Shown here piece after piece: positions 1-64,000 of a stretch of DNA of 64,000 nucleotides. This DNA comes from an uncultured virus (IMG/VR IMGVR_UViG_3300036399_001211) (lineage: Duplodnaviria > Heunggongvirae > Uroviricota > Caudoviricetes): the IMG/VR virus record IMGVR_UViG_3300036399_001211, one strand, 5' to 3'. The notes under the pieces were generated by a model. The model was given only the letters and a program-made list of their open reading frames with translations. It was not told where the DNA came from and did no database searches. Numbering within the stretch: the first letter of the stretch is position 1; every line of letters begins with the position of its first letter. The position numbers and the translations under genes are program-made.

Positions 1-126
1 AAAAAGATAATCTAATATTTCTTCTTGTTTTTCTAAAGATATCTCAGAAAGGGGCTGATCATTTACATAAAAATTAAATGCGGTACAGCCGGTTACTTCT
101 TCAAATTTATATTTAGTTTTTTCCAT
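1..126 (-). CDS. hypothetical protein, 5' part (runs off the window start; MEKTKYKFEEVTGCTAF...)
   Basis: Manual translation: ATG at 126, 42 open codons to the edge, overlaps stop of the upstream ORF. Confidence 0.65.
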   Translation of the reverse strand, partial: MEKTKYKFEEVTGCTAFNFYVNDQPLSEISLEKQEEILDYLF

Positions 127-277
127 GATATTTAATAATTTCCTGTTCAACGATCAATTCTAGTTCTTTCATGTCTAATGATTCTTGCTTGTCAATATAG
201 TATCTAAAAGTCAGCATTGTTATTAGAACAAAAAGAAATACCAGAAATGTGGATATTTTAATTTTTAAGTTATCCAT
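113..277 (-). CDS. small membrane protein
   Basis: ORF 113..334; likely start MDNLKIK at 277 overlapping upstream stop; one hydrophobic segment. Confidence 0.55.
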   Translation of the reverse strand: MDNLKIKISTFLVFLFVLITMLTFRYYIDKQESLDMKELELIVEQEIIKYHGKN

Positions 278-722
278 TGAATTCTTCGTATTCTTTTGCT
301 CCCTCGGCGGCTTCTTTATAAAGCATTGGTCCAATTAAAACCAAGGGATCTTCTTTTGCTAGTGCATAAACATGTAAAACCGTTCCATAAAGTTTTCTAG
401 CTAATTTTTTTAGTTCATCATTTTGAACAAGAACTTCTGTTAATTTTATACGTAGCTCTACTGCGTTATTGTGTTCTTCTGTCCCATCTTCTCCAATTAT
501 TCTAAGTTGTTCTTCTAGCTTTTGATTAAGAATTCCAACTGGTTCGCAAGCATAACAACAACCCTGAAATCCTTCTAAGATATTTTCTTTTTGTTTTTTA
601 AGAAGTAATCTACCATATCTTTTAATAGCTTCAATCGTATAAGAATCCAATTTTTCTAAACACCCATCCGCAGAAAGACCACTTTCATAGAAAGCGTATT
701 CTTCAAGTTGTTCTTTATCCAT
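270..722 (-). CDS. hypothetical protein with CCxxC motif
   Basis: ORF 270..806; start moved to MDKEQ (722), which follows TTGACA-N16-TAATAT. Confidence 0.65.
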   Translation of the reverse strand: MDKEQLEEYAFYESGLSADGCLEKLDSYTIEAIKRYGRLLLKKQKENILEGFQGCCYACEPVGILNQKLEEQLRIIGEDGTEEHNNAVELRIKLTEVLVQNDELKKLARKLYGTVLHVYALAKEDPLVLIGPMLYKEAAEGAKEYEEFNG

Positions 723-759
723 ACTTCCAATATTAATATATTTTGCAACTATGTCAATA

Positions 760-1035
760 TCATTCTTCCCAAGACCAATTTTTATAATCCCAATGTCTGG
801 AATCATAAATTCTCAGACCTGCTTCAAATCCCAAAAAATTTAAATTTAAATTCAAGCCGCCATGGTCTTTTGCAATTGGACAAAAATCTAACTCAAATTG
901 AAAAATGCTGTATCCTGAGTAACACGTTTCAAATTCTACATTTTTGTATTTGGAAAGTTGTTTGTAAAAGGAAAAATACTTTTTAAATTTTTTTCTTGGT
1001 TTGCAAAAGTTTCTTATTGAAAAATTAAAATACAT
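760..1035 (-). CDS. hypothetical protein
   Basis: ORF in packed minus-strand array. Confidence 0.65.
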   Translation of the reverse strand: MYFNFSIRNFCKPRKKFKKYFSFYKQLSKYKNVEFETCYSGYSIFQFELDFCPIAKDHGGLNLNLNFLGFEAGLRIYDSRHWDYKNWSWEE

Positions 1036-1038
1036 AAA

Positions 1039-1425
1039 TTATTTTATAAATTCTGCAAGGTAAACGTCTCTATCTTCGTAACGAACTTTTACGGCTTCTC
1101 TGGCTATTTGTAATGGGTCATCTTTAAAAGCCCTGACCCTATAACTGCCCCAAAAATCGTAAGTCCATAGCTGGTTTTTTCCTTTTGGGTACATATAAGC
1201 AACTATAGCATGACCTTTTGCTTTTTTGGTTTTCGCGTCAATCCATTCGTATCTCAAAACCTCCGACCATACATCATATTTTCTCAAACCTTCCCTAAAC
1301 GCAATTGCTGTCGGAAGGCAGGCATTTTTTTGGTTTGCCATCCAAGCTTCTGTATTCTTTGGTGTGTTAGAGCAAGACATCAAGCTAGCTCCAATTAGTG
1401 CTAATAGTGTGTTTTTTATTTTCAT
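1039..1425 (-). CDS. putative lipoprotein with papain/transglutaminase-like Cys-His-Asp triad
   Basis: Signal peptide with lipobox LMSC; NAC...GHAIV...WTYD spacing. Confidence 0.5.
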   Translation of the reverse strand: MKIKNTLLALIGASLMSCSNTPKNTEAWMANQKNACLPTAIAFREGLRKYDVWSEVLRYEWIDAKTKKAKGHAIVAYMYPKGKNQLWTYDFWGSYRVRAFKDDPLQIAREAVKVRYEDRDVYLAEFIK

Positions 1426-1811
1426 AAGTTTCTTCTATTTTGGATTATAATCCGTTGCGTGTGTTCTGAAGAAGTTTCTGGATGATTCATTCTCCATGCT
1501 ATTACTTCTTTAGTTTTTTCGAAAATTTCAAAAGCATTTCTGATGTTAATGTTTTCCAGGCGCTGTACTAAAACCAATCTCTCAATATAGTTTTTAAATT
1601 GCACTTCTATCTTTCCTTCTACCAAAAGGGAGGTAAATATAGGATACATATTGGGACAGTGCAATCCTAAAAGCAAAACATATTCTTCAACCTTGCTCAT
1701 AAAGGTTTCAGTATGTTTCATTGTAAATCTGGACGATTGTTGTATTCCAAGTTCTGTGCATTTTTTTTCGCTAATTATTTCAATATCAGGTATTTCAAAA
1801 TTAATATTCAT
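1422..1811 (-). CDS. hypothetical protein
   Basis: ORF, ATGA overlap with next gene. Confidence 0.6.
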   Translation of the reverse strand: MNINFEIPDIEIISEKKCTELGIQQSSRFTMKHTETFMSKVEEYVLLLGLHCPNMYPIFTSLLVEGKIEVQFKNYIERLVLVQRLENINIRNAFEIFEKTKEVIAWRMNHPETSSEHTQRIIIQNRRNL

Positions 1812-1815
1812 ACGT

Positions 1816-2025
1816 TTAACGCGACAATAGAATTGCTTTTATCGCGGCCGGATCTTCTTTCTGGCAAATTTGATAATCACCATAATGCCATTCGGTATGT
1901 TGTTCGCACACTATTGTTTCTACAGCTTCTTCAGGGGTATCGTAATCTGCTTCATAACCATCTACAAGTATGAGTGTTTCTGGATCTAGTTTTTGTAATA
2001 CTTCAATTAGTTCTTTGGCTTTCAT
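1816..2025 (-). CDS. small phage hypothetical protein
   Basis: MKAKELIEVLQKLDP..V.VDGYE N-terminus common in phage proteins. Confidence 0.7.
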   Translation of the reverse strand: MKAKELIEVLQKLDPETLILVDGYEADYDTPEEAVETIVCEQHTEWHYGDYQICQKEDPAAIKAILLSR

Positions 2026-3091
2026 AATTTTGATTTATAATTTTTATCCACTGTTCTTTGGTTATTATCTTACCATCTAAGACGGAAAATACAAATGAAG
2101 AATTTTCTTTAAAATTTCTTTTGATCATTAGTGCCTGTTCTTTTCTGGTTTCTACTGTTCTTATATCATGCACTACTTCAAGGATGTGGTCAATATATTT
2201 TTTTGATTTTTCTCCGGCTTCGCAAATTTTTTTGATCTCATCTTTTAATTGAAAAGCAATTTCATAATCAAAATCAGTTTCAATTATTTTATAAAAATCT
2301 TCTGCGGAGGGCATTTCTTTTTCTATATAAAATTCAATAAGGTTTTTAGTAGAATTTAATTGTGATTTAATCTTGTGCAGAAGAAGATAACGATCAGATT
2401 TGGTTTTCTTGAGTACCTGTCCGTTATTGCCATAAATGACAATCCCTTCTCCTTTCTTCCATTGATTGACAGATTCAATCATTGAGGATAGTGAATTAAA
2501 GTGATATCGAAGTGGTCTTTCTAATTTCCATTCCGAGGCAAAACTATCTAATTGTTTTTGAGGTAGATAAGAATAGTCTTCATGCTTTATTACTCCAGTA
2601 AGCCAAAGAGTTGGTTCTTCTGCTTCTCTTTCAACTATAACATTTCTTGGTGAATACCATTCGCAAACAATTGAATATTGCTCGCTATTCAAAAGGCTAT
2701 TATCAAAAACCAAAGGATATTTTTGTTTTAAAAAAGGAATCTCGTCGCCATTATCCAAAATAGTTGCATCGTGTGTTCCTCTTGTTCTAACAATTAGCTC
2801 TCTTTTAAACTTTGAAACAATCAGAGTTGATCCATCTAACTTGTGGATAAATTCAATGTCGGAGTCGATATCAAGCGGTTCAAATTCTGGTTGTTCACCA
2901 AGATTTGTAAATTTTTTAAATGATCCGCTGACAAGCTCTCCGTTATTTGTCCAAATAGATGAGCGAAATATTTTATTTTGCTCGTTCCATTTGACGTCAA
3001 TTTTAAAAGGGAAAACTAATTTGCAAGCGGTATTTGCAATAACGCAATCTCTAATGCAAAATTCCTCTTTTGTAGGAAGACTAACCTTCAT
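2003..3091 (-). CDS. RNA ligase, T4 Rnl1 (RnlA)-like
   Basis: Nucleotidyltransferase motifs KFTNLGE, KLDGSTLI (I), CEWYSP (III), EGIVIY (IV), KKTK (V). Confidence 0.8.
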   Translation of the reverse strand: MKVSLPTKEEFCIRDCVIANTACKLVFPFKIDVKWNEQNKIFRSSIWTNNGELVSGSFKKFTNLGEQPEFEPLDIDSDIEFIHKLDGSTLIVSKFKRELIVRTRGTHDATILDNGDEIPFLKQKYPLVFDNSLLNSEQYSIVCEWYSPRNVIVEREAEEPTLWLTGVIKHEDYSYLPQKQLDSFASEWKLERPLRYHFNSLSSMIESVNQWKKGEGIVIYGNNGQVLKKTKSDRYLLLHKIKSQLNSTKNLIEFYIEKEMPSAEDFYKIIETDFDYEIAFQLKDEIKKICEAGEKSKKYIDHILEVVHDIRTVETRKEQALMIKRNFKENSSFVFSVLDGKIITKEQWIKIINQNYESQRTN

Positions 3092-3097
3092 CTAATA

Positions 3098-3126
3098 ATA
3101 CTATACTACTTTGCAAAAAACATCAA
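3098..3126 (-). promoter_or_regulatory. sigma70-type promoter TTGATG-N17-TAGTAT, 6 nt before the RNA ligase ATG
   Basis: Read directly on the minus strand. Confidence 0.55.
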
Positions 3127-3184
3127 CCAAAAATAACAAATTGATGCTAGAAAAAATATTGCTACTGCTAAGGCCTTTTTTGTT

Positions 3185-3391
3185 CTATTTTTCATCGTTT
3201 TTATATTTTCTCCAGTCGCTTCTGTGTTTTAAAATCCAATCGATTAGAGCAGCGCTATACCCAATATCATATCCCTTTTTTTCGCTCTCTAGCCATTTAT
3301 GCTTTAAAATTTCCTCTTTTTCTTCTAAGAATTCTTTATATAAAGAAGAATTATAGAATGAAAATTCTGTAGTTGTAACTGCTTCCTCCAT
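3185..3391 (-). CDS. small DUF4032-like protein
   Basis: EEILKHKWLESEKKGYDIG...ALIDW motif; start MEEAV preceded by TAAGTA. Confidence 0.65.
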   Translation of the reverse strand: MEEAVTTTEFSFYNSSLYKEFLEEKEEILKHKWLESEKKGYDIGYSAALIDWILKHRSDWRKYKNDEK

Positions 3392-3407
3392 TATGTTACT
3401 TATTCTT

Positions 3408-4115
3408 TTAAGAATCATAAGAAGAATTCTCCCAAATTTCATTAATATCCAAAAGTTTATGCACACAGCCATTTACTCTTTCAGTCCAAGAACTATGAAA
3501 GTGTCCGTATAGATGAGTTCTTGGTTTACAAAGTTTACAAATTTCATCCATAATTGCTCGTTCTTCGGTTAGATCTTCTAACAAATAAGCATCTTCATTC
3601 GCCCAACCATATACCGTTTCATTAAACTGTTGTGGAAAGCACCAAGATGGAGCAGTATGGGTTACAAGAATATCTACTTCTTTGCATTTTTCCCTATCAA
3701 ATTTAACTATTTCATCTTCCCAATAAGAGCGTCCTTCGGTTCTAGATGTTCTATCAATAGAAACAGCACCACCAATGAATTGAATTTTTTTATCGCCATA
3801 TTCCACCAAGGTATAATCTTCTATTAGTTCAAAATTACTTAATGAAACTCTGTTAAGTCCTTGATAATAAATAGGATCATCATGATTACCTCTAATGGCC
3901 ATAAAGATAATATTTCGTTCTTTAAATTCTTCATTAATCCAATTATTATTTCTTTCTTGATTTTCCTTATCGGTAAATCCAATACCCGAATCTCCAACGC
4001 TAATTAAATAACAATCACTTATTTTTTTAGCATCTATAATATCAAGAAGATATGACCATTCTCCATGATGATCTCCTAAGAATAAAATCGGTTTGTCTTT
4101 GTTTAATGTTTTCAT
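3408..4115 (-). CDS. calcineurin-like metallophosphoesterase
   Basis: GDHHG, GD, RGNHD, HTAP, GHFH motifs; likely start MKTLNK (4115). Confidence 0.9.
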   Translation of the reverse strand: MKTLNKDKPILFLGDHHGEWSYLLDIIDAKKISDCYLISVGDSGIGFTDKENQERNNNWINEEFKERNIIFMAIRGNHDDPIYYQGLNRVSLSNFELIEDYTLVEYGDKKIQFIGGAVSIDRTSRTEGRSYWEDEIVKFDREKCKEVDILVTHTAPSWCFPQQFNETVYGWANEDAYLLEDLTEERAIMDEICKLCKPRTHLYGHFHSSWTERVNGCVHKLLDINEIWENSSYDS

Positions 4116-4116
4116 A

Positions 4117-4428
4117 TTACCATCCATTTTCTCCACGGGCCTCTTCTTGGTCTTTCTTTTCTTGTTTTATGTATCCTATCAACATGTCTTTCAATCCAAC
4201 AAGCGCCTCTTCATATGAACTGTATTCTTTTTCAAGATAATCTAGAATATACCCCCAATGTCGAACTGTATATGTTGGAGGATGGCCGTAACTCCATTTT
4301 GTCTCTACATACCAATGACAATCTTTATCTTTGTGGTGTCCAGGTCCAATTAAAAAATACCACTCTTTTGTTAATTCTGTAATTTCTTTGATAATGTTTT
4401 CCATAATCAATTTAAAAATAATTCCCAA
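4117..4428 (-). CDS. hypothetical protein (true start probably internal MENII)
   Basis: ORF in array. Confidence 0.65.
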   Translation of the reverse strand: MGIIFKLIMENIIKEITELTKEWYFLIGPGHHKDKDCHWYVETKWSYGHPPTYTVRHWGYILDYLEKEYSSYEEALVGLKDMLIGYIKQEKKDQEEARGENGW

Positions 4429-4988
4429 TCTTTCACTTCTTCTTTATTTCTAATATAAAAAGAAACTGGCATAATTCTTGGGGCAGATGGTTTTTTAAGT
4501 AATTTTAATCCTGCTTGTTCCGGTGTTCTATCAGCTTTTAATGCATTTATTTCTTTATGAGCAATTACACAATTTTCCCAAGATGTCTTTCCTCCTTGAG
4601 ATTTTGGAATTACGTGATCTATATTGCCATTTGTTCTTGTTACTTTTTTACCTGTATATTGACAAGTAAAATTATCTCTTTCCCATAAACTTTTCTGTGT
4701 AAATTTTATAGTTTGTTTTGGAATTTTATCATAGTAATTCAAAACTATAACGGTAGGTATTTTAATAAATCCTGTTACGGTTTTTATCTTCCTATCTGTT
4801 TCATTAAGATTTAAACTAACCCATTCATTCCACTCCAATGGAACTACTTTATCTTCTTCTATCATTATTCCTTTTGCGTTTTCAGAATACATTAAAGCAA
4901 AAGAATGTCTAGCTGTAGTCGTGTTAATCGGTATCCAATGCTTGTTTAAAATTAAAACATTATGTCTATCTATAAATTTCATCATCAA
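4407..4988 (-). CDS. HNH endonuclease
   Basis: RDNFTCQYTG...NIDHVIPKSQGGKTSWENCV...N..KADRTPEQAG. Confidence 0.9.
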   Translation of the reverse strand: MMMKFIDRHNVLILNKHWIPINTTTARHSFALMYSENAKGIMIEEDKVVPLEWNEWVSLNLNETDRKIKTVTGFIKIPTVIVLNYYDKIPKQTIKFTQKSLWERDNFTCQYTGKKVTRTNGNIDHVIPKSQGGKTSWENCVIAHKEINALKADRTPEQAGLKLLKKPSAPRIMPVSFYIRNKEEVKDWELFLN

Positions 4989-5632
4989 TCCATTTTATAT
5001 GGTTCTTTAACAATTACATAATATGTTCCTGCAACTTCTTGTACACTAGAACTAGATCCTTTCGGTAGGTTATTCTTAAATGCCTTGTCAACTATCTCCC
5101 AAACTAAAGTAAAGTCTTTATTTTTGATTGCTTTATCCACCCGATCTTGATATCTTTGTGGAATTCTAAATTCTTTTTGTGGTTTCCAATATGCGAATTC
5201 CGACAACACGCGAGAAGGTTCTATGATTTTTGGCATAGGTACTTCGGAACTTTGAAATGCTCCGTTTCCAGAAACATCGCAAATTTGTCTATATCCATCA
5301 TTTCTTTGGTAGTGTAGATATTGTTCAATAGTCTTTTTGATTTCCCATGCTACAGTTCCATCTTTCATTTTTTCGCAACCAATACCATAATAACAATTGC
5401 GATTTTCCATTAGTTCTTCTTCTTTATGGAAAACAATAGTTCTTACCATGCTTTCAAGGACTTCTCCATCTTGATATGTTAGATCCTTATCCCAAAATGC
5501 GGTATCCATTGCGATTTTGATTTGACCGGAACGAAGACGAGAATAGACTTCTAATGCTGTTGCAAGAGTACCAAGATGTCTTTCATCAAACTCTATGGAT
5601 ACTTTTTTAGATGGTTTAGTTTTCTTTTTCAT
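4985..5632 (-). CDS. hypothetical protein
   Basis: 215-aa ORF with overlapping start/stop junctions. Confidence 0.75.
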   Translation of the reverse strand: MKKKTKPSKKVSIEFDERHLGTLATALEVYSRLRSGQIKIAMDTAFWDKDLTYQDGEVLESMVRTIVFHKEEELMENRNCYYGIGCEKMKDGTVAWEIKKTIEQYLHYQRNDGYRQICDVSGNGAFQSSEVPMPKIIEPSRVLSEFAYWKPQKEFRIPQRYQDRVDKAIKNKDFTLVWEIVDKAFKNNLPKGSSSSVQEVAGTYYVIVKEPYKMD

Positions 5633-5889
5633 TTTTCAATCGGGCTAAAATAAATTTTAGGATCTCTTTTAATGTATCGATTATCGGTATCAATGTCAAT
5701 AGTAACATACCAAGATCTACTACCGACTTTTGCAATTTTCTTATTAAGATGTTCAGATTTAGTGAGAATATTCATATATTCTTTATATGTTTTATCCTTT
5801 AACTCGCTTGCTTTTTCGTATGCTTTTTTAACCTTGAAAATTTGGTTAAAAGACACTGGTTTTTCTTTTTTAATTTTAGAATTTTTCAT
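5629..5889 (-). CDS. hypothetical basic protein
   Basis: ORF 5629..6003; likely start MKNSK (5889) just after the upstream stop. Confidence 0.6.
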   Translation of the reverse strand: MKNSKIKKEKPVSFNQIFKVKKAYEKASELKDKTYKEYMNILTKSEHLNKKIAKVGSRSWYVTIDIDTDNRYIKRDPKIYFSPIEK

Positions 5890-5890
5890 T

Positions 5891-6244
5891 TTAGTTATCG
5901 TTGCTACTACAATTAACATCAAATCCACCAGTCCTACGATATGCTGGATTTTCTTCTCCCAATTCAAACCAAGTATTAGAACCCTTTTCGGCAGAATTTC
6001 CAAACTCTGTTAACTCGATATTTTCTCCGAGTTTTTTTAAATTTTCTTGTACATCATAATCTAATTCTTCTGATGGTTCTGAATATTCCAGATTCAACCC
6101 TTCAATATATTTTAAAAACTCTTGTTGACTGTCTCCGGTATATGGATTTTCTTCCAAATCGCGGAAATCATTTGGGTCTAATTCAACTACTTCACTTGCG
6201 AGGTATAATGTTACGTTTTCTCTTTTGCGGATTTTGTATGTCAT
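5891..6244 (-). CDS. hypothetical acidic protein
   Basis: ORF directly behind a sigma70-type promoter. Confidence 0.75.
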   Translation of the reverse strand: MTYKIRKRENVTLYLASEVVELDPNDFRDLEENPYTGDSQQEFLKYIEGLNLEYSEPSEELDYDVQENLKKLGENIELTEFGNSAEKGSNTWFELGEENPAYRRTGGFDVNCSSNDN

Positions 6245-6255
6245 AATTTTTATAT

Positions 6256-6284
6256 ATAGTAATGTAAAAATAATAAAATGTCAA
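6256..6284 (-). promoter_or_regulatory. sigma70-type promoter TTGACA-N17-TACTAT
   Basis: Read directly in intergenic gap. Confidence 0.7.
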
Positions 6285-6287
6285 CAA

Positions 6288-6635
6288 TTATTTGTAGTAT
6301 GAATCTTCTCCAAAATTTTCATCCAGATCAACTCTATCCTTTAACCATGCTGCCAATGCCCAATGGTAATATGTGTAATTTGGATCTCCTTCATAATGAA
6401 AGAAAGTATGACCAAGATCATATTGAATCTGCATTAGAATCTTATTTTTAATTCCTTTTGGTGCTCTACTTTCCAACATCCAAGAATCCAGAAACACTTT
6501 ACAATCCATTCCAAAATCCCATTCAAAATGAGCTATTTTATTTTTTCTATCTACAAAATATAAATCGATATAAATTGGTTCTTTACATTTTATTATTCCA
6601 AGTTCATATATTGTGTCTGGTAATTTAATTTTCAT
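6288..6635 (-). CDS. hypothetical protein
   Basis: ORF in array. Confidence 0.7.
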   Translation of the reverse strand: MKIKLPDTIYELGIIKCKEPIYIDLYFVDRKNKIAHFEWDFGMDCKVFLDSWMLESRAPKGIKNKILMQIQYDLGHTFFHYEGDPNYTYYHWALAAWLKDRVDLDENFGEDSYYK

Positions 6636-6825
6636 TTGATGATATATCGAAAGTTGCGTTTTTATATAATTTTAATTGATCAGATCTAAAATGCAATATG
6701 TTTCCACCCTTTTCCATAACAACAGTCCAAATATCATTTTCAAATGTTCCTCCATGCGAAACATATATGGCATAGCCACCACCAATAGGGGTTATCACAG
6801 GAATTGGATTTTTAAATTCTAACAT
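6625..6825 (-). CDS. small phage hypothetical protein
   Basis: ORF overlapping both neighbours. Confidence 0.7.
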   Translation of the reverse strand: MLEFKNPIPVITPIGGGYAIYVSHGGTFENDIWTVVMEKGGNILHFRSDQLKLYKNATFDISSNEN

Positions 6826-7072
6826 TTTCTAAAAATATTGGTGTGTTTTCTCCTACCCATGCGCCTTCCACATTATATTGAAAATATTCTTCGGCTTCTT
6901 CTTCTGACATATCTTCTTGTAAAATATCAATACATTTAGATCTATTGTATACAGCAATAGGTCTACCAAATTGTCTACCAATACCAACAAATGCATCATC
7001 AAAACCATCTGCTAATAATACATTTTCATCTTCGCCTAATATATCTATAATTTTTTCTTTTAGTGTTTTCAT
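6812..7072 (-). CDS. conserved phage hypothetical protein
   Basis: ADGFDDAFVG...EEAEEYFQYNVEGAWVGENTPIF, a motif widespread in phages. Confidence 0.8.
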   Translation of the reverse strand: MKTLKEKIIDILGEDENVLLADGFDDAFVGIGRQFGRPIAVYNRSKCIDILQEDMSEEEAEEYFQYNVEGAWVGENTPIFLENVRI

Positions 7073-7176
7073 TTTATTAAAACTTCTAATATTCTATATG
7101 TTCCATATAAAGTGGAATACATAGTTGCTATTATTATAGCAACCCAACAACAAATATCAAACCAATTCTTTTTCAT
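7069..7176 (-). CDS. 35-aa single-pass membrane peptide (MKKNWFDICCWVAIIIATMY...)
   Basis: Manual translation; fills the gap and ends in ATGA overlap with next start; below the ORF-track cutoff. Confidence 0.55.
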   Translation of the reverse strand: MKKNWFDICCWVAIIIATMYSTLYGTYRILEVLIK

Positions 7177-7465
7177 CTGTATATACTAAAAAATCTAAAA
7201 TATTAAATTTTTCCTTTAACATTTCATCCACTTCGTCCAATATACTATTATCATTAGAAATATCAGAAAAAGATAAATCGTTTATTTTTTGTTTAATTTC
7301 ATTATCAATTTCTATCATTCTTGACAATTCTTTTAAAAATTCTTTTTGTTCGGATTTTCCTTTATAGTTGTCTAATACAAGATTGCACAATTTTTTAGAC
7401 TCTTCGACGGCTCTTTCGCAATAATCTATTAATTCTTGCGAAATAATTTTTTCATCTTTTTTCAT
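7157..7465 (-). CDS. hypothetical protein
   Basis: ORF behind TTGCAT-N17-TAAAAT (7475..7503). Confidence 0.7.
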   Translation of the reverse strand: MKKDEKIISQELIDYCERAVEESKKLCNLVLDNYKGKSEQKEFLKELSRMIEIDNEIKQKINDLSFSDISNDNSILDEVDEMLKEKFNILDFLVYTDEKELV

Positions 7466-7513
7466 CGCATAATAATTTTAACATATTTAAAATTGTTATG
7501 CAATATATTTTTT

Positions 7514-8113
7514 TTAAAGTATTCCTTTTATTCTAAGATAGGTTGCTCCACCGATTGATGCTAGTAAAACAATAATTATAATATTTCTATGCAAAATAGC
7601 CAAATCTTTTTCTATTAACTTTTTTTGCATTATATTCAAATCTCTTATCATTTTATCATTATATTCCATTTGACGAATCAATTCCTGATCAATCAATTTT
7701 TTAGTTTCAACCAAAGAATAATTGTCTCTTTCTATTTGTTCATAGGTTTCTTTATCTTTTAAAAGTTGTTGATATTCTTGGGAACTAACAACTACTACTG
7801 TATCGGTTTTATATTTCTCTGGAATAATTAAAACTCTTTGTTTATTGATAACAGTGGGTTTAACTTTACTTTGACTTGATATTGTATCTATATTTTTTTT
7901 ATAAACTGGTTTAATATCTATTCTTTGCTTTGGGGGTTTTACTATTCTGGTTGATTCGTTAGCATAGGTATCGGCTAAGTCTAGTCTTGCGTTGTCTAGA
8001 GAGTCTTTGGTAGCATAAACCGAACGAGATAATGCTTCGGATTGTTTTTCGGTATATACTGTACAACTATTTAAAAACAATAAAATAAAACAAAATAAAA
8101 ATAACTTTTTCAT
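7514..8113 (-). CDS. lipoprotein with C-terminal TM helix; candidate unimolecular spanin
   Basis: Lipobox LNSC at residue 17, coiled-coil-like middle, C-terminal IIIIVLLASIGGATYL; TAAGTA 6 nt upstream. Confidence 0.55.
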   Translation of the reverse strand: MKKLFLFCFILLFLNSCTVYTEKQSEALSRSVYATKDSLDNARLDLADTYANESTRIVKPPKQRIDIKPVYKKNIDTISSQSKVKPTVINKQRVLIIPEKYKTDTVVVVSSQEYQQLLKDKETYEQIERDNYSLVETKKLIDQELIRQMEYNDKMIRDLNIMQKKLIEKDLAILHRNIIIIVLLASIGGATYLRIKGIL

Positions 8114-8141
8114 ATGATGTACTTATCTTTTTTTTAAATAA

Positions 8142-8226
8142 AAGAGGGTGTGAGATTCGAACTCACGGAACATTTCTGTTCACAAAGGTTCAAGCTTTGC
8201 ACGTTAAACCGCTCCGTCAACCCTCC
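8142..8226 (-). tRNA. tRNA-Ser(TGA), long variable arm, CCA not encoded
   Basis: GGAGGGT/ACCCTCT acceptor, CAAAG-CTTGAAC-CTTTG anticodon arm, GTGAG-TTCGAAT-CTCAC T arm. Confidence 0.85.
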
Positions 8227-8264
8227 ATATATACTTACCTTTATCTATTCTTTAGGAGGATAAA

Positions 8265-8339
8265 TGGCATCTCTAATCGAATTTGAATCGATACTAATAC
8301 CGTGAAAGGGTACTGTGCTAACCGTTACACTATAGAGAC
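8265..8339 (-). tRNA. tRNA-Glu(TTC)
   Basis: GTCTCTA/TAGAGAT acceptor, GTACC-CTTTCAC-GGTAT anticodon arm, G73 plus CCA. Confidence 0.9.
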
Positions 8340-8342
8340 TTA

Positions 8343-8446
8343 TGGAGCCTGAGATCGAATTCGAATCGATGACCGACGGTTTACGCGAATCGTCCGAATT
8401 TCTGACAACTCGCAAAACCGTTGCTCTACCACTGAGCTACACAGGC
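8343..8446 (-). tRNA. tRNA, probably Thr (TGT or CGT), with 29-nt hairpin insertion in the anticodon loop
   Basis: GCCTGTG/CTCAGGC acceptor, T73+CCA, D arm GCTC-AGTGGTA-GAGC, ACGGT/ACCGT stem closing a 36-nt loop. Confidence 0.85.
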
Positions 8447-8455
8447 ATTTAAAAA

Positions 8456-8540
8456 TGGTGGGTTATCTAGGTAACGATCCTAGCCATGCAATGCAACTTC
8501 TTTTACAGAGAAGCCTGTGTCCTTAACAGTATACTAACCC
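8456..8540 (-). tRNA. tRNA-Tyr(GTA), atypical D and T arms
   Basis: GGGTTA/TAACCC acceptor, CTTCT-CTGTAAA-AGAAG, long variable region, A73+CCA, T loop ATCGTTA. Confidence 0.8.
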
Positions 8541-8584
8541 ATATATTTAATTTACCATATTAAGTAAATAATTCAAGTTAAATA

Positions 8585-9245
8585 TCGATCCAGAAAGTTC
8601 TTCATTGGCTACCGTGTTTTTAACACGTTGGACGAAGATACTTGTTACCCCCTGCCTAATCGGGTCTGGTGACAGTCCGCAACGGTTAGCTTTTTAAGAA
8701 CAGCACATCACACCATTCCCGTCCGACACGTCAAATTGTATACCAAGACTTCTCATTCTAATCACTAGTCCTCCAAGTATCTTATGGACGCATACATAAT
8801 AATCGAAGAAGTTCCCTATGGGTTAAATGTTGTTTCCGGAAACATTGCATTGTCACCCATCGCGGTAGAGCTTTCGAAGGCATCTGCGCTTGGTAAAAAA
8901 CACCCGCCAAAGTGTGCATGGATCTTACTTTCATTTCTTTGTACTTCAGAAACTACTTCTTGCAAGCAGAGGCATGGCGGGTCTGCTAAATAAAGCCAAT
9001 TGAGGTAAGCCTTTGTTGCGCTTCCCCACAAAGCAGGGTATAATCTACGCTTACAGGACAAGAGACGACTCCCATTTCCCCCAACCAGCTAAGATAAAAT
9101 GTCAAAGATCATTACCACTGATTCGCATAGCTGGCTCAATGGTCAAGCCTCTGTAGGTTTCTTACCTCTGGTAAAGAACAGTTTCCGATTTTGGTTTCGA
9201 CCGAGTATTCCCAGTCCCATTGGCTCATCGGGAACCAACTACCTT
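8585..9245 (-). ncRNA. candidate large structured non-coding RNA (~660 nt)
   Basis: GC-richer than flanks, no credible ORF, many complementary segments, starts just after a consensus promoter, lies 5' of the tRNA cluster; ends approximate. Confidence 0.7.
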
Positions 9246-9251
9246 ATAAAG

Positions 9252-9280
9252 ACTATATATTATTTTTTAACAATTGTCAA
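9252..9280 (-). promoter_or_regulatory. sigma70-type promoter TTGACA-N17-TATAGT driving the ncRNA/tRNA region
   Basis: Near-consensus, read directly. Confidence 0.8.
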
Positions 9281-9298
9281 TATTTTTAATTACTTACT

Positions 9299-9781
9299 TT
9301 ATACCACATCAAAAAGTTTACATAAACTATCTACTATAGACAAATTAGTATCAGTATTGTTTTTATTTGGTTGTTCTTCAAATCCAACTCCATAATCACC
9401 ATAAGGATCACCAATTTCCAAATCATTATTATCCGAAACAGAAACTTTTGGAGTCTCTTCTACAAAACCACCATTTAATTCTAATATAAGGATGAGAAGT
9501 TGATTTAAAACAATATCTTTTTCTGCACCGGAAACAAATTCTTCTATATCTTTTCTTTTAAATTTTCCGGATAGTTCTGTAAAAAAACATTCATAATTAG
9601 CAAATACATAATGAGGGAGATATTTCATTGTTATATTAGCACAGTCTTTTATAACATGATAGGCGGATTTGTTTTGAATTGTAATACCTGTCTCTGGATT
9701 ATTAGCGGCTTTTTTAGCAGCCGAAAATAATTTTGCTTCTTTTATCTTACTATTTTCTAAAAGTATTTCTATAAATTTCAT
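9299..9781 (-). CDS. hypothetical protein
   Basis: 160-aa ORF, ATGA overlap. Confidence 0.75.
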   Translation of the reverse strand: MKFIEILLENSKIKEAKLFSAAKKAANNPETGITIQNKSAYHVIKDCANITMKYLPHYVFANYECFFTELSGKFKRKDIEEFVSGAEKDIVLNQLLILILELNGGFVEETPKVSVSDNNDLEIGDPYGDYGVGFEEQPNKNNTDTNLSIVDSLCKLFDVV

Positions 9782-9960
9782 AGGTAGTTTGAAAATTCTT
9801 TATCTAGTTCTTCCAATTCTTTATTTATTTCAGATAACTCTTTCAAGAGTCTTTCGCATTCTTTTGGGTTTTTTTTATAAACATCCAAAATATCATCGGT
9901 CATATGTTTTAATTTAAATTTCGTATCTTCCACATCATCCAATTCTTTAAAAACATTCAT
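9778..9960 (-). CDS. small coiled-coil hypothetical protein
   Basis: ORF with overlapping junctions. Confidence 0.65.
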   Translation of the reverse strand: MNVFKELDDVEDTKFKLKHMTDDILDVYKKNPKECERLLKELSEINKELEELDKEFSNYL

Positions 9961-10136
9961 CGAATAACTTTCATTCCACCTGATTCAAGATTTGTTACTC
10001 TGTATAATGTATTTGTATTTGGATAATATTTGCTGTACTTCGCATGATATGTTTTAATTTCTTCCCTTGTTTTAAATGGAGATAGCATTACTTCATACCA
10101 CATTCCTTCGTTTTCTTTTCTTTCTAGTTTATACAT
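9957..10136 (-). CDS. hypothetical protein
   Basis: ORF 9957..10175; likely start MYKLE (10136). Confidence 0.6.
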   Translation of the reverse strand: MYKLERKENEGMWYEVMLSPFKTREEIKTYHAKYSKYYPNTNTLYRVTNLESGGMKVIR

Positions 10137-10137
10137 A

Positions 10138-11151
10138 TTAGTCTTTATAGTTTCGGTTGATGAGTTTAAATCCAAGTGGTCTGCGAGAAGAATAACCTTT
10201 CGGATAAGATGAAGGTCTTACTACAATTCCTTCACCTTCTAAACCACTTGGATATTTTTGTTTATCTGCGAGTTCTTGAAGTTTTTGCAATGGATTTACC
10301 CAAAGTTTTATTTGATCTTCTAAACCTAATTTACATACTAGCGGAACAACATCACAATGTAAAGAATTTTCGCAAAAATTTTTCATCTCTTCATATGTCA
10401 TGTATTTTTTGTTTTCGCTAATCTGGAATACGAAAATCTTAACATCTTCCAATTTAAGCTGGTTGCGTTGAATTCCATTTCCACAAAGTTCTCCAGCAAT
10501 AGTACCAGTCCAATTTTCTGGAATAGTTAGCTTTCGTGCGGCTTTCCAGAGTGTATTATTTTCGGTTTCTTTTTTGGATAAATTTCTTGTGCAAACTTGG
10601 GTGAGTTCTCCATTTTCAACAATTAGTGTTATAGAACTTCCATCCAATTTGCTTGTTACTGTGATATGAGAATCATGATTAAGAACTTTTTCAACCAATT
10701 TAGGATCATTCAGTCCATTGTCTTCATCGGTCTTAGAGGCTAAATGAGTAGGAAAATCACCCAATGTTTCTCCAGAGAGATTTGCCGGAATTTCTTTTAT
10801 ATATTTGGTGATTCCCAATAATTCGGTTAGATTTTCTCCGACCACAACTGTTTCGGTAAATTGATCAGGAAATTCACTCAGAGGAATAACCAAGCCGGAA
10901 CTATACTCTCCACGTAATTTAATATTCTTGAGCCTAATTGGTTTGTCTGGATTTTTCTGATCTACTAAAAATTCAGACCAAGTATATCGAGGAACAATAG
11001 TATCAATTGTAATGAATACCACTTTATCCCCCTCTTTATGAATTCCTTTTTTTACTACTGTTTGCCAGCCTAAAACTTCACAAAGTTCTAAAGAATCGGC
11101 ATTATCGTGATTTTTTATAGATTTAATAACTTCTATTGATGCAAGTTTCAT
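10138..11151 (-). CDS. RNA ligase, DRB0094/DraRnl family (Rnl2-like, N-terminal OB-like domain)
   Basis: LASIEVI...NADSLELCEVLGWQTVVKKG N-terminus; KTDE; KLDGSS; GELCGNGIQRN; EGIVVR; FKLI. Confidence 0.88.
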   Translation of the reverse strand: MKLASIEVIKSIKNHDNADSLELCEVLGWQTVVKKGIHKEGDKVVFITIDTIVPRYTWSEFLVDQKNPDKPIRLKNIKLRGEYSSGLVIPLSEFPDQFTETVVVGENLTELLGITKYIKEIPANLSGETLGDFPTHLASKTDEDNGLNDPKLVEKVLNHDSHITVTSKLDGSSITLIVENGELTQVCTRNLSKKETENNTLWKAARKLTIPENWTGTIAGELCGNGIQRNQLKLEDVKIFVFQISENKKYMTYEEMKNFCENSLHCDVVPLVCKLGLEDQIKLWVNPLQKLQELADKQKYPSGLEGEGIVVRPSSYPKGYSSRRPLGFKLINRNYKD

Positions 11152-11157
11152 ATAAAA

Positions 11158-11186
11158 AATGTATCAGAATATAAAAACTTTGTCAA
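11158..11186 (-). promoter_or_regulatory. sigma70-type promoter TTGACA-N17-TACATT, 6 nt before ligase ATG
   Basis: Read directly. Confidence 0.7.
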
Positions 11187-11425
11187 TGGTTCTTTTTTCT
11201 TTTTTTGTCCTTTGAGAATATTTTATTAGGTGCTATACAAAATTCATTTAAATAGCAATCATCACAATCTCTGTTTTTGAGAAATATGTCTGGTCGTAAA
11301 CATGACCCTCTTGTTATCTCTTCACATAATTGTTTATTCTTGGAAAATCCTACTTTCTTTTTAGGTTCTTCTATTTCTGGTTTAAGTATTATTCGTTCAA
11401 CGATTTGTTTTTTCTTTCTACCCAT
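11183..11425 (-). CDS. small basic Cys-rich protein
   Basis: C..C..CDDC..C pattern, Lys-rich ends. Confidence 0.65.
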   Translation of the reverse strand: MGRKKKQIVERIILKPEIEEPKKKVGFSKNKQLCEEITRGSCLRPDIFLKNRDCDDCYLNEFCIAPNKIFSKDKKRKKNH

Positions 11426-11430
11426 AACTA

Positions 11431-11883
11431 TTATTTATGTTCCGTGTATACTATTTCCGATTCATCAAATATTAATTTACTTATTTTTATAGATTCTTTC
11501 CATCTTTCAAAAAATTCAGGATCATTGTTTTTATAATATATTTTCTTTATTCCGGCTTGGGCTATAGATTTTGCACATTCATTACAAGGAAAATACGATA
11601 CAAATAGTGTTCCATTTTTAACATTTATTCCATTGTGCGATGAATTTAGTAGAGCATTCATTTCCGCATGTACAATTAGTTTATATTTTAATTCTCGATT
11701 CTCATATCTTTCGGCTAGATCTTTTACTTTTCTAGGGAATCCGTTCCAACCGATTAATGGAACATCAGAATTTTCTGGTATGATTACTGCTCCTACCTTT
11801 GTTTTATCATAAGACCAAGAAGCAGCTAAATCAACTAACTGAAACCACCTGTTGATCCACTTTAATTCTTTTTCCATATCCAA
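11431..11883 (-). CDS. cd: dCMP deaminase
   Basis: KVGAVI, GWNGFP, HAEMNAL, PCNECAK. Confidence 0.92.
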   Translation of the reverse strand: MDMEKELKWINRWFQLVDLAASWSYDKTKVGAVIIPENSDVPLIGWNGFPRKVKDLAERYENRELKYKLIVHAEMNALLNSSHNGINVKNGTLFVSYFPCNECAKSIAQAGIKKIYYKNNDPEFFERWKESIKISKLIFDESEIVYTEHK

Positions 11884-12938
11884 TTTGGTTCTACAAAGAT
11901 ACCCTCTCTATCAGATTTGCTATTTGTTCTTTTCATCATTCGGTAATTTAAATTATCAACTTTAGTAGAATTTGTCAATCCATTTATAAAATCATTCATA
12001 GGATCGCAGATTCTGTTGATTGTATGATTGCAGTAAACATCACTTATATTGATAGATAGGTGTCCACCGGATTTTAAAATTTTCCATGATCCTTCTAATA
12101 CCGGAAATAAAAATCCGTTTAGCCATTTGTCGATTTTTTTGTATCTCTGCCAAGATTGTGAAGAGTCCTTGGAATAGCGTTCGATTATAAAATAAGGAGG
12201 ACTGGTGAATATTAGATCAAATTCATCATTTAGATTTTTAATAGCATCTTCGGCTGGTTCTGGAATCATTTGAATATTTTTACCTTTACCAAAAAGTTCG
12301 ATTTGTTTATTGTAATTTTCGACTAAATTTTTATTTGGATCTATTCCGGTATAAGATTTAACATAATCCGATGCCATTGCTCCGGAAAGTCTATCTCCCC
12401 AACCAGAACTAAAATCCAATACCGTTTCAGCCTTAAAGTAATCGTACATAAATTTTGCGGCTGATGGTCTAAATTGGCTGGCTATGTATTTTCTAAGAGC
12501 TATACAGGTTCTCAATGTTTCTGATGTAACCTCTTTAACCTTTAAGGTCCATAGAGCATTTAAAAGAGTCATGAAAAATTTATTATCGTTCCATGTTCTA
12601 TATGGCGATGGAGAATTTATGGAATCACACTTAAATCTTAAATCTTGATGAAAATAATTGGATGACTTATTTCCGACATTGCAAGAATCTATATAACTAT
12701 TACCCAATTCCCATTTATATTCGTATCTACTAAAAAGATTATCACTTTTTAGTAATGGTGTTGTATCTAATTCTTTTAATTTTTTGAAATCTTCTAGTGC
12801 ATCAATTTCTTCGATTTCTACCAAAGGAACCTGAAAATTTCTTGTTTTTTCCCATACAAGCTCTTTTATGGAATTATCTGGTTTTGGAAAGTCTTTTAAT
12901 ATTTCCGACCATTCTTTTTGGTTATATATTACGAACAT
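11862..12938 (-). CDS. amino-DNA methyltransferase (m4C or m6A)
   Basis: QFRPSAAK, VLDFSSGWGDRL (SAM binding), FTSPPYF (catalytic). Confidence 0.85.
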   Translation of the reverse strand: MFVIYNQKEWSEILKDFPKPDNSIKELVWEKTRNFQVPLVEIEEIDALEDFKKLKELDTTPLLKSDNLFSRYEYKWELGNSYIDSCNVGNKSSNYFHQDLRFKCDSINSPSPYRTWNDNKFFMTLLNALWTLKVKEVTSETLRTCIALRKYIASQFRPSAAKFMYDYFKAETVLDFSSGWGDRLSGAMASDYVKSYTGIDPNKNLVENYNKQIELFGKGKNIQMIPEPAEDAIKNLNDEFDLIFTSPPYFIIERYSKDSSQSWQRYKKIDKWLNGFLFPVLEGSWKILKSGGHLSINISDVYCNHTINRICDPMNDFINGLTNSTKVDNLNYRMMKRTNSKSDREGIFVEPNWIWKKN

Positions 12939-12946
12939 CTATATAC

Positions 12947-12975
12947 ATCATACATAGTGTTTATAGCCGTGTCAA
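12947..12975 (-). promoter_or_regulatory. sigma70-type promoter TTGACA-N17-TATGAT
   Basis: Read directly; 8 nt before ATG. Confidence 0.75.
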
Positions 12976-12979
12976 TATT

Positions 12980-13726
12980 TTAGGTATTTATTATTTGAGA
13001 TTTTGATTTTTTTGCGGCATCATTATAAGATGTTTTAGCTTGATTTTTTGCAAAATTTTTATATCTTTTCCATAAGCTAGGTTTCTTTTTTTCGTCGCTA
13101 AAAATTTCCCTCGACTTACTAGATGGTAGGTTTGTTTTTTTATTATTTGTAGGTGGTTGAGTTGGATTAGGTGGTTGAGTTGGATTAGGTGGTTGAGTTG
13201 GATTAGGTGGTTGAGTTGGATTAGGTGGTTGGGTTGGATTAGGTGGTTGAGTGGATTGAGCGTTAGGAAGATTGGCATTCGTTTTATTTATACCGCCTAT
13301 ACTTTCATAATAATCGGCTAATGCATCATATATGAAATCGCCACTACTTTGTTCGTCTAGTTCGTCGGTATAGCTAAGATTACCATTACGGGAATATTCT
13401 AGTGCTAAAGGATCAACAATTTGTGATGTATCTATTTGCGGATAATTTCTTTTTAAGAAATCAGCCAGATAATCCAGTGTTATCGGTATAGGAGAATTTC
13501 TTGATGTTGCGTTATTTGCTTCCCAATCATTTTCTAAATCTCCCCAAACATCTCTATAAACATCCATCAAATTGTTTCGGGCTGTGCTTGTCGGATGTTC
13601 TAATGGTCCTCCTGCCATTCGGTCCCATGCTCCTTGAATCATGCTTCTTTGTCTAGGTGCAGCTTCATTTAAAAGTATTTGGTTAGTATAAATATCTTCT
13701 AATAAAATTGTATCAGAGTCTCGCAT
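12980..13726 (-). CDS. hypothetical protein with QPPNPT repeats, possible internal head protein
   Basis: N-terminus LLEDIY..ILLNE; TAAGTA 6 nt upstream. Confidence 0.75.
   Translation of the reverse strand: MRDSDTILLEDIYTNQILLNEAAPRQRSMIQGAWDRMAGGPLEHPTSTARNNLMDVYRDVWGDLENDWEANNATSRNSPIPITLDYLADFLKRNYPQIDTSQIVDPLALEYSRNGNLSYTDELDEQSSGDFIYDALADYYESIGGINKTNANLPNAQSTQPPNPTQPPNPTQPPNPTQPPNPTQPPNPTQPPTNNKKTNLPSSKSREIFSDEKKKPSLWKRYKNFAKNQAKTSYNDAAKKSKSQIINT
13148..13255 (-). repeat. 18-nt tandem repeat, about 6 copies, encoding TQPPNP
   Basis: ggttgagttggattaggt repeated on + strand. Confidence 0.9.
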
Positions 13727-13735
13727 ATCTAATAC

Positions 13736-13879
13736 TTATTTATATACATATATTTTTTTATTTTTTTTGATTATTGGAGATATTTCAGATTTTTCCCATT
13801 TTATAACATCAAAATTTTTTTTAAAATCCTTTTTATAGGTAGACCTATCGTTGTCTCCTTTTCCAGCATTATTATTCAT
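13736..13879 (-). CDS. 47-aa phage peptide (MNNNAGKGDNDRS...NFDVIKW)
   Basis: Manual translation; GKGD..R...N.D.I.W motif seen in small phage proteins; below ORF-track cutoff. Confidence 0.65.
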   Translation of the reverse strand: MNNNAGKGDNDRSTYKKDFKKNFDVIKWEKSEISPIIKKNKKIYVYK

Positions 13880-13929
13880 TATTAATAATTTATTGTAATA
13901 TTTAAAAAATCAATAAAAATATTCGTTTT

Positions 13930-14169
13930 CTATTCTATCGAAGAAGAAAGTTCATTTTCTAAAATATATTGATCCAATTCTTCTTTGGTATCTGCAACAA
14001 CTAAATTATTTGCACATGTATGTGAGCCAGAACACTTTTGCGGTTCTATTAAAATATTTTTATTTTCTTCATTATATAGCATTATCCATTGATCTTCTGA
14101 AACATCTATAACTGCACGTTTATATACATTAATCATAAGCTTTACGGTTGATTTATTTGAATATCCCAA
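13930..14169 (-). CDS. hypothetical protein, possible fibre-associated chaperone
   Basis: ORF directly after LRR gene; true start may be internal. Confidence 0.6.
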   Translation of the reverse strand: MGYSNKSTVKLMINVYKRAVIDVSEDQWIMLYNEENKNILIEPQKCSGSHTCANNLVVADTKEELDQYILENELSSSIE

Positions 14170-15350
14170 GGACCACCTACTCTAGAAACTAGAGCTAAGT
14201 TTTGATATGAAGCATAACCATCAGAATTGTTGGTTGTTCTTCTCATTCTTACTGTTCCTGCTCCTGTAGCAGTCCCTGAAGAGATTGTATTATATTGAAA
14301 TTGATTAGGACCGTTAACTGTTACAGTGAACGTTCCTTGAAAAGCGGTAGGAGTAATTCCAGTAATCGTGACGATATTTCCGCTAGTGTGGTTATGATTC
14401 GTCACGTTTGCTGTTACTAAAGTTCCCGATTTAGTAAAATTAGATCCAAGCGATGTAGTAGTTACACCACCAGTATAACTTGGAGCAGCATTTCCGCTTC
14501 CTCCAATATACAATATCTTTGTTCCAGATGTTCTATTAGCTGCCCAAAAAGCATGTAAAATTAAATCAACAGCAGATGTTGTTAGTTGATTATTTTGAGC
14601 ATTGAAGGTTCCAGTATTTATTGAAATGCCTCCTGCGTTGTATCCTGAAAGAGAATTATAATGACAATAAAAAGATAATAAATTAATATTTGCAGTCAAA
14701 TCGGGTATGTTTCCAGACAATTGGTTATATCCACAATGAAATCTATTTAAATTTACGTTATTGTCTAAGCTTGGAATTGAACCCGTCAAAGAATTAGTAT
14801 GACAAAAAAAATTAGACAGCAGTATATTATTCGAAAGATTAGGGATTGGTCCCGATAAAAAATTAGTATCACAACTTAACGTCAACAAATTAGGTAACCC
14901 ACTTAAACTTGGAATAACTCCTGTTAATTCGTTTACTGAACACAGAAAATATTTTAATTGAGGGTTGTTATTTAAATTTGGAATTGGACCAGTAATGTTA
15001 TTATTATGACAATAAAATTCTACCAGTTCATTATTTGCATTTAAATTTGGAATATTTCCAATTAAATTGTTATTTTGTACATGAAAAGATACAAGTTTAA
15101 TATTTGAACTAAGACTCGGTATATTTCCTGTTATTTTGTTGTCATTGCACTTTAATATTTTTAAATTTGAGTTTTCATTATATCCACTTAAACTAATAAT
15201 ATCGTTACTAATACAAGTAAAGGACGTCAAATTTGGAAAATATGTTAAATTAACAGAACCGCTCAATTTTGGTAAACTCGTTCCGCAATTGATACTTGTT
15301 ACTTGATTGCTGTTATATTGCGGATAAATTGTAATGGAAGTGTTTGCCAT
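14142..15350 (-). CDS. leucine-rich repeat protein with C-terminal beta domain
   Basis: About 8-9 23-aa repeats N.LTG.IP.L..N..L..F.C. Confidence 0.85.
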   Translation of the reverse strand: MANTSITIYPQYNSNQVTSINCGTSLPKLSGSVNLTYFPNLTSFTCISNDIISLSGYNENSNLKILKCNDNKITGNIPSLSSNIKLVSFHVQNNNLIGNIPNLNANNELVEFYCHNNNITGPIPNLNNNPQLKYFLCSVNELTGVIPSLSGLPNLLTLSCDTNFLSGPIPNLSNNILLSNFFCHTNSLTGSIPSLDNNVNLNRFHCGYNQLSGNIPDLTANINLLSFYCHYNSLSGYNAGGISINTGTFNAQNNQLTTSAVDLILHAFWAANRTSGTKILYIGGSGNAAPSYTGGVTTTSLGSNFTKSGTLVTANVTNHNHTSGNIVTITGITPTAFQGTFTVTVNGPNQFQYNTISSGTATGAGTVRMRRTTNNSDGYASYQNLALVSRVGGPWDIQINQP

Positions 15351-15353
15351 AAA

Positions 15354-15596
15354 TTAAATAGTATATGTTTTGTTTATAGTTAGTCCAGAATTTATAGTAC
15401 TTACACTTTCATCTCCCCAATCAATATCTATTGTACCAGAAGGAACTGTTGTAACAGAAAATCCAGTAATAGTAGAATTTATTTCGGTGAATTGCCAAAA
15501 CCCACTTAATGATGGAAAAATTAAATTATTTCCAAGATAAATTCTAGAAATTTCTTTATTTCCTATATAACCATTTTGAATACTATTAAGAATCAT
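15354..15596 (-). CDS. small fibre-associated protein with IDWGD motif
   Basis: YIGNKEISRIYLGNNLI N-terminus; in frame with the LRR gene across one TAA. Confidence 0.7.
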   Translation of the reverse strand: MILNSIQNGYIGNKEISRIYLGNNLIFPSLSGFWQFTEINSTITGFSVTTVPSGTIDIDWGDESVSTINSGLTINKTYTI

Positions 15597-15598
15597 AT

Positions 15599-16276
15599 TT
15601 ATATAATAATATATAATGTTGAAGGATCTGGTGTTACTGGTAAAACCGATACAACAACAATGTTACTTACTGCACTAACACCAATTGTATTTGTTTGTGG
15701 CGTAAATACTGATTTATTGCTTCCAGAAAAATAATTTTGTGTAGCAGAAATGTTTCCAACAACAGTTAATTTAGCATTAATTCCTTCAACTGAACTCAGT
15801 CCTATACCAACACTACCAACATTATTAATAATAAATGGGCTACTATCTGGATTTGTTGAATCTTCAATGACAAGAGCATTTCCTGTTCCAGCTTGCGTTA
15901 TGCGAAGTGCTGGATTAGAGTCTCCTGTTGGTGATACTGTGCTAATTATCTGCGGATCAAGAAATGTATTTGTATCGTTTTTGTAAGCAAAAATGTACGG
16001 ACCTCCTGTTGTTCCCTTGAAGAATATATTATTTCCATTTGCAAATACATCTCCAGCAACAGTATTTGTTGAAATTTCTCCCGTCCCTAAATTCAAAGGA
16101 GATGATGCTGTTGTAGAGGTCATCAAGGTTAACTTCCCACTCATTGATCCTCCGGTAATTGGAAAACCGCCTAAAGCACTCAATGCTCCAGACACGGTTG
16201 TTGATCCCGTTCCACCGCCAGATATTGCACGAATACCATTTGTCTCTACTATTGTTCCGTTGAATTTCTTGTCCAT
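15599..16276 (-). CDS. tail fibre-like protein
   Basis: GGGTGSTT, PITGGSMSG, GSVGIG, KLTVVGNIS motifs; C-terminal PDPSTLYII. Confidence 0.7.
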   Translation of the reverse strand: MDKKFNGTIVETNGIRAISGGGTGSTTVSGALSALGGFPITGGSMSGKLTLMTSTTASSPLNLGTGEISTNTVAGDVFANGNNIFFKGTTGGPYIFAYKNDTNTFLDPQIISTVSPTGDSNPALRITQAGTGNALVIEDSTNPDSSPFIINNVGSVGIGLSSVEGINAKLTVVGNISATQNYFSGSNKSVFTPQTNTIGVSAVSNIVVVSVLPVTPDPSTLYIII

Positions 16277-16584
16277 TAGAAGCGTATTTGTTGGTGCTCT
16301 CCGTCAACTCGACAATTGATAATTCCAGTTCCATCGGGCATTAAAATATCTGCCGCAATAAGTTCCGAGCCGTTAATCTTGTGTTGATCATAGAGAGCCT
16401 GCGCTGTTTCGGCATCAGCCGGATCGGCCGCGATGAGCGACTCATTGCGAATCCGCTCTATAAGAGCTTTTTTAGCCTCACTCGACCCACTGTCTCGATT
16501 GTTTAATAAATCGCGCTCTTCATTAGTGACCTGCGGTGCAACTCTTTGTTTCCATTGTCCGTCTATTAATGATATGTTTTTCAT
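16276..16584 (-). CDS. hypothetical protein, probable partner of upstream fibre tip (GC-rich)
   Basis: TAATG coupling; composition matches the GC-rich 3' half of the upstream gene. Confidence 0.7.
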   Translation of the reverse strand: MKNISLIDGQWKQRVAPQVTNEERDLLNNRDSGSSEAKKALIERIRNESLIAADPADAETAQALYDQHKINGSELIAADILMPDGTGIINCRVDGEHQQIRF

Positions 16585-16589
16585 AAATT

Positions 16590-18239
16590 TTATGCCTCTC
16601 CTTCGATAATGTTTCCGCTCCCGTCGATACAGTTAATCATCAGAGCTTTGCCTGAAGCGGGGGCGGTCAGCGATCGGAACCCCCCCGAAGTAACACGGCA
16701 GTTTATGAGCGTTCCTTTTAAAATGCCTTCAAACCCGCCAAATCCATCACTGCCCGCTGTGCAATTTGTAAATGTGCCACTAACCGTGCCACTAACGCCG
16801 CCGAAACCAGCATAGAGCGCGGTGCAATTTGTAAACCTTCCACTAACCTCGCTGGCTTCCATACCAAAATTAAATGCTCCACCTTCGCAATTTGTAAACG
16901 TGCCACTCACTGTGCTTAGGTAGCCTCCAAAACTATAAGCGTTAGCTTTGCAGTTTATAAAAACCCCGCTGATTATCCCGCTTGGACCGCCAAAACAATT
17001 GCTTCCACCCACACAACTTATAAAAGTTCCACTGGCGATCCCCTGGTCCTCTCCGCCAAAACTATAATTTCCGCCTATGCAGTTTTCAAAAAATTGCAAG
17101 GGCTTGTTTCCGGTAATTTTAAATTGATGCGTGCCAGCTGAAATCCCGCTTACGCGCACATTGTTGGCGCTCACATTTACTGCGCGTGTAACACCAAGTC
17201 CTTCATCAAACGTCCCTCCATCTAAAATCACGGCAGGATTTCGCGTCTGCGATCCGACCCCAATCACATCGACAAACTCGGCGTCAATCGCAAGTTCATC
17301 CGACAGCGCATAGTTACCTGGAAAAATAATAAGCGATGCGCGATTCGCAGCCGATTTAGCCGACCCATTTGGAGTCAGGGCTTTCGCCTCGGTATATTTC
17401 GCTGCAAGGCTATCTCCAGATTGAGCTATAATAACCGAAGCTGTAGAAATTTGAAAATAGTAAGCGGAATTACTTTGTATTGTAGTATAAACAGAATCCC
17501 AATTAGCACTTGTATCTTTTACACTGGTATATGTCGAATTCCATTCATCGGAATTACCATTTTTATCATAAATTGTATTATTAGAACTAATCTTACCATT
17601 TACTGTTAGTTCAACATTAGGTGTTTCTGTGTTTATTCCAACTTTTTGATCCTCTACATAAAAAGTTGTAATTAAATTATTTGGCATTATTTCAACCGAA
17701 CTTAATACATATAAATTACCAGTTATTGTTCCTCCGGTTAATGGAAGATAATTAGAACTAACATAATTTATAGAAGCATTACTAGCAGAAGTATTTAGAA
17801 CAGAAGTATAAACAGAATTCCAATCAGCAGAAGTATTTGAAACCGAAGTATAAACAGAATTCCAATCAGCAGAAGTATTTAAAACAGAAGTATAAACAGA
17901 ATTCCAATCAGCAGAAGTATTTAAAACAGAAGTATAAACAGAATTCCAATCAGCAGAAGTATTTAAAACAGAAGTATAAACAGAATTCCAATCAGCAGAA
18001 GTATTTAGAACAGAAGTATAAACAGAATTCCAATCAGCAGAAGTATTTAGAACAGAAGTATAAACAGAATTCCAATTAGAACTTAATCCTTTAACATTAT
18101 TAAAAACCGAATTTTGATCGGGATGTTTTACGTAATCAAGTAAGATTTTTTTTGTTATACCTTCTTGTACTATAGGTATAAGATCTTCCGTAACATCAAT
18201 CGTTTTGGTTTCTGGTAATTGTGATATTCTAATACCCAT
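16590..18239 (-). CDS. tail fibre/spike protein: RISQL N-terminus, 14-aa repeats, C-terminal beta-solenoid
   Basis: WNSVYTSVLNTSAD x7; YLPLTGGTITG; KVGINT; SGTFTNC..G...FG repeats. Confidence 0.8.
   Translation of the reverse strand: MGIRISQLPETKTIDVTEDLIPIVQEGITKKILLDYVKHPDQNSVFNNVKGLSSNWNSVYTSVLNTSADWNSVYTSVLNTSADWNSVYTSVLNTSADWNSVYTSVLNTSADWNSVYTSVLNTSADWNSVYTSVSNTSADWNSVYTSVLNTSASNASINYVSSNYLPLTGGTITGNLYVLSSVEIMPNNLITTFYVEDQKVGINTETPNVELTVNGKISSNNTIYDKNGNSDEWNSTYTSVKDTSANWDSVYTTIQSNSAYYFQISTASVIIAQSGDSLAAKYTEAKALTPNGSAKSAANRASLIIFPGNYALSDELAIDAEFVDVIGVGSQTRNPAVILDGGTFDEGLGVTRAVNVSANNVRVSGISAGTHQFKITGNKPLQFFENCIGGNYSFGGEDQGIASGTFISCVGGSNCFGGPSGIISGVFINCKANAYSFGGYLSTVSGTFTNCEGGAFNFGMEASEVSGRFTNCTALYAGFGGVSGTVSGTFTNCTAGSDGFGGFEGILKGTLINCRVTSGGFRSLTAPASGKALMINCIDGSGNIIEGEA
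17784..18077 (-). repeat. 42-nt tandem repeat, 7 near-identical copies, coding
   Basis: agcagaagtatttagaacagaagtataaacagaattccaatc unit on + strand. Confidence 0.95.
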
Positions 18240-18244
18240 ATAAA

Positions 18245-18685
18245 TTATTTGTTACCGTAAAAAACTTTTTCGGCTATTTTATCTATTTTTTGAGTTAGAC
18301 TATCTTCTGATTTTTCAACATTTCTTAGAGAATTCATTATTATTTCGTGTCTTAACTTCGAATCTTCTGCGCTTGCTCTAAATGAGGTAATCATTTCTTT
18401 AATAGTCTCATTTTGATTTTGTATTTGCTCTAATTGTTTTGTTATTAATGTTTTTATATTATCACTATAAACATTTAAAATTCTTTCTATATGTGCATTA
18501 TCGTCGTCGATTTTTGAACCTTTTTTCCATAGTCTATCCCCTATATTAACCAATAAATGGAAAAACCCTAAAATTCCTCCTAAAATTCCGGCTATTAATA
18601 ATATATCCGGTAAACTTACTCCGGTCAGGTTTGTTTGTTCTACTACTTCTATAGCTTGTGCAAAAATAGGATAAAAAATATTCAT
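18245..18685 (-). CDS. membrane protein, one TM plus coiled coil; possibly holin-like
   Basis: ILLIAGILGGILGFFHLLV followed by charged helical tail. Confidence 0.5.
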   Translation of the reverse strand: MNIFYPIFAQAIEVVEQTNLTGVSLPDILLIAGILGGILGFFHLLVNIGDRLWKKGSKIDDDNAHIERILNVYSDNIKTLITKQLEQIQNQNETIKEMITSFRASAEDSKLRHEIIMNSLRNVEKSEDSLTQKIDKIAEKVFYGNK

Positions 18686-18797
18686 ATCAAAAATGTAAAA
18701 CTACTTATCTTTTAATATAGGTTAAATTCATTATTTTCGATCATGTGTTATAAATATTTAAAATAAAAAACCCAGTTAAGAAGAGCTAAATATTTAT

Positions 18798-19802
18798 ATG
18801 CCAGAACAGATTAACATTTTAAAAAATTATTCATTTAATAAAAATAATATAACTGGTAATTTTCCTATTCTTGTCGGCGATCCTTCCTTATGCGATTTTT
18901 CATTTTTCAATAGTTTATTATATGGTAGTGACATTAGTAATGATACCATTGTAAATTTACCTTCTTTAAATACGCCTAAGAGTCTTTTAAATTTAGATGA
19001 ATCTTGTGCTTGTGAAAATTTAATTCAGGTTGACGATGATTGTTATTTTAGTGGTGGTAGCGCATTTATATATTTTGATGATATAATGTTACCTACCCCA
19101 ACCCCGACACCAACAAGAACACCGACCCCGACACCAACAAGAACACCGACCCCGACACCAACAAATACACCTACAAATACACCTACAGTTACTCCTACTG
19201 CTACCCCAACTTTAACTCCTACTCCTACTCCTTTACCAACGAATACACCCACAAATACTCCTACGGTAACACCTACTAGAACTCCAAGTCCTACACCTAC
19301 TAGAACTCCAAGTCCTACACCTACTAATACACCAACAGGCACACCAACCAGAACACCTACTAATACACCAACAGGCACACCGACCAGAACGCCTACTAAT
19401 ACACCAACCAGAACGCCTACTAATACACCAACTCCCGTAATTTATACTTGTGATAATAAACCAAAACATACTGTTGTGGGTAATGCTTTTGTAAATAATA
19501 TATTTGTAGATACTATTGCTGGAGCATATATCGATAAAAATTTAATAAGAAGTACTTCGGGACAATGTTTATATGTTTCTTCTCACCATTATAGTATTCC
19601 AAGCGGACTAACATATACAAATATGGCAACAACCGCAACTAATGGATATTATATAGGAAACGTTAATGGTTCAATAAGAAATAGAGGTGTATATAAATTT
19701 ATTGTAATAACATATATTGAATGCGCTAGAAAGCATTATACATCTCAAGGCGTAAAAGCAACCGATACTTTATATACATGTGTTACTATAAATGTTAGGT
19801 AA
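18798..19802 (+). CDS. putative virion protein with ~115-aa Pro/Thr tract and C-terminal Ig-like domain
   Basis: PT tract ~19090..19436; IPSGLT...G..YKFIV; TAAATA upstream. Confidence 0.75.
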
Positions 19803-19814
19803 ATAATTAAACCA

Positions 19815-22800
19815 ATGAATTTAAATACAAACAATCCTTATACATTTAAAGAATGGACATCTTTACAGGCTATTGATGTCTCTGAAAATTCTTATAGTAA
19901 ATATAAAACATATTTAAAATCATGGTATAATAACAGAAATATTTTCTATTCACAAACAACAAAAACATTAAAAGATAACTATATAAAACTTTTAAAAGAT
20001 TTATTATATTTGTTTTCTGAGGAAGAAAAAAACAAATTTTTAACGGATATAGAATTTGATAAAGATGATGATATAATATATAATATTCCTTTTTTTGTTA
20101 AAAAAATAAAAGATATATCTAGAGTTTTAATAGATAAAAGAGAAAACATAAAAAACTCAAAGGTTAAATATAATTCCATAGGATCTAATTTAGGGTTAGA
20201 AAATATTTTATATGAATTTGTATTAAAAAATTTAACAAAAAAAGAAAATGGTATAACCCAAATTCCTACATCAAAAATACAACAATATTTACCTAACCTT
20301 TCTGATGTTAAAGACGATTTTTATATAGAAATAGAAGAATTACATGATCCTAATGCATATTTTGATTCTGATCCATCCGTGTATATTTCCGAATATGAAA
20401 ATATAGAGAATATAGTCTCAGAAATTCCTTTCGAAAATTTAACAGAGGGGGAATTGTTTAATATATTAACCACTAGATTTTTTGAAAAAGTTTCTTCTGA
20501 TGGATTGTCTAAAAAATTTCAAGAGTATTCGGAAATAGATCTTTTAAGTGGCAGTAATATATCAAATTATTCCGCTGAATTAACAAGAAGATATTTGGGT
20601 GAAACTGTTTATAGTCTGACCGCTATTAGATTAAAGGAAGTAAATACACCAGATTTTCGATTTTCCTTAGATATACAAGACGGAAACAATTGGTTTTATT
20701 GGCCTAGTGGAAATAAATCTTTTAGATTAGATGATTTTTCAAATTTTTATGAACCTATAATATTAAATAATTCTTCTTTTTTATCATCTGGAGCAACCAC
20801 AGGAACCGACTACACAAATTCTGATTTATTATTTATTGAAAAAAATGGTTTAGTTGAGGGTGCATGGCTTCAAGGGGATAAAATACATGAAATTAATGAT
20901 ACAATGTCATTAAAAATATTAGCCGGTGAGACTAAAGAATTTATATATCCTTTTTGTGGATTTGAACTTTCTGAAATAGGAACCAATTTTAAAAATTATT
21001 TTTTAACCGACGAGTATTTAAAAAATTTTTACTTTTTAGATAAAATAAAGCAAAGAGAAATTTTAGAAAATTATTATAATTCCGAAATTCCTAATATTTC
21101 TATAGAAAATATATATATTAATAATACAACATTAGTTAAATCTAATGCCCATCCTCAAACTCTATCAGATTCTTCAGATATTATAATAAAACAGCCCGAT
21201 TATAGAAATATTCAAAACATACATTCTGATAATAGGGACGGTAAAACCGAAGCTGCTTTTTTATATAAAATACAAAAAACCGATTTGCCGATATTAGGAG
21301 GATTGACGTATATATATTGGCCATATTTAACCTATGAACCAAATGATAATATACCGATAACAATTTTACAAGATACGTGTGTTCCTATAACCTTAAAGGA
21401 ATTATCTGTAAATAATTTTACTGGTTCTGTCGCTGGATTTAATTTTGATACTTCTGATATAATTTATAAATTAAATACAAGAACCGGAGAACCGATTGAA
21501 GCGGCTTATTTAAAAAGTAGTTCTACTGATAATTTAGATCAATTTTATAAAAATATAAATATATATGATAGTGCCGCAACAAAATGTACTAAGTATGTGG
21601 CTGGACCTATACAATCATCTTTAAGTTTTAAAGCGAACGCTGGTGAAAAAATATCTTTTATATGGGGAGATGTTGATACGTATGCTGATGATGTTTTTAA
21701 ATTCTACGAACATTCTGATTCTTGTCCGTTTAAAGAAAATTCGAGTGATTTATACCCAGATCAAGATTTTGTAAACAATCAACCTATAAATAATAGAAAA
21801 AATTGGACTAAATGTACTTGTAAATCGGTTATATTTTCTCCTATAGGTCATGCTGGTGACAGTGTATATGATTTTAATGGAATGGCTGATGTTTTATTCC
21901 ATGATGTTGATGGTATAGGTTCTAATTTTACATTTAATAACTGGACTGATAGCAGAGGTCTTACTATTGAAGAAAGTCCACAATTTTCTTTTTATAAATT
22001 AACAGATACTACTAAAAGTGTAGGGTGGGGTAAAGGTTTTTGGAAAACCGGATCGGGTGATAGAATGGTTTTAAAAACCGGAAGACGATATACTTATTGG
22101 AGAACTTCATTAAGATTGGATGTCGGAAATGCAACATCTCCGTATTATGTAATAAAATATAATTACAAAGATATAAAAGGTTATCATAGTGACTCGTCTT
22201 GTAGCACTGATTTAAAAGGCGATGTTGTTATATTATTGGATATGTCTAGAAGTCAAGCCAATGTATTTGAACAAAATAAAAGGGTTATCTCTTCTTTTTA
22301 TAAACAATTATTAAGCGATACTGCATTAGATTATAAAATTTCTATTGTAGCATTTTCTAAAGATTCCTATGTTGTTAGTTATCTGACCAAAGAATATGGA
22401 GAAATAGATATCACATTAAATCGAGTAGATATGCCAACAAAATATCCAGATTTTGTTACAAATTTATACGATGGTCTAGCGATGTCTAAATACATATTGA
22501 CCGAATCTCAGATAATTGATCCTAATGTTAAAACCTATACAACAAATTTAAAAAATTTATGTAAAGACGTAAAAAAAGAAATTGTAATGGGATCTAGTTC
22601 GGCCGTTTATTCTATTAATGATCCTAGACCAGATGCAAAAAAGAAAATAATAATATTTAGTGATGGTGACGTAACAACATTAAGAGATATTAATGGTAAG
22701 GTTTATGATGGTAAAACTATAAGACAATACATTAAAGACGAATTTAAAAATTTTGATATCCAAGCAATCGATGTGGGAGAATATTCGACATCAAATACAT

Positions 22801-24386
22801 TGATGGAACAAATTGTATTACCCAATAAACAAAATTATTTTAATTTGCAAAAATATTTAGTTAATGGTGATGGCGACATAAAGACCTTTGTTGAATATTT
22901 GATTCAAAGAACAATTAACGACAAATGTGGACCTATAACACCTAGATGGAAAAAAGCGGTTAAAAACAATTTAGGGCAATGGATAAATTCTGATGAAGAA
23001 AGCGATATGGTTATCAGACCGGGTGATTATTTGGCTTATGTCCATAGACCATCTGTACTATATAGTGGACTAAGTGAAGAATTTGAAATACCTTCTATTG
23101 ATTTTACCATTAATGCTAAATTAAATGGTTGGGATTATGAATCAAATTCTTTTTCTCCTGTAGCCGTAGGAGAATCTTTTGGTGCTAAACCATTTTGGGC
23201 TAAAGTATATACAGATATCGATTACAATAATATATTCAATAAAGAAACCTCTATGTTTGCTGGACATTTAAGATTTAAAAATGATTATGTTCCTCTAACA
23301 CAACCAGAGATGTCATCGATTAAACTAGAAAAGGGAAATCTTTTAACATATAAAAGAAGAAAAGAAGTATCTTTAAGATGGAATCAACCATTATTTTATA
23401 CTAAAAGAGAAACAATAAATCAATGGAAAAAATTAGAATTTAAAAAAATCCCATCAAATTTAAACGCGATGTTAAAAAATAATAGCATAGAAAAATATGC
23501 TGTTGCTACTGAAATTGACAGTGATATAAATTTAGAAAGTTATTCCTCATTTGCTCCTACGAAATATAACTATTATGCTAGAAAATCTTTTACCTATAAT
23601 GAAAATTTAAATTACGTAGACAGAGATTTAAATTCGTTTGTAGTTTATAACACAGGTGTATATTTAGAACCCGAAAACCCTTATTCGAATTTGTTAAATG
23701 TGAATTTTCCCACTGTTGCAATAACACAATTCCCTAAAAATTTAATAAGTAAAAAACAAATAGGTCATTATTTATTACCAGAAAGATTGGGATCTTCTTT
23801 TTATTTAGGAAAAGGATATACTTCAGAGATTTCCAATACAAAACTTGATTTAATTGATTCTTTAAGTGCTGAAAGAATTTATTACGATCTTAATAAATAC
23901 AGCGGTAGATATAGAGGACTAAGTAAAAAAGACCAAATTACTATAACATCTGTAAAAGAAATCGACAACCATTGGATTTCTGATTATATTTATAATTCAA
24001 ATAAATCAGGTATGATAAAATCTCCTGCAAAATATCAAAAATTTGTACCTTATCATACCGACTACGAGATAAAAGATAAACAATATTATGGTTTATCTAG
24101 ACAAGATGATGATATGGAATTGTGGTTTCCGGTTGAACCTATAAATTGGAAAGATACTAATATAAAATTAAATTTTAAAAAACAAATATCACTGGAAAAC
24201 TTTTTACTTAGAGTTAAAGGACAAATGTGTAATCTAGGTGTAATGTGTGATTGGAAAACAGATATATATGGAAATGAATTTGGTACATTTAAGAGTTTCA
24301 ATCCTTCTATGTTAACCGAAGATTATTCCATAATGTATACTCAATTTTATGATGCAATAGAAATAGATCAATTGGATGAATTATAA
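19815..24386 (+). CDS. large virion/baseplate-associated protein with vWA domain
   Basis: DVVILLDMSRSQ (MIDAS DxSxS) and IIIFSDG. Confidence 0.8.
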   Translation: MNLNTNNPYTFKEWTSLQAIDVSENSYSKYKTYLKSWYNNRNIFYSQTTKTLKDNYIKLLKDLLYLFSEEEKNKFLTDIEFDKDDDIIYNIPFFVKKIKDISRVLIDKRENIKNSKVKYNSIGSNLGLENILYEFVLKNLTKKENGITQIPTSKIQQYLPNLSDVKDDFYIEIEELHDPNAYFDSDPSVYISEYENIENIVSEIPFENLTEGELFNILTTRFFEKVSSDGLSKKFQEYSEIDLLSGSNISNYSAELTRRYLGETVYSLTAIRLKEVNTPDFRFSLDIQDGNNWFYWPSGNKSFRLDDFSNFYEPIILNNSSFLSSGATTGTDYTNSDLLFIEKNGLVEGAWLQGDKIHEINDTMSLKILAGETKEFIYPFCGFELSEIGTNFKNYFLTDEYLKNFYFLDKIKQREILENYYNSEIPNISIENIYINNTTLVKSNAHPQTLSDSSDIIIKQPDYRNIQNIHSDNRDGKTEAAFLYKIQKTDLPILGGLTYIYWPYLTYEPNDNIPITILQDTCVPITLKELSVNNFTGSVAGFNFDTSDIIYKLNTRTGEPIEAAYLKSSSTDNLDQFYKNINIYDSAATKCTKYVAGPIQSSLSFKANAGEKISFIWGDVDTYADDVFKFYEHSDSCPFKENSSDLYPDQDFVNNQPINNRKNWTKCTCKSVIFSPIGHAGDSVYDFNGMADVLFHDVDGIGSNFTFNNWTDSRGLTIEESPQFSFYKLTDTTKSVGWGKGFWKTGSGDRMVLKTGRRYTYWRTSLRLDVGNATSPYYVIKYNYKDIKGYHSDSSCSTDLKGDVVILLDMSRSQANVFEQNKRVISSFYKQLLSDTALDYKISIVAFSKDSYVVSYLTKEYGEIDITLNRVDMPTKYPDFVTNLYDGLAMSKYILTESQIIDPNVKTYTTNLKNLCKDVKKEIVMGSSSAVYSINDPRPDAKKKIIIFSDGDVTTLRDINGKVYDGKTIRQYIKDEFKNFDIQAIDVGEYSTSNTLMEQIVLPNKQNYFNLQKYLVNGDGDIKTFVEYLIQRTINDKCGPITPRWKKAVKNNLGQWINSDEESDMVIRPGDYLAYVHRPSVLYSGLSEEFEIPSIDFTINAKLNGWDYESNSFSPVAVGESFGAKPFWAKVYTDIDYNNIFNKETSMFAGHLRFKNDYVPLTQPEMSSIKLEKGNLLTYKRRKEVSLRWNQPLFYTKRETINQWKKLEFKKIPSNLNAMLKNNSIEKYAVATEIDSDINLESYSSFAPTKYNYYARKSFTYNENLNYVDRDLNSFVVYNTGVYLEPENPYSNLLNVNFPTVAITQFPKNLISKKQIGHYLLPERLGSSFYLGKGYTSEISNTKLDLIDSLSAERIYYDLNKYSGRYRGLSKKDQITITSVKEIDNHWISDYIYNSNKSGMIKSPAKYQKFVPYHTDYEIKDKQYYGLSRQDDDMELWFPVEPINWKDTNIKLNFKKQISLENFLLRVKGQMCNLGVMCDWKTDIYGNEFGTFKSFNPSMLTEDYSIMYTQFYDAIEIDQLDEL

Positions 24387-24392
24387 TATATT

Positions 24393-25058
24393 ATGTTAAC
24401 TATATACGAAAAACAAAATACTATTGGTGAAGCTTGGTTTAAAACAGCAAAAGGTAAAAAATTTTATATGCATCAAGCATTGTCAGCTTTTTATGAAAAA
24501 TATTTTTTTATTTCAGAAGATTTTGCATCCCAATTTAAAGATAACAGTATTAAAAGATTAGATATTATAGAAGATAATCTAATATTAGAAACAAATAATG
24601 GATTTTTTATAGAAAAATATGAGATTATAAATAACGCACCATTTCCATTAAACTATCAAAATAATTTCACATCTCTTTCTTCCAACAATACTATAACTTA
24701 TTGGTATGATGAGATTGATAGAGAATTAAAAACATTTCAGGCTCAAATTTCATCTTATCATGATAATGCAAATCAAATGGTATTAACCTTTAAAAATTAT
24801 AATATTGATATTGGAGAATATACAAGAAAAAATATATTCTCTTTTTCTTTGTCTGGAGAATCTATTAGTTCTATAGATTGTTTTAAATCTTGTTATAATG
24901 TAGATACAAACACATATAATATAACATTTTTATTTAATGATGACAACTTATATACTTCCAATTTAAAATTTAAGAAAAATTGGGAAATTGATAGCGTTTT
25001 TTTAATAGTACCAAAAAACAATTTTATTTTTTTAAATGATTTTCAAAAATTTGAATAA
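24393..25058 (+). CDS. hypothetical structural-region protein
   Basis: 221-aa ORF in operon. Confidence 0.75.
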   Translation: MLTIYEKQNTIGEAWFKTAKGKKFYMHQALSAFYEKYFFISEDFASQFKDNSIKRLDIIEDNLILETNNGFFIEKYEIINNAPFPLNYQNNFTSLSSNNTITYWYDEIDRELKTFQAQISSYHDNANQMVLTFKNYNIDIGEYTRKNIFSFSLSGESISSIDCFKSCYNVDTNTYNITFLFNDDNLYTSNLKFKKNWEIDSVFLIVPKNNFIFLNDFQKFE

Positions 25059-25066
25059 ATATTTAA

Positions 25067-28000
25067 GTGCCACAATTTACAATTTTAAATTCATTTTCAA
25101 GTATAAATCTATATGATTTTGAATTTCAACCTATTTCTAATGGTTATGATTTAAAAAAAGAAAAAGTATTATTTGATAACGGATTAAAGTTTTATCTATA
25201 TAATTTTTTAAGACGTCCTAAAGATTTATCGTTTAATAATAAAACCGGATTTTTTTTAACAGATTTATATACCAATTCCGATATATTTGAATTTGAGGAA
25301 CCACGCGAAACTGTTTTAGAAGAGATAGAAAGTCCGTTAATAAATTTAGATGGTAATATATTTAAAGTACAATTAAGTAGTTTGTATATATCTAATTTTG
25401 ACGCAGCAAACAAAAACGACAATTTAAAATTTATATTTAAAGATGATTATGTAAAAATTTTAAATATAGAAAACAATTATTTAACCTGTAATGAATATTT
25501 AACCGAAGTAAAATTTTCATACAATGTTGTTGGTTCGGATTTACAAAAATTTGATTATATTCTAAACGATGACAATATATTATTATTTGCTTATAATACA
25601 AACAAATCAAAATATATAGATGCTTCTACAGATCCTATATCTATAAAAACACATAGTTTTAATGAAGCTTTTTTTAATAATAAAAAATATTATTTTGGTT
25701 TTTATTCTTATAGGAAATCAAAATCTGAATTAAAATCAAATAAAGAATTCTTAGTTAGATATGATAATGATCCTATAGAAAATTCTCCTGATCAATTAAA
25801 ATATATAGAAGACGAAAATTCAAAATCATACGAACAAAATTATATGTTAATGTTTCCGTATGAATATCAAATAAATTCAAAATATCCTTTTTATTTACAT
25901 GCTTTAAAAAATTATCAAACGCCTGAATATGAATATAGTAATGGGTATAGTGGATATGAAAATAAATGGATAAGAAGAAAGTACGAAAAAATATTTACCG
26001 GAACAAACCAAGATGGTGGTTATGAAAACGTTTATTTGGATTATGTAACAAAAACTAAAATTGTTAGATTTGAAACCGATAAATTCACTAAATTTTTCTA
26101 TCCTATTTTTGGTGATAAAATACACATACAAGATTCTGGTTTGATTGAGGATGGTGCTAATGCCGGAAAAATACCATTTGAATCTGACAAGGTATTTTTA
26201 AATAAAATGAACTATTCTGAGGTAATTCCAGTTTTAGATAGTTTACCCAAGCAAAGTTTTACAAAATATGATAATACTTGGGCTTGTGCATGGTTGAGTG
26301 CAAATGAAGCAGGAGATAAGATTTGGATGGATCGTTATTATAATGCTGCTTATTATACTTATGACGCCGCTTTAACTTCTTATAGGAGTTATTATGAAAA
26401 GTATGATCCATCTAAAGAGTATGTTTGGGATGAACCGTCTAAGATGTATTTCGAACCGGGTGTGCGATATATGTATTATCGTGTTGGTGAAGAAACACTA
26501 AAAAAATATTTAGATTCTTTTGTAAACAGTGAAGACGAAAACGGAAATACTTTATTATTGCATGTGGACAAATGGAACTCTACCGAATTAAAAGACAGTT
26601 CGAATTATAAAAATGATGGATTTTTATTTTATAATGATAATGATGAAAATTTAAAAGGGGATTATTTGGTATTGGATGGAAAAAATCATGCGGTTTTTCC
26701 TTCCAGTGAAACTTTATTGAACACCGAACAATTCACCGTAAATTTGTGGATAAATGTTAAAGATTGGAGTAAAATTGAAGGTAAACAGATTTTTGGAAAC
26801 TTTTATGATAGTGGGTATGGTCTTTTAAATGGTTCCTCTTTAACCGCTCCCGTTTTTACATTATCAGAAAATACAAGTGCTTTGGCTATAACATCTAATT
26901 ATAAGATTAACATTATCAATACAACACCTTTATCTGTTTTAACAAATAGAAAAAATAAAATAATACAAAGACTTTCAAATTTTGATTGTTGGATTTTTGA
27001 TTGTTTTAATTTAGTGGCTACGAAATATGATATAGAAGGAAAAATTTTAAATGTTACTAGTAATTCTGATAACTTAAAGTTATTTTTAAATGAAATAACT
27101 CAAGTGGAAATGGATGAATACGAAAACTTATATTTATATGATAAAAATACTAAATATGTGGTCGTGCTAAATCCTAATGGAGAAATGTTAAGACACAGTT
27201 ATTTAGGATCTCAAGGATTTCAAATAAACTTTAACAATGACATAGTATTAACCGATAGTGATATTTCCGCGATAGATAGTGGTGGTATTATATGGGAAGC
27301 TCTTGGTAATAATTTATATAAAGATAAAAAAATATATGGAACTGTTGGAGTGATAAATCAAATTAGTTTTGATGATTTAGATAATCTTTGGATATTACAC
27401 GATCAAGATAAAGTTACAAAATTAAATACTAAAAAAGATTTATTCGAATTCACATATAGATTAGGAATACGTACAAATTTAGCCGAAAACGAATGTTTGG
27501 TTTCCTTTATAAAAGAAAATAAAACAATTAGAACTATAAATTTTTTAAGAATTCCAAAAAATTCTAATGGTGATATCCATGATGTCGCGGTAATAATAGA
27601 TATTTTTGAAAAGCAATGTTATATAATGGATCAAAAGGGAAAACTTTTAAATAAAATTCCATTGAGGGCTTTTACGGAAAATCCAACGTTTCAATTTTAT
27701 GCTGAAGGAGATTTTACCGGATATCAATATTTAAGAAAATTCGAAAGTTCTGGTAGTTATTTTAGTTGGAAATTTAAATTAGCGCAACCTAATAGTTTAG
27801 ATAGTAGATTATATAATTTAAATTATAAAACAGAAAATCTTTATAAAGGATGGCATCAATTTACATTTGTATTTGATTCTATAAATGGATACGCAAAAAG
27901 TTTAATAGACGGTATAGAAGTAGAGAGAGCCGATTTTGATAAAGAAAAATACAGTATATATTTTAATTATAAATCAAATTTATTGTTGGGGGTAGCGTCG

Positions 28001-28378
28001 ATTAAAAACAAAATTTTAAATGATGTTCTTAATATAAACGATTCCTATAAATTTATAGGAGATGTATCAGATTTAAGAATATATTCCAAAGCTTTATCTA
28101 ATAGTCAGGTTAGAAATCTATTTTATACTAATGGTCTTTCTGATAGATTAGCACCTTTGGATTGGAATTTTTCGGTGGGAGAAAGAAATTATATAGAAAA
28201 AGTAACACACTGGTTTAAAATGCAATTAACTGGCTCTAAGTCTAAATATTTCAATATAAAAATACATAATTTAAATTTAACAGACGAACAAAAATCTTTA
28301 TTTGAAAATACATTGAAAAATGTTATAGAAAAAATAAGTCCTTCATATACAAATTTAAATAAAATAGATTGGTTATAA
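25067..28378 (+). CDS. virion protein with LamG/ConA-like domain interrupted by a beta-propeller-like region (GTG start)
   Basis: FTVNLWIN ... WHQFTFVFD, FIGDVSDLRIYSKALS; intervening D..DNLWI repeats. Confidence 0.78.
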   Translation: MPQFTILNSFSSINLYDFEFQPISNGYDLKKEKVLFDNGLKFYLYNFLRRPKDLSFNNKTGFFLTDLYTNSDIFEFEEPRETVLEEIESPLINLDGNIFKVQLSSLYISNFDAANKNDNLKFIFKDDYVKILNIENNYLTCNEYLTEVKFSYNVVGSDLQKFDYILNDDNILLFAYNTNKSKYIDASTDPISIKTHSFNEAFFNNKKYYFGFYSYRKSKSELKSNKEFLVRYDNDPIENSPDQLKYIEDENSKSYEQNYMLMFPYEYQINSKYPFYLHALKNYQTPEYEYSNGYSGYENKWIRRKYEKIFTGTNQDGGYENVYLDYVTKTKIVRFETDKFTKFFYPIFGDKIHIQDSGLIEDGANAGKIPFESDKVFLNKMNYSEVIPVLDSLPKQSFTKYDNTWACAWLSANEAGDKIWMDRYYNAAYYTYDAALTSYRSYYEKYDPSKEYVWDEPSKMYFEPGVRYMYYRVGEETLKKYLDSFVNSEDENGNTLLLHVDKWNSTELKDSSNYKNDGFLFYNDNDENLKGDYLVLDGKNHAVFPSSETLLNTEQFTVNLWINVKDWSKIEGKQIFGNFYDSGYGLLNGSSLTAPVFTLSENTSALAITSNYKINIINTTPLSVLTNRKNKIIQRLSNFDCWIFDCFNLVATKYDIEGKILNVTSNSDNLKLFLNEITQVEMDEYENLYLYDKNTKYVVVLNPNGEMLRHSYLGSQGFQINFNNDIVLTDSDISAIDSGGIIWEALGNNLYKDKKIYGTVGVINQISFDDLDNLWILHDQDKVTKLNTKKDLFEFTYRLGIRTNLAENECLVSFIKENKTIRTINFLRIPKNSNGDIHDVAVIIDIFEKQCYIMDQKGKLLNKIPLRAFTENPTFQFYAEGDFTGYQYLRKFESSGSYFSWKFKLAQPNSLDSRLYNLNYKTENLYKGWHQFTFVFDSINGYAKSLIDGIEVERADFDKEKYSIYFNYKSNLLLGVASIKNKILNDVLNINDSYKFIGDVSDLRIYSKALSNSQVRNLFYTNGLSDRLAPLDWNFSVGERNYIEKVTHWFKMQLTGSKSKYFNIKIHNLNLTDEQKSLFENTLKNVIEKISPSYTNLNKIDWL

Positions 28379-28381
28379 AAA

Positions 28382-30271
28382 ATGGAAATCGAAAAAATAA
28401 ATAAAGCGTGTTCTAATATATTTTTAATAGACGAAGAATTATGTCTTTCCGATTCTCTAGAAATAATTAATACTAATTTTTCAAATTTATCGGCACAGAT
28501 TAATAACATCGAAAAATATTATAAACAATTCGAATCTTTTTATACTTTTTTTGAAAATAATAGTTCAAAATATTTTAATAGTTATACATATTTAAATCAA
28601 TTTAGTGCTAAATGGGATAGTGCATTTGAAACAATAAAAAAATATAAAAATTATTGGGATACTTCTCCTATATATTTAATATATCCAAATTTAGTAGAAT
28701 TTAATGATTTCTATCTATATCCTAATAGTGTTAAGGACAATGTAGTTCATTGGATAGAAACTAACTTTCCACCCAAGGATTATTGTGACGGACAATCAAT
28801 AAAAATTTCTTTGAATTTAACAAAAGCCGAAAATTTTGAATTTGAATTTAAAAAATCATACGATGAAAAGTGTAATGTATATAATAGTGCTACTAAAAGA
28901 TGTGAAAAATGTAATAATGCATCCACTAAAACTTGTTGTTCATCAAATGAATCATGTGTTTCTAAAACTAAAATAGAATATGTTAATACACTCACAGATT
29001 CTAACAATATAAAAAATGTTGTAAGAAGTAATGAATTCGATTTAAATTTTTTAAATTCCAATTTTAATATCGACTATGGCGCTATATTAAAAAAAGGATT
29101 TGTTTTTAACGGTATAGGTAAATTAGGAGAAAAAGATTTTCAATCTATAACATTAGATTCTGATATGTATATTGATACTAGTATAGATAGAGTTAAAAAA
29201 ATACTTTATTTAAACTATGATATAAAATCTCTATCTCCTAGAGTAAGAACAACCGATGTAAATGTTAAAAAACAAATATCTCCGTCTAGATCTTCGGTTA
29301 CTACTGGTGGATATAAAGTAGGATCAACAATTGTAAATTCTATTTCTTTAAACATTTCTAATAATAATCCGGTTTATACTGCTACAGAAATTCCTAAAGG
29401 ACGATATAGATTAGTTTATGTTAATGGGGCTATGAGTCATTGGGATTATGGAAATAATTGGTGCGCTGTACCTGCGTTTAATATAAATAAAAATTCTGGT
29501 TCTGTTTCCACCACACAAATATATTATGGTGATGCTACTCAAACCGTAAACACTGCTACAAATTTTTATGGATCAAATCAACCTTGGTATATTGAATTTG
29601 ATCATAATGGCGGGAAAATTTCTTTACAGTTTAGCGATAACTCATATAGCGATAATAGAAAGTTAAATAACGTTGCACCTACTTTTAAATTGGTACAAAT
29701 GATTCCTAATACAGTAACAGTCGGACCGAATGATGGCTTATATGAAATGGTTACTGTAACAAATCCTTTTAGTTATCCTGCTGAATTTACCTTTAATGGT
29801 ACTGTTGATAATCAATTATATCTAAATGATGTATCGGTTACAGATTTTTTAGCGGCTAAAACTAAAGTAGAAAGAAAACTATCGACCGTTGTTCCTGCCA
29901 ATGGAACGGTTAAAATCTCTGTATATACTAGTCAACGTAGTGATACTACAGCAGATTTTGCGGAAGTGGTAGGAATTGTTACATGGTATTGTACTCAAGA
30001 AATTCAGTCTGAAATCGGGTTTGAGGGGGATATAGAATGGTATGCTAAATGTTTACCAGAAATTCTTCCAATATCCATAGAAAATTGTGATGCGTGTAAA
30101 AATTGTGATGTATTAGCGGACGATAAATACGCTACAGTTGAATGTGGTAAATTATCTGGAGATAAAACCGTAAGTATTAATTACAAGAAAGGTATATCTG
30201 ATCGTTCTATATATAGAACGGTATATATATCATTTAGAAATAATAATAATATATGGGTATTTACTACATAG
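28382..30271 (+). CDS. baseplate/fibre protein, paralog 1 (DSL..IN.NF N-terminus), Cys-rich with inserted domains
   Basis: LSDSLEIINTNFSNL resembles the T4 gp9/gp10-type N-terminal motif. Confidence 0.7.
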   Translation: MEIEKINKACSNIFLIDEELCLSDSLEIINTNFSNLSAQINNIEKYYKQFESFYTFFENNSSKYFNSYTYLNQFSAKWDSAFETIKKYKNYWDTSPIYLIYPNLVEFNDFYLYPNSVKDNVVHWIETNFPPKDYCDGQSIKISLNLTKAENFEFEFKKSYDEKCNVYNSATKRCEKCNNASTKTCCSSNESCVSKTKIEYVNTLTDSNNIKNVVRSNEFDLNFLNSNFNIDYGAILKKGFVFNGIGKLGEKDFQSITLDSDMYIDTSIDRVKKILYLNYDIKSLSPRVRTTDVNVKKQISPSRSSVTTGGYKVGSTIVNSISLNISNNNPVYTATEIPKGRYRLVYVNGAMSHWDYGNNWCAVPAFNINKNSGSVSTTQIYYGDATQTVNTATNFYGSNQPWYIEFDHNGGKISLQFSDNSYSDNRKLNNVAPTFKLVQMIPNTVTVGPNDGLYEMVTVTNPFSYPAEFTFNGTVDNQLYLNDVSVTDFLAAKTKVERKLSTVVPANGTVKISVYTSQRSDTTADFAEVVGIVTWYCTQEIQSEIGFEGDIEWYAKCLPEILPISIENCDACKNCDVLADDKYATVECGKLSGDKTVSINYKKGISDRSIYRTVYISFRNNNNIWVFTT

Positions 30272-30272
30272 T

Positions 30273-31043
30273 ATGGAACTTTTAAAAATACAAAAATTAG
30301 AACTTATAGGAGATTCTTTATCTGCGATTAATATCAATTTTGATGTTATCGATCAAAAGATTAAAACCATAAATTTTAATACTGAAAAATTTTTAATTCC
30401 TTATGTAAATTTTTTCAAACAAAATCAAAAAAGATTAACATTCATGGAAGATATTTTCTATGATAAAAAATCTAATTGGGATTCAATGGTTACTATTGTG
30501 ACTACTAACAGCGCAAAATGGATAAAACCAATTGTTTTTATAGATCCGACCATATATAAGTTTAATGATTCTAATACCCAAACAACTAAAAACAGAGTTA
30601 TAGATAATTTTAAAAAATTTTTTCCGGTATTTAAAGATACTAGTAATACGATTCCGAATTATTTAGAAAATCAAAAAGGTGTTATATATTATTATGTAAA
30701 TAATATAACCAATACCACAAGAATAGAAGATACCGTAAATTCAGATTTTGCTAATTGTGTATCACAAGGAACTAAAACTACTATTTTAAATTGTCAAAAC
30801 ACCTCAAATAGTAATTCGACTTATTGTAATGGTGTAGAAACAACTTGTTTAGGTTGTGCTGGAACACCGTGTCAACAACAAGTTTCCGTTACATGTGTAT
30901 ACCCCGAAACTAAAACTACTACAACAAATAGATATATACAGGCTATAATTAGAAGTAATTTTGAAGATATAGCCGAAAAAGAAATAAAAACAATTTTTTT
31001 AACAATTAAAAATTGTGAATGGACGATAGAAAGAATTTTATAA
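30273..31043 (+). CDS. baseplate/fibre protein, paralog 2
   Basis: [15 protein letters not shown]; Cys-rich loop. Confidence 0.7.
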
Positions 31044-31828
31044 TGATATATAATCATAAATTATACGAAGACGATTCCGTAGGAAATTCATTAGGAAAAT
31101 TAAATTATAATTTTTTAAACACTGATGTACAAACTTGTAATTTGATGTCAAAATTTTTCGAAGGCAATGATGCGGTGTTTACAAACTTTTTAAGTTTTTC
31201 TTCTAAATTTATAAATCTTTTAAATCTTATAAATGTTTTTGATGATCCTTCCGGATATCAACAAGCTTATACAGCAACAAATATTTTAAGTTCCTATTGG
31301 ACTAAAAAAGAAATAACCGTACAATATCCTATAAATTTTTTATCTGATTATTATAATAGTATCAAAGACTTTTATTTGCATAATGTTGATGATAATGCAT
31401 TAATTGAAACTGCTAAAAATTATTTAATTAAAAATTTTAATACAAAGGATTTTAATGATGGTGATGTGATAAATGTTCAATTTCTATTGTATAATTCTAC
31501 TTCTGACTTTTCGGATATTGTGTGGAGATCTGATGGAAATCCTGATCCTAATATAACACCAACCCCAACACCTTTACCTACAGCTACTCCTACTAGAACT
31601 CCTACAGGTACACCAACTCCTACCAATGCACCAACATTTACACCAACACCAACAGGAACTCCGACACTAACACCAACAAGAACTCCTACCCCAACACCAA
31701 CAATAACTCCTACACCTACACCATCACCAACCCCTGAACCAGCTGCATTAGCAATGGAAGAAGATATAAACGATGAAATATTAGCAGATGATAATAGTGA
31801 TCCTAATGATGATTACATATTAATATAA
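31043..31828 (+). CDS. baseplate/fibre protein, paralog 3 N-terminal part, with PT tract and acidic tail
   Basis: [14 protein letters not shown]; start at TAATG overlap (31043). Confidence 0.7.
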
Positions 31829-31867
31829 TATTGTAAATAATAAAATAAATATAAATATTTTAACATA

Positions 31868-34720
31868 ATGACTCCTACACCTACACCTATAAATGCTAGA
31901 CAAAAAATAGAATTTAAAACTGTAGGAACAACAAATTGGACTGTTCCTGCAAATGTAAGTTCTGTTGATGTTATTGTTGTTGGTGGTGGTGGTGGTGCTG
32001 CTGGACGTCAAGGCGGCGGCGGGGGTGGTGGTGGGATTGCTTATCAAAAAGGATATACTGTAACACCTGGACAAATAATTTCGATTACGGTTGGAGACGG
32101 AGGAAATGCTGGATTGGCGAGTGGCGCGGATGGTAGTAATGGGGGAGCAAGTAAATTTGGTACAATAACAGCAAACGGTGGTGGTGGTGGTAAATTAGCT
32201 GGTACTGGTGGTTTAGGAGGAACCGGAAATTATAAAAATGGTAGTTCTGGTGGGGAATATTTAAAAGTTGGTAATGATGGTTACAATGTAACATCATTAT
32301 TAACAGATTTGTCTTTAAATTGTTCCGGTGGTGGCGGTGGAAGTCGTTCTTTGGGTGGAAATGGTGGAGGAGGACGAGGCGGCGGGGTTCCTCCTTCTGC
32401 TGGTTTATTAGGAATAACAATTGACGGTTCAAATGGTTCTCCCAATACTGGCGGTGGAGGTGGTGCTGGTAATGGTAGCTTTACTGCTGCTGTTTATGGA
32501 CCGTCATCAGAAAACTATGATTGTTCCGTAACTGTACCCAAAACTTGTTATAAAGATGATGGTAGTGGCGTATGTTACGGATCATGTTCTGGTACTTTAT
32601 ATGCTTGCGGTGGCGGAAAATTATGTTGCGGTGGTAAAGAACCAGATTCATGTCCTTCTGGTAGCGGTATAACAATAACTGATGATGGTGACTTTGTATT
32701 TTCTGCTGGAAGAAGTCAGTGTAAATGTAAACAAAAGAAATGGAAAAAATCTACTGCATATGATTGTTCTTATAAAGAACAAAAAACATGCACAAGAGCA
32801 ATTACACCACAGTTAATTTCTGCTGAACGTACTGTAAACGCAAGTTCTGGTAATGGTGGCTCTGGTATAGTTGTTATATCTTATAGTGCTGTAGTACCAG
32901 TAACACCTACTCCTACACCAACAATAAATCCTTTAAAATGCTATAAAGGAAAACATTATGGTGATATAAGAGTTGCTGCTGGTGGTGGTTGGAAAGAACT
33001 TAGTAATATACCAGCCGGAAAATATATTTTAGAATGGGTATCAGGTGCATGGAGCGCATGGCCTTGGGGTGATAACGGAAGATGGAATACAGGATGTCTA
33101 AAAGGTAGAATGGGTGGTAAAACAGGCGATCAAGGAACTGCATTTTCTGTAGAAGGTAGTTCTTGGGAAAGTTATACCGAGGCTATTTCTATTACAAAAA
33201 ATTGGAAGAATACCGGAGAACCATATGGTGTAGTATTAAATCATGCTGGTGGCAGAATAGCATTGACCAATTGTGATAGTCCAAATGTATGGAGTGATAA
33301 TAGAGCATCAAAAGACGGAAATCCTGTATATGCTTTATATGAATATATATGTCCAACAACTACTCCTACTCCTACGCCTACTAGAACTCCTACGCCTACG
33401 CCTACTAGAACTCCTACTCCTACACCGACTGCCACCATAAGACCTACAATTACTCCTACGCCTACTAGAACTCCTACTAGAACGCCTGCACCAGCACCAA
33501 CCTTACGACCTACATCTACCCCATTACCAACCATAACACCGACACCGACACCAACTCCTTTACCCGATAATATTAAATGGCCTATGATGGAGCAATGGAC
33601 GGCTCATTATGTAAAAAAGGATGTATTTATATCGAAAAGTTGCATGTTCAAATTTCAAAAAATAAACGGTCAATGGGTTTTAAATAATACAATGTGTGGA
33701 GAGCCATTCCCATACAATACTCCTTCTTTGCCTGTAACTCCTACCGTTACACCAACTCCTACACCTACCAGAACTCCTACTCCTACACCCACAAGAACTC
33801 CTACACCCACACCTAGCCCTACGCCTACATCAACAGCAACAAGACCACCCGTTTCTACCAATAATCCTACTTCCACCCCTACATATACACCAACACCATC
33901 ACCAACACCTACCAGAACACCTACACCAACACCTACACCTACCAGAACACAAACACCTACGCCAACGCCTACATTAAAAGAAGTTATAGTTAATATTACT
34001 AATAGTAATACTTCGGGTGAATGGGTTGTTCCTGCTAATGTAAGGGTTATAGAAGTTTGTGCTATAGGAGGAGGAGGATCAGGAAATGGTGGAAGTGCTG
34101 CTAATGGCGGTGGTGGTGGCGGAATATCTTATGCAAAATTTAATGTAAATGCGGGTGATAAATTTTTAACAAAAGTTGGAAAAGGCGGCAATTCAGTATC
34201 AGGCGCTAATGGGGTTAATGGAGAAAATACAGAATTTACTCTACGTGTGCCTGGGTTTACCGGGCCTATAAAAGAATCCGCAATAGGTGGCGGGGGTAAA
34301 GGAGGAACTAGCACATCAGCAGGAGAAGGTGGTAAAGGATCATGGGGAAACGGTAAAAATGGAGGAAGTGCTGTGTCGGCTGGTGTTCAACCGCCTCTTT
34401 TTAATGTATCAGAATTAAAATCTGGTGGAGGCGGCAAACATGGCTCAGGTTCTGCTCCAGCTAATAGTGGCAACGGGGGAAGTTCTGGCTCAACAACATC
34501 ATCATTACAATGTTATTGCGCAAATGCTCCTATTACATACAACTGGTCATGTGGTAGTCGTGGTAGTGGTACATGTGTTTGTGGCGATCATGTTAATTGC
34601 GGAAAACAATGCGAACCAAAAGGAAAATCTAATTTTTGCGGAAAAATATTTACTTCTTACACAAATATAGCATCCGGTGCTGGTGGATCTGGTATGATAA
34701 GAATTAGATATTATGTTTAA
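31868..34720 (+). CDS. modular fibre/adhesin: two Gly-rich domains with Cys-rich inserts, a beta domain, several PT tracts
   Basis: WTVPANV..V.V..VGGGGG ... GGSG.V.I.Y twice. Confidence 0.8.
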
Positions 34721-34751
34721 TTTTTAATAATAAGAATAAATATTTGAATAT

Positions 34752-35363
34752 ATGCCTAATAAAAAAATCTCAGAATTAACCGATGCGGGAACTATTTCAA
34801 CCTTAGATGAAATACCTTTAGCAAGAGGCGGTAGAACCTATAAGGCCAAAATAGGTCTTTCCATTGTTCCGGCTGGTTGTGTTATGGCTTTTGCTGGAAC
34901 TACTATACCCGAAGGCTGGTTAAAATGTAACGGCGATGCTATACCAAATACAACCGGAACAGTTCAGAGTAAAACCGCTAATTTTAGTACCTTATATTCT
35001 ATTATCGGAGCAAATTTACCAGATCTAAGAGGTTATTTTATAAGAGGACTAGATGATGGTAGAAATATAGATACAGGAAGACAGATAAGAACAAATCAAG
35101 ACGATGCATTTAAACTTCATACTCATACTGGTTCGTCTGCATCTGCTGGTGGTCACAAGCATACATACAACTCCCACAGCGCAACTTTCGATTTGCAGGG
35201 AGGAAGCTCTGGCGGCGCTGTGCGAAACATTATGCGTAACCCTGATTCAAACGGACAAACTAGTTCTACTGGTGATCATACGCATACTATTACTATAGGT
35301 GATAGTGGGGGAACCGAAACCCGCCCAAAAAATGTTGCTTTACATTATATAATCAAATATTAA
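34752..35363 (+). CDS. tail collar domain short fibre protein
   Basis: VPAGCVMAFAG..PEGWLKCNG, LPDLRGYFIRG, HTH motifs, ETRPKNVALHYIIKY. Confidence 0.9.
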   Translation: MPNKKISELTDAGTISTLDEIPLARGGRTYKAKIGLSIVPAGCVMAFAGTTIPEGWLKCNGDAIPNTTGTVQSKTANFSTLYSIIGANLPDLRGYFIRGLDDGRNIDTGRQIRTNQDDAFKLHTHTGSSASAGGHKHTYNSHSATFDLQGGSSGGAVRNIMRNPDSNGQTSSTGDHTHTITIGDSGGTETRPKNVALHYIIKY

Positions 35364-35372
35364 ATATATTTG

Positions 35373-35798
35373 ATGTTTGTACTTTTCAACAATCAAAAGG
35401 AATTTATAGGTTATGCTGATCAGGTTCCTCCATCTATTCAATTTTATCATAGTGTAGCTGATTCATTTGATATTAATAAAGAATATTGGGATGGTGATTA
35501 TGATATCGGATCTTTAAAAAAAATAGAAACCCAAAAATTAAATGAATTTGAACTAGAATCGGATTTTATACGTAAAGTAAAAGCTCTTTATAATACAGAA
35601 GTAAGTCATCTTCTTTGTATTAAACAGTTAGGAAAAATATCAGAATATATGAATTTATTTGATCCACAATTCAAAGAAATGTGGCTAGAATTACAACCTC
35701 TATTTGGGAAATATGATAATATAGTTGAAAATCTTAAAAATATTGATAAGTTAGAAAAGAAAGAAGAAACATATGAGAAATTTAAAAACATACTTTAG
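35373..35798 (+). CDS. hypothetical protein, possible fibre assembly factor
   Basis: ORF after collar gene; ATG at 35373. Confidence 0.65.
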   Translation: MFVLFNNQKEFIGYADQVPPSIQFYHSVADSFDINKEYWDGDYDIGSLKKIETQKLNEFELESDFIRKVKALYNTEVSHLLCIKQLGKISEYMNLFDPQFKEMWLELQPLFGKYDNIVENLKNIDKLEKKEETYEKFKNIL

Positions 35799-36285
35799 TC
35801 ATAAAAAAGAATTTCATTATTTTTCAAAAATTAGATATGCACAAGGTATTGGTGACGTTTGTGCTGCCATTTTACATTCAAAATTAGTCGGACCTATAAC
35901 ATATTTAATTACCGGAAAATTAGAACCCTGCAATACATGTCAAAACCGTAGAACCGCTTTAAATTTTTTATTTCCTATTCCTATCTGGAGATTATTTTTT
36001 AAAAATGAAGATGCTTATAATGAAGCCCTGAATAAAGAATTTGAAAAATTCCAAAAACCTCTAGATACAAAAATTCATAATATTTCCGATGAAAAAAAAT
36101 TAGAAATATTAGATGATTCTAAAGATTCGTCTAATAATACAGTAGAAATTATAAATGATACGGCGGATATACAAGAAAATTCTAATAATAACGATGACAT
36201 TTATAAAGATTATTTTCTAATATCCGAAAATAGAACCGAACACGAATCGGTATTAATTGTTAATAGAATTTATAAAAAATTATAA
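35773..36285 (+). CDS. phage protein with GIGD...PCxxCxxRRxxLN motif
   Basis: Motif visible in translation. Confidence 0.7.
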   Translation: MRNLKTYFSHKKEFHYFSKIRYAQGIGDVCAAILHSKLVGPITYLITGKLEPCNTCQNRRTALNFLFPIPIWRLFFKNEDAYNEALNKEFEKFQKPLDTKIHNISDEKKLEILDDSKDSSNNTVEIINDTADIQENSNNNDDIYKDYFLISENRTEHESVLIVNRIYKKL

Positions 36286-36740
36286 TGCAAACTTTAGAAA
36301 TAACATATATAGCAGCAAAGGTAGAAACTAACGGATCGTTTGTTTTTTGTCAGAAATTGAATGATTTTTTATCTGACTTAAAATTGTGTCATCTTTTCAC
36401 AACAAATATAAATTTACATAAAATATATGGTGATTTATATGAAACATTATCCGATAGTTTTGATACGTTTCAGGAAGAAATCATAGGACTAACAAAAAAT
36501 AATTGTAATAATTTTCTAACCAAAGAATTTTTAGATAATTTCTGTCAAAATAGAATTATTGAATCTTCTGATGATTATAAAAATACATATTTTAGTATTA
36601 CTGACGGACTAACCAATTTTTTAAACACACAAGAGTTAAAAGGTTTTATATCATCACAAGAAAAGTCGGGATTAAACAATACTCTAGAAGAAATTTACTC
36701 TTCTATTAATAAATCTAATTATTTGATAGGTCTTTGTTAA
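36285..36740 (+). CDS. Dps/ferritin-like four-helix protein
   Basis: LCHL....LHKIYGDLYETLSDSFDTFQE. Confidence 0.7.
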   Translation: MQTLEITYIAAKVETNGSFVFCQKLNDFLSDLKLCHLFTTNINLHKIYGDLYETLSDSFDTFQEEIIGLTKNNCNNFLTKEFLDNFCQNRIIESSDDYKNTYFSITDGLTNFLNTQELKGFISSQEKSGLNNTLEEIYSSINKSNYLIGLC

Positions 36741-37239
36741 AGTCTAATATGATTGGTATCAAATAATTTTGTTTTTGTGATTCGAAAACATAAATCATTC
36801 TATTATCCAAGCCAAACATTCTGGTTCCTACTAATTTAAAATTTTTAATATGAACATCATCAGAATTATATACAGGGAGTCTGAGATTCAAATTAAAATT
36901 AAGAATTTGCGGTAATTCTATACCCATCCTATAAAATTCTATAGATATATTATAGGTTTTGTTTATATCGTCTTCAAAATAATAACGATTGTTTACTATA
37001 TAGTTTCTCGGATCACCAGGCTCGTCTTGATACGGCAGTGCTGTCAAATTTTCAACGGTTGTAAAATTTTGAACCATTTGGGTTTTTTGATTTCCGTCTC
37101 CAAAATTATAAACAATTTTCCATAATTTTCTGGTTGGTATGTATCCTGATGTGGAAAAATACAATGTAACCGGAGAAACCATATTTATAGTTTCTCCGTA
37201 TGTAGCATTGTTTATATCTATTAATTTTTCATTAATCAT
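36715..37239 (-). CDS. PKD-like structural protein
   Basis: YNFGDG motif; likely start MINEK (37239). Confidence 0.65.
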   Translation of the reverse strand: MINEKLIDINNATYGETINMVSPVTLYFSTSGYIPTRKLWKIVYNFGDGNQKTQMVQNFTTVENLTALPYQDEPGDPRNYIVNNRYYFEDDINKTYNISIEFYRMGIELPQILNFNLNLRLPVYNSDDVHIKNFKLVGTRMFGLDNRMIYVFESQKQNYLIPIILDFNKDLSNN

Positions 37240-37249
37240 TTTTTTGATA

Positions 37250-40200
37250 TTAAAGATTTGGATAGTAAGCTTCCCATCCATCTGAATATAATCCCCATTT
37301 TATAAATGCTTGCTCTGGAAACAGTATAGCTCTATCATTTCTTACGTTAAACGAAGGGAAAACGTTATAGGTTGATGCTAATGTATGAGATATTTCGGGT
37401 TCACCGTTTATACTAAAATATACGATATCATTCCAAAATCTAATCGAAACTTTATAATAGCTTGTTCCTGATGATATAGTAGAAGGATATACAGTAATAT
37501 TCGATTCTGCGTTAGCACCAGTTACAAAAAATTCATATTTTCCATCGGCTCTTCCATCAGCACCAGCACAAACAAAAATTGGATAATCCGCTGTTTCGGT
37601 TGACCATACTGGATAACCTCCCGCCTCACATATCCAAGTAGTTGTACCACTTACTACGGTGTTTCCTACAATAGTAGGCCATGTTGGTTGCGCTCCTGAT
37701 GTTCCGGCTACGGTACATCTATATCTAAATCCTCCTGATGTAACAACCGTTGGTCTTACTGTAGCGTTTACAGCGTATACTGTACTTGCAGCAAATACAG
37801 CTATATTAGTGTCAGCTACCAAATTTCCTATGGTGGTAGGCCATGTTGGTTGAACTGTTCCAGAAGTAGTTGTTCCGGTAACTACATTTCTATATTTATA
37901 AGCATTAGTTACTGTGGGTCTAACGTAAAAATTATTTGCGTATGACGTAGAAACAGCCCAAGCAGCGGGTGTAGATGTTACAGTAGTTCCTAATATAGTT
38001 GGCCATGTTGGTTCTGGATATGTGGCATATGTAGCTCCTGCTGTTGTAGTAATATATTTAAATCCATTTGCTGTGGTCGGTCTTATATTATTTCCGATTA
38101 CATATGAAGTTGGACTAGACCATGCTGCACTAGATCTGGGTATGTATCTAACACCAAAAGAATTAGGAGCCGTAATTTTATTAAACTGGAAGCTATCGTT
38201 TCCGTATTGTAATGACCATGCAACATCACTATCAAACTGTTTTACCAATCCAGCCGTTCTGGTAGTAATATCGCTATGTGTTAATAAACCTTGTCCACCA
38301 AATATTGGTGAATTTGATAGATATACACTTCCTACTATTAATGACGGTGTTATAGTACTTTGTGGTGCTCTTAAAAAAACTGATCCTGCCATTGGTATAT
38401 TAGATGTAGTAATAGAATTTTGTATCTGTACACCCACCCCTGCAATATTCCATCCTAATTGACCTATAGTTCCTGAAGTAGTACCGCCAGTTCCAAATTC
38501 TTCTCTTAATGAAACATAATTAAAATCTAATGGATCAAACCATTTATTATTAATTTTTCCGGTTGTGCTGATATTTCCGACTATGGTTAATTTTTCATTC
38601 GGATTGGTTGTTCCTATACCAACATTACCGCTATTATTTATAGTAAGTCTTGTATTTGTTTGAAGATTATTATAATAATTTGCTATCTTAAATTTATTAG
38701 AATCTGTGCCGTCTTGTCCAAATGACCATCCCGAATCACCCTCTTTATCGGTTGAATATATAAATTGAACAGCTTGATCTGATGATATATGTATTCTAGG
38801 GAACTGCGAATCACGCACATGTAATTTAACTAATGGATTAGTTGTGCCTATACCAACATCTTTTGATGGTGTTATTCGCATTGCTTCTTGTTCAGTTCCG
38901 ACCAAAAATTGTATATCTGCTCCAATATGGTTAGTTGCTAATTTTAAATCAAGGTTATCATGATTCCAACTTAAATAAGAGCCATAAGGATTTGTAGGAC
39001 CGCCCATTACTACACCAGCATATTTTGAATTTGGTGCTAGTATAGAAACGTAACAATTGCTATCACTTTCAAATATACCCACACTGCTAGTAGCCGCTGT
39101 TACAGATCCAGAAGAACCTCTCTTAACGTGTAACGCTCCTTCTGGTGCAGTTTCTCCTATACCAACTCTACCAAAAGCATCAACTCTTAGTTTTTCAGAT
39201 CCATTTGTGGATATTGCTACGCTATCATTTACTGGTGAGAATATACCAGCATCAGAATCTGTTTGAAATCTTATGGCTGGTTGCGATTCTGACCCACTAT
39301 TGATGTTTAATCTATCTAAATAAACTTGTTGGGTTGAACTAATCCCACCATAAACTGTTAATTGTTGTGGAAAATTTTCAATAGTTGTTTGGGAATTTGT
39401 TCCTATACCTACTCTACCGTCAGTTCCTATAACTAATCTATTATACGGTACACCAGAATCTGTTTGTCTAAAAACAAAAGGTTCTGCCGCATTATCAATT
39501 GTTTCGAAAATTAATCTACAATTTGAATCATTAATATACTGAAAATATATTAATGCTGCATCGTTAATTATAGGATTTCTTCCATATTCACTAAAAATAA
39601 TTTGTTTGGAATCATTTATAAAAATATTTCCATTGGTACTAATATTACCATTAACCGTTAAAGCTTCTTTGGCATCTTGGGTTAAAATACCTACTTGTCC
39701 GGTTGTTTTTATAGTAATAGCTTCGGTTAATGCGGTTTGAAAATGAAAAGCATTATTTGTTGAAGTAGAATTATTATATATATTTTTTAAATATGTATCT
39801 CCAAATTGATTATTATATTGTATATAAAACCCCTCATTATTAATACCCGTATTACCATCAAGTCTTAATATTGGATGGTAAGCATCAGTTAAAGATTGTA
39901 TTCTAACTTCAGGAGTTTGATTACTTTCTACTATGTGTAAATTTGCTTCTGGTGTATATGTTCCTAATCCTACTCTACCGTCATCAGCAAAAACTATATC
40001 ATCACCATTAGAATCTATAAAATGTGCTATTGGCTGTACGCCCTCTTGAGTTACCGATAAAGCGGGTCCGGTTCCTTTATTTATAATATTAACCGCACTT
40101 GAAATTTCCACAAAAGTATCAAGTCTAGTAATAGTACCTAAAGTAGAAAGATTTCCGGTGATTGTGACATTACCATCAAATGTACTATTTCCGATTAAAT

Positions 40201-41797
40201 CTAATGCCATGGATGGATTATTATTGTTCACACCCACTCTACCATGTAAAATATTTTTACCGAATGCTGTAGATAGTGGTGTATTTAAGCTATATGATTC
40301 TATTCCTATAATAGAACCGTTAGCAGATATAGCCCTAACAGGCGAAACAACTTCTAGACCTATATTTCTTCCATAAGCAGAAATAGAAATATTATCGGAA
40401 TAAATTTCAGCACCTACAAAGTTACCATTAGCAGATATAGCTCTAACCGGAGATACTACCTCTAAGCCAATATCTCTTCCGTAAGCAGATAAAGAAATAT
40501 TATCGGAATAAATTTCAGCACCTACAAAGTTACCATTAGCCGATATAGCTCTAACAGGCGAAACTACTTCTAGACCTATGTTTCTGCCATAAGCAGAAGC
40601 AGCTATATTATTAGAAAAAACTTCTAATCCTACGAAGTTACCGTTAGCCGATATAGCTCTAACAGGTGACACGACCTCTAAGCCAATATCTCTTCCGTAA
40701 GCAGATAAAGAAATATTATCGGAATAAATTTCGGCCCCTAAAAAATTGCCATTAGCCGATATAGCTCTAACAGGTGACACGACCTCTAAGCCAATATTTC
40801 TTCCGTAAGCAGATAAAGAAATATTATCGGAATAAATTTCAGCGCCTACGAAGTTACCGTTAGCAGAGATAGCTCTAACAGGTGACACGACCTCTAAGCC
40901 AATATTTCTTCCGTAAGCAGAAGCCGCTATATTATTAGAAAAAACTTCTAATCCTACGAAGTTACCATTAGCAGATATAGCCCTAACAGGCGAAACAACT
41001 TCTAGACCTATATTTCTTCCATAAGCAGAGGCCGCTATATTATTAGAAAAAACTTCTAATCCTACGAAGTTACCGTTAGCAGAGATAGCCCTAACGGGTG
41101 AAACCACCTCTAAACCAATATCTCTACCGTAAGCAGACGCAGCTATGTTGTTAGAAAAAACTTCTAATCCTAAAAAATTGCCATTAGCAGAGATAGCTCT
41201 AACCGGAGATGCTACTTCTAACCCAATGTTTCTACCATAGGCAGAAGCGGCTATATTATTGGAAAATATTTCAGCCCCTACAAAGTTACCATTAGCAGAG
41301 ATAGCTCTAACAGGGGAAACAACTTCTAACCCTATGTTTCTACCGAAAGAAGATATAGAAATATTATCAGAATATATATCAGCGCCTAAAAATCTACCTT
41401 TAGCCGAAATAGCTCTAATAAAAGAATTAACATCGAGTCCTATAAATCCAGCATTAGCAGAAATAGCTCTAACCGGAGAAGCAAAACTTGATCCTAGTAA
41501 CCAAGAATAAGAAGACAACCCTAAAAATTCAGAAAAAACCTGAATACCGTCATTAGTTCCTTGTATAAAAAGTCCTTCTTTGCCTCCTATAGCACAAATG
41601 GAGGTATTATTAGAATAAAAATGTCCTGCGTATGAACTTAAAGGTGCTACAGCACTCAAAGATCCGGATAAAATGAATTCACCCAAAAAAGGTTCATTTA
41701 CACTGGCGATAGGATCGTGTCCAGCGTCAGGTATATTTATATTTGTATATGTATGATGGTTTCTTCTATGGTATTTGGAATGATATCTGTTGCTCAT
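37250..41797 (-). CDS. long tail fibre/adhesin: beta-helix repeats, G.VGIGT..P repeats, C-terminal lectin-like region with CBM-like modules
   Basis: Repeats visible in translation. Confidence 0.85.
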   Translation of the reverse strand: MSNRYHSKYHRRNHHTYTNINIPDAGHDPIASVNEPFLGEFILSGSLSAVAPLSSYAGHFYSNNTSICAIGGKEGLFIQGTNDGIQVFSEFLGLSSYSWLLGSSFASPVRAISANAGFIGLDVNSFIRAISAKGRFLGADIYSDNISISSFGRNIGLEVVSPVRAISANGNFVGAEIFSNNIAASAYGRNIGLEVASPVRAISANGNFLGLEVFSNNIAASAYGRDIGLEVVSPVRAISANGNFVGLEVFSNNIAASAYGRNIGLEVVSPVRAISANGNFVGLEVFSNNIAASAYGRNIGLEVVSPVRAISANGNFVGAEIYSDNISLSAYGRNIGLEVVSPVRAISANGNFLGAEIYSDNISLSAYGRDIGLEVVSPVRAISANGNFVGLEVFSNNIAASAYGRNIGLEVVSPVRAISANGNFVGAEIYSDNISLSAYGRDIGLEVVSPVRAISANGNFVGAEIYSDNISISAYGRNIGLEVVSPVRAISANGSIIGIESYSLNTPLSTAFGKNILHGRVGVNNNNPSMALDLIGNSTFDGNVTITGNLSTLGTITRLDTFVEISSAVNIINKGTGPALSVTQEGVQPIAHFIDSNGDDIVFADDGRVGLGTYTPEANLHIVESNQTPEVRIQSLTDAYHPILRLDGNTGINNEGFYIQYNNQFGDTYLKNIYNNSTSTNNAFHFQTALTEAITIKTTGQVGILTQDAKEALTVNGNISTNGNIFINDSKQIIFSEYGRNPIINDAALIYFQYINDSNCRLIFETIDNAAEPFVFRQTDSGVPYNRLVIGTDGRVGIGTNSQTTIENFPQQLTVYGGISSTQQVYLDRLNINSGSESQPAIRFQTDSDAGIFSPVNDSVAISTNGSEKLRVDAFGRVGIGETAPEGALHVKRGSSGSVTAATSSVGIFESDSNCYVSILAPNSKYAGVVMGGPTNPYGSYLSWNHDNLDLKLATNHIGADIQFLVGTEQEAMRITPSKDVGIGTTNPLVKLHVRDSQFPRIHISSDQAVQFIYSTDKEGDSGWSFGQDGTDSNKFKIANYYNNLQTNTRLTINNSGNVGIGTTNPNEKLTIVGNISTTGKINNKWFDPLDFNYVSLREEFGTGGTTSGTIGQLGWNIAGVGVQIQNSITTSNIPMAGSVFLRAPQSTITPSLIVGSVYLSNSPIFGGQGLLTHSDITTRTAGLVKQFDSDVAWSLQYGNDSFQFNKITAPNSFGVRYIPRSSAAWSSPTSYVIGNNIRPTTANGFKYITTTAGATYATYPEPTWPTILGTTVTSTPAAWAVSTSYANNFYVRPTVTNAYKYRNVVTGTTTSGTVQPTWPTTIGNLVADTNIAVFAASTVYAVNATVRPTVVTSGGFRYRCTVAGTSGAQPTWPTIVGNTVVSGTTTWICEAGGYPVWSTETADYPIFVCAGADGRADGKYEFFVTGANAESNITVYPSTISSGTSYYKVSIRFWNDIVYFSINGEPEISHTLASTYNVFPSFNVRNDRAILFPEQAFIKWGLYSDGWEAYYPNL
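40315..41480 (-). repeat. 108-nt (36-aa, two 18-aa halves) coding tandem repeat, about 10 units
   Basis: AYGRNIGLEVVSPVRAIS / ANGNFVGLEVFSNNIAAS alternating. Confidence 0.92.
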
Positions 41798-41899
41798 ATG
41801 TTCTCAAGTCTCATCAAAAATGTGTTCTCCGATTTTTTATCGTGAATACTATTATTGAACAGAAATACTTATTTATTTCTTTATTATTAATTTATTTTT

Positions 41900-44800
41900 T
41901 TATTTATTTTTTATACCGGAAATTCTAACAAATCCTTTTGCGCCATTTCCTCCTGACCATGACAATGGACTTGATCTATCATTGAATCCGGCCCCGCCAC
42001 CGCCACCACCATAGCCGTTTCCGTTTGAACCGGTTCCTTTATTACCGCCGCCGCCTCCTGAACCGTGCGGATTACTTCCGCCAGATCCTCCGTTCCCACT
42101 AGAAGTATCCTTTTTTCCCTCGTCTCCTTGATTTCCATTTCCACCATTTGGGCTTCCGCCGCCACCACCACTGCCACGTCCGCCGCTAGGTCCTGCGCCA
42201 CCACCGCCGCCACCGTTGGCTTTAACGCTTCCTACTTGTGAATGTCCTCCACTTTGTCCTCCATTTTTAGTACCTCTTCCTGATGCTTGTCCGCCTTGAC
42301 CGCCATTTCCCACGGTAACGCCTATAACCTGACCCGGCGAAACTGCAATATTAGCCGTGGTATAACCTCCTGCACCACCGCCGCCACCACCGCCGCCGTC
42401 TCCAACTTCTTGTCCTGTCCCTCCACCGCCGCCGCCAGCGATTATGAGAGCGGTAATAGTTGTACATCCTGCTGGAACAGTGAAGGATCCGCTATCGCTA
42501 TAATCTACACTGAATGATACTTTAGGTATAGGCGTGGGGGTAGGTGTTCTGGTTGCTGTAGGAGTAGGTGTAATAGTAGGAGTAGGTGTATTTGTGGGTG
42601 TAGGTGTGGAAGTAGGAGTATTAGTAGGAACAGGCGTTGTTGTTGCTGTTGATGTAGCAGTAGGAGTAAGTGTGGGTGTAGGAGTAGGAGTTCTGGTTGC
42701 TGTAGGAGTAGGAGTATTTGTAGGAGTTCTGGTTGGGGTTGGAGTAAAGGTGTTTGTGGGTGTGTTTGTGGGGGTTCCGGTTGGTGTTCTTGTCGGAGTA
42801 GCTGTGGGGGTTCCGGTTGGTGTAGGTGTAGATGTGGGTGTTCTGGTTGGTGTAGGTGTAGGTGTTCTGGTTGGTGTAGGTGTAGGTGTATTTGTAGGTG
42901 TAGGTGTGTTTGTAGGCGTAGGAGTAGGCGTAGGCGTAGGAGTTGGAGTAGATGTTGGTCTTGGTGTTACTATAAATGTTGGTGATGGTATATTAATAGG
43001 TTCGTCTATTAAATCTAATATTTTATTAGCTTTACCTAAACAACATTTTGAATAAGCATTTTCCCAGTTTTTTGTAGGAGCATAGACTACCGGAAAATTT
43101 GCCTTTAATTCTTTATATGTAATTGGATTTATATTACAAATTTTAATTGCTGGTAAACTAAGATTATAAGATGACATCGCTTTCCATGCCCAACAAAACG
43201 GACTATCGCAAGTTTCTCTTTGAATTCTAACAACATCTTCGGTTCTTATACTTAAAAAATTATTTAAGGTGTTTAGTGCGTCATAAAGTTTTTTAAATTC
43301 TCTATTAAATACTTGAGGTATATGCAATTCATTGATACCAACTTTAATATTTTCGTTTTCGATATCAACGTCAAAATAAGGAAGCTCTGATTGCGATATA
43401 GGTTGTTTTGTATAAAAAGTTATTAAATTTTCTCTTACATATTCGGTGGTTATAATAAATCTAGAATCTAAATAATCTCTATATTTTTTAATATTTTGAC
43501 ATATTCGCAATAAAGATCTATTATAATTTAAATCTGATGCAAATTCATCAGAATGTAATAATAAATCTTGTTTTCTCCAATATGATTTTGCAAGACCTTC
43601 ACCTATACCATAATATTTTACGATTTCATTTATTTTTAAAATAAAGGTATCCGATGCTAATAAAAGAGAACGATTTTTTGCTTTTCTTATGTTGTAAAAA
43701 TTATATCCATTTTCAAAAGAATTTAAATATATTCCGGTAGCAGTAAATTTATAAATAGTAGAATCATTTATTAAAATATAAAAAAATTCACCCATTTCAT
43801 CAAATATTATTTTAGTGTTATCAAAAAAATCTAAAATTTTAGATAAATCAATATTATATAAATATGTTTGAGAATCATTATCTATTATATATAGGTTTTT
43901 ATCGGAAGCTACTAAATATATAAATCCGGTGGTTGGATGTATGTCAAAATGTAACCAGTTTACGTCCTTTAAATCGGAAATATCAATAGTTTTAAGCCAC
44001 ATTAAATATTGATTATATTTTTTAATACATTTATTGTTATAATCTAATACATAAACGTTTTTGTCATAATATTTAACGTGTGATGGGCTGTCAAATTTAG
44101 AAATGTCTTTTTTGTATCCAAATCCACCTACATCCACAGTATTATATATATAAGATAATCCACTAGAAATGTCCAGATAAATTTTATATACTCTATTTGT
44201 TATATTATCAGCAGCAAAAAGATATTTTCCGGTGTCGTCTATATCTATGGATACAATATTTTTAAAATCCGTATAAAATTCATTTTCGTTTACAAAATCA
44301 ATAATTTTTGGAATCTTTCCGGCAGATAAATATATTATTTTTGTATCATCTAAAACTATTAAATCATCATTTATTTCTACTATATCCTTTATATTACTGA
44401 ATTTTTTAATATTTTGGGTATTTTCGTAAATCGGTACGGTCGTATTTATATTATTAAAAAATTCGGAGTTGTAATTTGATGTGTGCCATCTTATTCCTTC
44501 GGTTAAATCGTCTATACCATTACCTAACCAGCCATATATATCATAAGGAAAATCTATCTTTAATGTTCTTGAATTGTATATTAAATATTGTAAATTTTCG
44601 TGTAATCTTGTAATTGCGGTATTAAAAATATCGACATTTCCAAATTCATTTGGTTGTATTTCTATTTGATCTAGAGTATATGGTAAGGTTAATTCGGTTT
44701 CATCCAATAAACGAATATCATCTTGATTGTAAGAGGGCCATTCATTAAAAACTTGAATCGGTTTATTTAAATATAATAACCCTGTTGTTTTACCGCTTTC

Positions 44801-45061
44801 ATATAATGCGCTATAGGTTATAGTAAAAGTTCCTTCGTTTTCGTATTTATGATAAATTCTATCATTAATATTAGATATTTCGGTAGTATCATCACCGAAA
44901 TCTATAAAAATAGTTTTTAAATTGTCATTGAAGCTATTATCTATAAACCCAAATTCAAAAAATATATCATCATTTGTTTTAGAAAAATAAGAAGATATAA
45001 AAATCTCTAATTCATCTGATAAACCATATGTTTTAATTTCTTGAAAATAACCATTTGCCAT
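41900..45061 (-). CDS. virion protein: PKD-like, NHL/beta-propeller, ~150-aa PT tract, Gly-rich C-terminal domain
   Basis: IDFGDD; FDSPS...[14 protein letters not shown]...GGGGGG...GFVRI. Confidence 0.8.
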
Positions 45062-45067
45062 ATTAAC

Positions 45068-45075
45068 TATTTATA
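45068..45075 (-). promoter_or_regulatory. T4-type late promoter TATAAATA
   Basis: Exact match 6 nt before ATG at 45061. Confidence 0.7.
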
Positions 45076-45101
45076 ATATATAAACCAAAAATACAATTTT
45101 G

Positions 45102-48100
45102 TTATATTATATTTTCTTGTATAAAAGCATCATCTAATATTTTAGCTTCTACCGTTTCATCCATTGTTTTCCATTGTTCTTTGTCTTCATATGATGGATA
45201 ATTTATAAAAGTATCAGGTAAAATAGATTTTGTTATACGAGCTTCTGCGAAAAGATATAATATGTCGGTTTTTTTATTTGATATTGTTAATGGTTCTAGT
45301 GGATTACCAACAATCAATTCAAAAATATTATATCTACCTGTTTTGGCTTCTATTTCTTTTACAGCAGTCCAGTATTTAGTTGATAATGTATATACAACCG
45401 TACTCAATCCATCTAAAAGTTTGACCGGACTTTGTTTATAATTGGGTAAAATAAATTGATCAACTACCAATATTCTTTCATTTTGTATATTAATAGAACT
45501 AAAAACAGATGAAAATGTAAAATTAAATGTATCAAAAGGTATTATTTTAGGAGATTTTGTAAAATTGTCCATATATTCGGTTACTTCGCCGTTAAAAGCT
45601 ATTGTAGTAAACACCAAATTATCCATAAAATAATCATCTAACCCCTCAAATGATGCAATTTTATAAAAAATACCATTTTCTATTGGGAAATATACGTCAT
45701 CAAATGCACTGAGAGTTATAGGTAGACCGAATTCGGATTTTAATTCAAGAGATTCTGGTATTTTTAGTAATCCTTGATTTGTTTCTAATACATCTCCGGT
45801 TGAAAATTCGTATAATTTTGCCTCTTTGTTAGCACTGACATAAAAATTGTATGTTTCGGTTTTTTTATTTCCGTATGTAACAGGTTGAACCGAGTATATA
45901 AAATTTTCTTCATTTGTAAAATTTATATATGGATTTTCAGGTGTCCAATAATATTCAGGATAGATTATAAATTTTAAAGGACTATAAAAATCTGATTCCG
46001 GTAAAGAATTTATATTTAAAATTTTTGTAAATGTATGAGGACTATCCCAAGTAGGCAGTTTTACATTATCTATTGTTAATTTTATATAATTTAAATTCCA
46101 ATTTAATGAATTGTATACTTCATACTTGTCAAATTCCGGTACGCCTGTAATTTTTTGATAAAATCCATAATCATCAAAAAATTCCCATGTAATATTCTCA
46201 TAGCTGCTTAGAAATTTAAATATTGACGTTTCTGATTTATCTATTTTAAACGTATAAACCGAAAAATCATTTAATGGTCGAGTAAAAGAAGGGCTATTTA
46301 TAGTATTATGTATAACATCATTAGGATATAAATCGTAATAGGTTTCTATGTTTAAATCATATAAATTTTTTATAGGGTAATCATCTACTATAATATCATA
46401 CTCGGTGTTGAAATTATGTTTTTCGTTGAAAGTAAATGCTTTTACCTTTACAATATTTTCGATGGGACCGTAGTTTAAATTTGGTCGTATGAAAAAGCTT
46501 AAACTGCTTAAATTTTGTATCGTATCAGTTTCTCCACAAGAATAAATTTTTCCATCATCTTTTACCGCTGTTATAGGTTGAATCTGAGAATCAACTAAGT
46601 CACCGTATTGCCATATCCAATATATAGAAAACCCATCTGGTATATCTATAAGCGTATTCGATTGCATTAAATATGCGGCTACATCAATATTTCTTATTTG
46701 TCTTAAATTATCTAATTCCATGAGAGGTGCAATTTTAAAACTGCTATCTTGAAATATATTAAATAATTCTAAATTGGTTTTTACCTCAGATTGTTGATTA
46801 TATTTTTCAGATTCTCCAGAAATTTTTATTTCATTGTTGGTATAACCGGAAATATATACGGTTGAGGTATAATTTTTATTATAAACTATATTTTCGTTTT
46901 TTTGTATATATGTTATTTCTTCGGTTTCTGGATTTTTTACATATAAAACTACGTTTTCTATGTCTGGTTCAATCAACCATTTTATATTAGTGCCTTCTAA
47001 ATCATCAGCCAAACTTAATAATTCTACTTCTATATGATTTGATTTTTCGTTTTTATTGTTTACTACGATTTTAGTAAATTCTAATGAATTATTTGTATAA
47101 TTTTGTGCTAAAACAATTTTAGTTTTATAATAAGAGTCTAAAAATCCTGAATACGTTGATAATTTAGGAACAATTTCAAAGGAAACTTCTCCAAAAGGAT
47201 TATTAGGATATTCTATATATAAAACACATCCACTCGTAGCGGGAACCCAATCCGTATTATATAAATTATACGGTATTTTATCTTCTCCATAATAACAAGA
47301 TAAAACTGACTTTAAATTATCCGATAAATTTAAAAATTCATATTTGATTAGATCTAATTCGCCATAGGTTTCTAAATCTAATATAGATAAATGATAATCG
47401 GAAAACAAATACGTTGAAAGTTTAACATATTCTGTATCATAATCTACGATTTTAGATGTTAAATCATAATTTAAACTATATCCCTCAACAAAATTATCGT
47501 ATAATCTATTATCTATATTAAAAACACTAATAGTATTATATAAAAACGAAATGTCAGTAATGTTTTCATTGTATGAACTAATGGTTATATTATATAAAGC
47601 ATTAATTTTTACATCAAATGTACTAATTTTATTATAATATGTTGTAGGGCTTGCTTCTTGAAAAACAAAAGAACTGAGAATGTTTTTATATGTAACTCCG
47701 TCTAGATAGGCTCCTGTTGATTTAAACTCATTTAAAAAATCTATTTTAGCCGTGGTTTCAGCATAGATTGAATATATACCACCAAAAGAATTTGCACTTG
47801 CGGTTAATTCGTAATAATCCGATCCTATAGCTGTTTTTTGATCTACGCATACCCAATCACCGCTTAAAAGTATACCGGTCGTGATATATTCACCGATATG
47901 GTTTAATGGGTATAATGATTCAGCAATTTGAGAATATGGTTCTCCTAAATCATATATAGCACTTGTTAATGTTTGTACATCTGATGCTGTAACCGTAATA
48001 CTATTGTTTAAAACGTGTGATACATTATTATATGTACTAATTTCTTGTACAAATGTATCATTATAAAATTCTACAGATTTATTATATATTCCGGTCGCTC

Positions 48101-49784
48101 TATATATATTATCATTCACGTTTATTTCATTATAATATCCATATTCATATATAGTTGAATTTAAATCGTAAAAACCTAAATCAAAAATAATAGAAGTTAA
48201 ACTATCAAATGAACTAGCTGTTAGATATTTATAATCTGAAAATTCAGGAGTTCCGCTTAACACCAATCCTTTAGTTTTAAATGTATTTATATCAATTTCT
48301 ATATTAATATTTGATATTATTTCTGAATAATTACCGCTTAATTCTAATAAAGTATTGGTTATTTCGTTTACGGAATAAGCTGATAAAAATACTATTTCGT
48401 TTAACGTATAAATGGAATATGAACTTACGGCGCTTAGTAAAATTCCAGTAGATTTATAAAAAGAATCGTCTATTGAATTAATTTCGTATGCAAATTTAGA
48501 ATATCTATCGTCTATAAATGATGGATCGTTAAAATAATCATAAATTTGTTGATATATAGATTCGTTATTGGTTCCTTCAAACGTTAATACCGAACTTAAA
48601 TTATAAAAATCTAAGAAAGCTTTATATTTTAAATTATAATTATAGTAATGCGGGGGATATTTTAAGTCTAATATTATATTATCGGAATTTTCACTAGAAA
48701 ATTCTTGATCTATGGATGTTATTTCGGAATTTTTTTCAAAAATTAAAATTGTATCGATTGCATTTTCACTTTTATTTTTAATTTTGTCAGAATCTGAAAT
48801 ATATTTTATGCTTAATGCTGTATCTGGAACACCTGTTATTTTTTCGGTATTGCAAAAATATTCTAATTGAGCATTTGATGGGGTTAATCTTATATACAAC
48901 CATTCATCATTTATATCTGATGGATTATTGAACATGTAATATTTTTGAACATCATTATCATTATTAAAATTATAATTATATCCATTAAAATTAAAAAAAT
49001 CATTATCTTCATCGTTATAATAAGAAGTTTCTCCTATTATAGTGTCGGTGTTTAATAAATAATGTTTATTTGTAAAATATATACTATTTTTTTTAATTTC
49101 GGTTCCCGCTTCTTCTAGATTTATATCAAGTGAACTAGGGTTATAGGTATTAGTAAAATTTATTATGTTTTTATTAAAGAATTTTTCGGTTCCTTTAATA
49201 TCATATTTCAATGTTAAATTTGTGGGGAGTGCGTATTCCTTTTTATTATCATACGATTCCCTATCGTATTTATAAACACTTAAAGCGTCTTTTATAAAAT
49301 CATTGGATTGAAAATATGTGGGATCTTGTCCTAATATTATAGCCGAAAGTTGTATTCTCCATCCTATTGATGATTTTTCGGTATATATAGGTTTAAAAAA
49401 TAATCTTTTTGGATTTAAAAAAAACCCTTTTATTATTTGGTCAGATTCTATACCAAAAACATTGAAAATAGTATATGGATACAAATCTCTATGATTTGGC
49501 ATATAATAAAAGCTTAGTGGGGTAGTATCAGAAAATAAATTTAACGAATATTTATGTTTATCCGAATTATAGTCTTTAAATATATTTCCATATTCATAAT
49601 CTATTAATGTATTTTTTGAATAAATCCCATAATCTATAGATGGATTTCCGTAAACAGGAAAATATACATTTATTGGTTGTGGGATGGGTTCTATTTTTTC
49701 GGGTATCGGTGAAAAATAATATTTTTCATTAGGCCAATTGCCTATTTCCGAAAAATCAAAACTTTTAATATATTCAAATTGCAT
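45102..49784 (-). CDS. large acidic structural protein (1560 aa), function unknown
   Basis: Long ORF in baseplate cluster; TAAATA 6 nt upstream. Confidence 0.8.
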   Translation of the reverse strand: MQFEYIKSFDFSEIGNWPNEKYYFSPIPEKIEPIPQPINVYFPVYGNPSIDYGIYSKNTLIDYEYGNIFKDYNSDKHKYSLNLFSDTTPLSFYYMPNHRDLYPYTIFNVFGIESDQIIKGFFLNPKRLFFKPIYTEKSSIGWRIQLSAIILGQDPTYFQSNDFIKDALSVYKYDRESYDNKKEYALPTNLTLKYDIKGTEKFFNKNIINFTNTYNPSSLDINLEEAGTEIKKNSIYFTNKHYLLNTDTIIGETSYYNDEDNDFFNFNGYNYNFNNDNDVQKYYMFNNPSDINDEWLYIRLTPSNAQLEYFCNTEKITGVPDTALSIKYISDSDKIKNKSENAIDTILIFEKNSEITSIDQEFSSENSDNIILDLKYPPHYYNYNLKYKAFLDFYNLSSVLTFEGTNNESIYQQIYDYFNDPSFIDDRYSKFAYEINSIDDSFYKSTGILLSAVSSYSIYTLNEIVFLSAYSVNEITNTLLELSGNYSEIISNINIEIDINTFKTKGLVLSGTPEFSDYKYLTASSFDSLTSIIFDLGFYDLNSTIYEYGYYNEINVNDNIYRATGIYNKSVEFYNDTFVQEISTYNNVSHVLNNSITVTASDVQTLTSAIYDLGEPYSQIAESLYPLNHIGEYITTGILLSGDWVCVDQKTAIGSDYYELTASANSFGGIYSIYAETTAKIDFLNEFKSTGAYLDGVTYKNILSSFVFQEASPTTYYNKISTFDVKINALYNITISSYNENITDISFLYNTISVFNIDNRLYDNFVEGYSLNYDLTSKIVDYDTEYVKLSTYLFSDYHLSILDLETYGELDLIKYEFLNLSDNLKSVLSCYYGEDKIPYNLYNTDWVPATSGCVLYIEYPNNPFGEVSFEIVPKLSTYSGFLDSYYKTKIVLAQNYTNNSLEFTKIVVNNKNEKSNHIEVELLSLADDLEGTNIKWLIEPDIENVVLYVKNPETEEITYIQKNENIVYNKNYTSTVYISGYTNNEIKISGESEKYNQQSEVKTNLELFNIFQDSSFKIAPLMELDNLRQIRNIDVAAYLMQSNTLIDIPDGFSIYWIWQYGDLVDSQIQPITAVKDDGKIYSCGETDTIQNLSSLSFFIRPNLNYGPIENIVKVKAFTFNEKHNFNTEYDIIVDDYPIKNLYDLNIETYYDLYPNDVIHNTINSPSFTRPLNDFSVYTFKIDKSETSIFKFLSSYENITWEFFDDYGFYQKITGVPEFDKYEVYNSLNWNLNYIKLTIDNVKLPTWDSPHTFTKILNINSLPESDFYSPLKFIIYPEYYWTPENPYINFTNEENFIYSVQPVTYGNKKTETYNFYVSANKEAKLYEFSTGDVLETNQGLLKIPESLELKSEFGLPITLSAFDDVYFPIENGIFYKIASFEGLDDYFMDNLVFTTIAFNGEVTEYMDNFTKSPKIIPFDTFNFTFSSVFSSINIQNERILVVDQFILPNYKQSPVKLLDGLSTVVYTLSTKYWTAVKEIEAKTGRYNIFELIVGNPLEPLTISNKKTDILYLFAEARITKSILPDTFINYPSYEDKEQWKTMDETVEAKILDDAFIQENII

Positions 49785-49813
49785 TTTAAATATTTAGATG
49801 GCTAATTTAAATT

Positions 49814-52800
49814 TCACTCGAAAAAATTCAATCCTTTATATATTTCATATGATAATAATGTATCGATAATCCCCTCATCTTTACTCCATTCTATATAAGA
49901 ATCAGATAAATATGGGGATATGGTAGTACTATTATTATTCCAATCTATAATATTATTTTTATATTCTTTATCTTTCCATATATCGCCCAAATAAAAATCA
50001 TAATTTAAATACCAATTTGATGCATCTAATCCTATAGATAAGGCTAAATCGTTTATATTATAGATATTGTTACCGCTTAATAAACCAGTAAAAACAATTT
50101 CATACTTTTTTGATATTTTTGTCTTTAAAATCATAGGTATTCCTGCGGTAACATTAAATGATAAACTATTTACCGGATTTTTTTCATTTAATAATTTATA
50201 TACATCTATTTCGTTTAAAGTTTGATTCCCCCACAAATAGGATTCGTTTATACTAGCTATATCTAAAATTCTTTTAATATCATTCGTATAATTTAATTTA
50301 AAATCATCATTTTCTTGGCCTAAAAGTTGGGCTAACCCATATAATTGATCTATATTGCAAGTATCTATATCAGAATGATTTATATTAAAATTAGATATTT
50401 TTTCATATGCTAAAACGCCTAAATCATTTCTTTTTTCTTCTCCAAATATAGTTTTAAAGAAATTATCAAACAAGAAATCGCTTTCTTTCATAACGGGCAT
50501 ACCCGAACTATTTTTTATATAATCCGACAGATTGAATTTTTCTTTATTTTTATAAAAATCATAAGGATTGTCTTTATAAAAATTTAAAGATCTGCTTTCA
50601 CCTTCAATATATATAGCCGACATACCATGAATAGGTCTATCAAAAAGATAATCTACGTGTTGATTGACATATTTATTTAACCATTTAAATCCAGTAAAGT
50701 CTCCATTAGCTTTTAATGAATAACTGATTTGTCTTTCTTCGGTTACAATTTCTCCTTTGTGGTTTATCCAAAAATTAACGCCTTTTCTTAATGCTACTGG
50801 TAATTTTTCTACATATTTCATTGTCGTGGAATCATAAACGTATATATAATTCTCTAATGTATTTAAAACATATACATAATCTCTAATATCTACAGCTATA
50901 CCATCAAATATTGTATAATCTGCATTTCTTTCTGACACATCATACCATTCTTTTGCATCATATGGTGATTCTAAGTTCTCATAATCATAACTCAACCATG
51001 TTCTAATATTAAACCCAGTATTGTTTTCAATTTTAGCCATTCCATTATAATCATGTAGATACCATAAATTTTGATATTGATCCAATGTTATATGTGTGAC
51101 GCTAGGAAGATTCCTATATGAGCTTAATACCACTCCTTCAGAATTTCTTTTTTCTATAAAAGTTGCCGATAAACTAGTATTAAAATATCCACTTCTCGTT
51201 TCTACCCCTTTTACCCAAAAATCACCCTGAGAATCGCAAACTAATTCTTGTAATGAAGTAAAAGCAGGTAGTCCTATACATTTTAATAAATTTCCGTCCG
51301 TATCGTATTTTATTAAAAAGCTACTTAATGGATTAGAATAAGTAACCCAAATATTATCATCTATATCAGTATCAAGTAATGTGGGTTCTATTAAATTTTG
51401 ATCGGGGAAACTATTAATAGCCTGTCTTAACTGAAATGTTTCGGATGTGGATAAATTGACATATCCGGTTTCATGTAAAGGATGAATAGCAAATAAAAAA
51501 TTTCCACTTTTATCGAATTTTAACGTCGAAACTGTGTCGTATAGAGTAACCCAAAAATCTTTTTTACCGTTTAGAACTATTGATGATGGTGTAGTTTGAT
51601 ATTCTACTAAATAACCCAACTGTTCCCTCTCGACTACTTCATTTATATCTATAGTTTTTAAAATTTTACCGTTTATGTTAGACACGGCATATAAATTATT
51701 TAATTCCGAATCTAATGCCCAAGAATAACAATACGGAAATGGTAAAATAGCAAAATGATCTATACCATGAAAACCTGATAGATACATATTAGGTGTTACT
51801 TCTAAATTTTCTTCGGTTAAAATTGGCATTTCATACGTTTGAACCTGCACATAGTTCGTAGAATTCTTACATTCATTCAATTCTCCCGTATATATGAGTT
51901 TAGAAATGGTTCCGGCTGTTGGATTAGATACCCAAATATAAGGATTGTTGTAAAAAACTTTAAAATCTTTTGGCAAAGTAATTTCGGCGGTAGCTTTAAA
52001 CGTTGATGTAAAATCTTCATTAGAATCAATTTTTACAATTCCTTTATAATAACCAGAATCATAAAAACCGTCACCGTCTTTAAAACGAAAATTTAAAGCT
52101 GACGGTGTGAAATTTAAACTTTTATCATCTAAATCAACATATAATTTATTTTCATCTGCATCGATAGGGTAATTTTTATCGAAATAAGTCCTGTTTGGTT
52201 GATTTACTAGTTCATAATCAGAATCAAAACAAAAATCAGAAAAATTTGTTTTATCTTCCACATTAATAAATAAAGGAATTTTAGCATCTATCCATTTTGG
52301 ATTAGTAAAATCTGATATAGCATTTTCAGATATTCTTAATTTATCGGGTATTGGTATAAAGGTTATATATGGTATACAATCATAGGCTAGACTGTTGGCA
52401 AAACCCGGTACAACCGCTTGTGTTTCATCATAGTCAGATTTAACAGGTATTGCGCTTGTTTGTAATGTTGCTATAATTGTTGTAATAGGAATTCTATTTT
52501 GATAATTGTTAAAATTGAATAAATCATCTACGAAGAAGAATTCTGCTTTTCCTGTTACTCCCACAACTGTTCCGTTTGGATCTAAATTTCCATCGCCATC
52601 GATTCTAATTAGGGTATCTTCCGTTTTTATATCCTCTATAACATTACCATCAAAATTTAAAAATCTCCATTCGGGTTTAACAAATCCCCACTTAGAAGCA
52701 TTTTCTTGATATTTATAAGATTTTGAATACATCGCCGCTAAATCTACATAATGCGGTCCTGTATCTTTAGACGCTATATGTACTCTAAATGGATATTGTG

Positions 52801-53902
52801 GGGAATAATATCCAGACCATGTAGCTGGTTGAATTTGGTCAAAGTATATAAATTCATTTGCATAAGGAACAACTTTTATTGACAATGAGGCTGATAAAAT
52901 TCCTGTTTGAGTATAAAGTATAACTTTAGGAGCATATGTTCCGTCGAAAAAATATTTATGTTTTACTTCTAATAATTGATCTTGTGTATTACCGTCATCA
53001 AACAACCATTTGATATTTTGGATTTGGTTTATATCGTTAGGAACAATATTAAACACAAATTCGGTGGCTTTTTCATATCCAGATAATCTATTTACAAATA
53101 AATCAAAGGTTAAAATTGGTGTTGGTGTTGGTGTTAATGTAGGTGTTGGAGTCGGTGTTGGTGTTCTGGTTGGTGTATTTGTCGGTGTAGGTGTATTTGT
53201 CGGAACAGGTGTGTTTGTTGGTGTTCTGGTTGGTGTATTAGTAGGAGTGCGAGTTGGTGTTGGTGACGGTGTTATTGTTGGGGTGGGTGTAATCGTTGGG
53301 GTGGGTGTAATCGTTGGTGTATTTGTTGGTATGGGGGTTGTCGTTGCTGTAGATGTGGGTGTGGGAGTATTTGTAGGTGTGGGAGTATTTGTAGGTGTGG
53401 GAGTATTTGTTGGCGTTAGTGTAATATTATTACAATTAGTTTGAGATATTAATAAAATATTTGATGCTGTGTTATATTGTAAATCGTTTAATAATAAACT
53501 TGACCATGGTAAAAAAATACATTCACCCCAAACCAAAGAATTTATAGTTGTTTTACTAAAAGCTATATTTTCATTTGGTTTGGACCCGCCGTACATATAA
53601 GAAACAAGAGTCCACGTTCCGGTAATGTTGTTTCTTCTTATTATCCAATCGTTATTTAAAAAAGAATAACCATATGTATAAGATTTAAAAGACCCTAAAA
53701 TATTTGGATCTGAATCTACTGATGTTACTGTTACAAATTTATTGTTAGTACCCCAAAAATAACTTTGCCCAACATAATCAGAAAGTTTGTTTCCTCTGTT
53801 GGCGTTTTCTATAGTATTTCCTATATTATTATTTGTTACATATTCGTTAACATCATATGCAAAATTATTTAATAATTGTAAATCTGTAATTATTCTACCC
53901 AT
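49814..53902 (-). CDS. baseplate-associated protein: PT tract, PKD, beta-propeller, wedge-like C-terminus
   Basis: WLFDDG; D.DDNIWV repeats; [18 protein letters not shown]; follows gp6. Confidence 0.75.
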
Positions 53903-53907
53903 ATATA

Positions 53908-55707
53908 TTAAAACCCACTAGATGTTATAATTGATAAATCTTCTACTATATTTATTCTATTTTTAATATTTGATAGATTGTTGAATATTGGATATTGGAA
54001 ATCTTCCAATATAAAATTTTGACTATATACGTTTGAGTCCAATTCTGGATATATGGAATTCCAACACAATATAGATATCCCTTCTAATTCGGTTCCGGTA
54101 TCTTCTCGTTTTGTTGTTATATAATCGATACCGTCTATTTGTAATATTTCAGCATTTAATTTATATAAATCAATTTCTTGTCCTATTTTATTTGCAGATT
54201 TCGTAAAAAATTTATTAAAAATGTCTTCTATATCAAATAATATAGCAGAAGAGGATCTTTTATTATTGCTTTTTTTATAAACATATAATTTTGTATTTGC
54301 TATATCGTTTTGATTGACTTGTCCTATCGACAGATAAAAATCTATAAACATATATATAGGATCGATTAAAACAATATTTGATGTTAGTGGTTTTAAATCT
54401 TTTAATTTTACATTTATTAATTCTTTTTGAGGTTCTGTTAAATATACAATATCATCGCTTTTAGGTATAGTATAAACATATATATTGTTAAAATTGCAAC
54501 TAGTTCCGAAATTTATTTGATTTAATAGAACGCTGTCTTCTAATTGTGGTGTTTTTAAACCAATATTATACAAATATTTTATATAAGTTTTAAGGTATTC
54601 TTCATTATTTATAACCCTTGTATCGGCTATAATATTTGAAAAATTTGTTTCTATATAAGTTTCAAAATCATTAGAAGTTATTAATCTATTTTGAAGTCTA
54701 AAAAATTTTGGAGCTTTTTCACGAATTTGATCTACGGTTTCTTCTATTTGTGGGGCAGACGAACTAAATTCATTATTAACAACCAAATTAAATATGTTTT
54801 GAGATGTTAAATATTGCCCCAATTCGGATTTTGTATCAATTAAAATTTTATCGAAATTTATAGAATTGAAAGGGATTATTTTTGATATTGCTAATCCATT
54901 CGGTCCTATTGTTGTACTAGTAGGATTAATTTGTAAATAATAAATTAAAACTTCATCATTTCTGTTTAATTTTGATCCGTTTATATCATCACCAAATTTT
55001 ATTTCGTAATTTTTATTTTGATTATATCTAACTTCGTAAACTTCGTCGTTAGTTTTACTCATAAATAAATCATCAACTCTATTCCATACTTCCCAAACTA
55101 AACTATTTTCTCGTTTAATATAAACATGTATTTCAAAATGATCTATAGATATAGCGTCTGATGTTGAAAGGAATACTATTTCATTGTTTATACCGTTTGC
55201 TTTATATATAGGTGTTTCTACAAACTTCCCTTCCCTTAATAAATTTTTGTTTTTTAAATCATCTATAGTTTCGGTTCCATTTAAAAATTTAGAAAATGAA
55301 ATATCACTCGGAAATGAAAAATTTAAATCGCCTATTCTTAGATAAGAATATCTTGGTATAGTATAACTCCCCGCATTTAGATTATTAACCGTTAAATCAT
55401 ATGTAACCGTTTGTGATAATTTGCCGATTGGTTTATAATTTAATATTTTAATAATTCTGTTCATGTTTTCGTACAATTGCGCTTCGGAAAACATGCTTTC
55501 AGATGATGTTTTATTCAAATAATATAAAAGAGTCGAAAAACAATAAGAAATAACATCAATAAACGCTGATAAATTAGAACCTTGATAATTTTGATCTGTA
55601 AAAATACCTTCTTTGTTTAAACGATCTATAATTACATCTCTTATACTTTTGCCGTCGAATGTTAAATACGAATCTTTATTAATATAACTTTTTTCAATTA
55701 AATCCAT
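53908..55707 (-). CDS. gp6: baseplate wedge subunit, T4 gp6-like
   Basis: [32 protein letters not shown]...[10 protein letters not shown]. Confidence 0.9.
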
Positions 55708-55722
55708 ATAACTATTTAACCT

Positions 55723-56229
55723 TTATAAAAAAATTTGACCATTATTTAGTATCCTTAATTCCAACATTTGTTGTTTTTTAATCTTTAAAAGAGTATAATA
55801 AATAGAAATTCTATATTCGTTTTCATCCGGTATAGGTAAAACCGATATTTTTAATATTTCGATTCTTGGTTCATATTCCCCTATATTTCTTAATATTTCA
55901 TCGCCTATCAATCTTGCATAAAATTCATCGACTCTTTCAAATAAATGTTGTTCTAAGGATGCCCCAAACTCAGGATCATATATTTTTTGACCTTTTTTTG
56001 TTGTAAATATATTTTTTATAGAATTTCTTATGGCATTTACGTTTTCATCTACTTCCAAATCACCAGCTTGAACTAAAACATTATCATTGATTATTGTTTT
56101 TAGTTTTAAGTCTAAATGAAGATCGGTGTATACTGGTTTTTCCTCTGGAAATAATAATTTATCGTATTCTTTACGGTCCAATCCTATTTGCCGAGGTTTT
56201 GTTATATTATCTAAACGTATGGTTGCCAT
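55723..56229 (-). CDS. gp25: baseplate protein, T4 gp25-like
   Basis: AIRNSIKNIFTTKKGQKIYDPEFGA..LFE...YEPRI. Confidence 0.92.
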   Translation of the reverse strand: MATIRLDNITKPRQIGLDRKEYDKLLFPEEKPVYTDLHLDLKLKTIINDNVLVQAGDLEVDENVNAIRNSIKNIFTTKKGQKIYDPEFGASLEQHLFERVDEFYARLIGDEILRNIGEYEPRIEILKISVLPIPDENEYRISIYYTLLKIKKQQMLELRILNNGQIFL

Positions 56230-56278
56230 TTAAAATAATTATCTAAAAAGAATTAAAGTTGGAGTAAGTAATTAAGAG

Positions 56279-56848
56279 ATGAAAAAATTTAATAAGTTTG
56301 ACCTTGTTTACGAAAAAGCTTTGGGTGATTTAAATGTTATAAATGAAGAAAATGCTATAGATTCTGCTATGTATTCTAATGGTATAAAAATAGGAGTATG
56401 TTTTAGACTAAAACCTAGCTTTTTTACAAAATCTGAAGCTGCTTCGGTAATGGATCAAAGTCAAATCGAAGCTCTTAAAGAATTAAACGGTAGAATGTAT
56501 GAAAAGTGTCAACATTTTTTTAAAATTAAAACAGACACTAGAGAAGTAACAGGTCCGAATAGTAAAAGTGCAAATGATATTAATTCAACGGGTATAGAAT
56601 ATGGAGCAATTTCAGCGGCAGAAAAGGATAATGCTATGTATAAATTTATGATTCCTTCTACCGATGTTAAACATATAGAAATTTGTGATTGGGGTAACAG
56701 TTTACCGCCAATTTTAGCACCTAAAACAAATTATTCTTTTAATGATTCAGAAAGAGGAAAACCAACGCCAGTAAATGATAAAGATTTTGCTGGATTAGGT
56801 AATTCTCCGACAAACAGATCATTGCCTACACAAAATACTAAGCTTTAA
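56279..56848 (+). CDS. hypothetical late protein
   Basis: TAAGTA upstream; KFDLVYE...INE N-terminus. Confidence 0.75.
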   Translation: MKKFNKFDLVYEKALGDLNVINEENAIDSAMYSNGIKIGVCFRLKPSFFTKSEAASVMDQSQIEALKELNGRMYEKCQHFFKIKTDTREVTGPNSKSANDINSTGIEYGAISAAEKDNAMYKFMIPSTDVKHIEICDWGNSLPPILAPKTNYSFNDSERGKPTPVNDKDFAGLGNSPTNRSLPTQNTKL

Positions 56849-57767
56849 TAATATTTTCGGCTGATAAAAGAAAACAAAAGAAGTTTATTTCGTGATCTAC
56901 TACAAAATTATCACGATAAGTATACTCTCCTAATTCTAATAATAAAGTTTTCTTTTTAATTTCGTTAATATTTGAACCGTATAACGAATCAAAAAGAGAT
57001 TTGTATAGAAGTTGATAATCTGAATCAAATTCATTTTCACAATCTATTATAAATTTACGTAGATCTAATACATTTTCTTTGGAAAACATCTTTTTAAGCA
57101 AATTATCAGAAAATGATTCGGATATATTTAAATCTTCCAAACATAATTTTCCAGATATAGAAAATTTCTGAAGATCGTTAACCATTCTTCTCATATCAGG
57201 ATATCTATCTTTCACAAATGAAGCCAATTGTGATAAATTTTCCTGAAAATCTACATTCTCAGCTTTCAGTATATGTATACACCTTTGCAACGATCCCTTT
57301 AAATCGGGTTTTAGGTTGAAAATTACACACCTTGATCTAATAGGTTCTATGATCTTATTAAAATAGTTAGCGGTTAGTATAAACCTTGTAGATGCTGAGA
57401 ATTCTTCCATCACATTTCGAAGAATTCTCATAGCCGAACCGCTTAATCCATCACATTCATCCAATAAAATAACCTTTTTTTGGCCGTCGAATGATCTTGT
57501 TTGTGCAAATGTGATAACTTTATTTCTTATAGTATCAATACCGGATTCATCACTAGCATTAATATATAAATATTGGCATTTTAATACATCATTGATTAAA
57601 ACTTTAGCTGTTGTAGTTTTTCCGGTTCCGGCTTTACCATAAAAAAGCAAATGTGGTATATCATCTGAAATATTTTTCAGATGTTCTCTAGAATCTTCAG
57701 AAAGAACGATGTCTGATATTGTTTTTGGTCTATATTTTTCGCACCAAAGGTCATTATAATGATTCAT
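56838..57767 (-). CDS. gp44: sliding-clamp loader AAA+ subunit (T4 gp44/RFC-like)
   Basis: WCEKYRP, GKAGTGKTT, INASD, LDECD, IRSRC. Confidence 0.93.
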   Translation of the reverse strand: MNHYNDLWCEKYRPKTISDIVLSEDSREHLKNISDDIPHLLFYGKAGTGKTTTAKVLINDVLKCQYLYINASDESGIDTIRNKVITFAQTRSFDGQKKVILLDECDGLSGSAMRILRNVMEEFSASTRFILTANYFNKIIEPIRSRCVIFNLKPDLKGSLQRCIHILKAENVDFQENLSQLASFVKDRYPDMRRMVNDLQKFSISGKLCLEDLNISESFSDNLLKKMFSKENVLDLRKFIIDCENEFDSDYQLLYKSLFDSLYGSNINEIKKKTLLLELGEYTYRDNFVVDHEINFFCFLLSAENIIKA

Positions 57768-57773
57768 GACCCA

Positions 57774-57802
57774 ACTATATCATATTTTTAACCTTGTATC
57801 AA
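57774..57802 (-). promoter_or_regulatory. sigma70-type promoter TTGATA-N17-TATAGT, 6 nt before clamp-loader ATG
   Basis: Read directly. Confidence 0.7.
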
Positions 57803-57952
57803 GTCTCTTCCTTGAAATTGTGCGGGTATTCTAGCTTGTTCGTTAGTTTGTGTTCTGATTCCGCTATTTCTAGCTAACCAAGATAATAATTCTTGTAATT
57901 TTTCTGCTGGAATCTCGAAATTTCCGTATCCTGTTATTGAAATTGTAACCAT
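57788..57952 (-). CDS. 54-aa hypothetical protein (MVTISITGYGNFEIPAEKL...)
   Basis: Manual translation; fills the gap, TAAATA upstream; below ORF-track cutoff. Confidence 0.65.
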   Translation of the reverse strand: MVTISITGYGNFEIPAEKLQELLSWLARNSGIRTQTNEQARIPAQFQGRDLIQG

Positions 57953-57955
57953 ATC

Positions 57956-57969
57956 AGTAAATATTTACT
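57956..57969. promoter_or_regulatory. palindromic divergent late promoter AGTAAATATTTACT
   Basis: Perfect 14-nt palindrome with TAAATA on both strands between divergent ATGs at 57952 and 57973. Confidence 0.65.
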
Positions 57970-57972
57970 ACA

Positions 57973-58476
57973 ATGGATAATAATTCAATAGATGATTCTG
58001 ATATTAATGATATTATATCCGAATTAAAAGATACTTCAAATAATACATCAAAAGATATTATAGTTAATACTCCAAAAATAACAGACGATACCGTAGGTGA
58101 TTATATATATCAAAAATCAGCAGAAATGTTAGAATTAACCATGAGTGCGATTAAAGATATGCAGCAATTAATACAAACTGCTGCCGATCCTAAAGAAATT
58201 TCAGCATATGCTCAATTGATGAATACCGCATTTAAAGGAATTGAAAATTTAAATAAAATTAATATCCAGCAAAAGCAAGCTAAAAATAATATAGAGGTTA
58301 AAAGAATAGAAGCGGAAGCGGTAAAAGGAAAAAGTAATCCATTATTGGGTTCTCCGACTGGGCAACAAACTAATAATATTTTTATAGGATCTAGAGATGA
58401 AGCTATGCAAATGTTAAAAAACAAACCTAAAAAAATAGAACTTATAGAAAACTCTGAAATCATAGAAGAGGAATGA
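57973..58476 (+). CDS. terminase small subunit, T4 gp16-like
   Basis: DPKEISAYAQLM...TNNIFIGSRDE. Confidence 0.7.
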   Translation: MDNNSIDDSDINDIISELKDTSNNTSKDIIVNTPKITDDTVGDYIYQKSAEMLELTMSAIKDMQQLIQTAADPKEISAYAQLMNTAFKGIENLNKINIQQKQAKNNIEVKRIEAEAVKGKSNPLLGSPTGQQTNNIFIGSRDEAMQMLKNKPKKIELIENSEIIEEE

Positions 58477-59462
58477 AAACGGCTAAAATTATAGGTTGCG
58501 GATTATCGGGAATTACATCTGCTATATTATTAAAAGAAAAAGGATATAAAGTAGAAATTTTTGATAAAAGAGATCATATAGGTGGTAATTGTTTCGATCA
58601 AAATATTAATGGAACGCTGGTACACAAATATGGACCTCATATGTTTCATACAAACGATGAAGATGTGTTTCGCTTCTTAAATAGATATACCGAATGGTTT
58701 GATTTTAAAAATAAACCTCTTGGTAATACGGAATTGGGGTTAATTTCTTTACCCTATAGCAAAAAAACTATAAATGAAATCGGTAGAGAGTTATCACAAG
58801 AAGAAATCATACAATATATATTTAAAGATTATTCGGAAAAACAATGGGGCGTACCTTTTGAGCAAATTCCTAAATCAATTACTAATAGAATACCTAAAAC
58901 CAAAGATTGTGATGATCCTACATGGTATGAAGGGGAAAAATATCAATGTTTGCCGAAAGAAGGTTACACAAAAATGATGGAAAACATGTTAAATGGGTTT
59001 TCTATCAATTTAGGATGTGAAAATAAAGATTGGGAAAGTTATAAAACAGATTTAACCGTATATACAGGAAAAATTGACGAGTTTTTTGATTATTCTTTTG
59101 GAGAACTTCCTTATAGATCGTTGTTATTCAAACATAAGACTTCAAATATGAAACTTCCGGTCAATATTATAAATCAAAATACAAAAAATGTTGAATATAC
59201 TAGAACATACGATCATAGTTATTTTAACTTGAATCATAAAGGGTCTACGATAATTACTGAAGAATATCCTAAACAATGCGGTAAAAATGATATACCGTTT
59301 TATCCGATGCCTTTTGGAGAAGGTCCAGATATTTATAATAAATATAAAGATTTGGCCGATGCATCAAAAGATACGCTGTTTATAGGACGTTTAGCAACAT
59401 ATACATATCTTGATATGTGGATGTCTGTAAAACAATCGATGATAAAACTTAAAAATATATGA
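58473..59462 (+). CDS. glf: UDP-galactopyranose mutase
   Basis: IIGCGLSG, RDHIGGNC, HKYGPHMFHT, YSEKQWG, LPYRSL, GRLATYTYLDM. Confidence 0.95.
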   Translation: MKTAKIIGCGLSGITSAILLKEKGYKVEIFDKRDHIGGNCFDQNINGTLVHKYGPHMFHTNDEDVFRFLNRYTEWFDFKNKPLGNTELGLISLPYSKKTINEIGRELSQEEIIQYIFKDYSEKQWGVPFEQIPKSITNRIPKTKDCDDPTWYEGEKYQCLPKEGYTKMMENMLNGFSINLGCENKDWESYKTDLTVYTGKIDEFFDYSFGELPYRSLLFKHKTSNMKLPVNIINQNTKNVEYTRTYDHSYFNLNHKGSTIITEEYPKQCGKNDIPFYPMPFGEGPDIYNKYKDLADASKDTLFIGRLATYTYLDMWMSVKQSMIKLKNI

Positions 59463-60727
59463 ATAAACCAAAAATCTTTGTAGAACTTGCTTCTTATCGT
59501 GATCCTCAATTGCCTATTACAATTGATGATATGTTGGAAAAAGCCGATAATCCTGATTTATTTAGTTTCGGTATTTGTTGGCAGTATGATGAAACCGAAG
59601 ATATAACCAGATATGATGATAGACCTAATTTCAGAATCCGTAAACATCATTATGATGAAAGCCAAGGATTAGGTTGGGCTAGAGCTATTACGAACGAGTT
59701 ATATGATGGTGAGGAATTGGTTCTACAATTGGATAGTCATCATAGATTCTTAAAAGGGTGGGATACTATGATGCTTGAAGATTTTTATCAGGCTAAAAAA
59801 TTTAGTGACAAACCAGTTTTAACAACATATCTAACTCCATTCGAACCACAGCAAGAAAAATATGAAGAATGTCCTTGCTTAATGAGTCAATATGAATTTA
59901 GTAGCGATAAACTTTTGATGAGTCGTCCATATCATATCATGGATTATAAACAAAGAGATTGTGTTATTAAAGCTCGAACAATCAGCGGTCATTTTTTCTT
60001 GGCTGATGGGTCTTTTGTAACAGATGTTCCCTACGATCCTGATATTTATTTTGGAGGTTATACCGAAGAAACAACTTTAAGCGTTAGAGCTTTTACGAAT
60101 GGTTATGATTTTTATAGCCCATATCGTCAATATATATGGCACGAATATACTAGAAATAATAGACCCAAACATTGGGAAGATCATGGTACAGAAACATCGG
60201 TAGGATATATAAAAACAAAAAAAACTAGCGGCGAAAGAGACATTTTAGCAAGAAATAAAACCCGTCAATTATTCGAACAAGAAGAACATAGCATAGACAT
60301 GGGAAAATATGGTTTGGGTACAGTAAGATCTTTGCATGATTATGAGGTTTATGGTGGATTTGATTTTAAGAAATGCAGAATACAAGACTATACATTAAAG
60401 GTTAAAACTCCTCCTAATCCATCAGATTGGGAAGATCAATTTATTTCACACAAATATGTTATAGATTGCGAATGGGATTTGGAATTTTTCAAAAAACACA
60501 ATTTTGAAGATCCTCAATTTATGACATTTGGATTTCAAAATAGTTCGGGTGCTGAAGTTTTTAGACATGATTTTACATTGGAAAACGGTAAAGAATACGT
60601 AACTCTAAAAAATAATAAATACAATGCTAGTTTTTATTCGATAGACAAACCATCTAAAATTGTAATGTATTTGTTTGATAAGGATAAACAGTGGGGCGAA
60701 AGATACGAAAAAAATATTAATGTATGA
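59459..60727 (+). CDS. GT60-like polypeptide/hydroxyproline alpha-GlcNAc transferase (Pfam GlcNAc family)
   Basis: IFVELASYRDP, QGLGWAR, YDGEELVLQLDSHHRF..GWD, VPYDPDIYF..EE. Confidence 0.88.
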   Translation: MNKPKIFVELASYRDPQLPITIDDMLEKADNPDLFSFGICWQYDETEDITRYDDRPNFRIRKHHYDESQGLGWARAITNELYDGEELVLQLDSHHRFLKGWDTMMLEDFYQAKKFSDKPVLTTYLTPFEPQQEKYEECPCLMSQYEFSSDKLLMSRPYHIMDYKQRDCVIKARTISGHFFLADGSFVTDVPYDPDIYFGGYTEETTLSVRAFTNGYDFYSPYRQYIWHEYTRNNRPKHWEDHGTETSVGYIKTKKTSGERDILARNKTRQLFEQEEHSIDMGKYGLGTVRSLHDYEVYGGFDFKKCRIQDYTLKVKTPPNPSDWEDQFISHKYVIDCEWDLEFFKKHNFEDPQFMTFGFQNSSGAEVFRHDFTLENGKEYVTLKNNKYNASFYSIDKPSKIVMYLFDKDKQWGERYEKNINV

Positions 60728-61899
60728 GAATAGCATTTATTTTAATTGGTAATAGTAGAAGAAGTAACTATCTTAATGGTGAAACGTTAAGATATGGCGG
60801 TGGTGGAGGCTCTGGAACGGATACTAGTACTATATTAGTAGCCGAATATCTAGCTTCTCAGGGACATGATGTGGTTGTTGTTACCGAAAAAATGGAACCT
60901 TTGCTTGAAGAGGCATATGCAAGAGAAGGAAAGTTTTTTCCTAAAGGTGATAAAATTAGAGGTGTGCAATATACAGACATAGATTTCAATTATATAGAAA
61001 ACAAAGAATTTGATGTTCTTGTTAATAGTTTGTGGTTTCATGATTACAATAAATTGCCTATAAAGGTTACTAAAAGTTTAATATATTGGTGTCATATGCA
61101 GTGGATTTATGGCATTGAGGAAAGTATCAATTATGCTAAAGAAAATAATCTAAGTCTAGGGTTTGTAAATATATCGGAATGGGAAAAATCAATGAATAAA
61201 GAGTTAATAGAACATACTATTAACCGATATGATAGGACCAAACACACTCTGATACCAAATCCTATATGCGACGATGTAATTAGAGAAGTTATTTCTCAAA
61301 ATATAGAAAAAAAACCGCATAAATTTGTATTTCATGCGTCATGGGCAAGAGGTGGTAATGTTGCGGTTGAAGCAGTAGAACGTTTAGACTTTCCCGATAA
61401 AGAGTTTCATGCGTTTGATTATTTAATAACTATACATGATCACAAATACCCGTTTTTTAGACGTCATGATGGTGTCGATAAATCAACTTTATTTAAACAT
61501 ATAGCCGAAAGCGAATATTTTCTATATCCTCTATACACGCCCTATCAAGATGTACACAAAGACACATTTTCTTGTGTTGTAGCCGAAGCAATAGCTCTTG
61601 GGGCGATACCTATAACATACCCATTAGGAGCTTTACCTGAAAATTTTGAAGGATATTGTCAGTGGATTAAATTTCCAGATGGAATTGATCCTGAAGTTTT
61701 ACAAAAAGAAGCACTAACCAAAGATTTAGATGGAAAGTTTAAAAATAACATCGATAATATAATAGATTCTATAAATTATTTGGAACAAAATCCAGAAATT
61801 AAAAATAATATAAGAAAAACAGGTCAAAGTCATATGTTAGATAATTTTAATGTTAATAGAGTCGGAAATATGTGGACTGATTTTATTAAAAATCTATAA
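60724..61899 (+). CDS. GT-B glycosyltransferase (GT4-like)
   Basis: GGSGTDT...EYLASQGHDV; ISEW; IPNP; DTFSCVVAEAIALGAIPIT. Confidence 0.85.
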   Translation: MRIAFILIGNSRRSNYLNGETLRYGGGGGSGTDTSTILVAEYLASQGHDVVVVTEKMEPLLEEAYAREGKFFPKGDKIRGVQYTDIDFNYIENKEFDVLVNSLWFHDYNKLPIKVTKSLIYWCHMQWIYGIEESINYAKENNLSLGFVNISEWEKSMNKELIEHTINRYDRTKHTLIPNPICDDVIREVISQNIEKKPHKFVFHASWARGGNVAVEAVERLDFPDKEFHAFDYLITIHDHKYPFFRRHDGVDKSTLFKHIAESEYFLYPLYTPYQDVHKDTFSCVVAEAIALGAIPITYPLGALPENFEGYCQWIKFPDGIDPEVLQKEALTKDLDGKFKNNIDNIIDSINYLEQNPEIKNNIRKTGQSHMLDNFNVNRVGNMWTDFIKNL

Positions 61900-61903
61900 T
61901 TTT

Positions 61904-62611
61904 ATGAATAATCAAGAAAACTTAACAAACTATTATAAAACTTTTAGTAAAGATGGTAACATCCCTACTGATCATATCACTTATTTACATCGTATAAAAA
62001 ACGAATTAGGTATAAATCCAAAAGTAATATATGATATTGGTTCTGCTGTTTTACATTGGACCAAAAATGCAAAAGAAGTGTGGCCTAATTCTAAAATATA
62101 CGCATTTGAGGCTGTTAGAGAGGTAGAAGATTTTTACAAGGATTATCCAATAGATTATGCTTTAGAGGTTTTTACTGACGTTGATGATAGAGAAATAACT
62201 TTTTATGAAGATCCTATATGTTTAGGTGGAAATTCTTATTATAGAGAAAATAAACATTTTTCTCCTGTTGCCGAAAAATTATATAGTGACGAAAAAGGAA
62301 ACAGAAGAATTGGTTATACTATCGATACTATCGTAAAAAGAAATAATTTTCCTAGTCCAGATTTTGTAAAAATTGATGTACAGGGAGCAGAATTAGATGT
62401 TTTAAAGGGGATGACAGAAACTTTAAAGACTGTACAACATTTAATAATAGAGTTACAACACGTTGAATACAATATAGGCGCTACCTTAGTAGATGAGTCA
62501 ATTTCTTTTATAAAAAATTTAGGGTTTGAGCTTGTTCCTTACAAAGAAACCTTATATTTTTGTGGTAATGGTCCAGACTGTGATTATCATTTTAAAAGAA
62601 AAACTGCTTGA
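61904..62611 (+). CDS. FkbM-family methyltransferase
   Basis: IYDIGS, YAFEA, KIDVQGAELDVLKG; likely start MNNQE (61904). Confidence 0.9.
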   Translation: MNNQENLTNYYKTFSKDGNIPTDHITYLHRIKNELGINPKVIYDIGSAVLHWTKNAKEVWPNSKIYAFEAVREVEDFYKDYPIDYALEVFTDVDDREITFYEDPICLGGNSYYRENKHFSPVAEKLYSDEKGNRRIGYTIDTIVKRNNFPSPDFVKIDVQGAELDVLKGMTETLKTVQHLIIELQHVEYNIGATLVDESISFIKNLGFELVPYKETLYFCGNGPDCDYHFKRKTA

Positions 62612-62640
62612 AAATTTTAAGGTAGAAATTAATTAATATT

Positions 62641-63087
62641 ATGATTATCGAAGAAAATGTACAAAGCGTAACAAAAATTGAACAATCTTATGAATTTTTA
62701 TCTAAAATATTTTTAGAGTTGTTATCATTAAAACCAGAATTCAAATCCAGATTCCAAGCAGTAGCCCCCGAAATTTATGCTGATATTGAATCTGCTTCTA
62801 CTAATCCTAATTGTAGCTGTAGGAGTAAAGTAGAAAATTATGTTAATACCAATAGAGAAAAATCTTCGGTATTTTTAAATGATTTTCTACGAGATAACAA
62901 ATATAATATAATTTTAGAAGAAATTGAGAATAGATATAGGTTTGCTATATATCATGGTAAGGTCGAAAGGGTTAAAATATCCGAATGGCAAGAATTTTCT
63001 GACGGTTTAGCACAAAAACGAGCCGCTTATAGAGCATTTTCGGTTTCTCCTATTGATAGCGAATACGTAAATGTATTTTTCCTATGA
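62641..63087 (+). CDS. hypothetical protein with NPNCSC motif
   Basis: 148-aa ORF. Confidence 0.75.
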   Translation: MIIEENVQSVTKIEQSYEFLSKIFLELLSLKPEFKSRFQAVAPEIYADIESASTNPNCSCRSKVENYVNTNREKSSVFLNDFLRDNKYNIILEEIENRYRFAIYHGKVERVKISEWQEFSDGLAQKRAAYRAFSVSPIDSEYVNVFFL

Positions 63088-63377
63088 TTCTTTTTTATCT
63101 TTTAACCTATATTATATTAAGTTTGAGTGTTAGTTTTATGTGGAGCTTTTCGGATATATTTGCTCCGGTTAGAAATTTTATTGCCAGAATTCCATACATA
63201 AGAAAACCATTTTTATGTCCAGAATGTAGTAGTTTTTGGATGGGTATACTAACAAGTTTATTTTATAATCCACTTTTTAATATATTGGGAAATTATTCTT
63301 ATCCTTTTTGCGGATTATCAGTTCATTTATTTGCTTGTTTTTTATACAAGATTTATTTTAAATTAAATAAAAATTAA
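63084..63377 (+). CDS. small membrane protein with CxxC (DUF1360-like)
   Basis: FAPVR...LCPECSSFWMG with about 3 hydrophobic segments. Confidence 0.7.
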   Translation: MILFYLLTYIILSLSVSFMWSFSDIFAPVRNFIARIPYIRKPFLCPECSSFWMGILTSLFYNPLFNILGNYSYPFCGLSVHLFACFLYKIYFKLNKN

Positions 63378-63734
63378 TTTGATTTAGCAAACATTCTATT
63401 CGCGGGTGGTTGGTAATGGGTGTAGGCGTTCCAGTTGGTGTAAAAGTAGCCGTTTAAGTGGGTGTAGATGTAGGAACTGGTGTAGGAGTAGCGGTTATAT
63501 ATAAGCTGTGCTAGGATCTTTAGCTATATCAACCTCCAAAAAATTAGTACAATTACCTATAGAGGTTATTTTTATTTTACTAGCATCATATTCAGATAAG
63601 GTTACTTCTATACCATTTAATAATTGATCTCTTGTAGCATAAATAGGATTAATAACACCAAAATCAGTTGACAATTTAAAATTTGGCCCTAACCCAATAC
63701 TAAGTCCTCTATTTATTTTTAATCTTACTCTCAT
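63378..63734 (-). pseudogene. 79-aa ORF (63495..63734) followed by a decayed, out-of-frame PT tract
   Basis: After the stop the shifted frame reads [26 protein letters not shown]. Confidence 0.6.
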
Positions 63735-63769
63735 TATTTAAGTACTTATAAAGAAAAACATTTAAAAAA

Positions 63770-64000
63770 TTAATAATGTTTCTCATATTTCAAACTTCCG
63801 CAATCCCATATTCGATCAACGTTATTTAATTGCATATTTTCCCATTCGGTTAAAGTGTTATCAAATGTTTTTAATAATTTTGGAAGTTCTGATTTTCGGT
63901 AAGCAAATCTATGTTTTCTTTGGTTTTTTATGATATACCAGTAATTTGGTTGAGTTGTTCCTATCAGATCAAACCCTAGAGTATTATAAAGATTTCCGTC
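63770..64000 (-). CDS. 3' end of Hef-like homing endonuclease (GNAT-like C-terminal domain)
   Basis: Manual translation: GNLYNTLGF...PNYWY...RKHRF...TEWENM...RIWDCG; open to window edge. Confidence 0.75.
   Translation of the reverse strand, partial: DGNLYNTLGFDLIGTTQPNYWYIIKNQRKHRFAYRKSELPKLLKTFDNTLTEWENMQLNNVDRIWDCGSLKYEKHY

What the first reader, a model, noticed from the sequence alone, without database searches (positions are those of the whole stretch)
8343..8446. tRNA with a 29-nt hairpin inserted in the anticodon
Seen: a complete cloverleaf with CCA whose anticodon loop is TTT-[GCGAGTTGTC AGAAATTCG GACGATTCGC]-GTAA. The insert (8385..8413) forms a 10-bp stem with G-U pairs that stacks on the anticodon stem. 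Removing 29 nt after position 34 or 35 gives UGU, after 33 gives CGU (both Thr, matching G1-C72, C2-G71, U73, A37-A38). A canonical 37/38 splice would give UGC (Ala), but there is no G3-U70. It is far too short for a group I intron and I see no bulge-helix-bulge. Inference: a protein-spliced mini-intron, an anticodon-shielded decoy, or a non-decoding tRNA-like RNA.
Basis: partly seen in the sequence, partly recalled or inferred. Interest (0 to 1): 0.85.

Follow-up and report, generated by a model that had tools for sequence, protein, structure and literature searches.

The report
Hairpin mini-intron in phage threonine tRNA
A large bacterial virus carries a threonine tRNA gene split inside its anticodon by a conserved 29-base hairpin, which looks like a small intron that must be cut out and rejoined by proteins, a way of splicing tRNA not yet shown for bacteria or their viruses.

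Summary
On the minus strand, 8343-8446 is a full tRNA cloverleaf (Rfam tRNA, 55.3 bits) with a 29-nt hairpin in the anticodon loop. The window is part of a T4-like phage of about 200 kb.

The insert is not unique. Five other metagenomic phage sequences carry it in tRNA-Thr genes whose acceptor and T stems have diverged with compensating changes. The lower hairpin pairs covary. A related phage has the same tRNA, in the same Tyr-Thr-Glu gene order, without the insert.

Only one split, between G35 and U36 (intron 8384-8412), gives the same anticodon, UGU, in all six genes. That split leaves a hairpin with a 2-nt 3' overhang, the cut pattern of RNase III. Such ends need no repair before an ATP-dependent ligase joins them, and the phage encodes two such ligases (T4 Rnl1-like and Naegleria Rnl5-like).

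Splicing is inferred, not shown, because no RNA data could be reached. The ligases also occur in relatives without the insert. Two other insert types in related phages do not show the same 2-nt stagger.

Earlier reports of this scan (e1-6035681, e1-5975574) described similar hairpins on other DNA and proposed the same route. The only related paper I found is Devoto 2019, on 'enigmatic' Lak phage tRNA introns.

The parts
8343..8446 (-). tRNA-Thr(UGU) gene with a 29-nt insert and an encoded CCA (8343-8345)
   Evidence: Rfam RF00005 at 55.3 bits; sequence; fold
8413..8446 (-). Exon 1: acceptor 5' strand, D arm, anticodon stem 5' strand, then U32 U33 U34 G35
   Evidence: Identical to the 5' half of the intron-less ortholog L290:15370-15441; boundary
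8384..8412 (-). Inferred 29-nt intron: 9-bp stem with two conserved G.U pairs, an A.G mismatch, a 2-bp apical stem with a 3-nt loop, and a 2-nt 3' tail
   Evidence: The split after the 4th loop base is the only one giving UGU in 6 of 6 genes. MAFFT places the gap there. Pair counts; overhang.
8346..8383 (-). Exon 2: U36 A37 A38, anticodon stem 3' strand, variable loop, T arm, acceptor 3' strand, U73
8456..8540 (-). tRNA-Tyr(GUA)-like gene with a long variable arm, an unusual T loop and CCA, directly upstream
   Evidence: Found by ARAGORN only at lowered threshold. No Rfam tRNA hit at E<=5. About 93% identical in G001 as part of the 232-bp shared block.
8265..8339 (-). tRNA-Glu(UUC), next gene in the cluster
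8142..8226 (-). tRNA-Ser(UGA), last gene in the cluster
9252..9280 (-). Sigma-70-like promoter (11 of 12 consensus positions), likely start of the transcript that carries the tRNA cluster
   Evidence: This is a consensus match only.
2003..3091 (-). T4 Rnl1-family RNA ligase, candidate sealing enzyme
   Evidence: PF09511 E 3.2e-15; phrog_562; T4 Rnl1 in PDB, E 7.6e-5 for the single sequence and 4.5e-14 for the profile; AF2 model at pLDDT 75 whose top Foldseek hits are T4 Rnl1 over about full length
10138..11151 (-). Rnl5-type RNA ligase (N-terminal OB domain plus nucleotidyltransferase), second candidate sealing enzyme
   Evidence: PF21189 plus PF09414; Naegleria gruberi RNA ligase 5cot, E 1.3e-38
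3408..4136 (-). Calcineurin-like metallophosphoesterase, possible RNA end-healing enzyme in the same module
   Evidence: PF00149 E 4e-13; phrog_1649

Best explanation
The 29 nt at 8384-8412 (minus strand) are a protein-dependent mini-intron that sits inside the anticodon of the phage's tRNA-Thr(UGU), between G35 and U36.

In the precursor, the intron hairpin stacks on the anticodon stem. G35 pairs with the next-to-last intron base, and U34 lies opposite the last intron base. The two splice sites therefore face each other across a continuous helix, offset by two base pairs.

I infer the following route. A double-strand-specific endonuclease of the RNase III type, most likely the host's, makes this staggered cut. 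That releases a hairpin with a 2-nt 3' overhang and leaves the exons with 3'-OH and 5'-phosphate ends, still held together by the tRNA body. A phage ATP-dependent RNA ligase, most likely the Rnl1-like enzyme, then seals the nick in the anticodon loop. The product is an ordinary 75-nt tRNA-Thr(UGU).

Shown here: the structure, its conservation and covariation, the exact empty site, the unique consistent junction, the 2-nt geometry, and the presence of the ligases.

Inferred: that splicing happens at all (about 0.5), and that RNase III is the cutter (about 0.3).
For: 1. The exons are an ordinary tRNA-Thr(UGU). All 232 matches I extracted have a single G in the gap, giving UGU.

2. An exact empty site exists. 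L290 has Tyr, Thr and Glu genes in the same order, and its Thr gene has a 5' half identical to exon 1 and no insert. L265, L291 and L017 also lack the insert.

3. Six insert-bearing genes were found: the window, G001 (L001/L245), L246, L249, L250 and L256. Counting these six alone, 96.7% of cells are paired. Pairs with changes on both sides number 4 of 7 in the acceptor stem, 5 of 5 in the T stem and 2 of 9 in the intron stem. None of 500 shuffles reached the observed values. The interrupted genes have therefore been kept as working cloverleaves through considerable divergence.

4. Two G.U pairs are invariant in the intron stem. On the opposite strand they would be A.C mismatches, so the constraint acts on RNA of the tRNA-sense strand.

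5. The G after UUU is invariant, whereas the base just before UAA is G, G, G, G, U or A. Only the split after the 4th loop base gives one anticodon (UGU) in 6 of 6 genes. MAFFT places the gap at the same point.

6. With that split, the first intron base pairs with base n-2 in 5 of 6 genes. The sixth has a U.U mismatch in the same register. The result is a 2-nt 3' overhang.

7. The window encodes an Rnl1-family ligase and an Rnl5-type ligase. G003, which also carries the hairpin, has Rnl1 at 97% amino-acid identity.

8. On G001 and G003, as far as those fragments reach, the interrupted gene is the only tRNA-Thr. ACA makes up 44% of 1490 Thr codons in the window's ORFs.

9. T4 Rnl1 joins tRNA halves broken in the anticodon loop (PMC3400036, passages read).
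Against: No RNA evidence is available.

The ligase module is not specific to insert-bearing phages. Rnl5 relatives lie in 50 of 50 related loci by construction. Rnl1 was found in 23 of 50 and the phosphoesterase in 27 of 50, nearly all beside intron-less or absent tRNA-Thr genes. An earlier scan note (e1-6046834) likewise found no link between inserts and repair enzymes in another phage.

No RNase III gene was found in the window or in 5 related records, one of them a complete 202,880-bp genome. The cutter would therefore have to come from the host.

The overhang follows arithmetically from the choice of junction, so the 2-nt agreement is roughly a one-in-three coincidence rather than a proof.

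Other anticodon-loop inserts do not fit a 2-nt stagger. The 21-nt hairpin in L247 gives 1 nt (read by hand). The 49-nt T-arm-type insert in tRNA-Asn of L250 gives about 4 nt.

The covariation inside the intron rests on only 2 pairs and 6 sequences.

The strict sequence conservation of the inner stem is more than RNase III is known to require (recalled knowledge), which hints at a different, specific partner.
Confidence: 0.5

Rival explanations
1. The insert is a true intron removed at 35|36, but the cutter is not RNase III. Candidates are an unrecognised phage endonuclease, RNase P/Z-type recognition of the 12-layer hairpin as a minihelix, or an enzyme that measures from the tRNA body. Sealing would still be done by a phage or host ligase.
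For: The inner 7 bp of the stem, the A.G mismatch and the G-C pair above it are invariant in sequence across genes whose tRNA bodies have diverged. That fits a sequence-specific partner. A 129-aa ORF of unknown family (1422-1811) sits next to Rnl1. Among everything I hold, it occurs only in the window and in G003, both of which carry the hairpin. It is absent from G002, G004, G005 and the 50 ligase loci. Related phages carry a second insert type with a T-arm-like hairpin, for which RNase P/Z-like recognition is plausible. Stagger differs between insert types.
Against: The window and G003 share that whole segment at 78-100% identity, so the co-occurrence is effectively one observation. The ORF has no family hit. 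Its AF2 model is unusable at pLDDT 45, and the protein atlas gave no lead. RNase Z cutting after a discriminator base would leave one extra base on exon 2 (my reading of the structure).
Confidence: 0.2
2. The RNA is never spliced. It acts as a stable tRNA-shaped RNA whose anticodon is buried in a helix, for example as a decoy or sponge for a host tRNA-targeting or double-strand-RNA-binding defence protein, or as a tRNA scaffold that displays the hairpin.
For: The hairpin's inner sequence is strongly conserved. The gene sits beside an unusual tRNA-Tyr-like gene, and the block of both genes is 94.8% identical between two phages that otherwise share only scattered protein similarity. Phage tRNAs have been proposed to counter host anticodon nucleases (PMC10264068; search listing and start of the abstract only). 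A defence system that cuts tRNA-Tyr is reported (PMC13096335; start of the abstract in the listing).
Against: A decoy has no need for an intact, invariant UUUG...UAA loop sequence. Here conservation changes exactly at one exon/intron boundary. The gene occupies the slot of the only tRNA-Thr(UGU), which relatives keep uninterrupted. A buried anticodon loop would be a poor mimic for an anticodon nuclease.
Confidence: 0.2
3. The hairpin is a selfish or accidental DNA insertion that inactivated the gene, which is now a transcribed pseudogene.
For: Presence is patchy among related phages. Of the 50 ligase loci, 9 have an intron-less Thr gene and 5 have Tyr directly followed by Glu with no Thr gene. 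The T-arm-type insert occurs in two or three different tRNAs, which suggests mobility.
Against: The interrupted genes show no decay. All stems are at least 95% paired, with many compensating changes, across four different tRNA bodies. The conserved G.U pairs argue for an RNA-level constraint. The hairpin core is not a dispersed repeat: of 54 viral loci matching its core pattern, only 1 lies in a tRNA, and that one is a known member. It occurs once in the window. There is no target-site duplication, since the last base varies.
Confidence: 0.1

Closest known systems
'Enigmatic' tRNA introns of Lak megaphages (Devoto et al. 2019, PMC6784885; passages read, supplementary Table 6 not seen)
   Same: These are phage tRNA genes interrupted in the anticodon loop. 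The inserts are highly conserved where present, related genomes have exact empty sites, and the inserts fall in no Rfam class. A tRNA-Thr(TGT) is among those affected, and the true excision point was found there to be offset from the software's prediction.
   Different: The Lak Thr intron is described as possibly encoding a tRNA itself, and no mechanism was proposed. Here the insert is a plain 29-32-nt hairpin in a different phage group (T4-like, about 200 kb). The junction is resolved to 35|36, and a specific cut-and-seal route is proposed.
Archaeal and eukaryal protein-spliced tRNA introns (bulge-helix-bulge, EndA/Sen endonuclease, RtcB or Trl1 ligase)
   Same: A short intron in the anticodon loop that cannot splice itself, removed by endonuclease plus ligase (PMC3400036).
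   Different: There is no bulge-helix-bulge. The position is 35/36, not 37/38. No EndA or RtcB gene was found in the window or in 5 related records. The predicted ends are 5'-phosphate and 3'-OH rather than cyclic phosphate and 5'-OH.
T4 Pnkp/Rnl1 tRNA repair pathway
   Same: A phage Rnl1-family ligase that rejoins tRNA halves broken in the anticodon loop (PMC3400036). The window has an Rnl1 homolog with the same two-domain build.
   Different: In T4 the break is host-inflicted damage to a host tRNA and needs end healing by Pnkp. Here the break would be a programmed step in maturing the phage's own tRNA. No P-loop kinase motif occurs in the 19 ORFs tested at 2003-13726 and no kinase family among the window's ORFs.
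RNase III-excised intervening sequences of bacterial 23S rRNA (recalled knowledge, no call)
   Same: An extra hairpin that extends a native helix and is cut out by a staggered double-strand cut.
   Different: The rRNA fragments are not rejoined. A tRNA cut in the anticodon must be resealed to decode.
Bacterial group I introns in tRNA anticodon loops
   Same: An interrupted anticodon loop in a bacterial-type tRNA gene, with patchy distribution.
   Different: Those introns are self-splicing ribozymes of roughly 200 nt or more. This insert is 29 nt, has no Rfam intron hit, and exon 1 ends in G rather than U.

Membership tests
tRNA (Rfam RF00005), isotype Thr(UGU) | Full cloverleaf that scores above the gathering threshold | tested here: met
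   55.3 bits against a gathering score of 29, model positions 1-71, with one 32-nt insertion in the anticodon loop
tRNA (Rfam RF00005), isotype Thr(UGU) | Thr anticodon and a Thr-type body | tested here: met
   The flanks equal the anticodon arm of 232 of 232 intron-less UGU tRNAs. The ortholog L290 is called Thr(tgt). G1-C72 and C2-G71 are read; that these are Thr identity elements is recalled.
Group I self-splicing tRNA intron | Ribozyme core of roughly 200 nt or more, a U before the 5' splice site, a G at the intron's 3' end | tested here: not met
   The insert is 29 nt with no Rfam intron match. Exon 1 ends in G at the only consistent junction. The last intron base is G, U or A.
Bulge-helix-bulge tRNA intron (archaeal/eukaryal) | Two 3-nt bulges separated by a 4-bp helix at the splice sites | tested here: not met
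   The helix is continuous with a single 1-nt bulge
Bulge-helix-bulge tRNA intron (archaeal/eukaryal) | EndA-type splicing endonuclease available | tested here: not met
   No PF01974 among 61 window ORFs or in 5 related phage records, while the controls gave hits. The host genome is unknown.
Lak-type 'enigmatic' phage tRNA intron (a descriptive class) | Anticodon-loop insert in a phage tRNA gene, conserved among relatives, with intron-less alleles elsewhere | tested here: met
   paper passages
RNase III substrate | Extended double helix across the cut sites | tested here: met
   An 18-pair helix, stacked on the tRNA body below and about 12 layers above the cut
RNase III substrate | Cuts staggered so as to leave a 2-nt 3' overhang | tested here: met
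   The inferred junction gives 2 nt in 5 of 6 genes by pairing and 6 of 6 by register. The junction itself is inferred, not observed.
RNase III substrate | Actual cleavage by RNase III, giving 5'-phosphate and 3'-OH ends | not testable with these tools
   Needs an enzyme assay or RNA end mapping
T4 Rnl1-type tRNA repair | Rnl1-family ligase with a nucleotidyltransferase domain and a helical C-terminal domain | tested here: met
   PF09511; profile against T4 Rnl1, E 4.5e-14; model helical from residue 233 to 361; Foldseek aligns 376-389 columns to T4 Rnl1
T4 Rnl1-type tRNA repair | Partner polynucleotide kinase-phosphatase | tested here: inconclusive
   No kinase family among the window's ORFs and no P-loop motif in the 19 ORFs tested at 2003-13726; a metallophosphoesterase is present. 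A strong AAA_33 kinase hit appears in 1 of 4 related records. Only 64 kb of about 200 kb is visible.

The most novel reading that the evidence does not exclude
This is the first protein-dependent tRNA splicing pathway of the bacterial world. A mini-intron placed inside the anticodon (35|36) is excised by a staggered RNase III-type cut and resealed by a phage RNA-repair ligase. The phage's tRNA-Thr would then become functional only where both activities are present. Inserts of this and a second type move between tRNA genes of a whole group of roughly 200-kb freshwater phages.
Probability: 0.3. Interest if true: 0.9.

Novelty: new variant of a known kind. Interest (0 to 1): 0.78.

Why it matters
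Textbooks divide tRNA introns into self-splicing group I introns in bacteria and protein-spliced introns in archaea and eukaryotes (PMC3400036). A short hairpin intron in a phage tRNA that cannot splice itself would break that division.

It would also give phage RNA ligases, so far understood as repair enzymes against host anticodon nucleases, a routine job in tRNA maturation. And it would add a new role for RNase III.

The six-way comparison gives an exact, testable junction (UUUG|UAA) and a predicted by-product: a 29-nt hairpin with a 2-nt 3' overhang, a 5'-phosphate and a 3'-OH. A few bench experiments can therefore settle the question.

It may also explain the 'enigmatic' phage tRNA introns reported in 2019.

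Tried and rejected
- Named phages: no match in the INPHARED collection for 7500-9500.
- ARAGORN with introns gives different isotypes for members of the same family: Arg(gcg), Asn(gtt) and His(gtg). I rejected these calls as artefacts of its fixed 37/38 rule.
- L248 matched the pattern but has no tRNA 5' half. Dropped.
- L243 has an insert but no pairing anticodon stem. Dropped as unclear.
- L247 carries a different 21-nt hairpin and was kept apart from the counts.
- Hairpin as a dispersed repeat: rejected.
- ORF 7514-8113, syntenic with the tRNA cluster, looks like a membrane-anchored coiled-coil protein and also occurs in intron-less relatives. Rejected as the cutter.
- ORF 1422-1811 (P0001): no family, only 6 clusters in the large protein database, AF2 pLDDT 45, no lead from the atlas. 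Left open.
- No RNase III, EndA or RtcB in 5 related records.
- Literature searches found no paper on short hairpin introns in phage tRNAs, or on RNase III-plus-ligase tRNA splicing, other than Devoto 2019.
- The 661-nt leader upstream of the cluster folds no better than shuffles (z = +0.34) and has no Rfam family.

Full report
**What is there**

The feature lies on the minus strand. Rfam's tRNA model matches 8346-8446(-) at 55.3 bits (gathering score 29) over its full length, with a 32-nt insertion inside the anticodon loop. CCA follows at 8345-8343. Default ARAGORN misses the gene. With introns allowed it reports 'Arg(gcg), 27-nt intron' on a shifted stem, and it gives other isotypes for close relatives, so I do not use its calls.

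The whole RNA folds as a cloverleaf whose anticodon arm runs on as an 18-pair helix with one bulged U: -40.2 kcal/mol, z = -3.66.

**Genomic setting**

The window is phage DNA. It holds baseplate and tail genes, a gp25-like wedge protein, a gp44-like clamp loader and an HNH endonuclease. No whole genome is held, and no named phage matches.

Fifty viral loci encode relatives of the window's ligase at 10138-11151, at 36-96% identity. One of them is a complete 202,880-bp genome with terminal repeats.

The tRNA sits in a cluster: a Tyr-like gene (8456-8540), Thr (8343-8446), Glu (8265-8339) and Ser (8142-8226). The cluster lies downstream of a strong promoter-like site at 9280-9252 and a roughly 670-nt ORF-poor stretch.

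**The exons are an ordinary tRNA-Thr(UGU)**

In all 232 matches I could extract, the gap is a single G, which gives the loop UUUGUAA.

Within the related phages, ARAGORN finds an intron-less Thr(tgt) in 9 of the 50 loci. In L290 that gene lies between the same Tyr and Glu genes as in the window. Its 5' half is identical to the window's exon 1, and its 3' half differs at 3 T-arm positions. This is an exact empty site. Five other loci have Tyr directly followed by Glu, with no Thr gene.

**The insert is a small conserved family**

Scans that required a 15-45-nt gap found the insert in five further sequences:
- G001 (IMG/VR contig; the same contig appears in the metagenome set)
- L246, L249 and L250
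- L256/G003

I dropped L248 (no tRNA 5' half) and L243 (no anticodon stem), and I kept L247 apart because it carries a different 21-nt hairpin.

The six genes have four different tRNA bodies. Counting the six alone:
- 96.7% of cells are paired.
- Pairs changed on both sides: 4 of 7 in the acceptor stem, 5 of 5 in the T stem, 2 of 9 in the intron stem.
- One further intron pair switches between U.G and U-A.
- 0 of 500 shuffles reach the observed values, and slid controls drop to 26-46% paired.

The inner seven intron pairs never change in five cases. The sixth changes only between U.G and U-A, and the seventh breaks in one gene. Two of the invariant pairs are G.U. An A.G mismatch and the G-C pair above it are also invariant, while the apical loop varies in length, giving inserts of 29 or 32 nt. 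G.U pairs would be A.C mismatches on the other strand, so the constraint acts on the RNA of the tRNA-sense strand.

The hairpin is not a dispersed repeat. A core pattern hit 54 viral loci, about the number expected by chance. Only one of them lies in a tRNA, and that one is L256's contig.

**Where the junction is**

In the window alone, removing 29 nt after position 34 or after position 35 both give UGU. Across the family, the G after UUU is invariant, but the base just before UAA is G in four genes, U in L249 and A in L256.

I enumerated every way of keeping seven loop bases. Only the split after the fourth base (exon 1 ends UUUG, exon 2 starts UAA) gives a single anticodon, UGU, in 6 of 6 genes. 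MAFFT independently puts the gap of the intron-less genes at the same place.

The intron is therefore 8384-8412, between G35 and U36. Conservation changes from invariant to free or covarying exactly at that line. That is what an exon/intron boundary looks like, and it is not what an unspliced structural RNA needs.

**Geometry and proposed mechanism**

With that junction, G35 pairs with the next-to-last intron base and U34 faces the last one. The first intron base pairs with base n-2 in 5 of 6 genes; L256 has a U.U mismatch in the same register. The excised piece is thus a hairpin of about 12 stacked layers with a 2-nt 3' overhang, and the exon side carries the matching 2-nt overhang.

A 2-nt 3' overhang with 5'-phosphate and 3'-OH ends is the signature of RNase III. 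This is recalled, established knowledge and comes from no call. Such ends can be joined by ATP-dependent RNA ligases without end healing.

The window encodes two such ligases:
- **2003-3091** is a T4 Rnl1-family enzyme: PF09511; profile against T4 Rnl1 E 4.5e-14; AF2 model at pLDDT 75 whose best Foldseek hits are the three T4 Rnl1 structures, aligned over about full length, with an all-helical C-terminal part.
- **10138-11151** is an Rnl5-type enzyme like the Naegleria 'nick-sealing RNA ligase' (E 1.3e-38).

A metallophosphoesterase lies beside Rnl1. T4 Rnl1 is the enzyme that rejoins tRNA halves broken in the anticodon loop (PMC3400036, passages).

My best reading is that an RNase III-type cut plus sealing by a phage ligase yields a normal 75-nt tRNA-Thr(UGU). 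Two weak points fit a working gene. ACA is the commonest Thr codon in the window, at 44% of 1490. The interrupted gene is the only tRNA-Thr on the fragments G001 and G003.

**What speaks against it**

- Nothing shows that the RNA is made or spliced.
- The ligases are not specific to insert carriers. Rnl1 is found in 23 and the phosphoesterase in 27 of the 50 related loci, nearly all without the hairpin. Rnl1 is in 4 of 5 larger records.
- No RNase III, EndA or RtcB gene is in the window or in five related records, while the controls rang. The cutter would have to be the host's, and the host is unknown.
- The overhang is tied arithmetically to the junction: blunt at 34/35, and 2 nt at 35/36. 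The agreement is suggestive only.
- Other inserts do not share the 2-nt stagger. L247's 21-nt hairpin gives a 1-nt stagger if its product is UGU (my reading). The T-arm-type insert of L250's tRNA-Asn gives about 4 nt.
- The strict sequence conservation of the inner stem suggests a more specific partner than RNase III.

**A possible partner**

Window 270-4428 is 78-100% identical at the protein level to a segment of G003, the other large hairpin-bearing record. One ORF in that segment, 1422-1811 (129 aa), is 100% identical there. It is absent from G002, G004, G005 and from all 50 ligase loci.

The ORF has no family hit, has only 6 clusters in the large protein database, and gave an unusable model. 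Because the two phages share the whole segment, this amounts to one observation and not an association.

**Comparison with what is known**

The literature searches turned up one relevant paper. Devoto et al. 2019 (PMC6784885; passages read, supplement not seen) reports conserved 'enigmatic' introns in Lak megaphage tRNAs, including a Thr(TGT) whose intron may itself encode a tRNA. It gives no mechanism.

The feature here is not a group I intron: it is 29 nt, has no Rfam hit, and exon 1 ends in G. It is not a bulge-helix-bulge intron either. It resembles RNase III-excised rRNA intervening sequences in shape (recalled), and T4 tRNA repair in the sealing step.

Earlier reports of this scan describe the same kind of hairpin in tRNA-Thr of other phages (e1-6035681, 32 nt; e1-5975574, 28 nt) and propose the same double-strand nuclease plus ligase route. 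I reached it from the six-way junction analysis, but this is not independent evidence. Another earlier report (e1-6046834) found no link between such inserts and repair enzymes, which matches my.

**Verdict**

The insert is real, conserved and selected at the RNA level, and it interrupts a tRNA-Thr(UGU) gene that is kept functional. It is most likely a protein-dependent mini-intron at 35|36 (about 0.5). RNase III plus a phage ligase is the leading route but is unproven (about 0.3).

Noticed in passing
L295:15022-15144, L305:12049-12171, L250:520-642; G002 contig 180097-180230: A second insert type occurs in related phages. It is 49-50 nt, contains a T-arm-like hairpin with a UUCGAUU loop, and sits in the anticodon loop of tRNA-Asn(GUU); intron-less orthologs are in L296 and L256. 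It also sits in a long-variable-arm tRNA of the complete genome G002, where the anticodon is ambiguous (UCU, GCU or GUU). In L250 it lies right next to the hairpin-bearing tRNA-Thr. For Asn, 35|36 is the only split that gives the orthologs' anticodon GUU in both sequences. The stagger is not a clean 2 nt.
   Followed up: partly
window 8577-9251 (minus strand): A roughly 670-nt ORF-poor stretch (longest ORF 81 aa, TTG start) lies between a strong promoter-like site (9280-9252) and the tRNA cluster. Parts of it match 29 of the 50 related loci at 77-96% nucleotide identity, in blocks, and about 450 nt in the middle is missing in some relatives. It has no Rfam family (only a weak abiF hit, E 0.022, at 8902-8981), and its fold is no better than shuffles (z = +0.34). 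It could be a modular non-coding RNA or a leader; this is unresolved.
   Followed up: partly
window 8456-8540 (minus strand); L249 upstream of its tRNA-Thr: A tRNA-Tyr(GUA)-like gene with a long variable arm, CCA and a non-canonical T loop. ARAGORN finds it only at lowered threshold, and Rfam does not find it. Relatives have a normal tRNA-Tyr in this slot. L249 has another odd tRNA-like gene (CAU anticodon loop, unusual T loop, CCA) just upstream of its hairpin-bearing Thr.
   Followed up: partly
window 8346-8576 versus G001 contig 49066-49322: The block holding the Tyr-like gene and the interrupted Thr gene is 94.8% identical between the window and G001. The two phages otherwise share only scattered protein similarity (36-92%) in a different gene order. 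Similarity stops exactly at the discriminator base: CCA follows in the window and in L246, but not in G001.
   Followed up: partly
window 1422-1811 (minus strand): A 129-aa ORF of no known family lies beside the Rnl1-like ligase. It is 100% identical in G003 (also hairpin-bearing) and absent from three larger intron-less relatives and from 50 ligase loci. Only 6 clusters exist in the large protein database. The structure model is unusable.
   Followed up: partly
window 270-4428 versus G003 contig 72322-76533: This gene segment (Rnl1, phosphoesterase and small ORFs) is 78-100% identical at the protein level between two phages whose Rnl5 ligases are only 61% identical. That indicates mosaic exchange of the RNA-repair module.
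   Followed up: no
L247:3983-4076: A different tRNA-Thr(UGU) on a 23-kb metagenome contig carries an unrelated 21-nt hairpin at the same place in the anticodon loop. Its T stem has one mismatch. An earlier scan note (e1-6086262) describes a 21-nt hairpin family, but a sequence look-up found no shared words.
   Followed up: partly
window 4407-4988 (minus strand): An HNH endonuclease gene lies inside the RNA-repair/tRNA region and is present in only 14 of 50 related loci. It may be a free-standing homing endonuclease that could move neighbouring cassettes. This was not examined.
   Followed up: no
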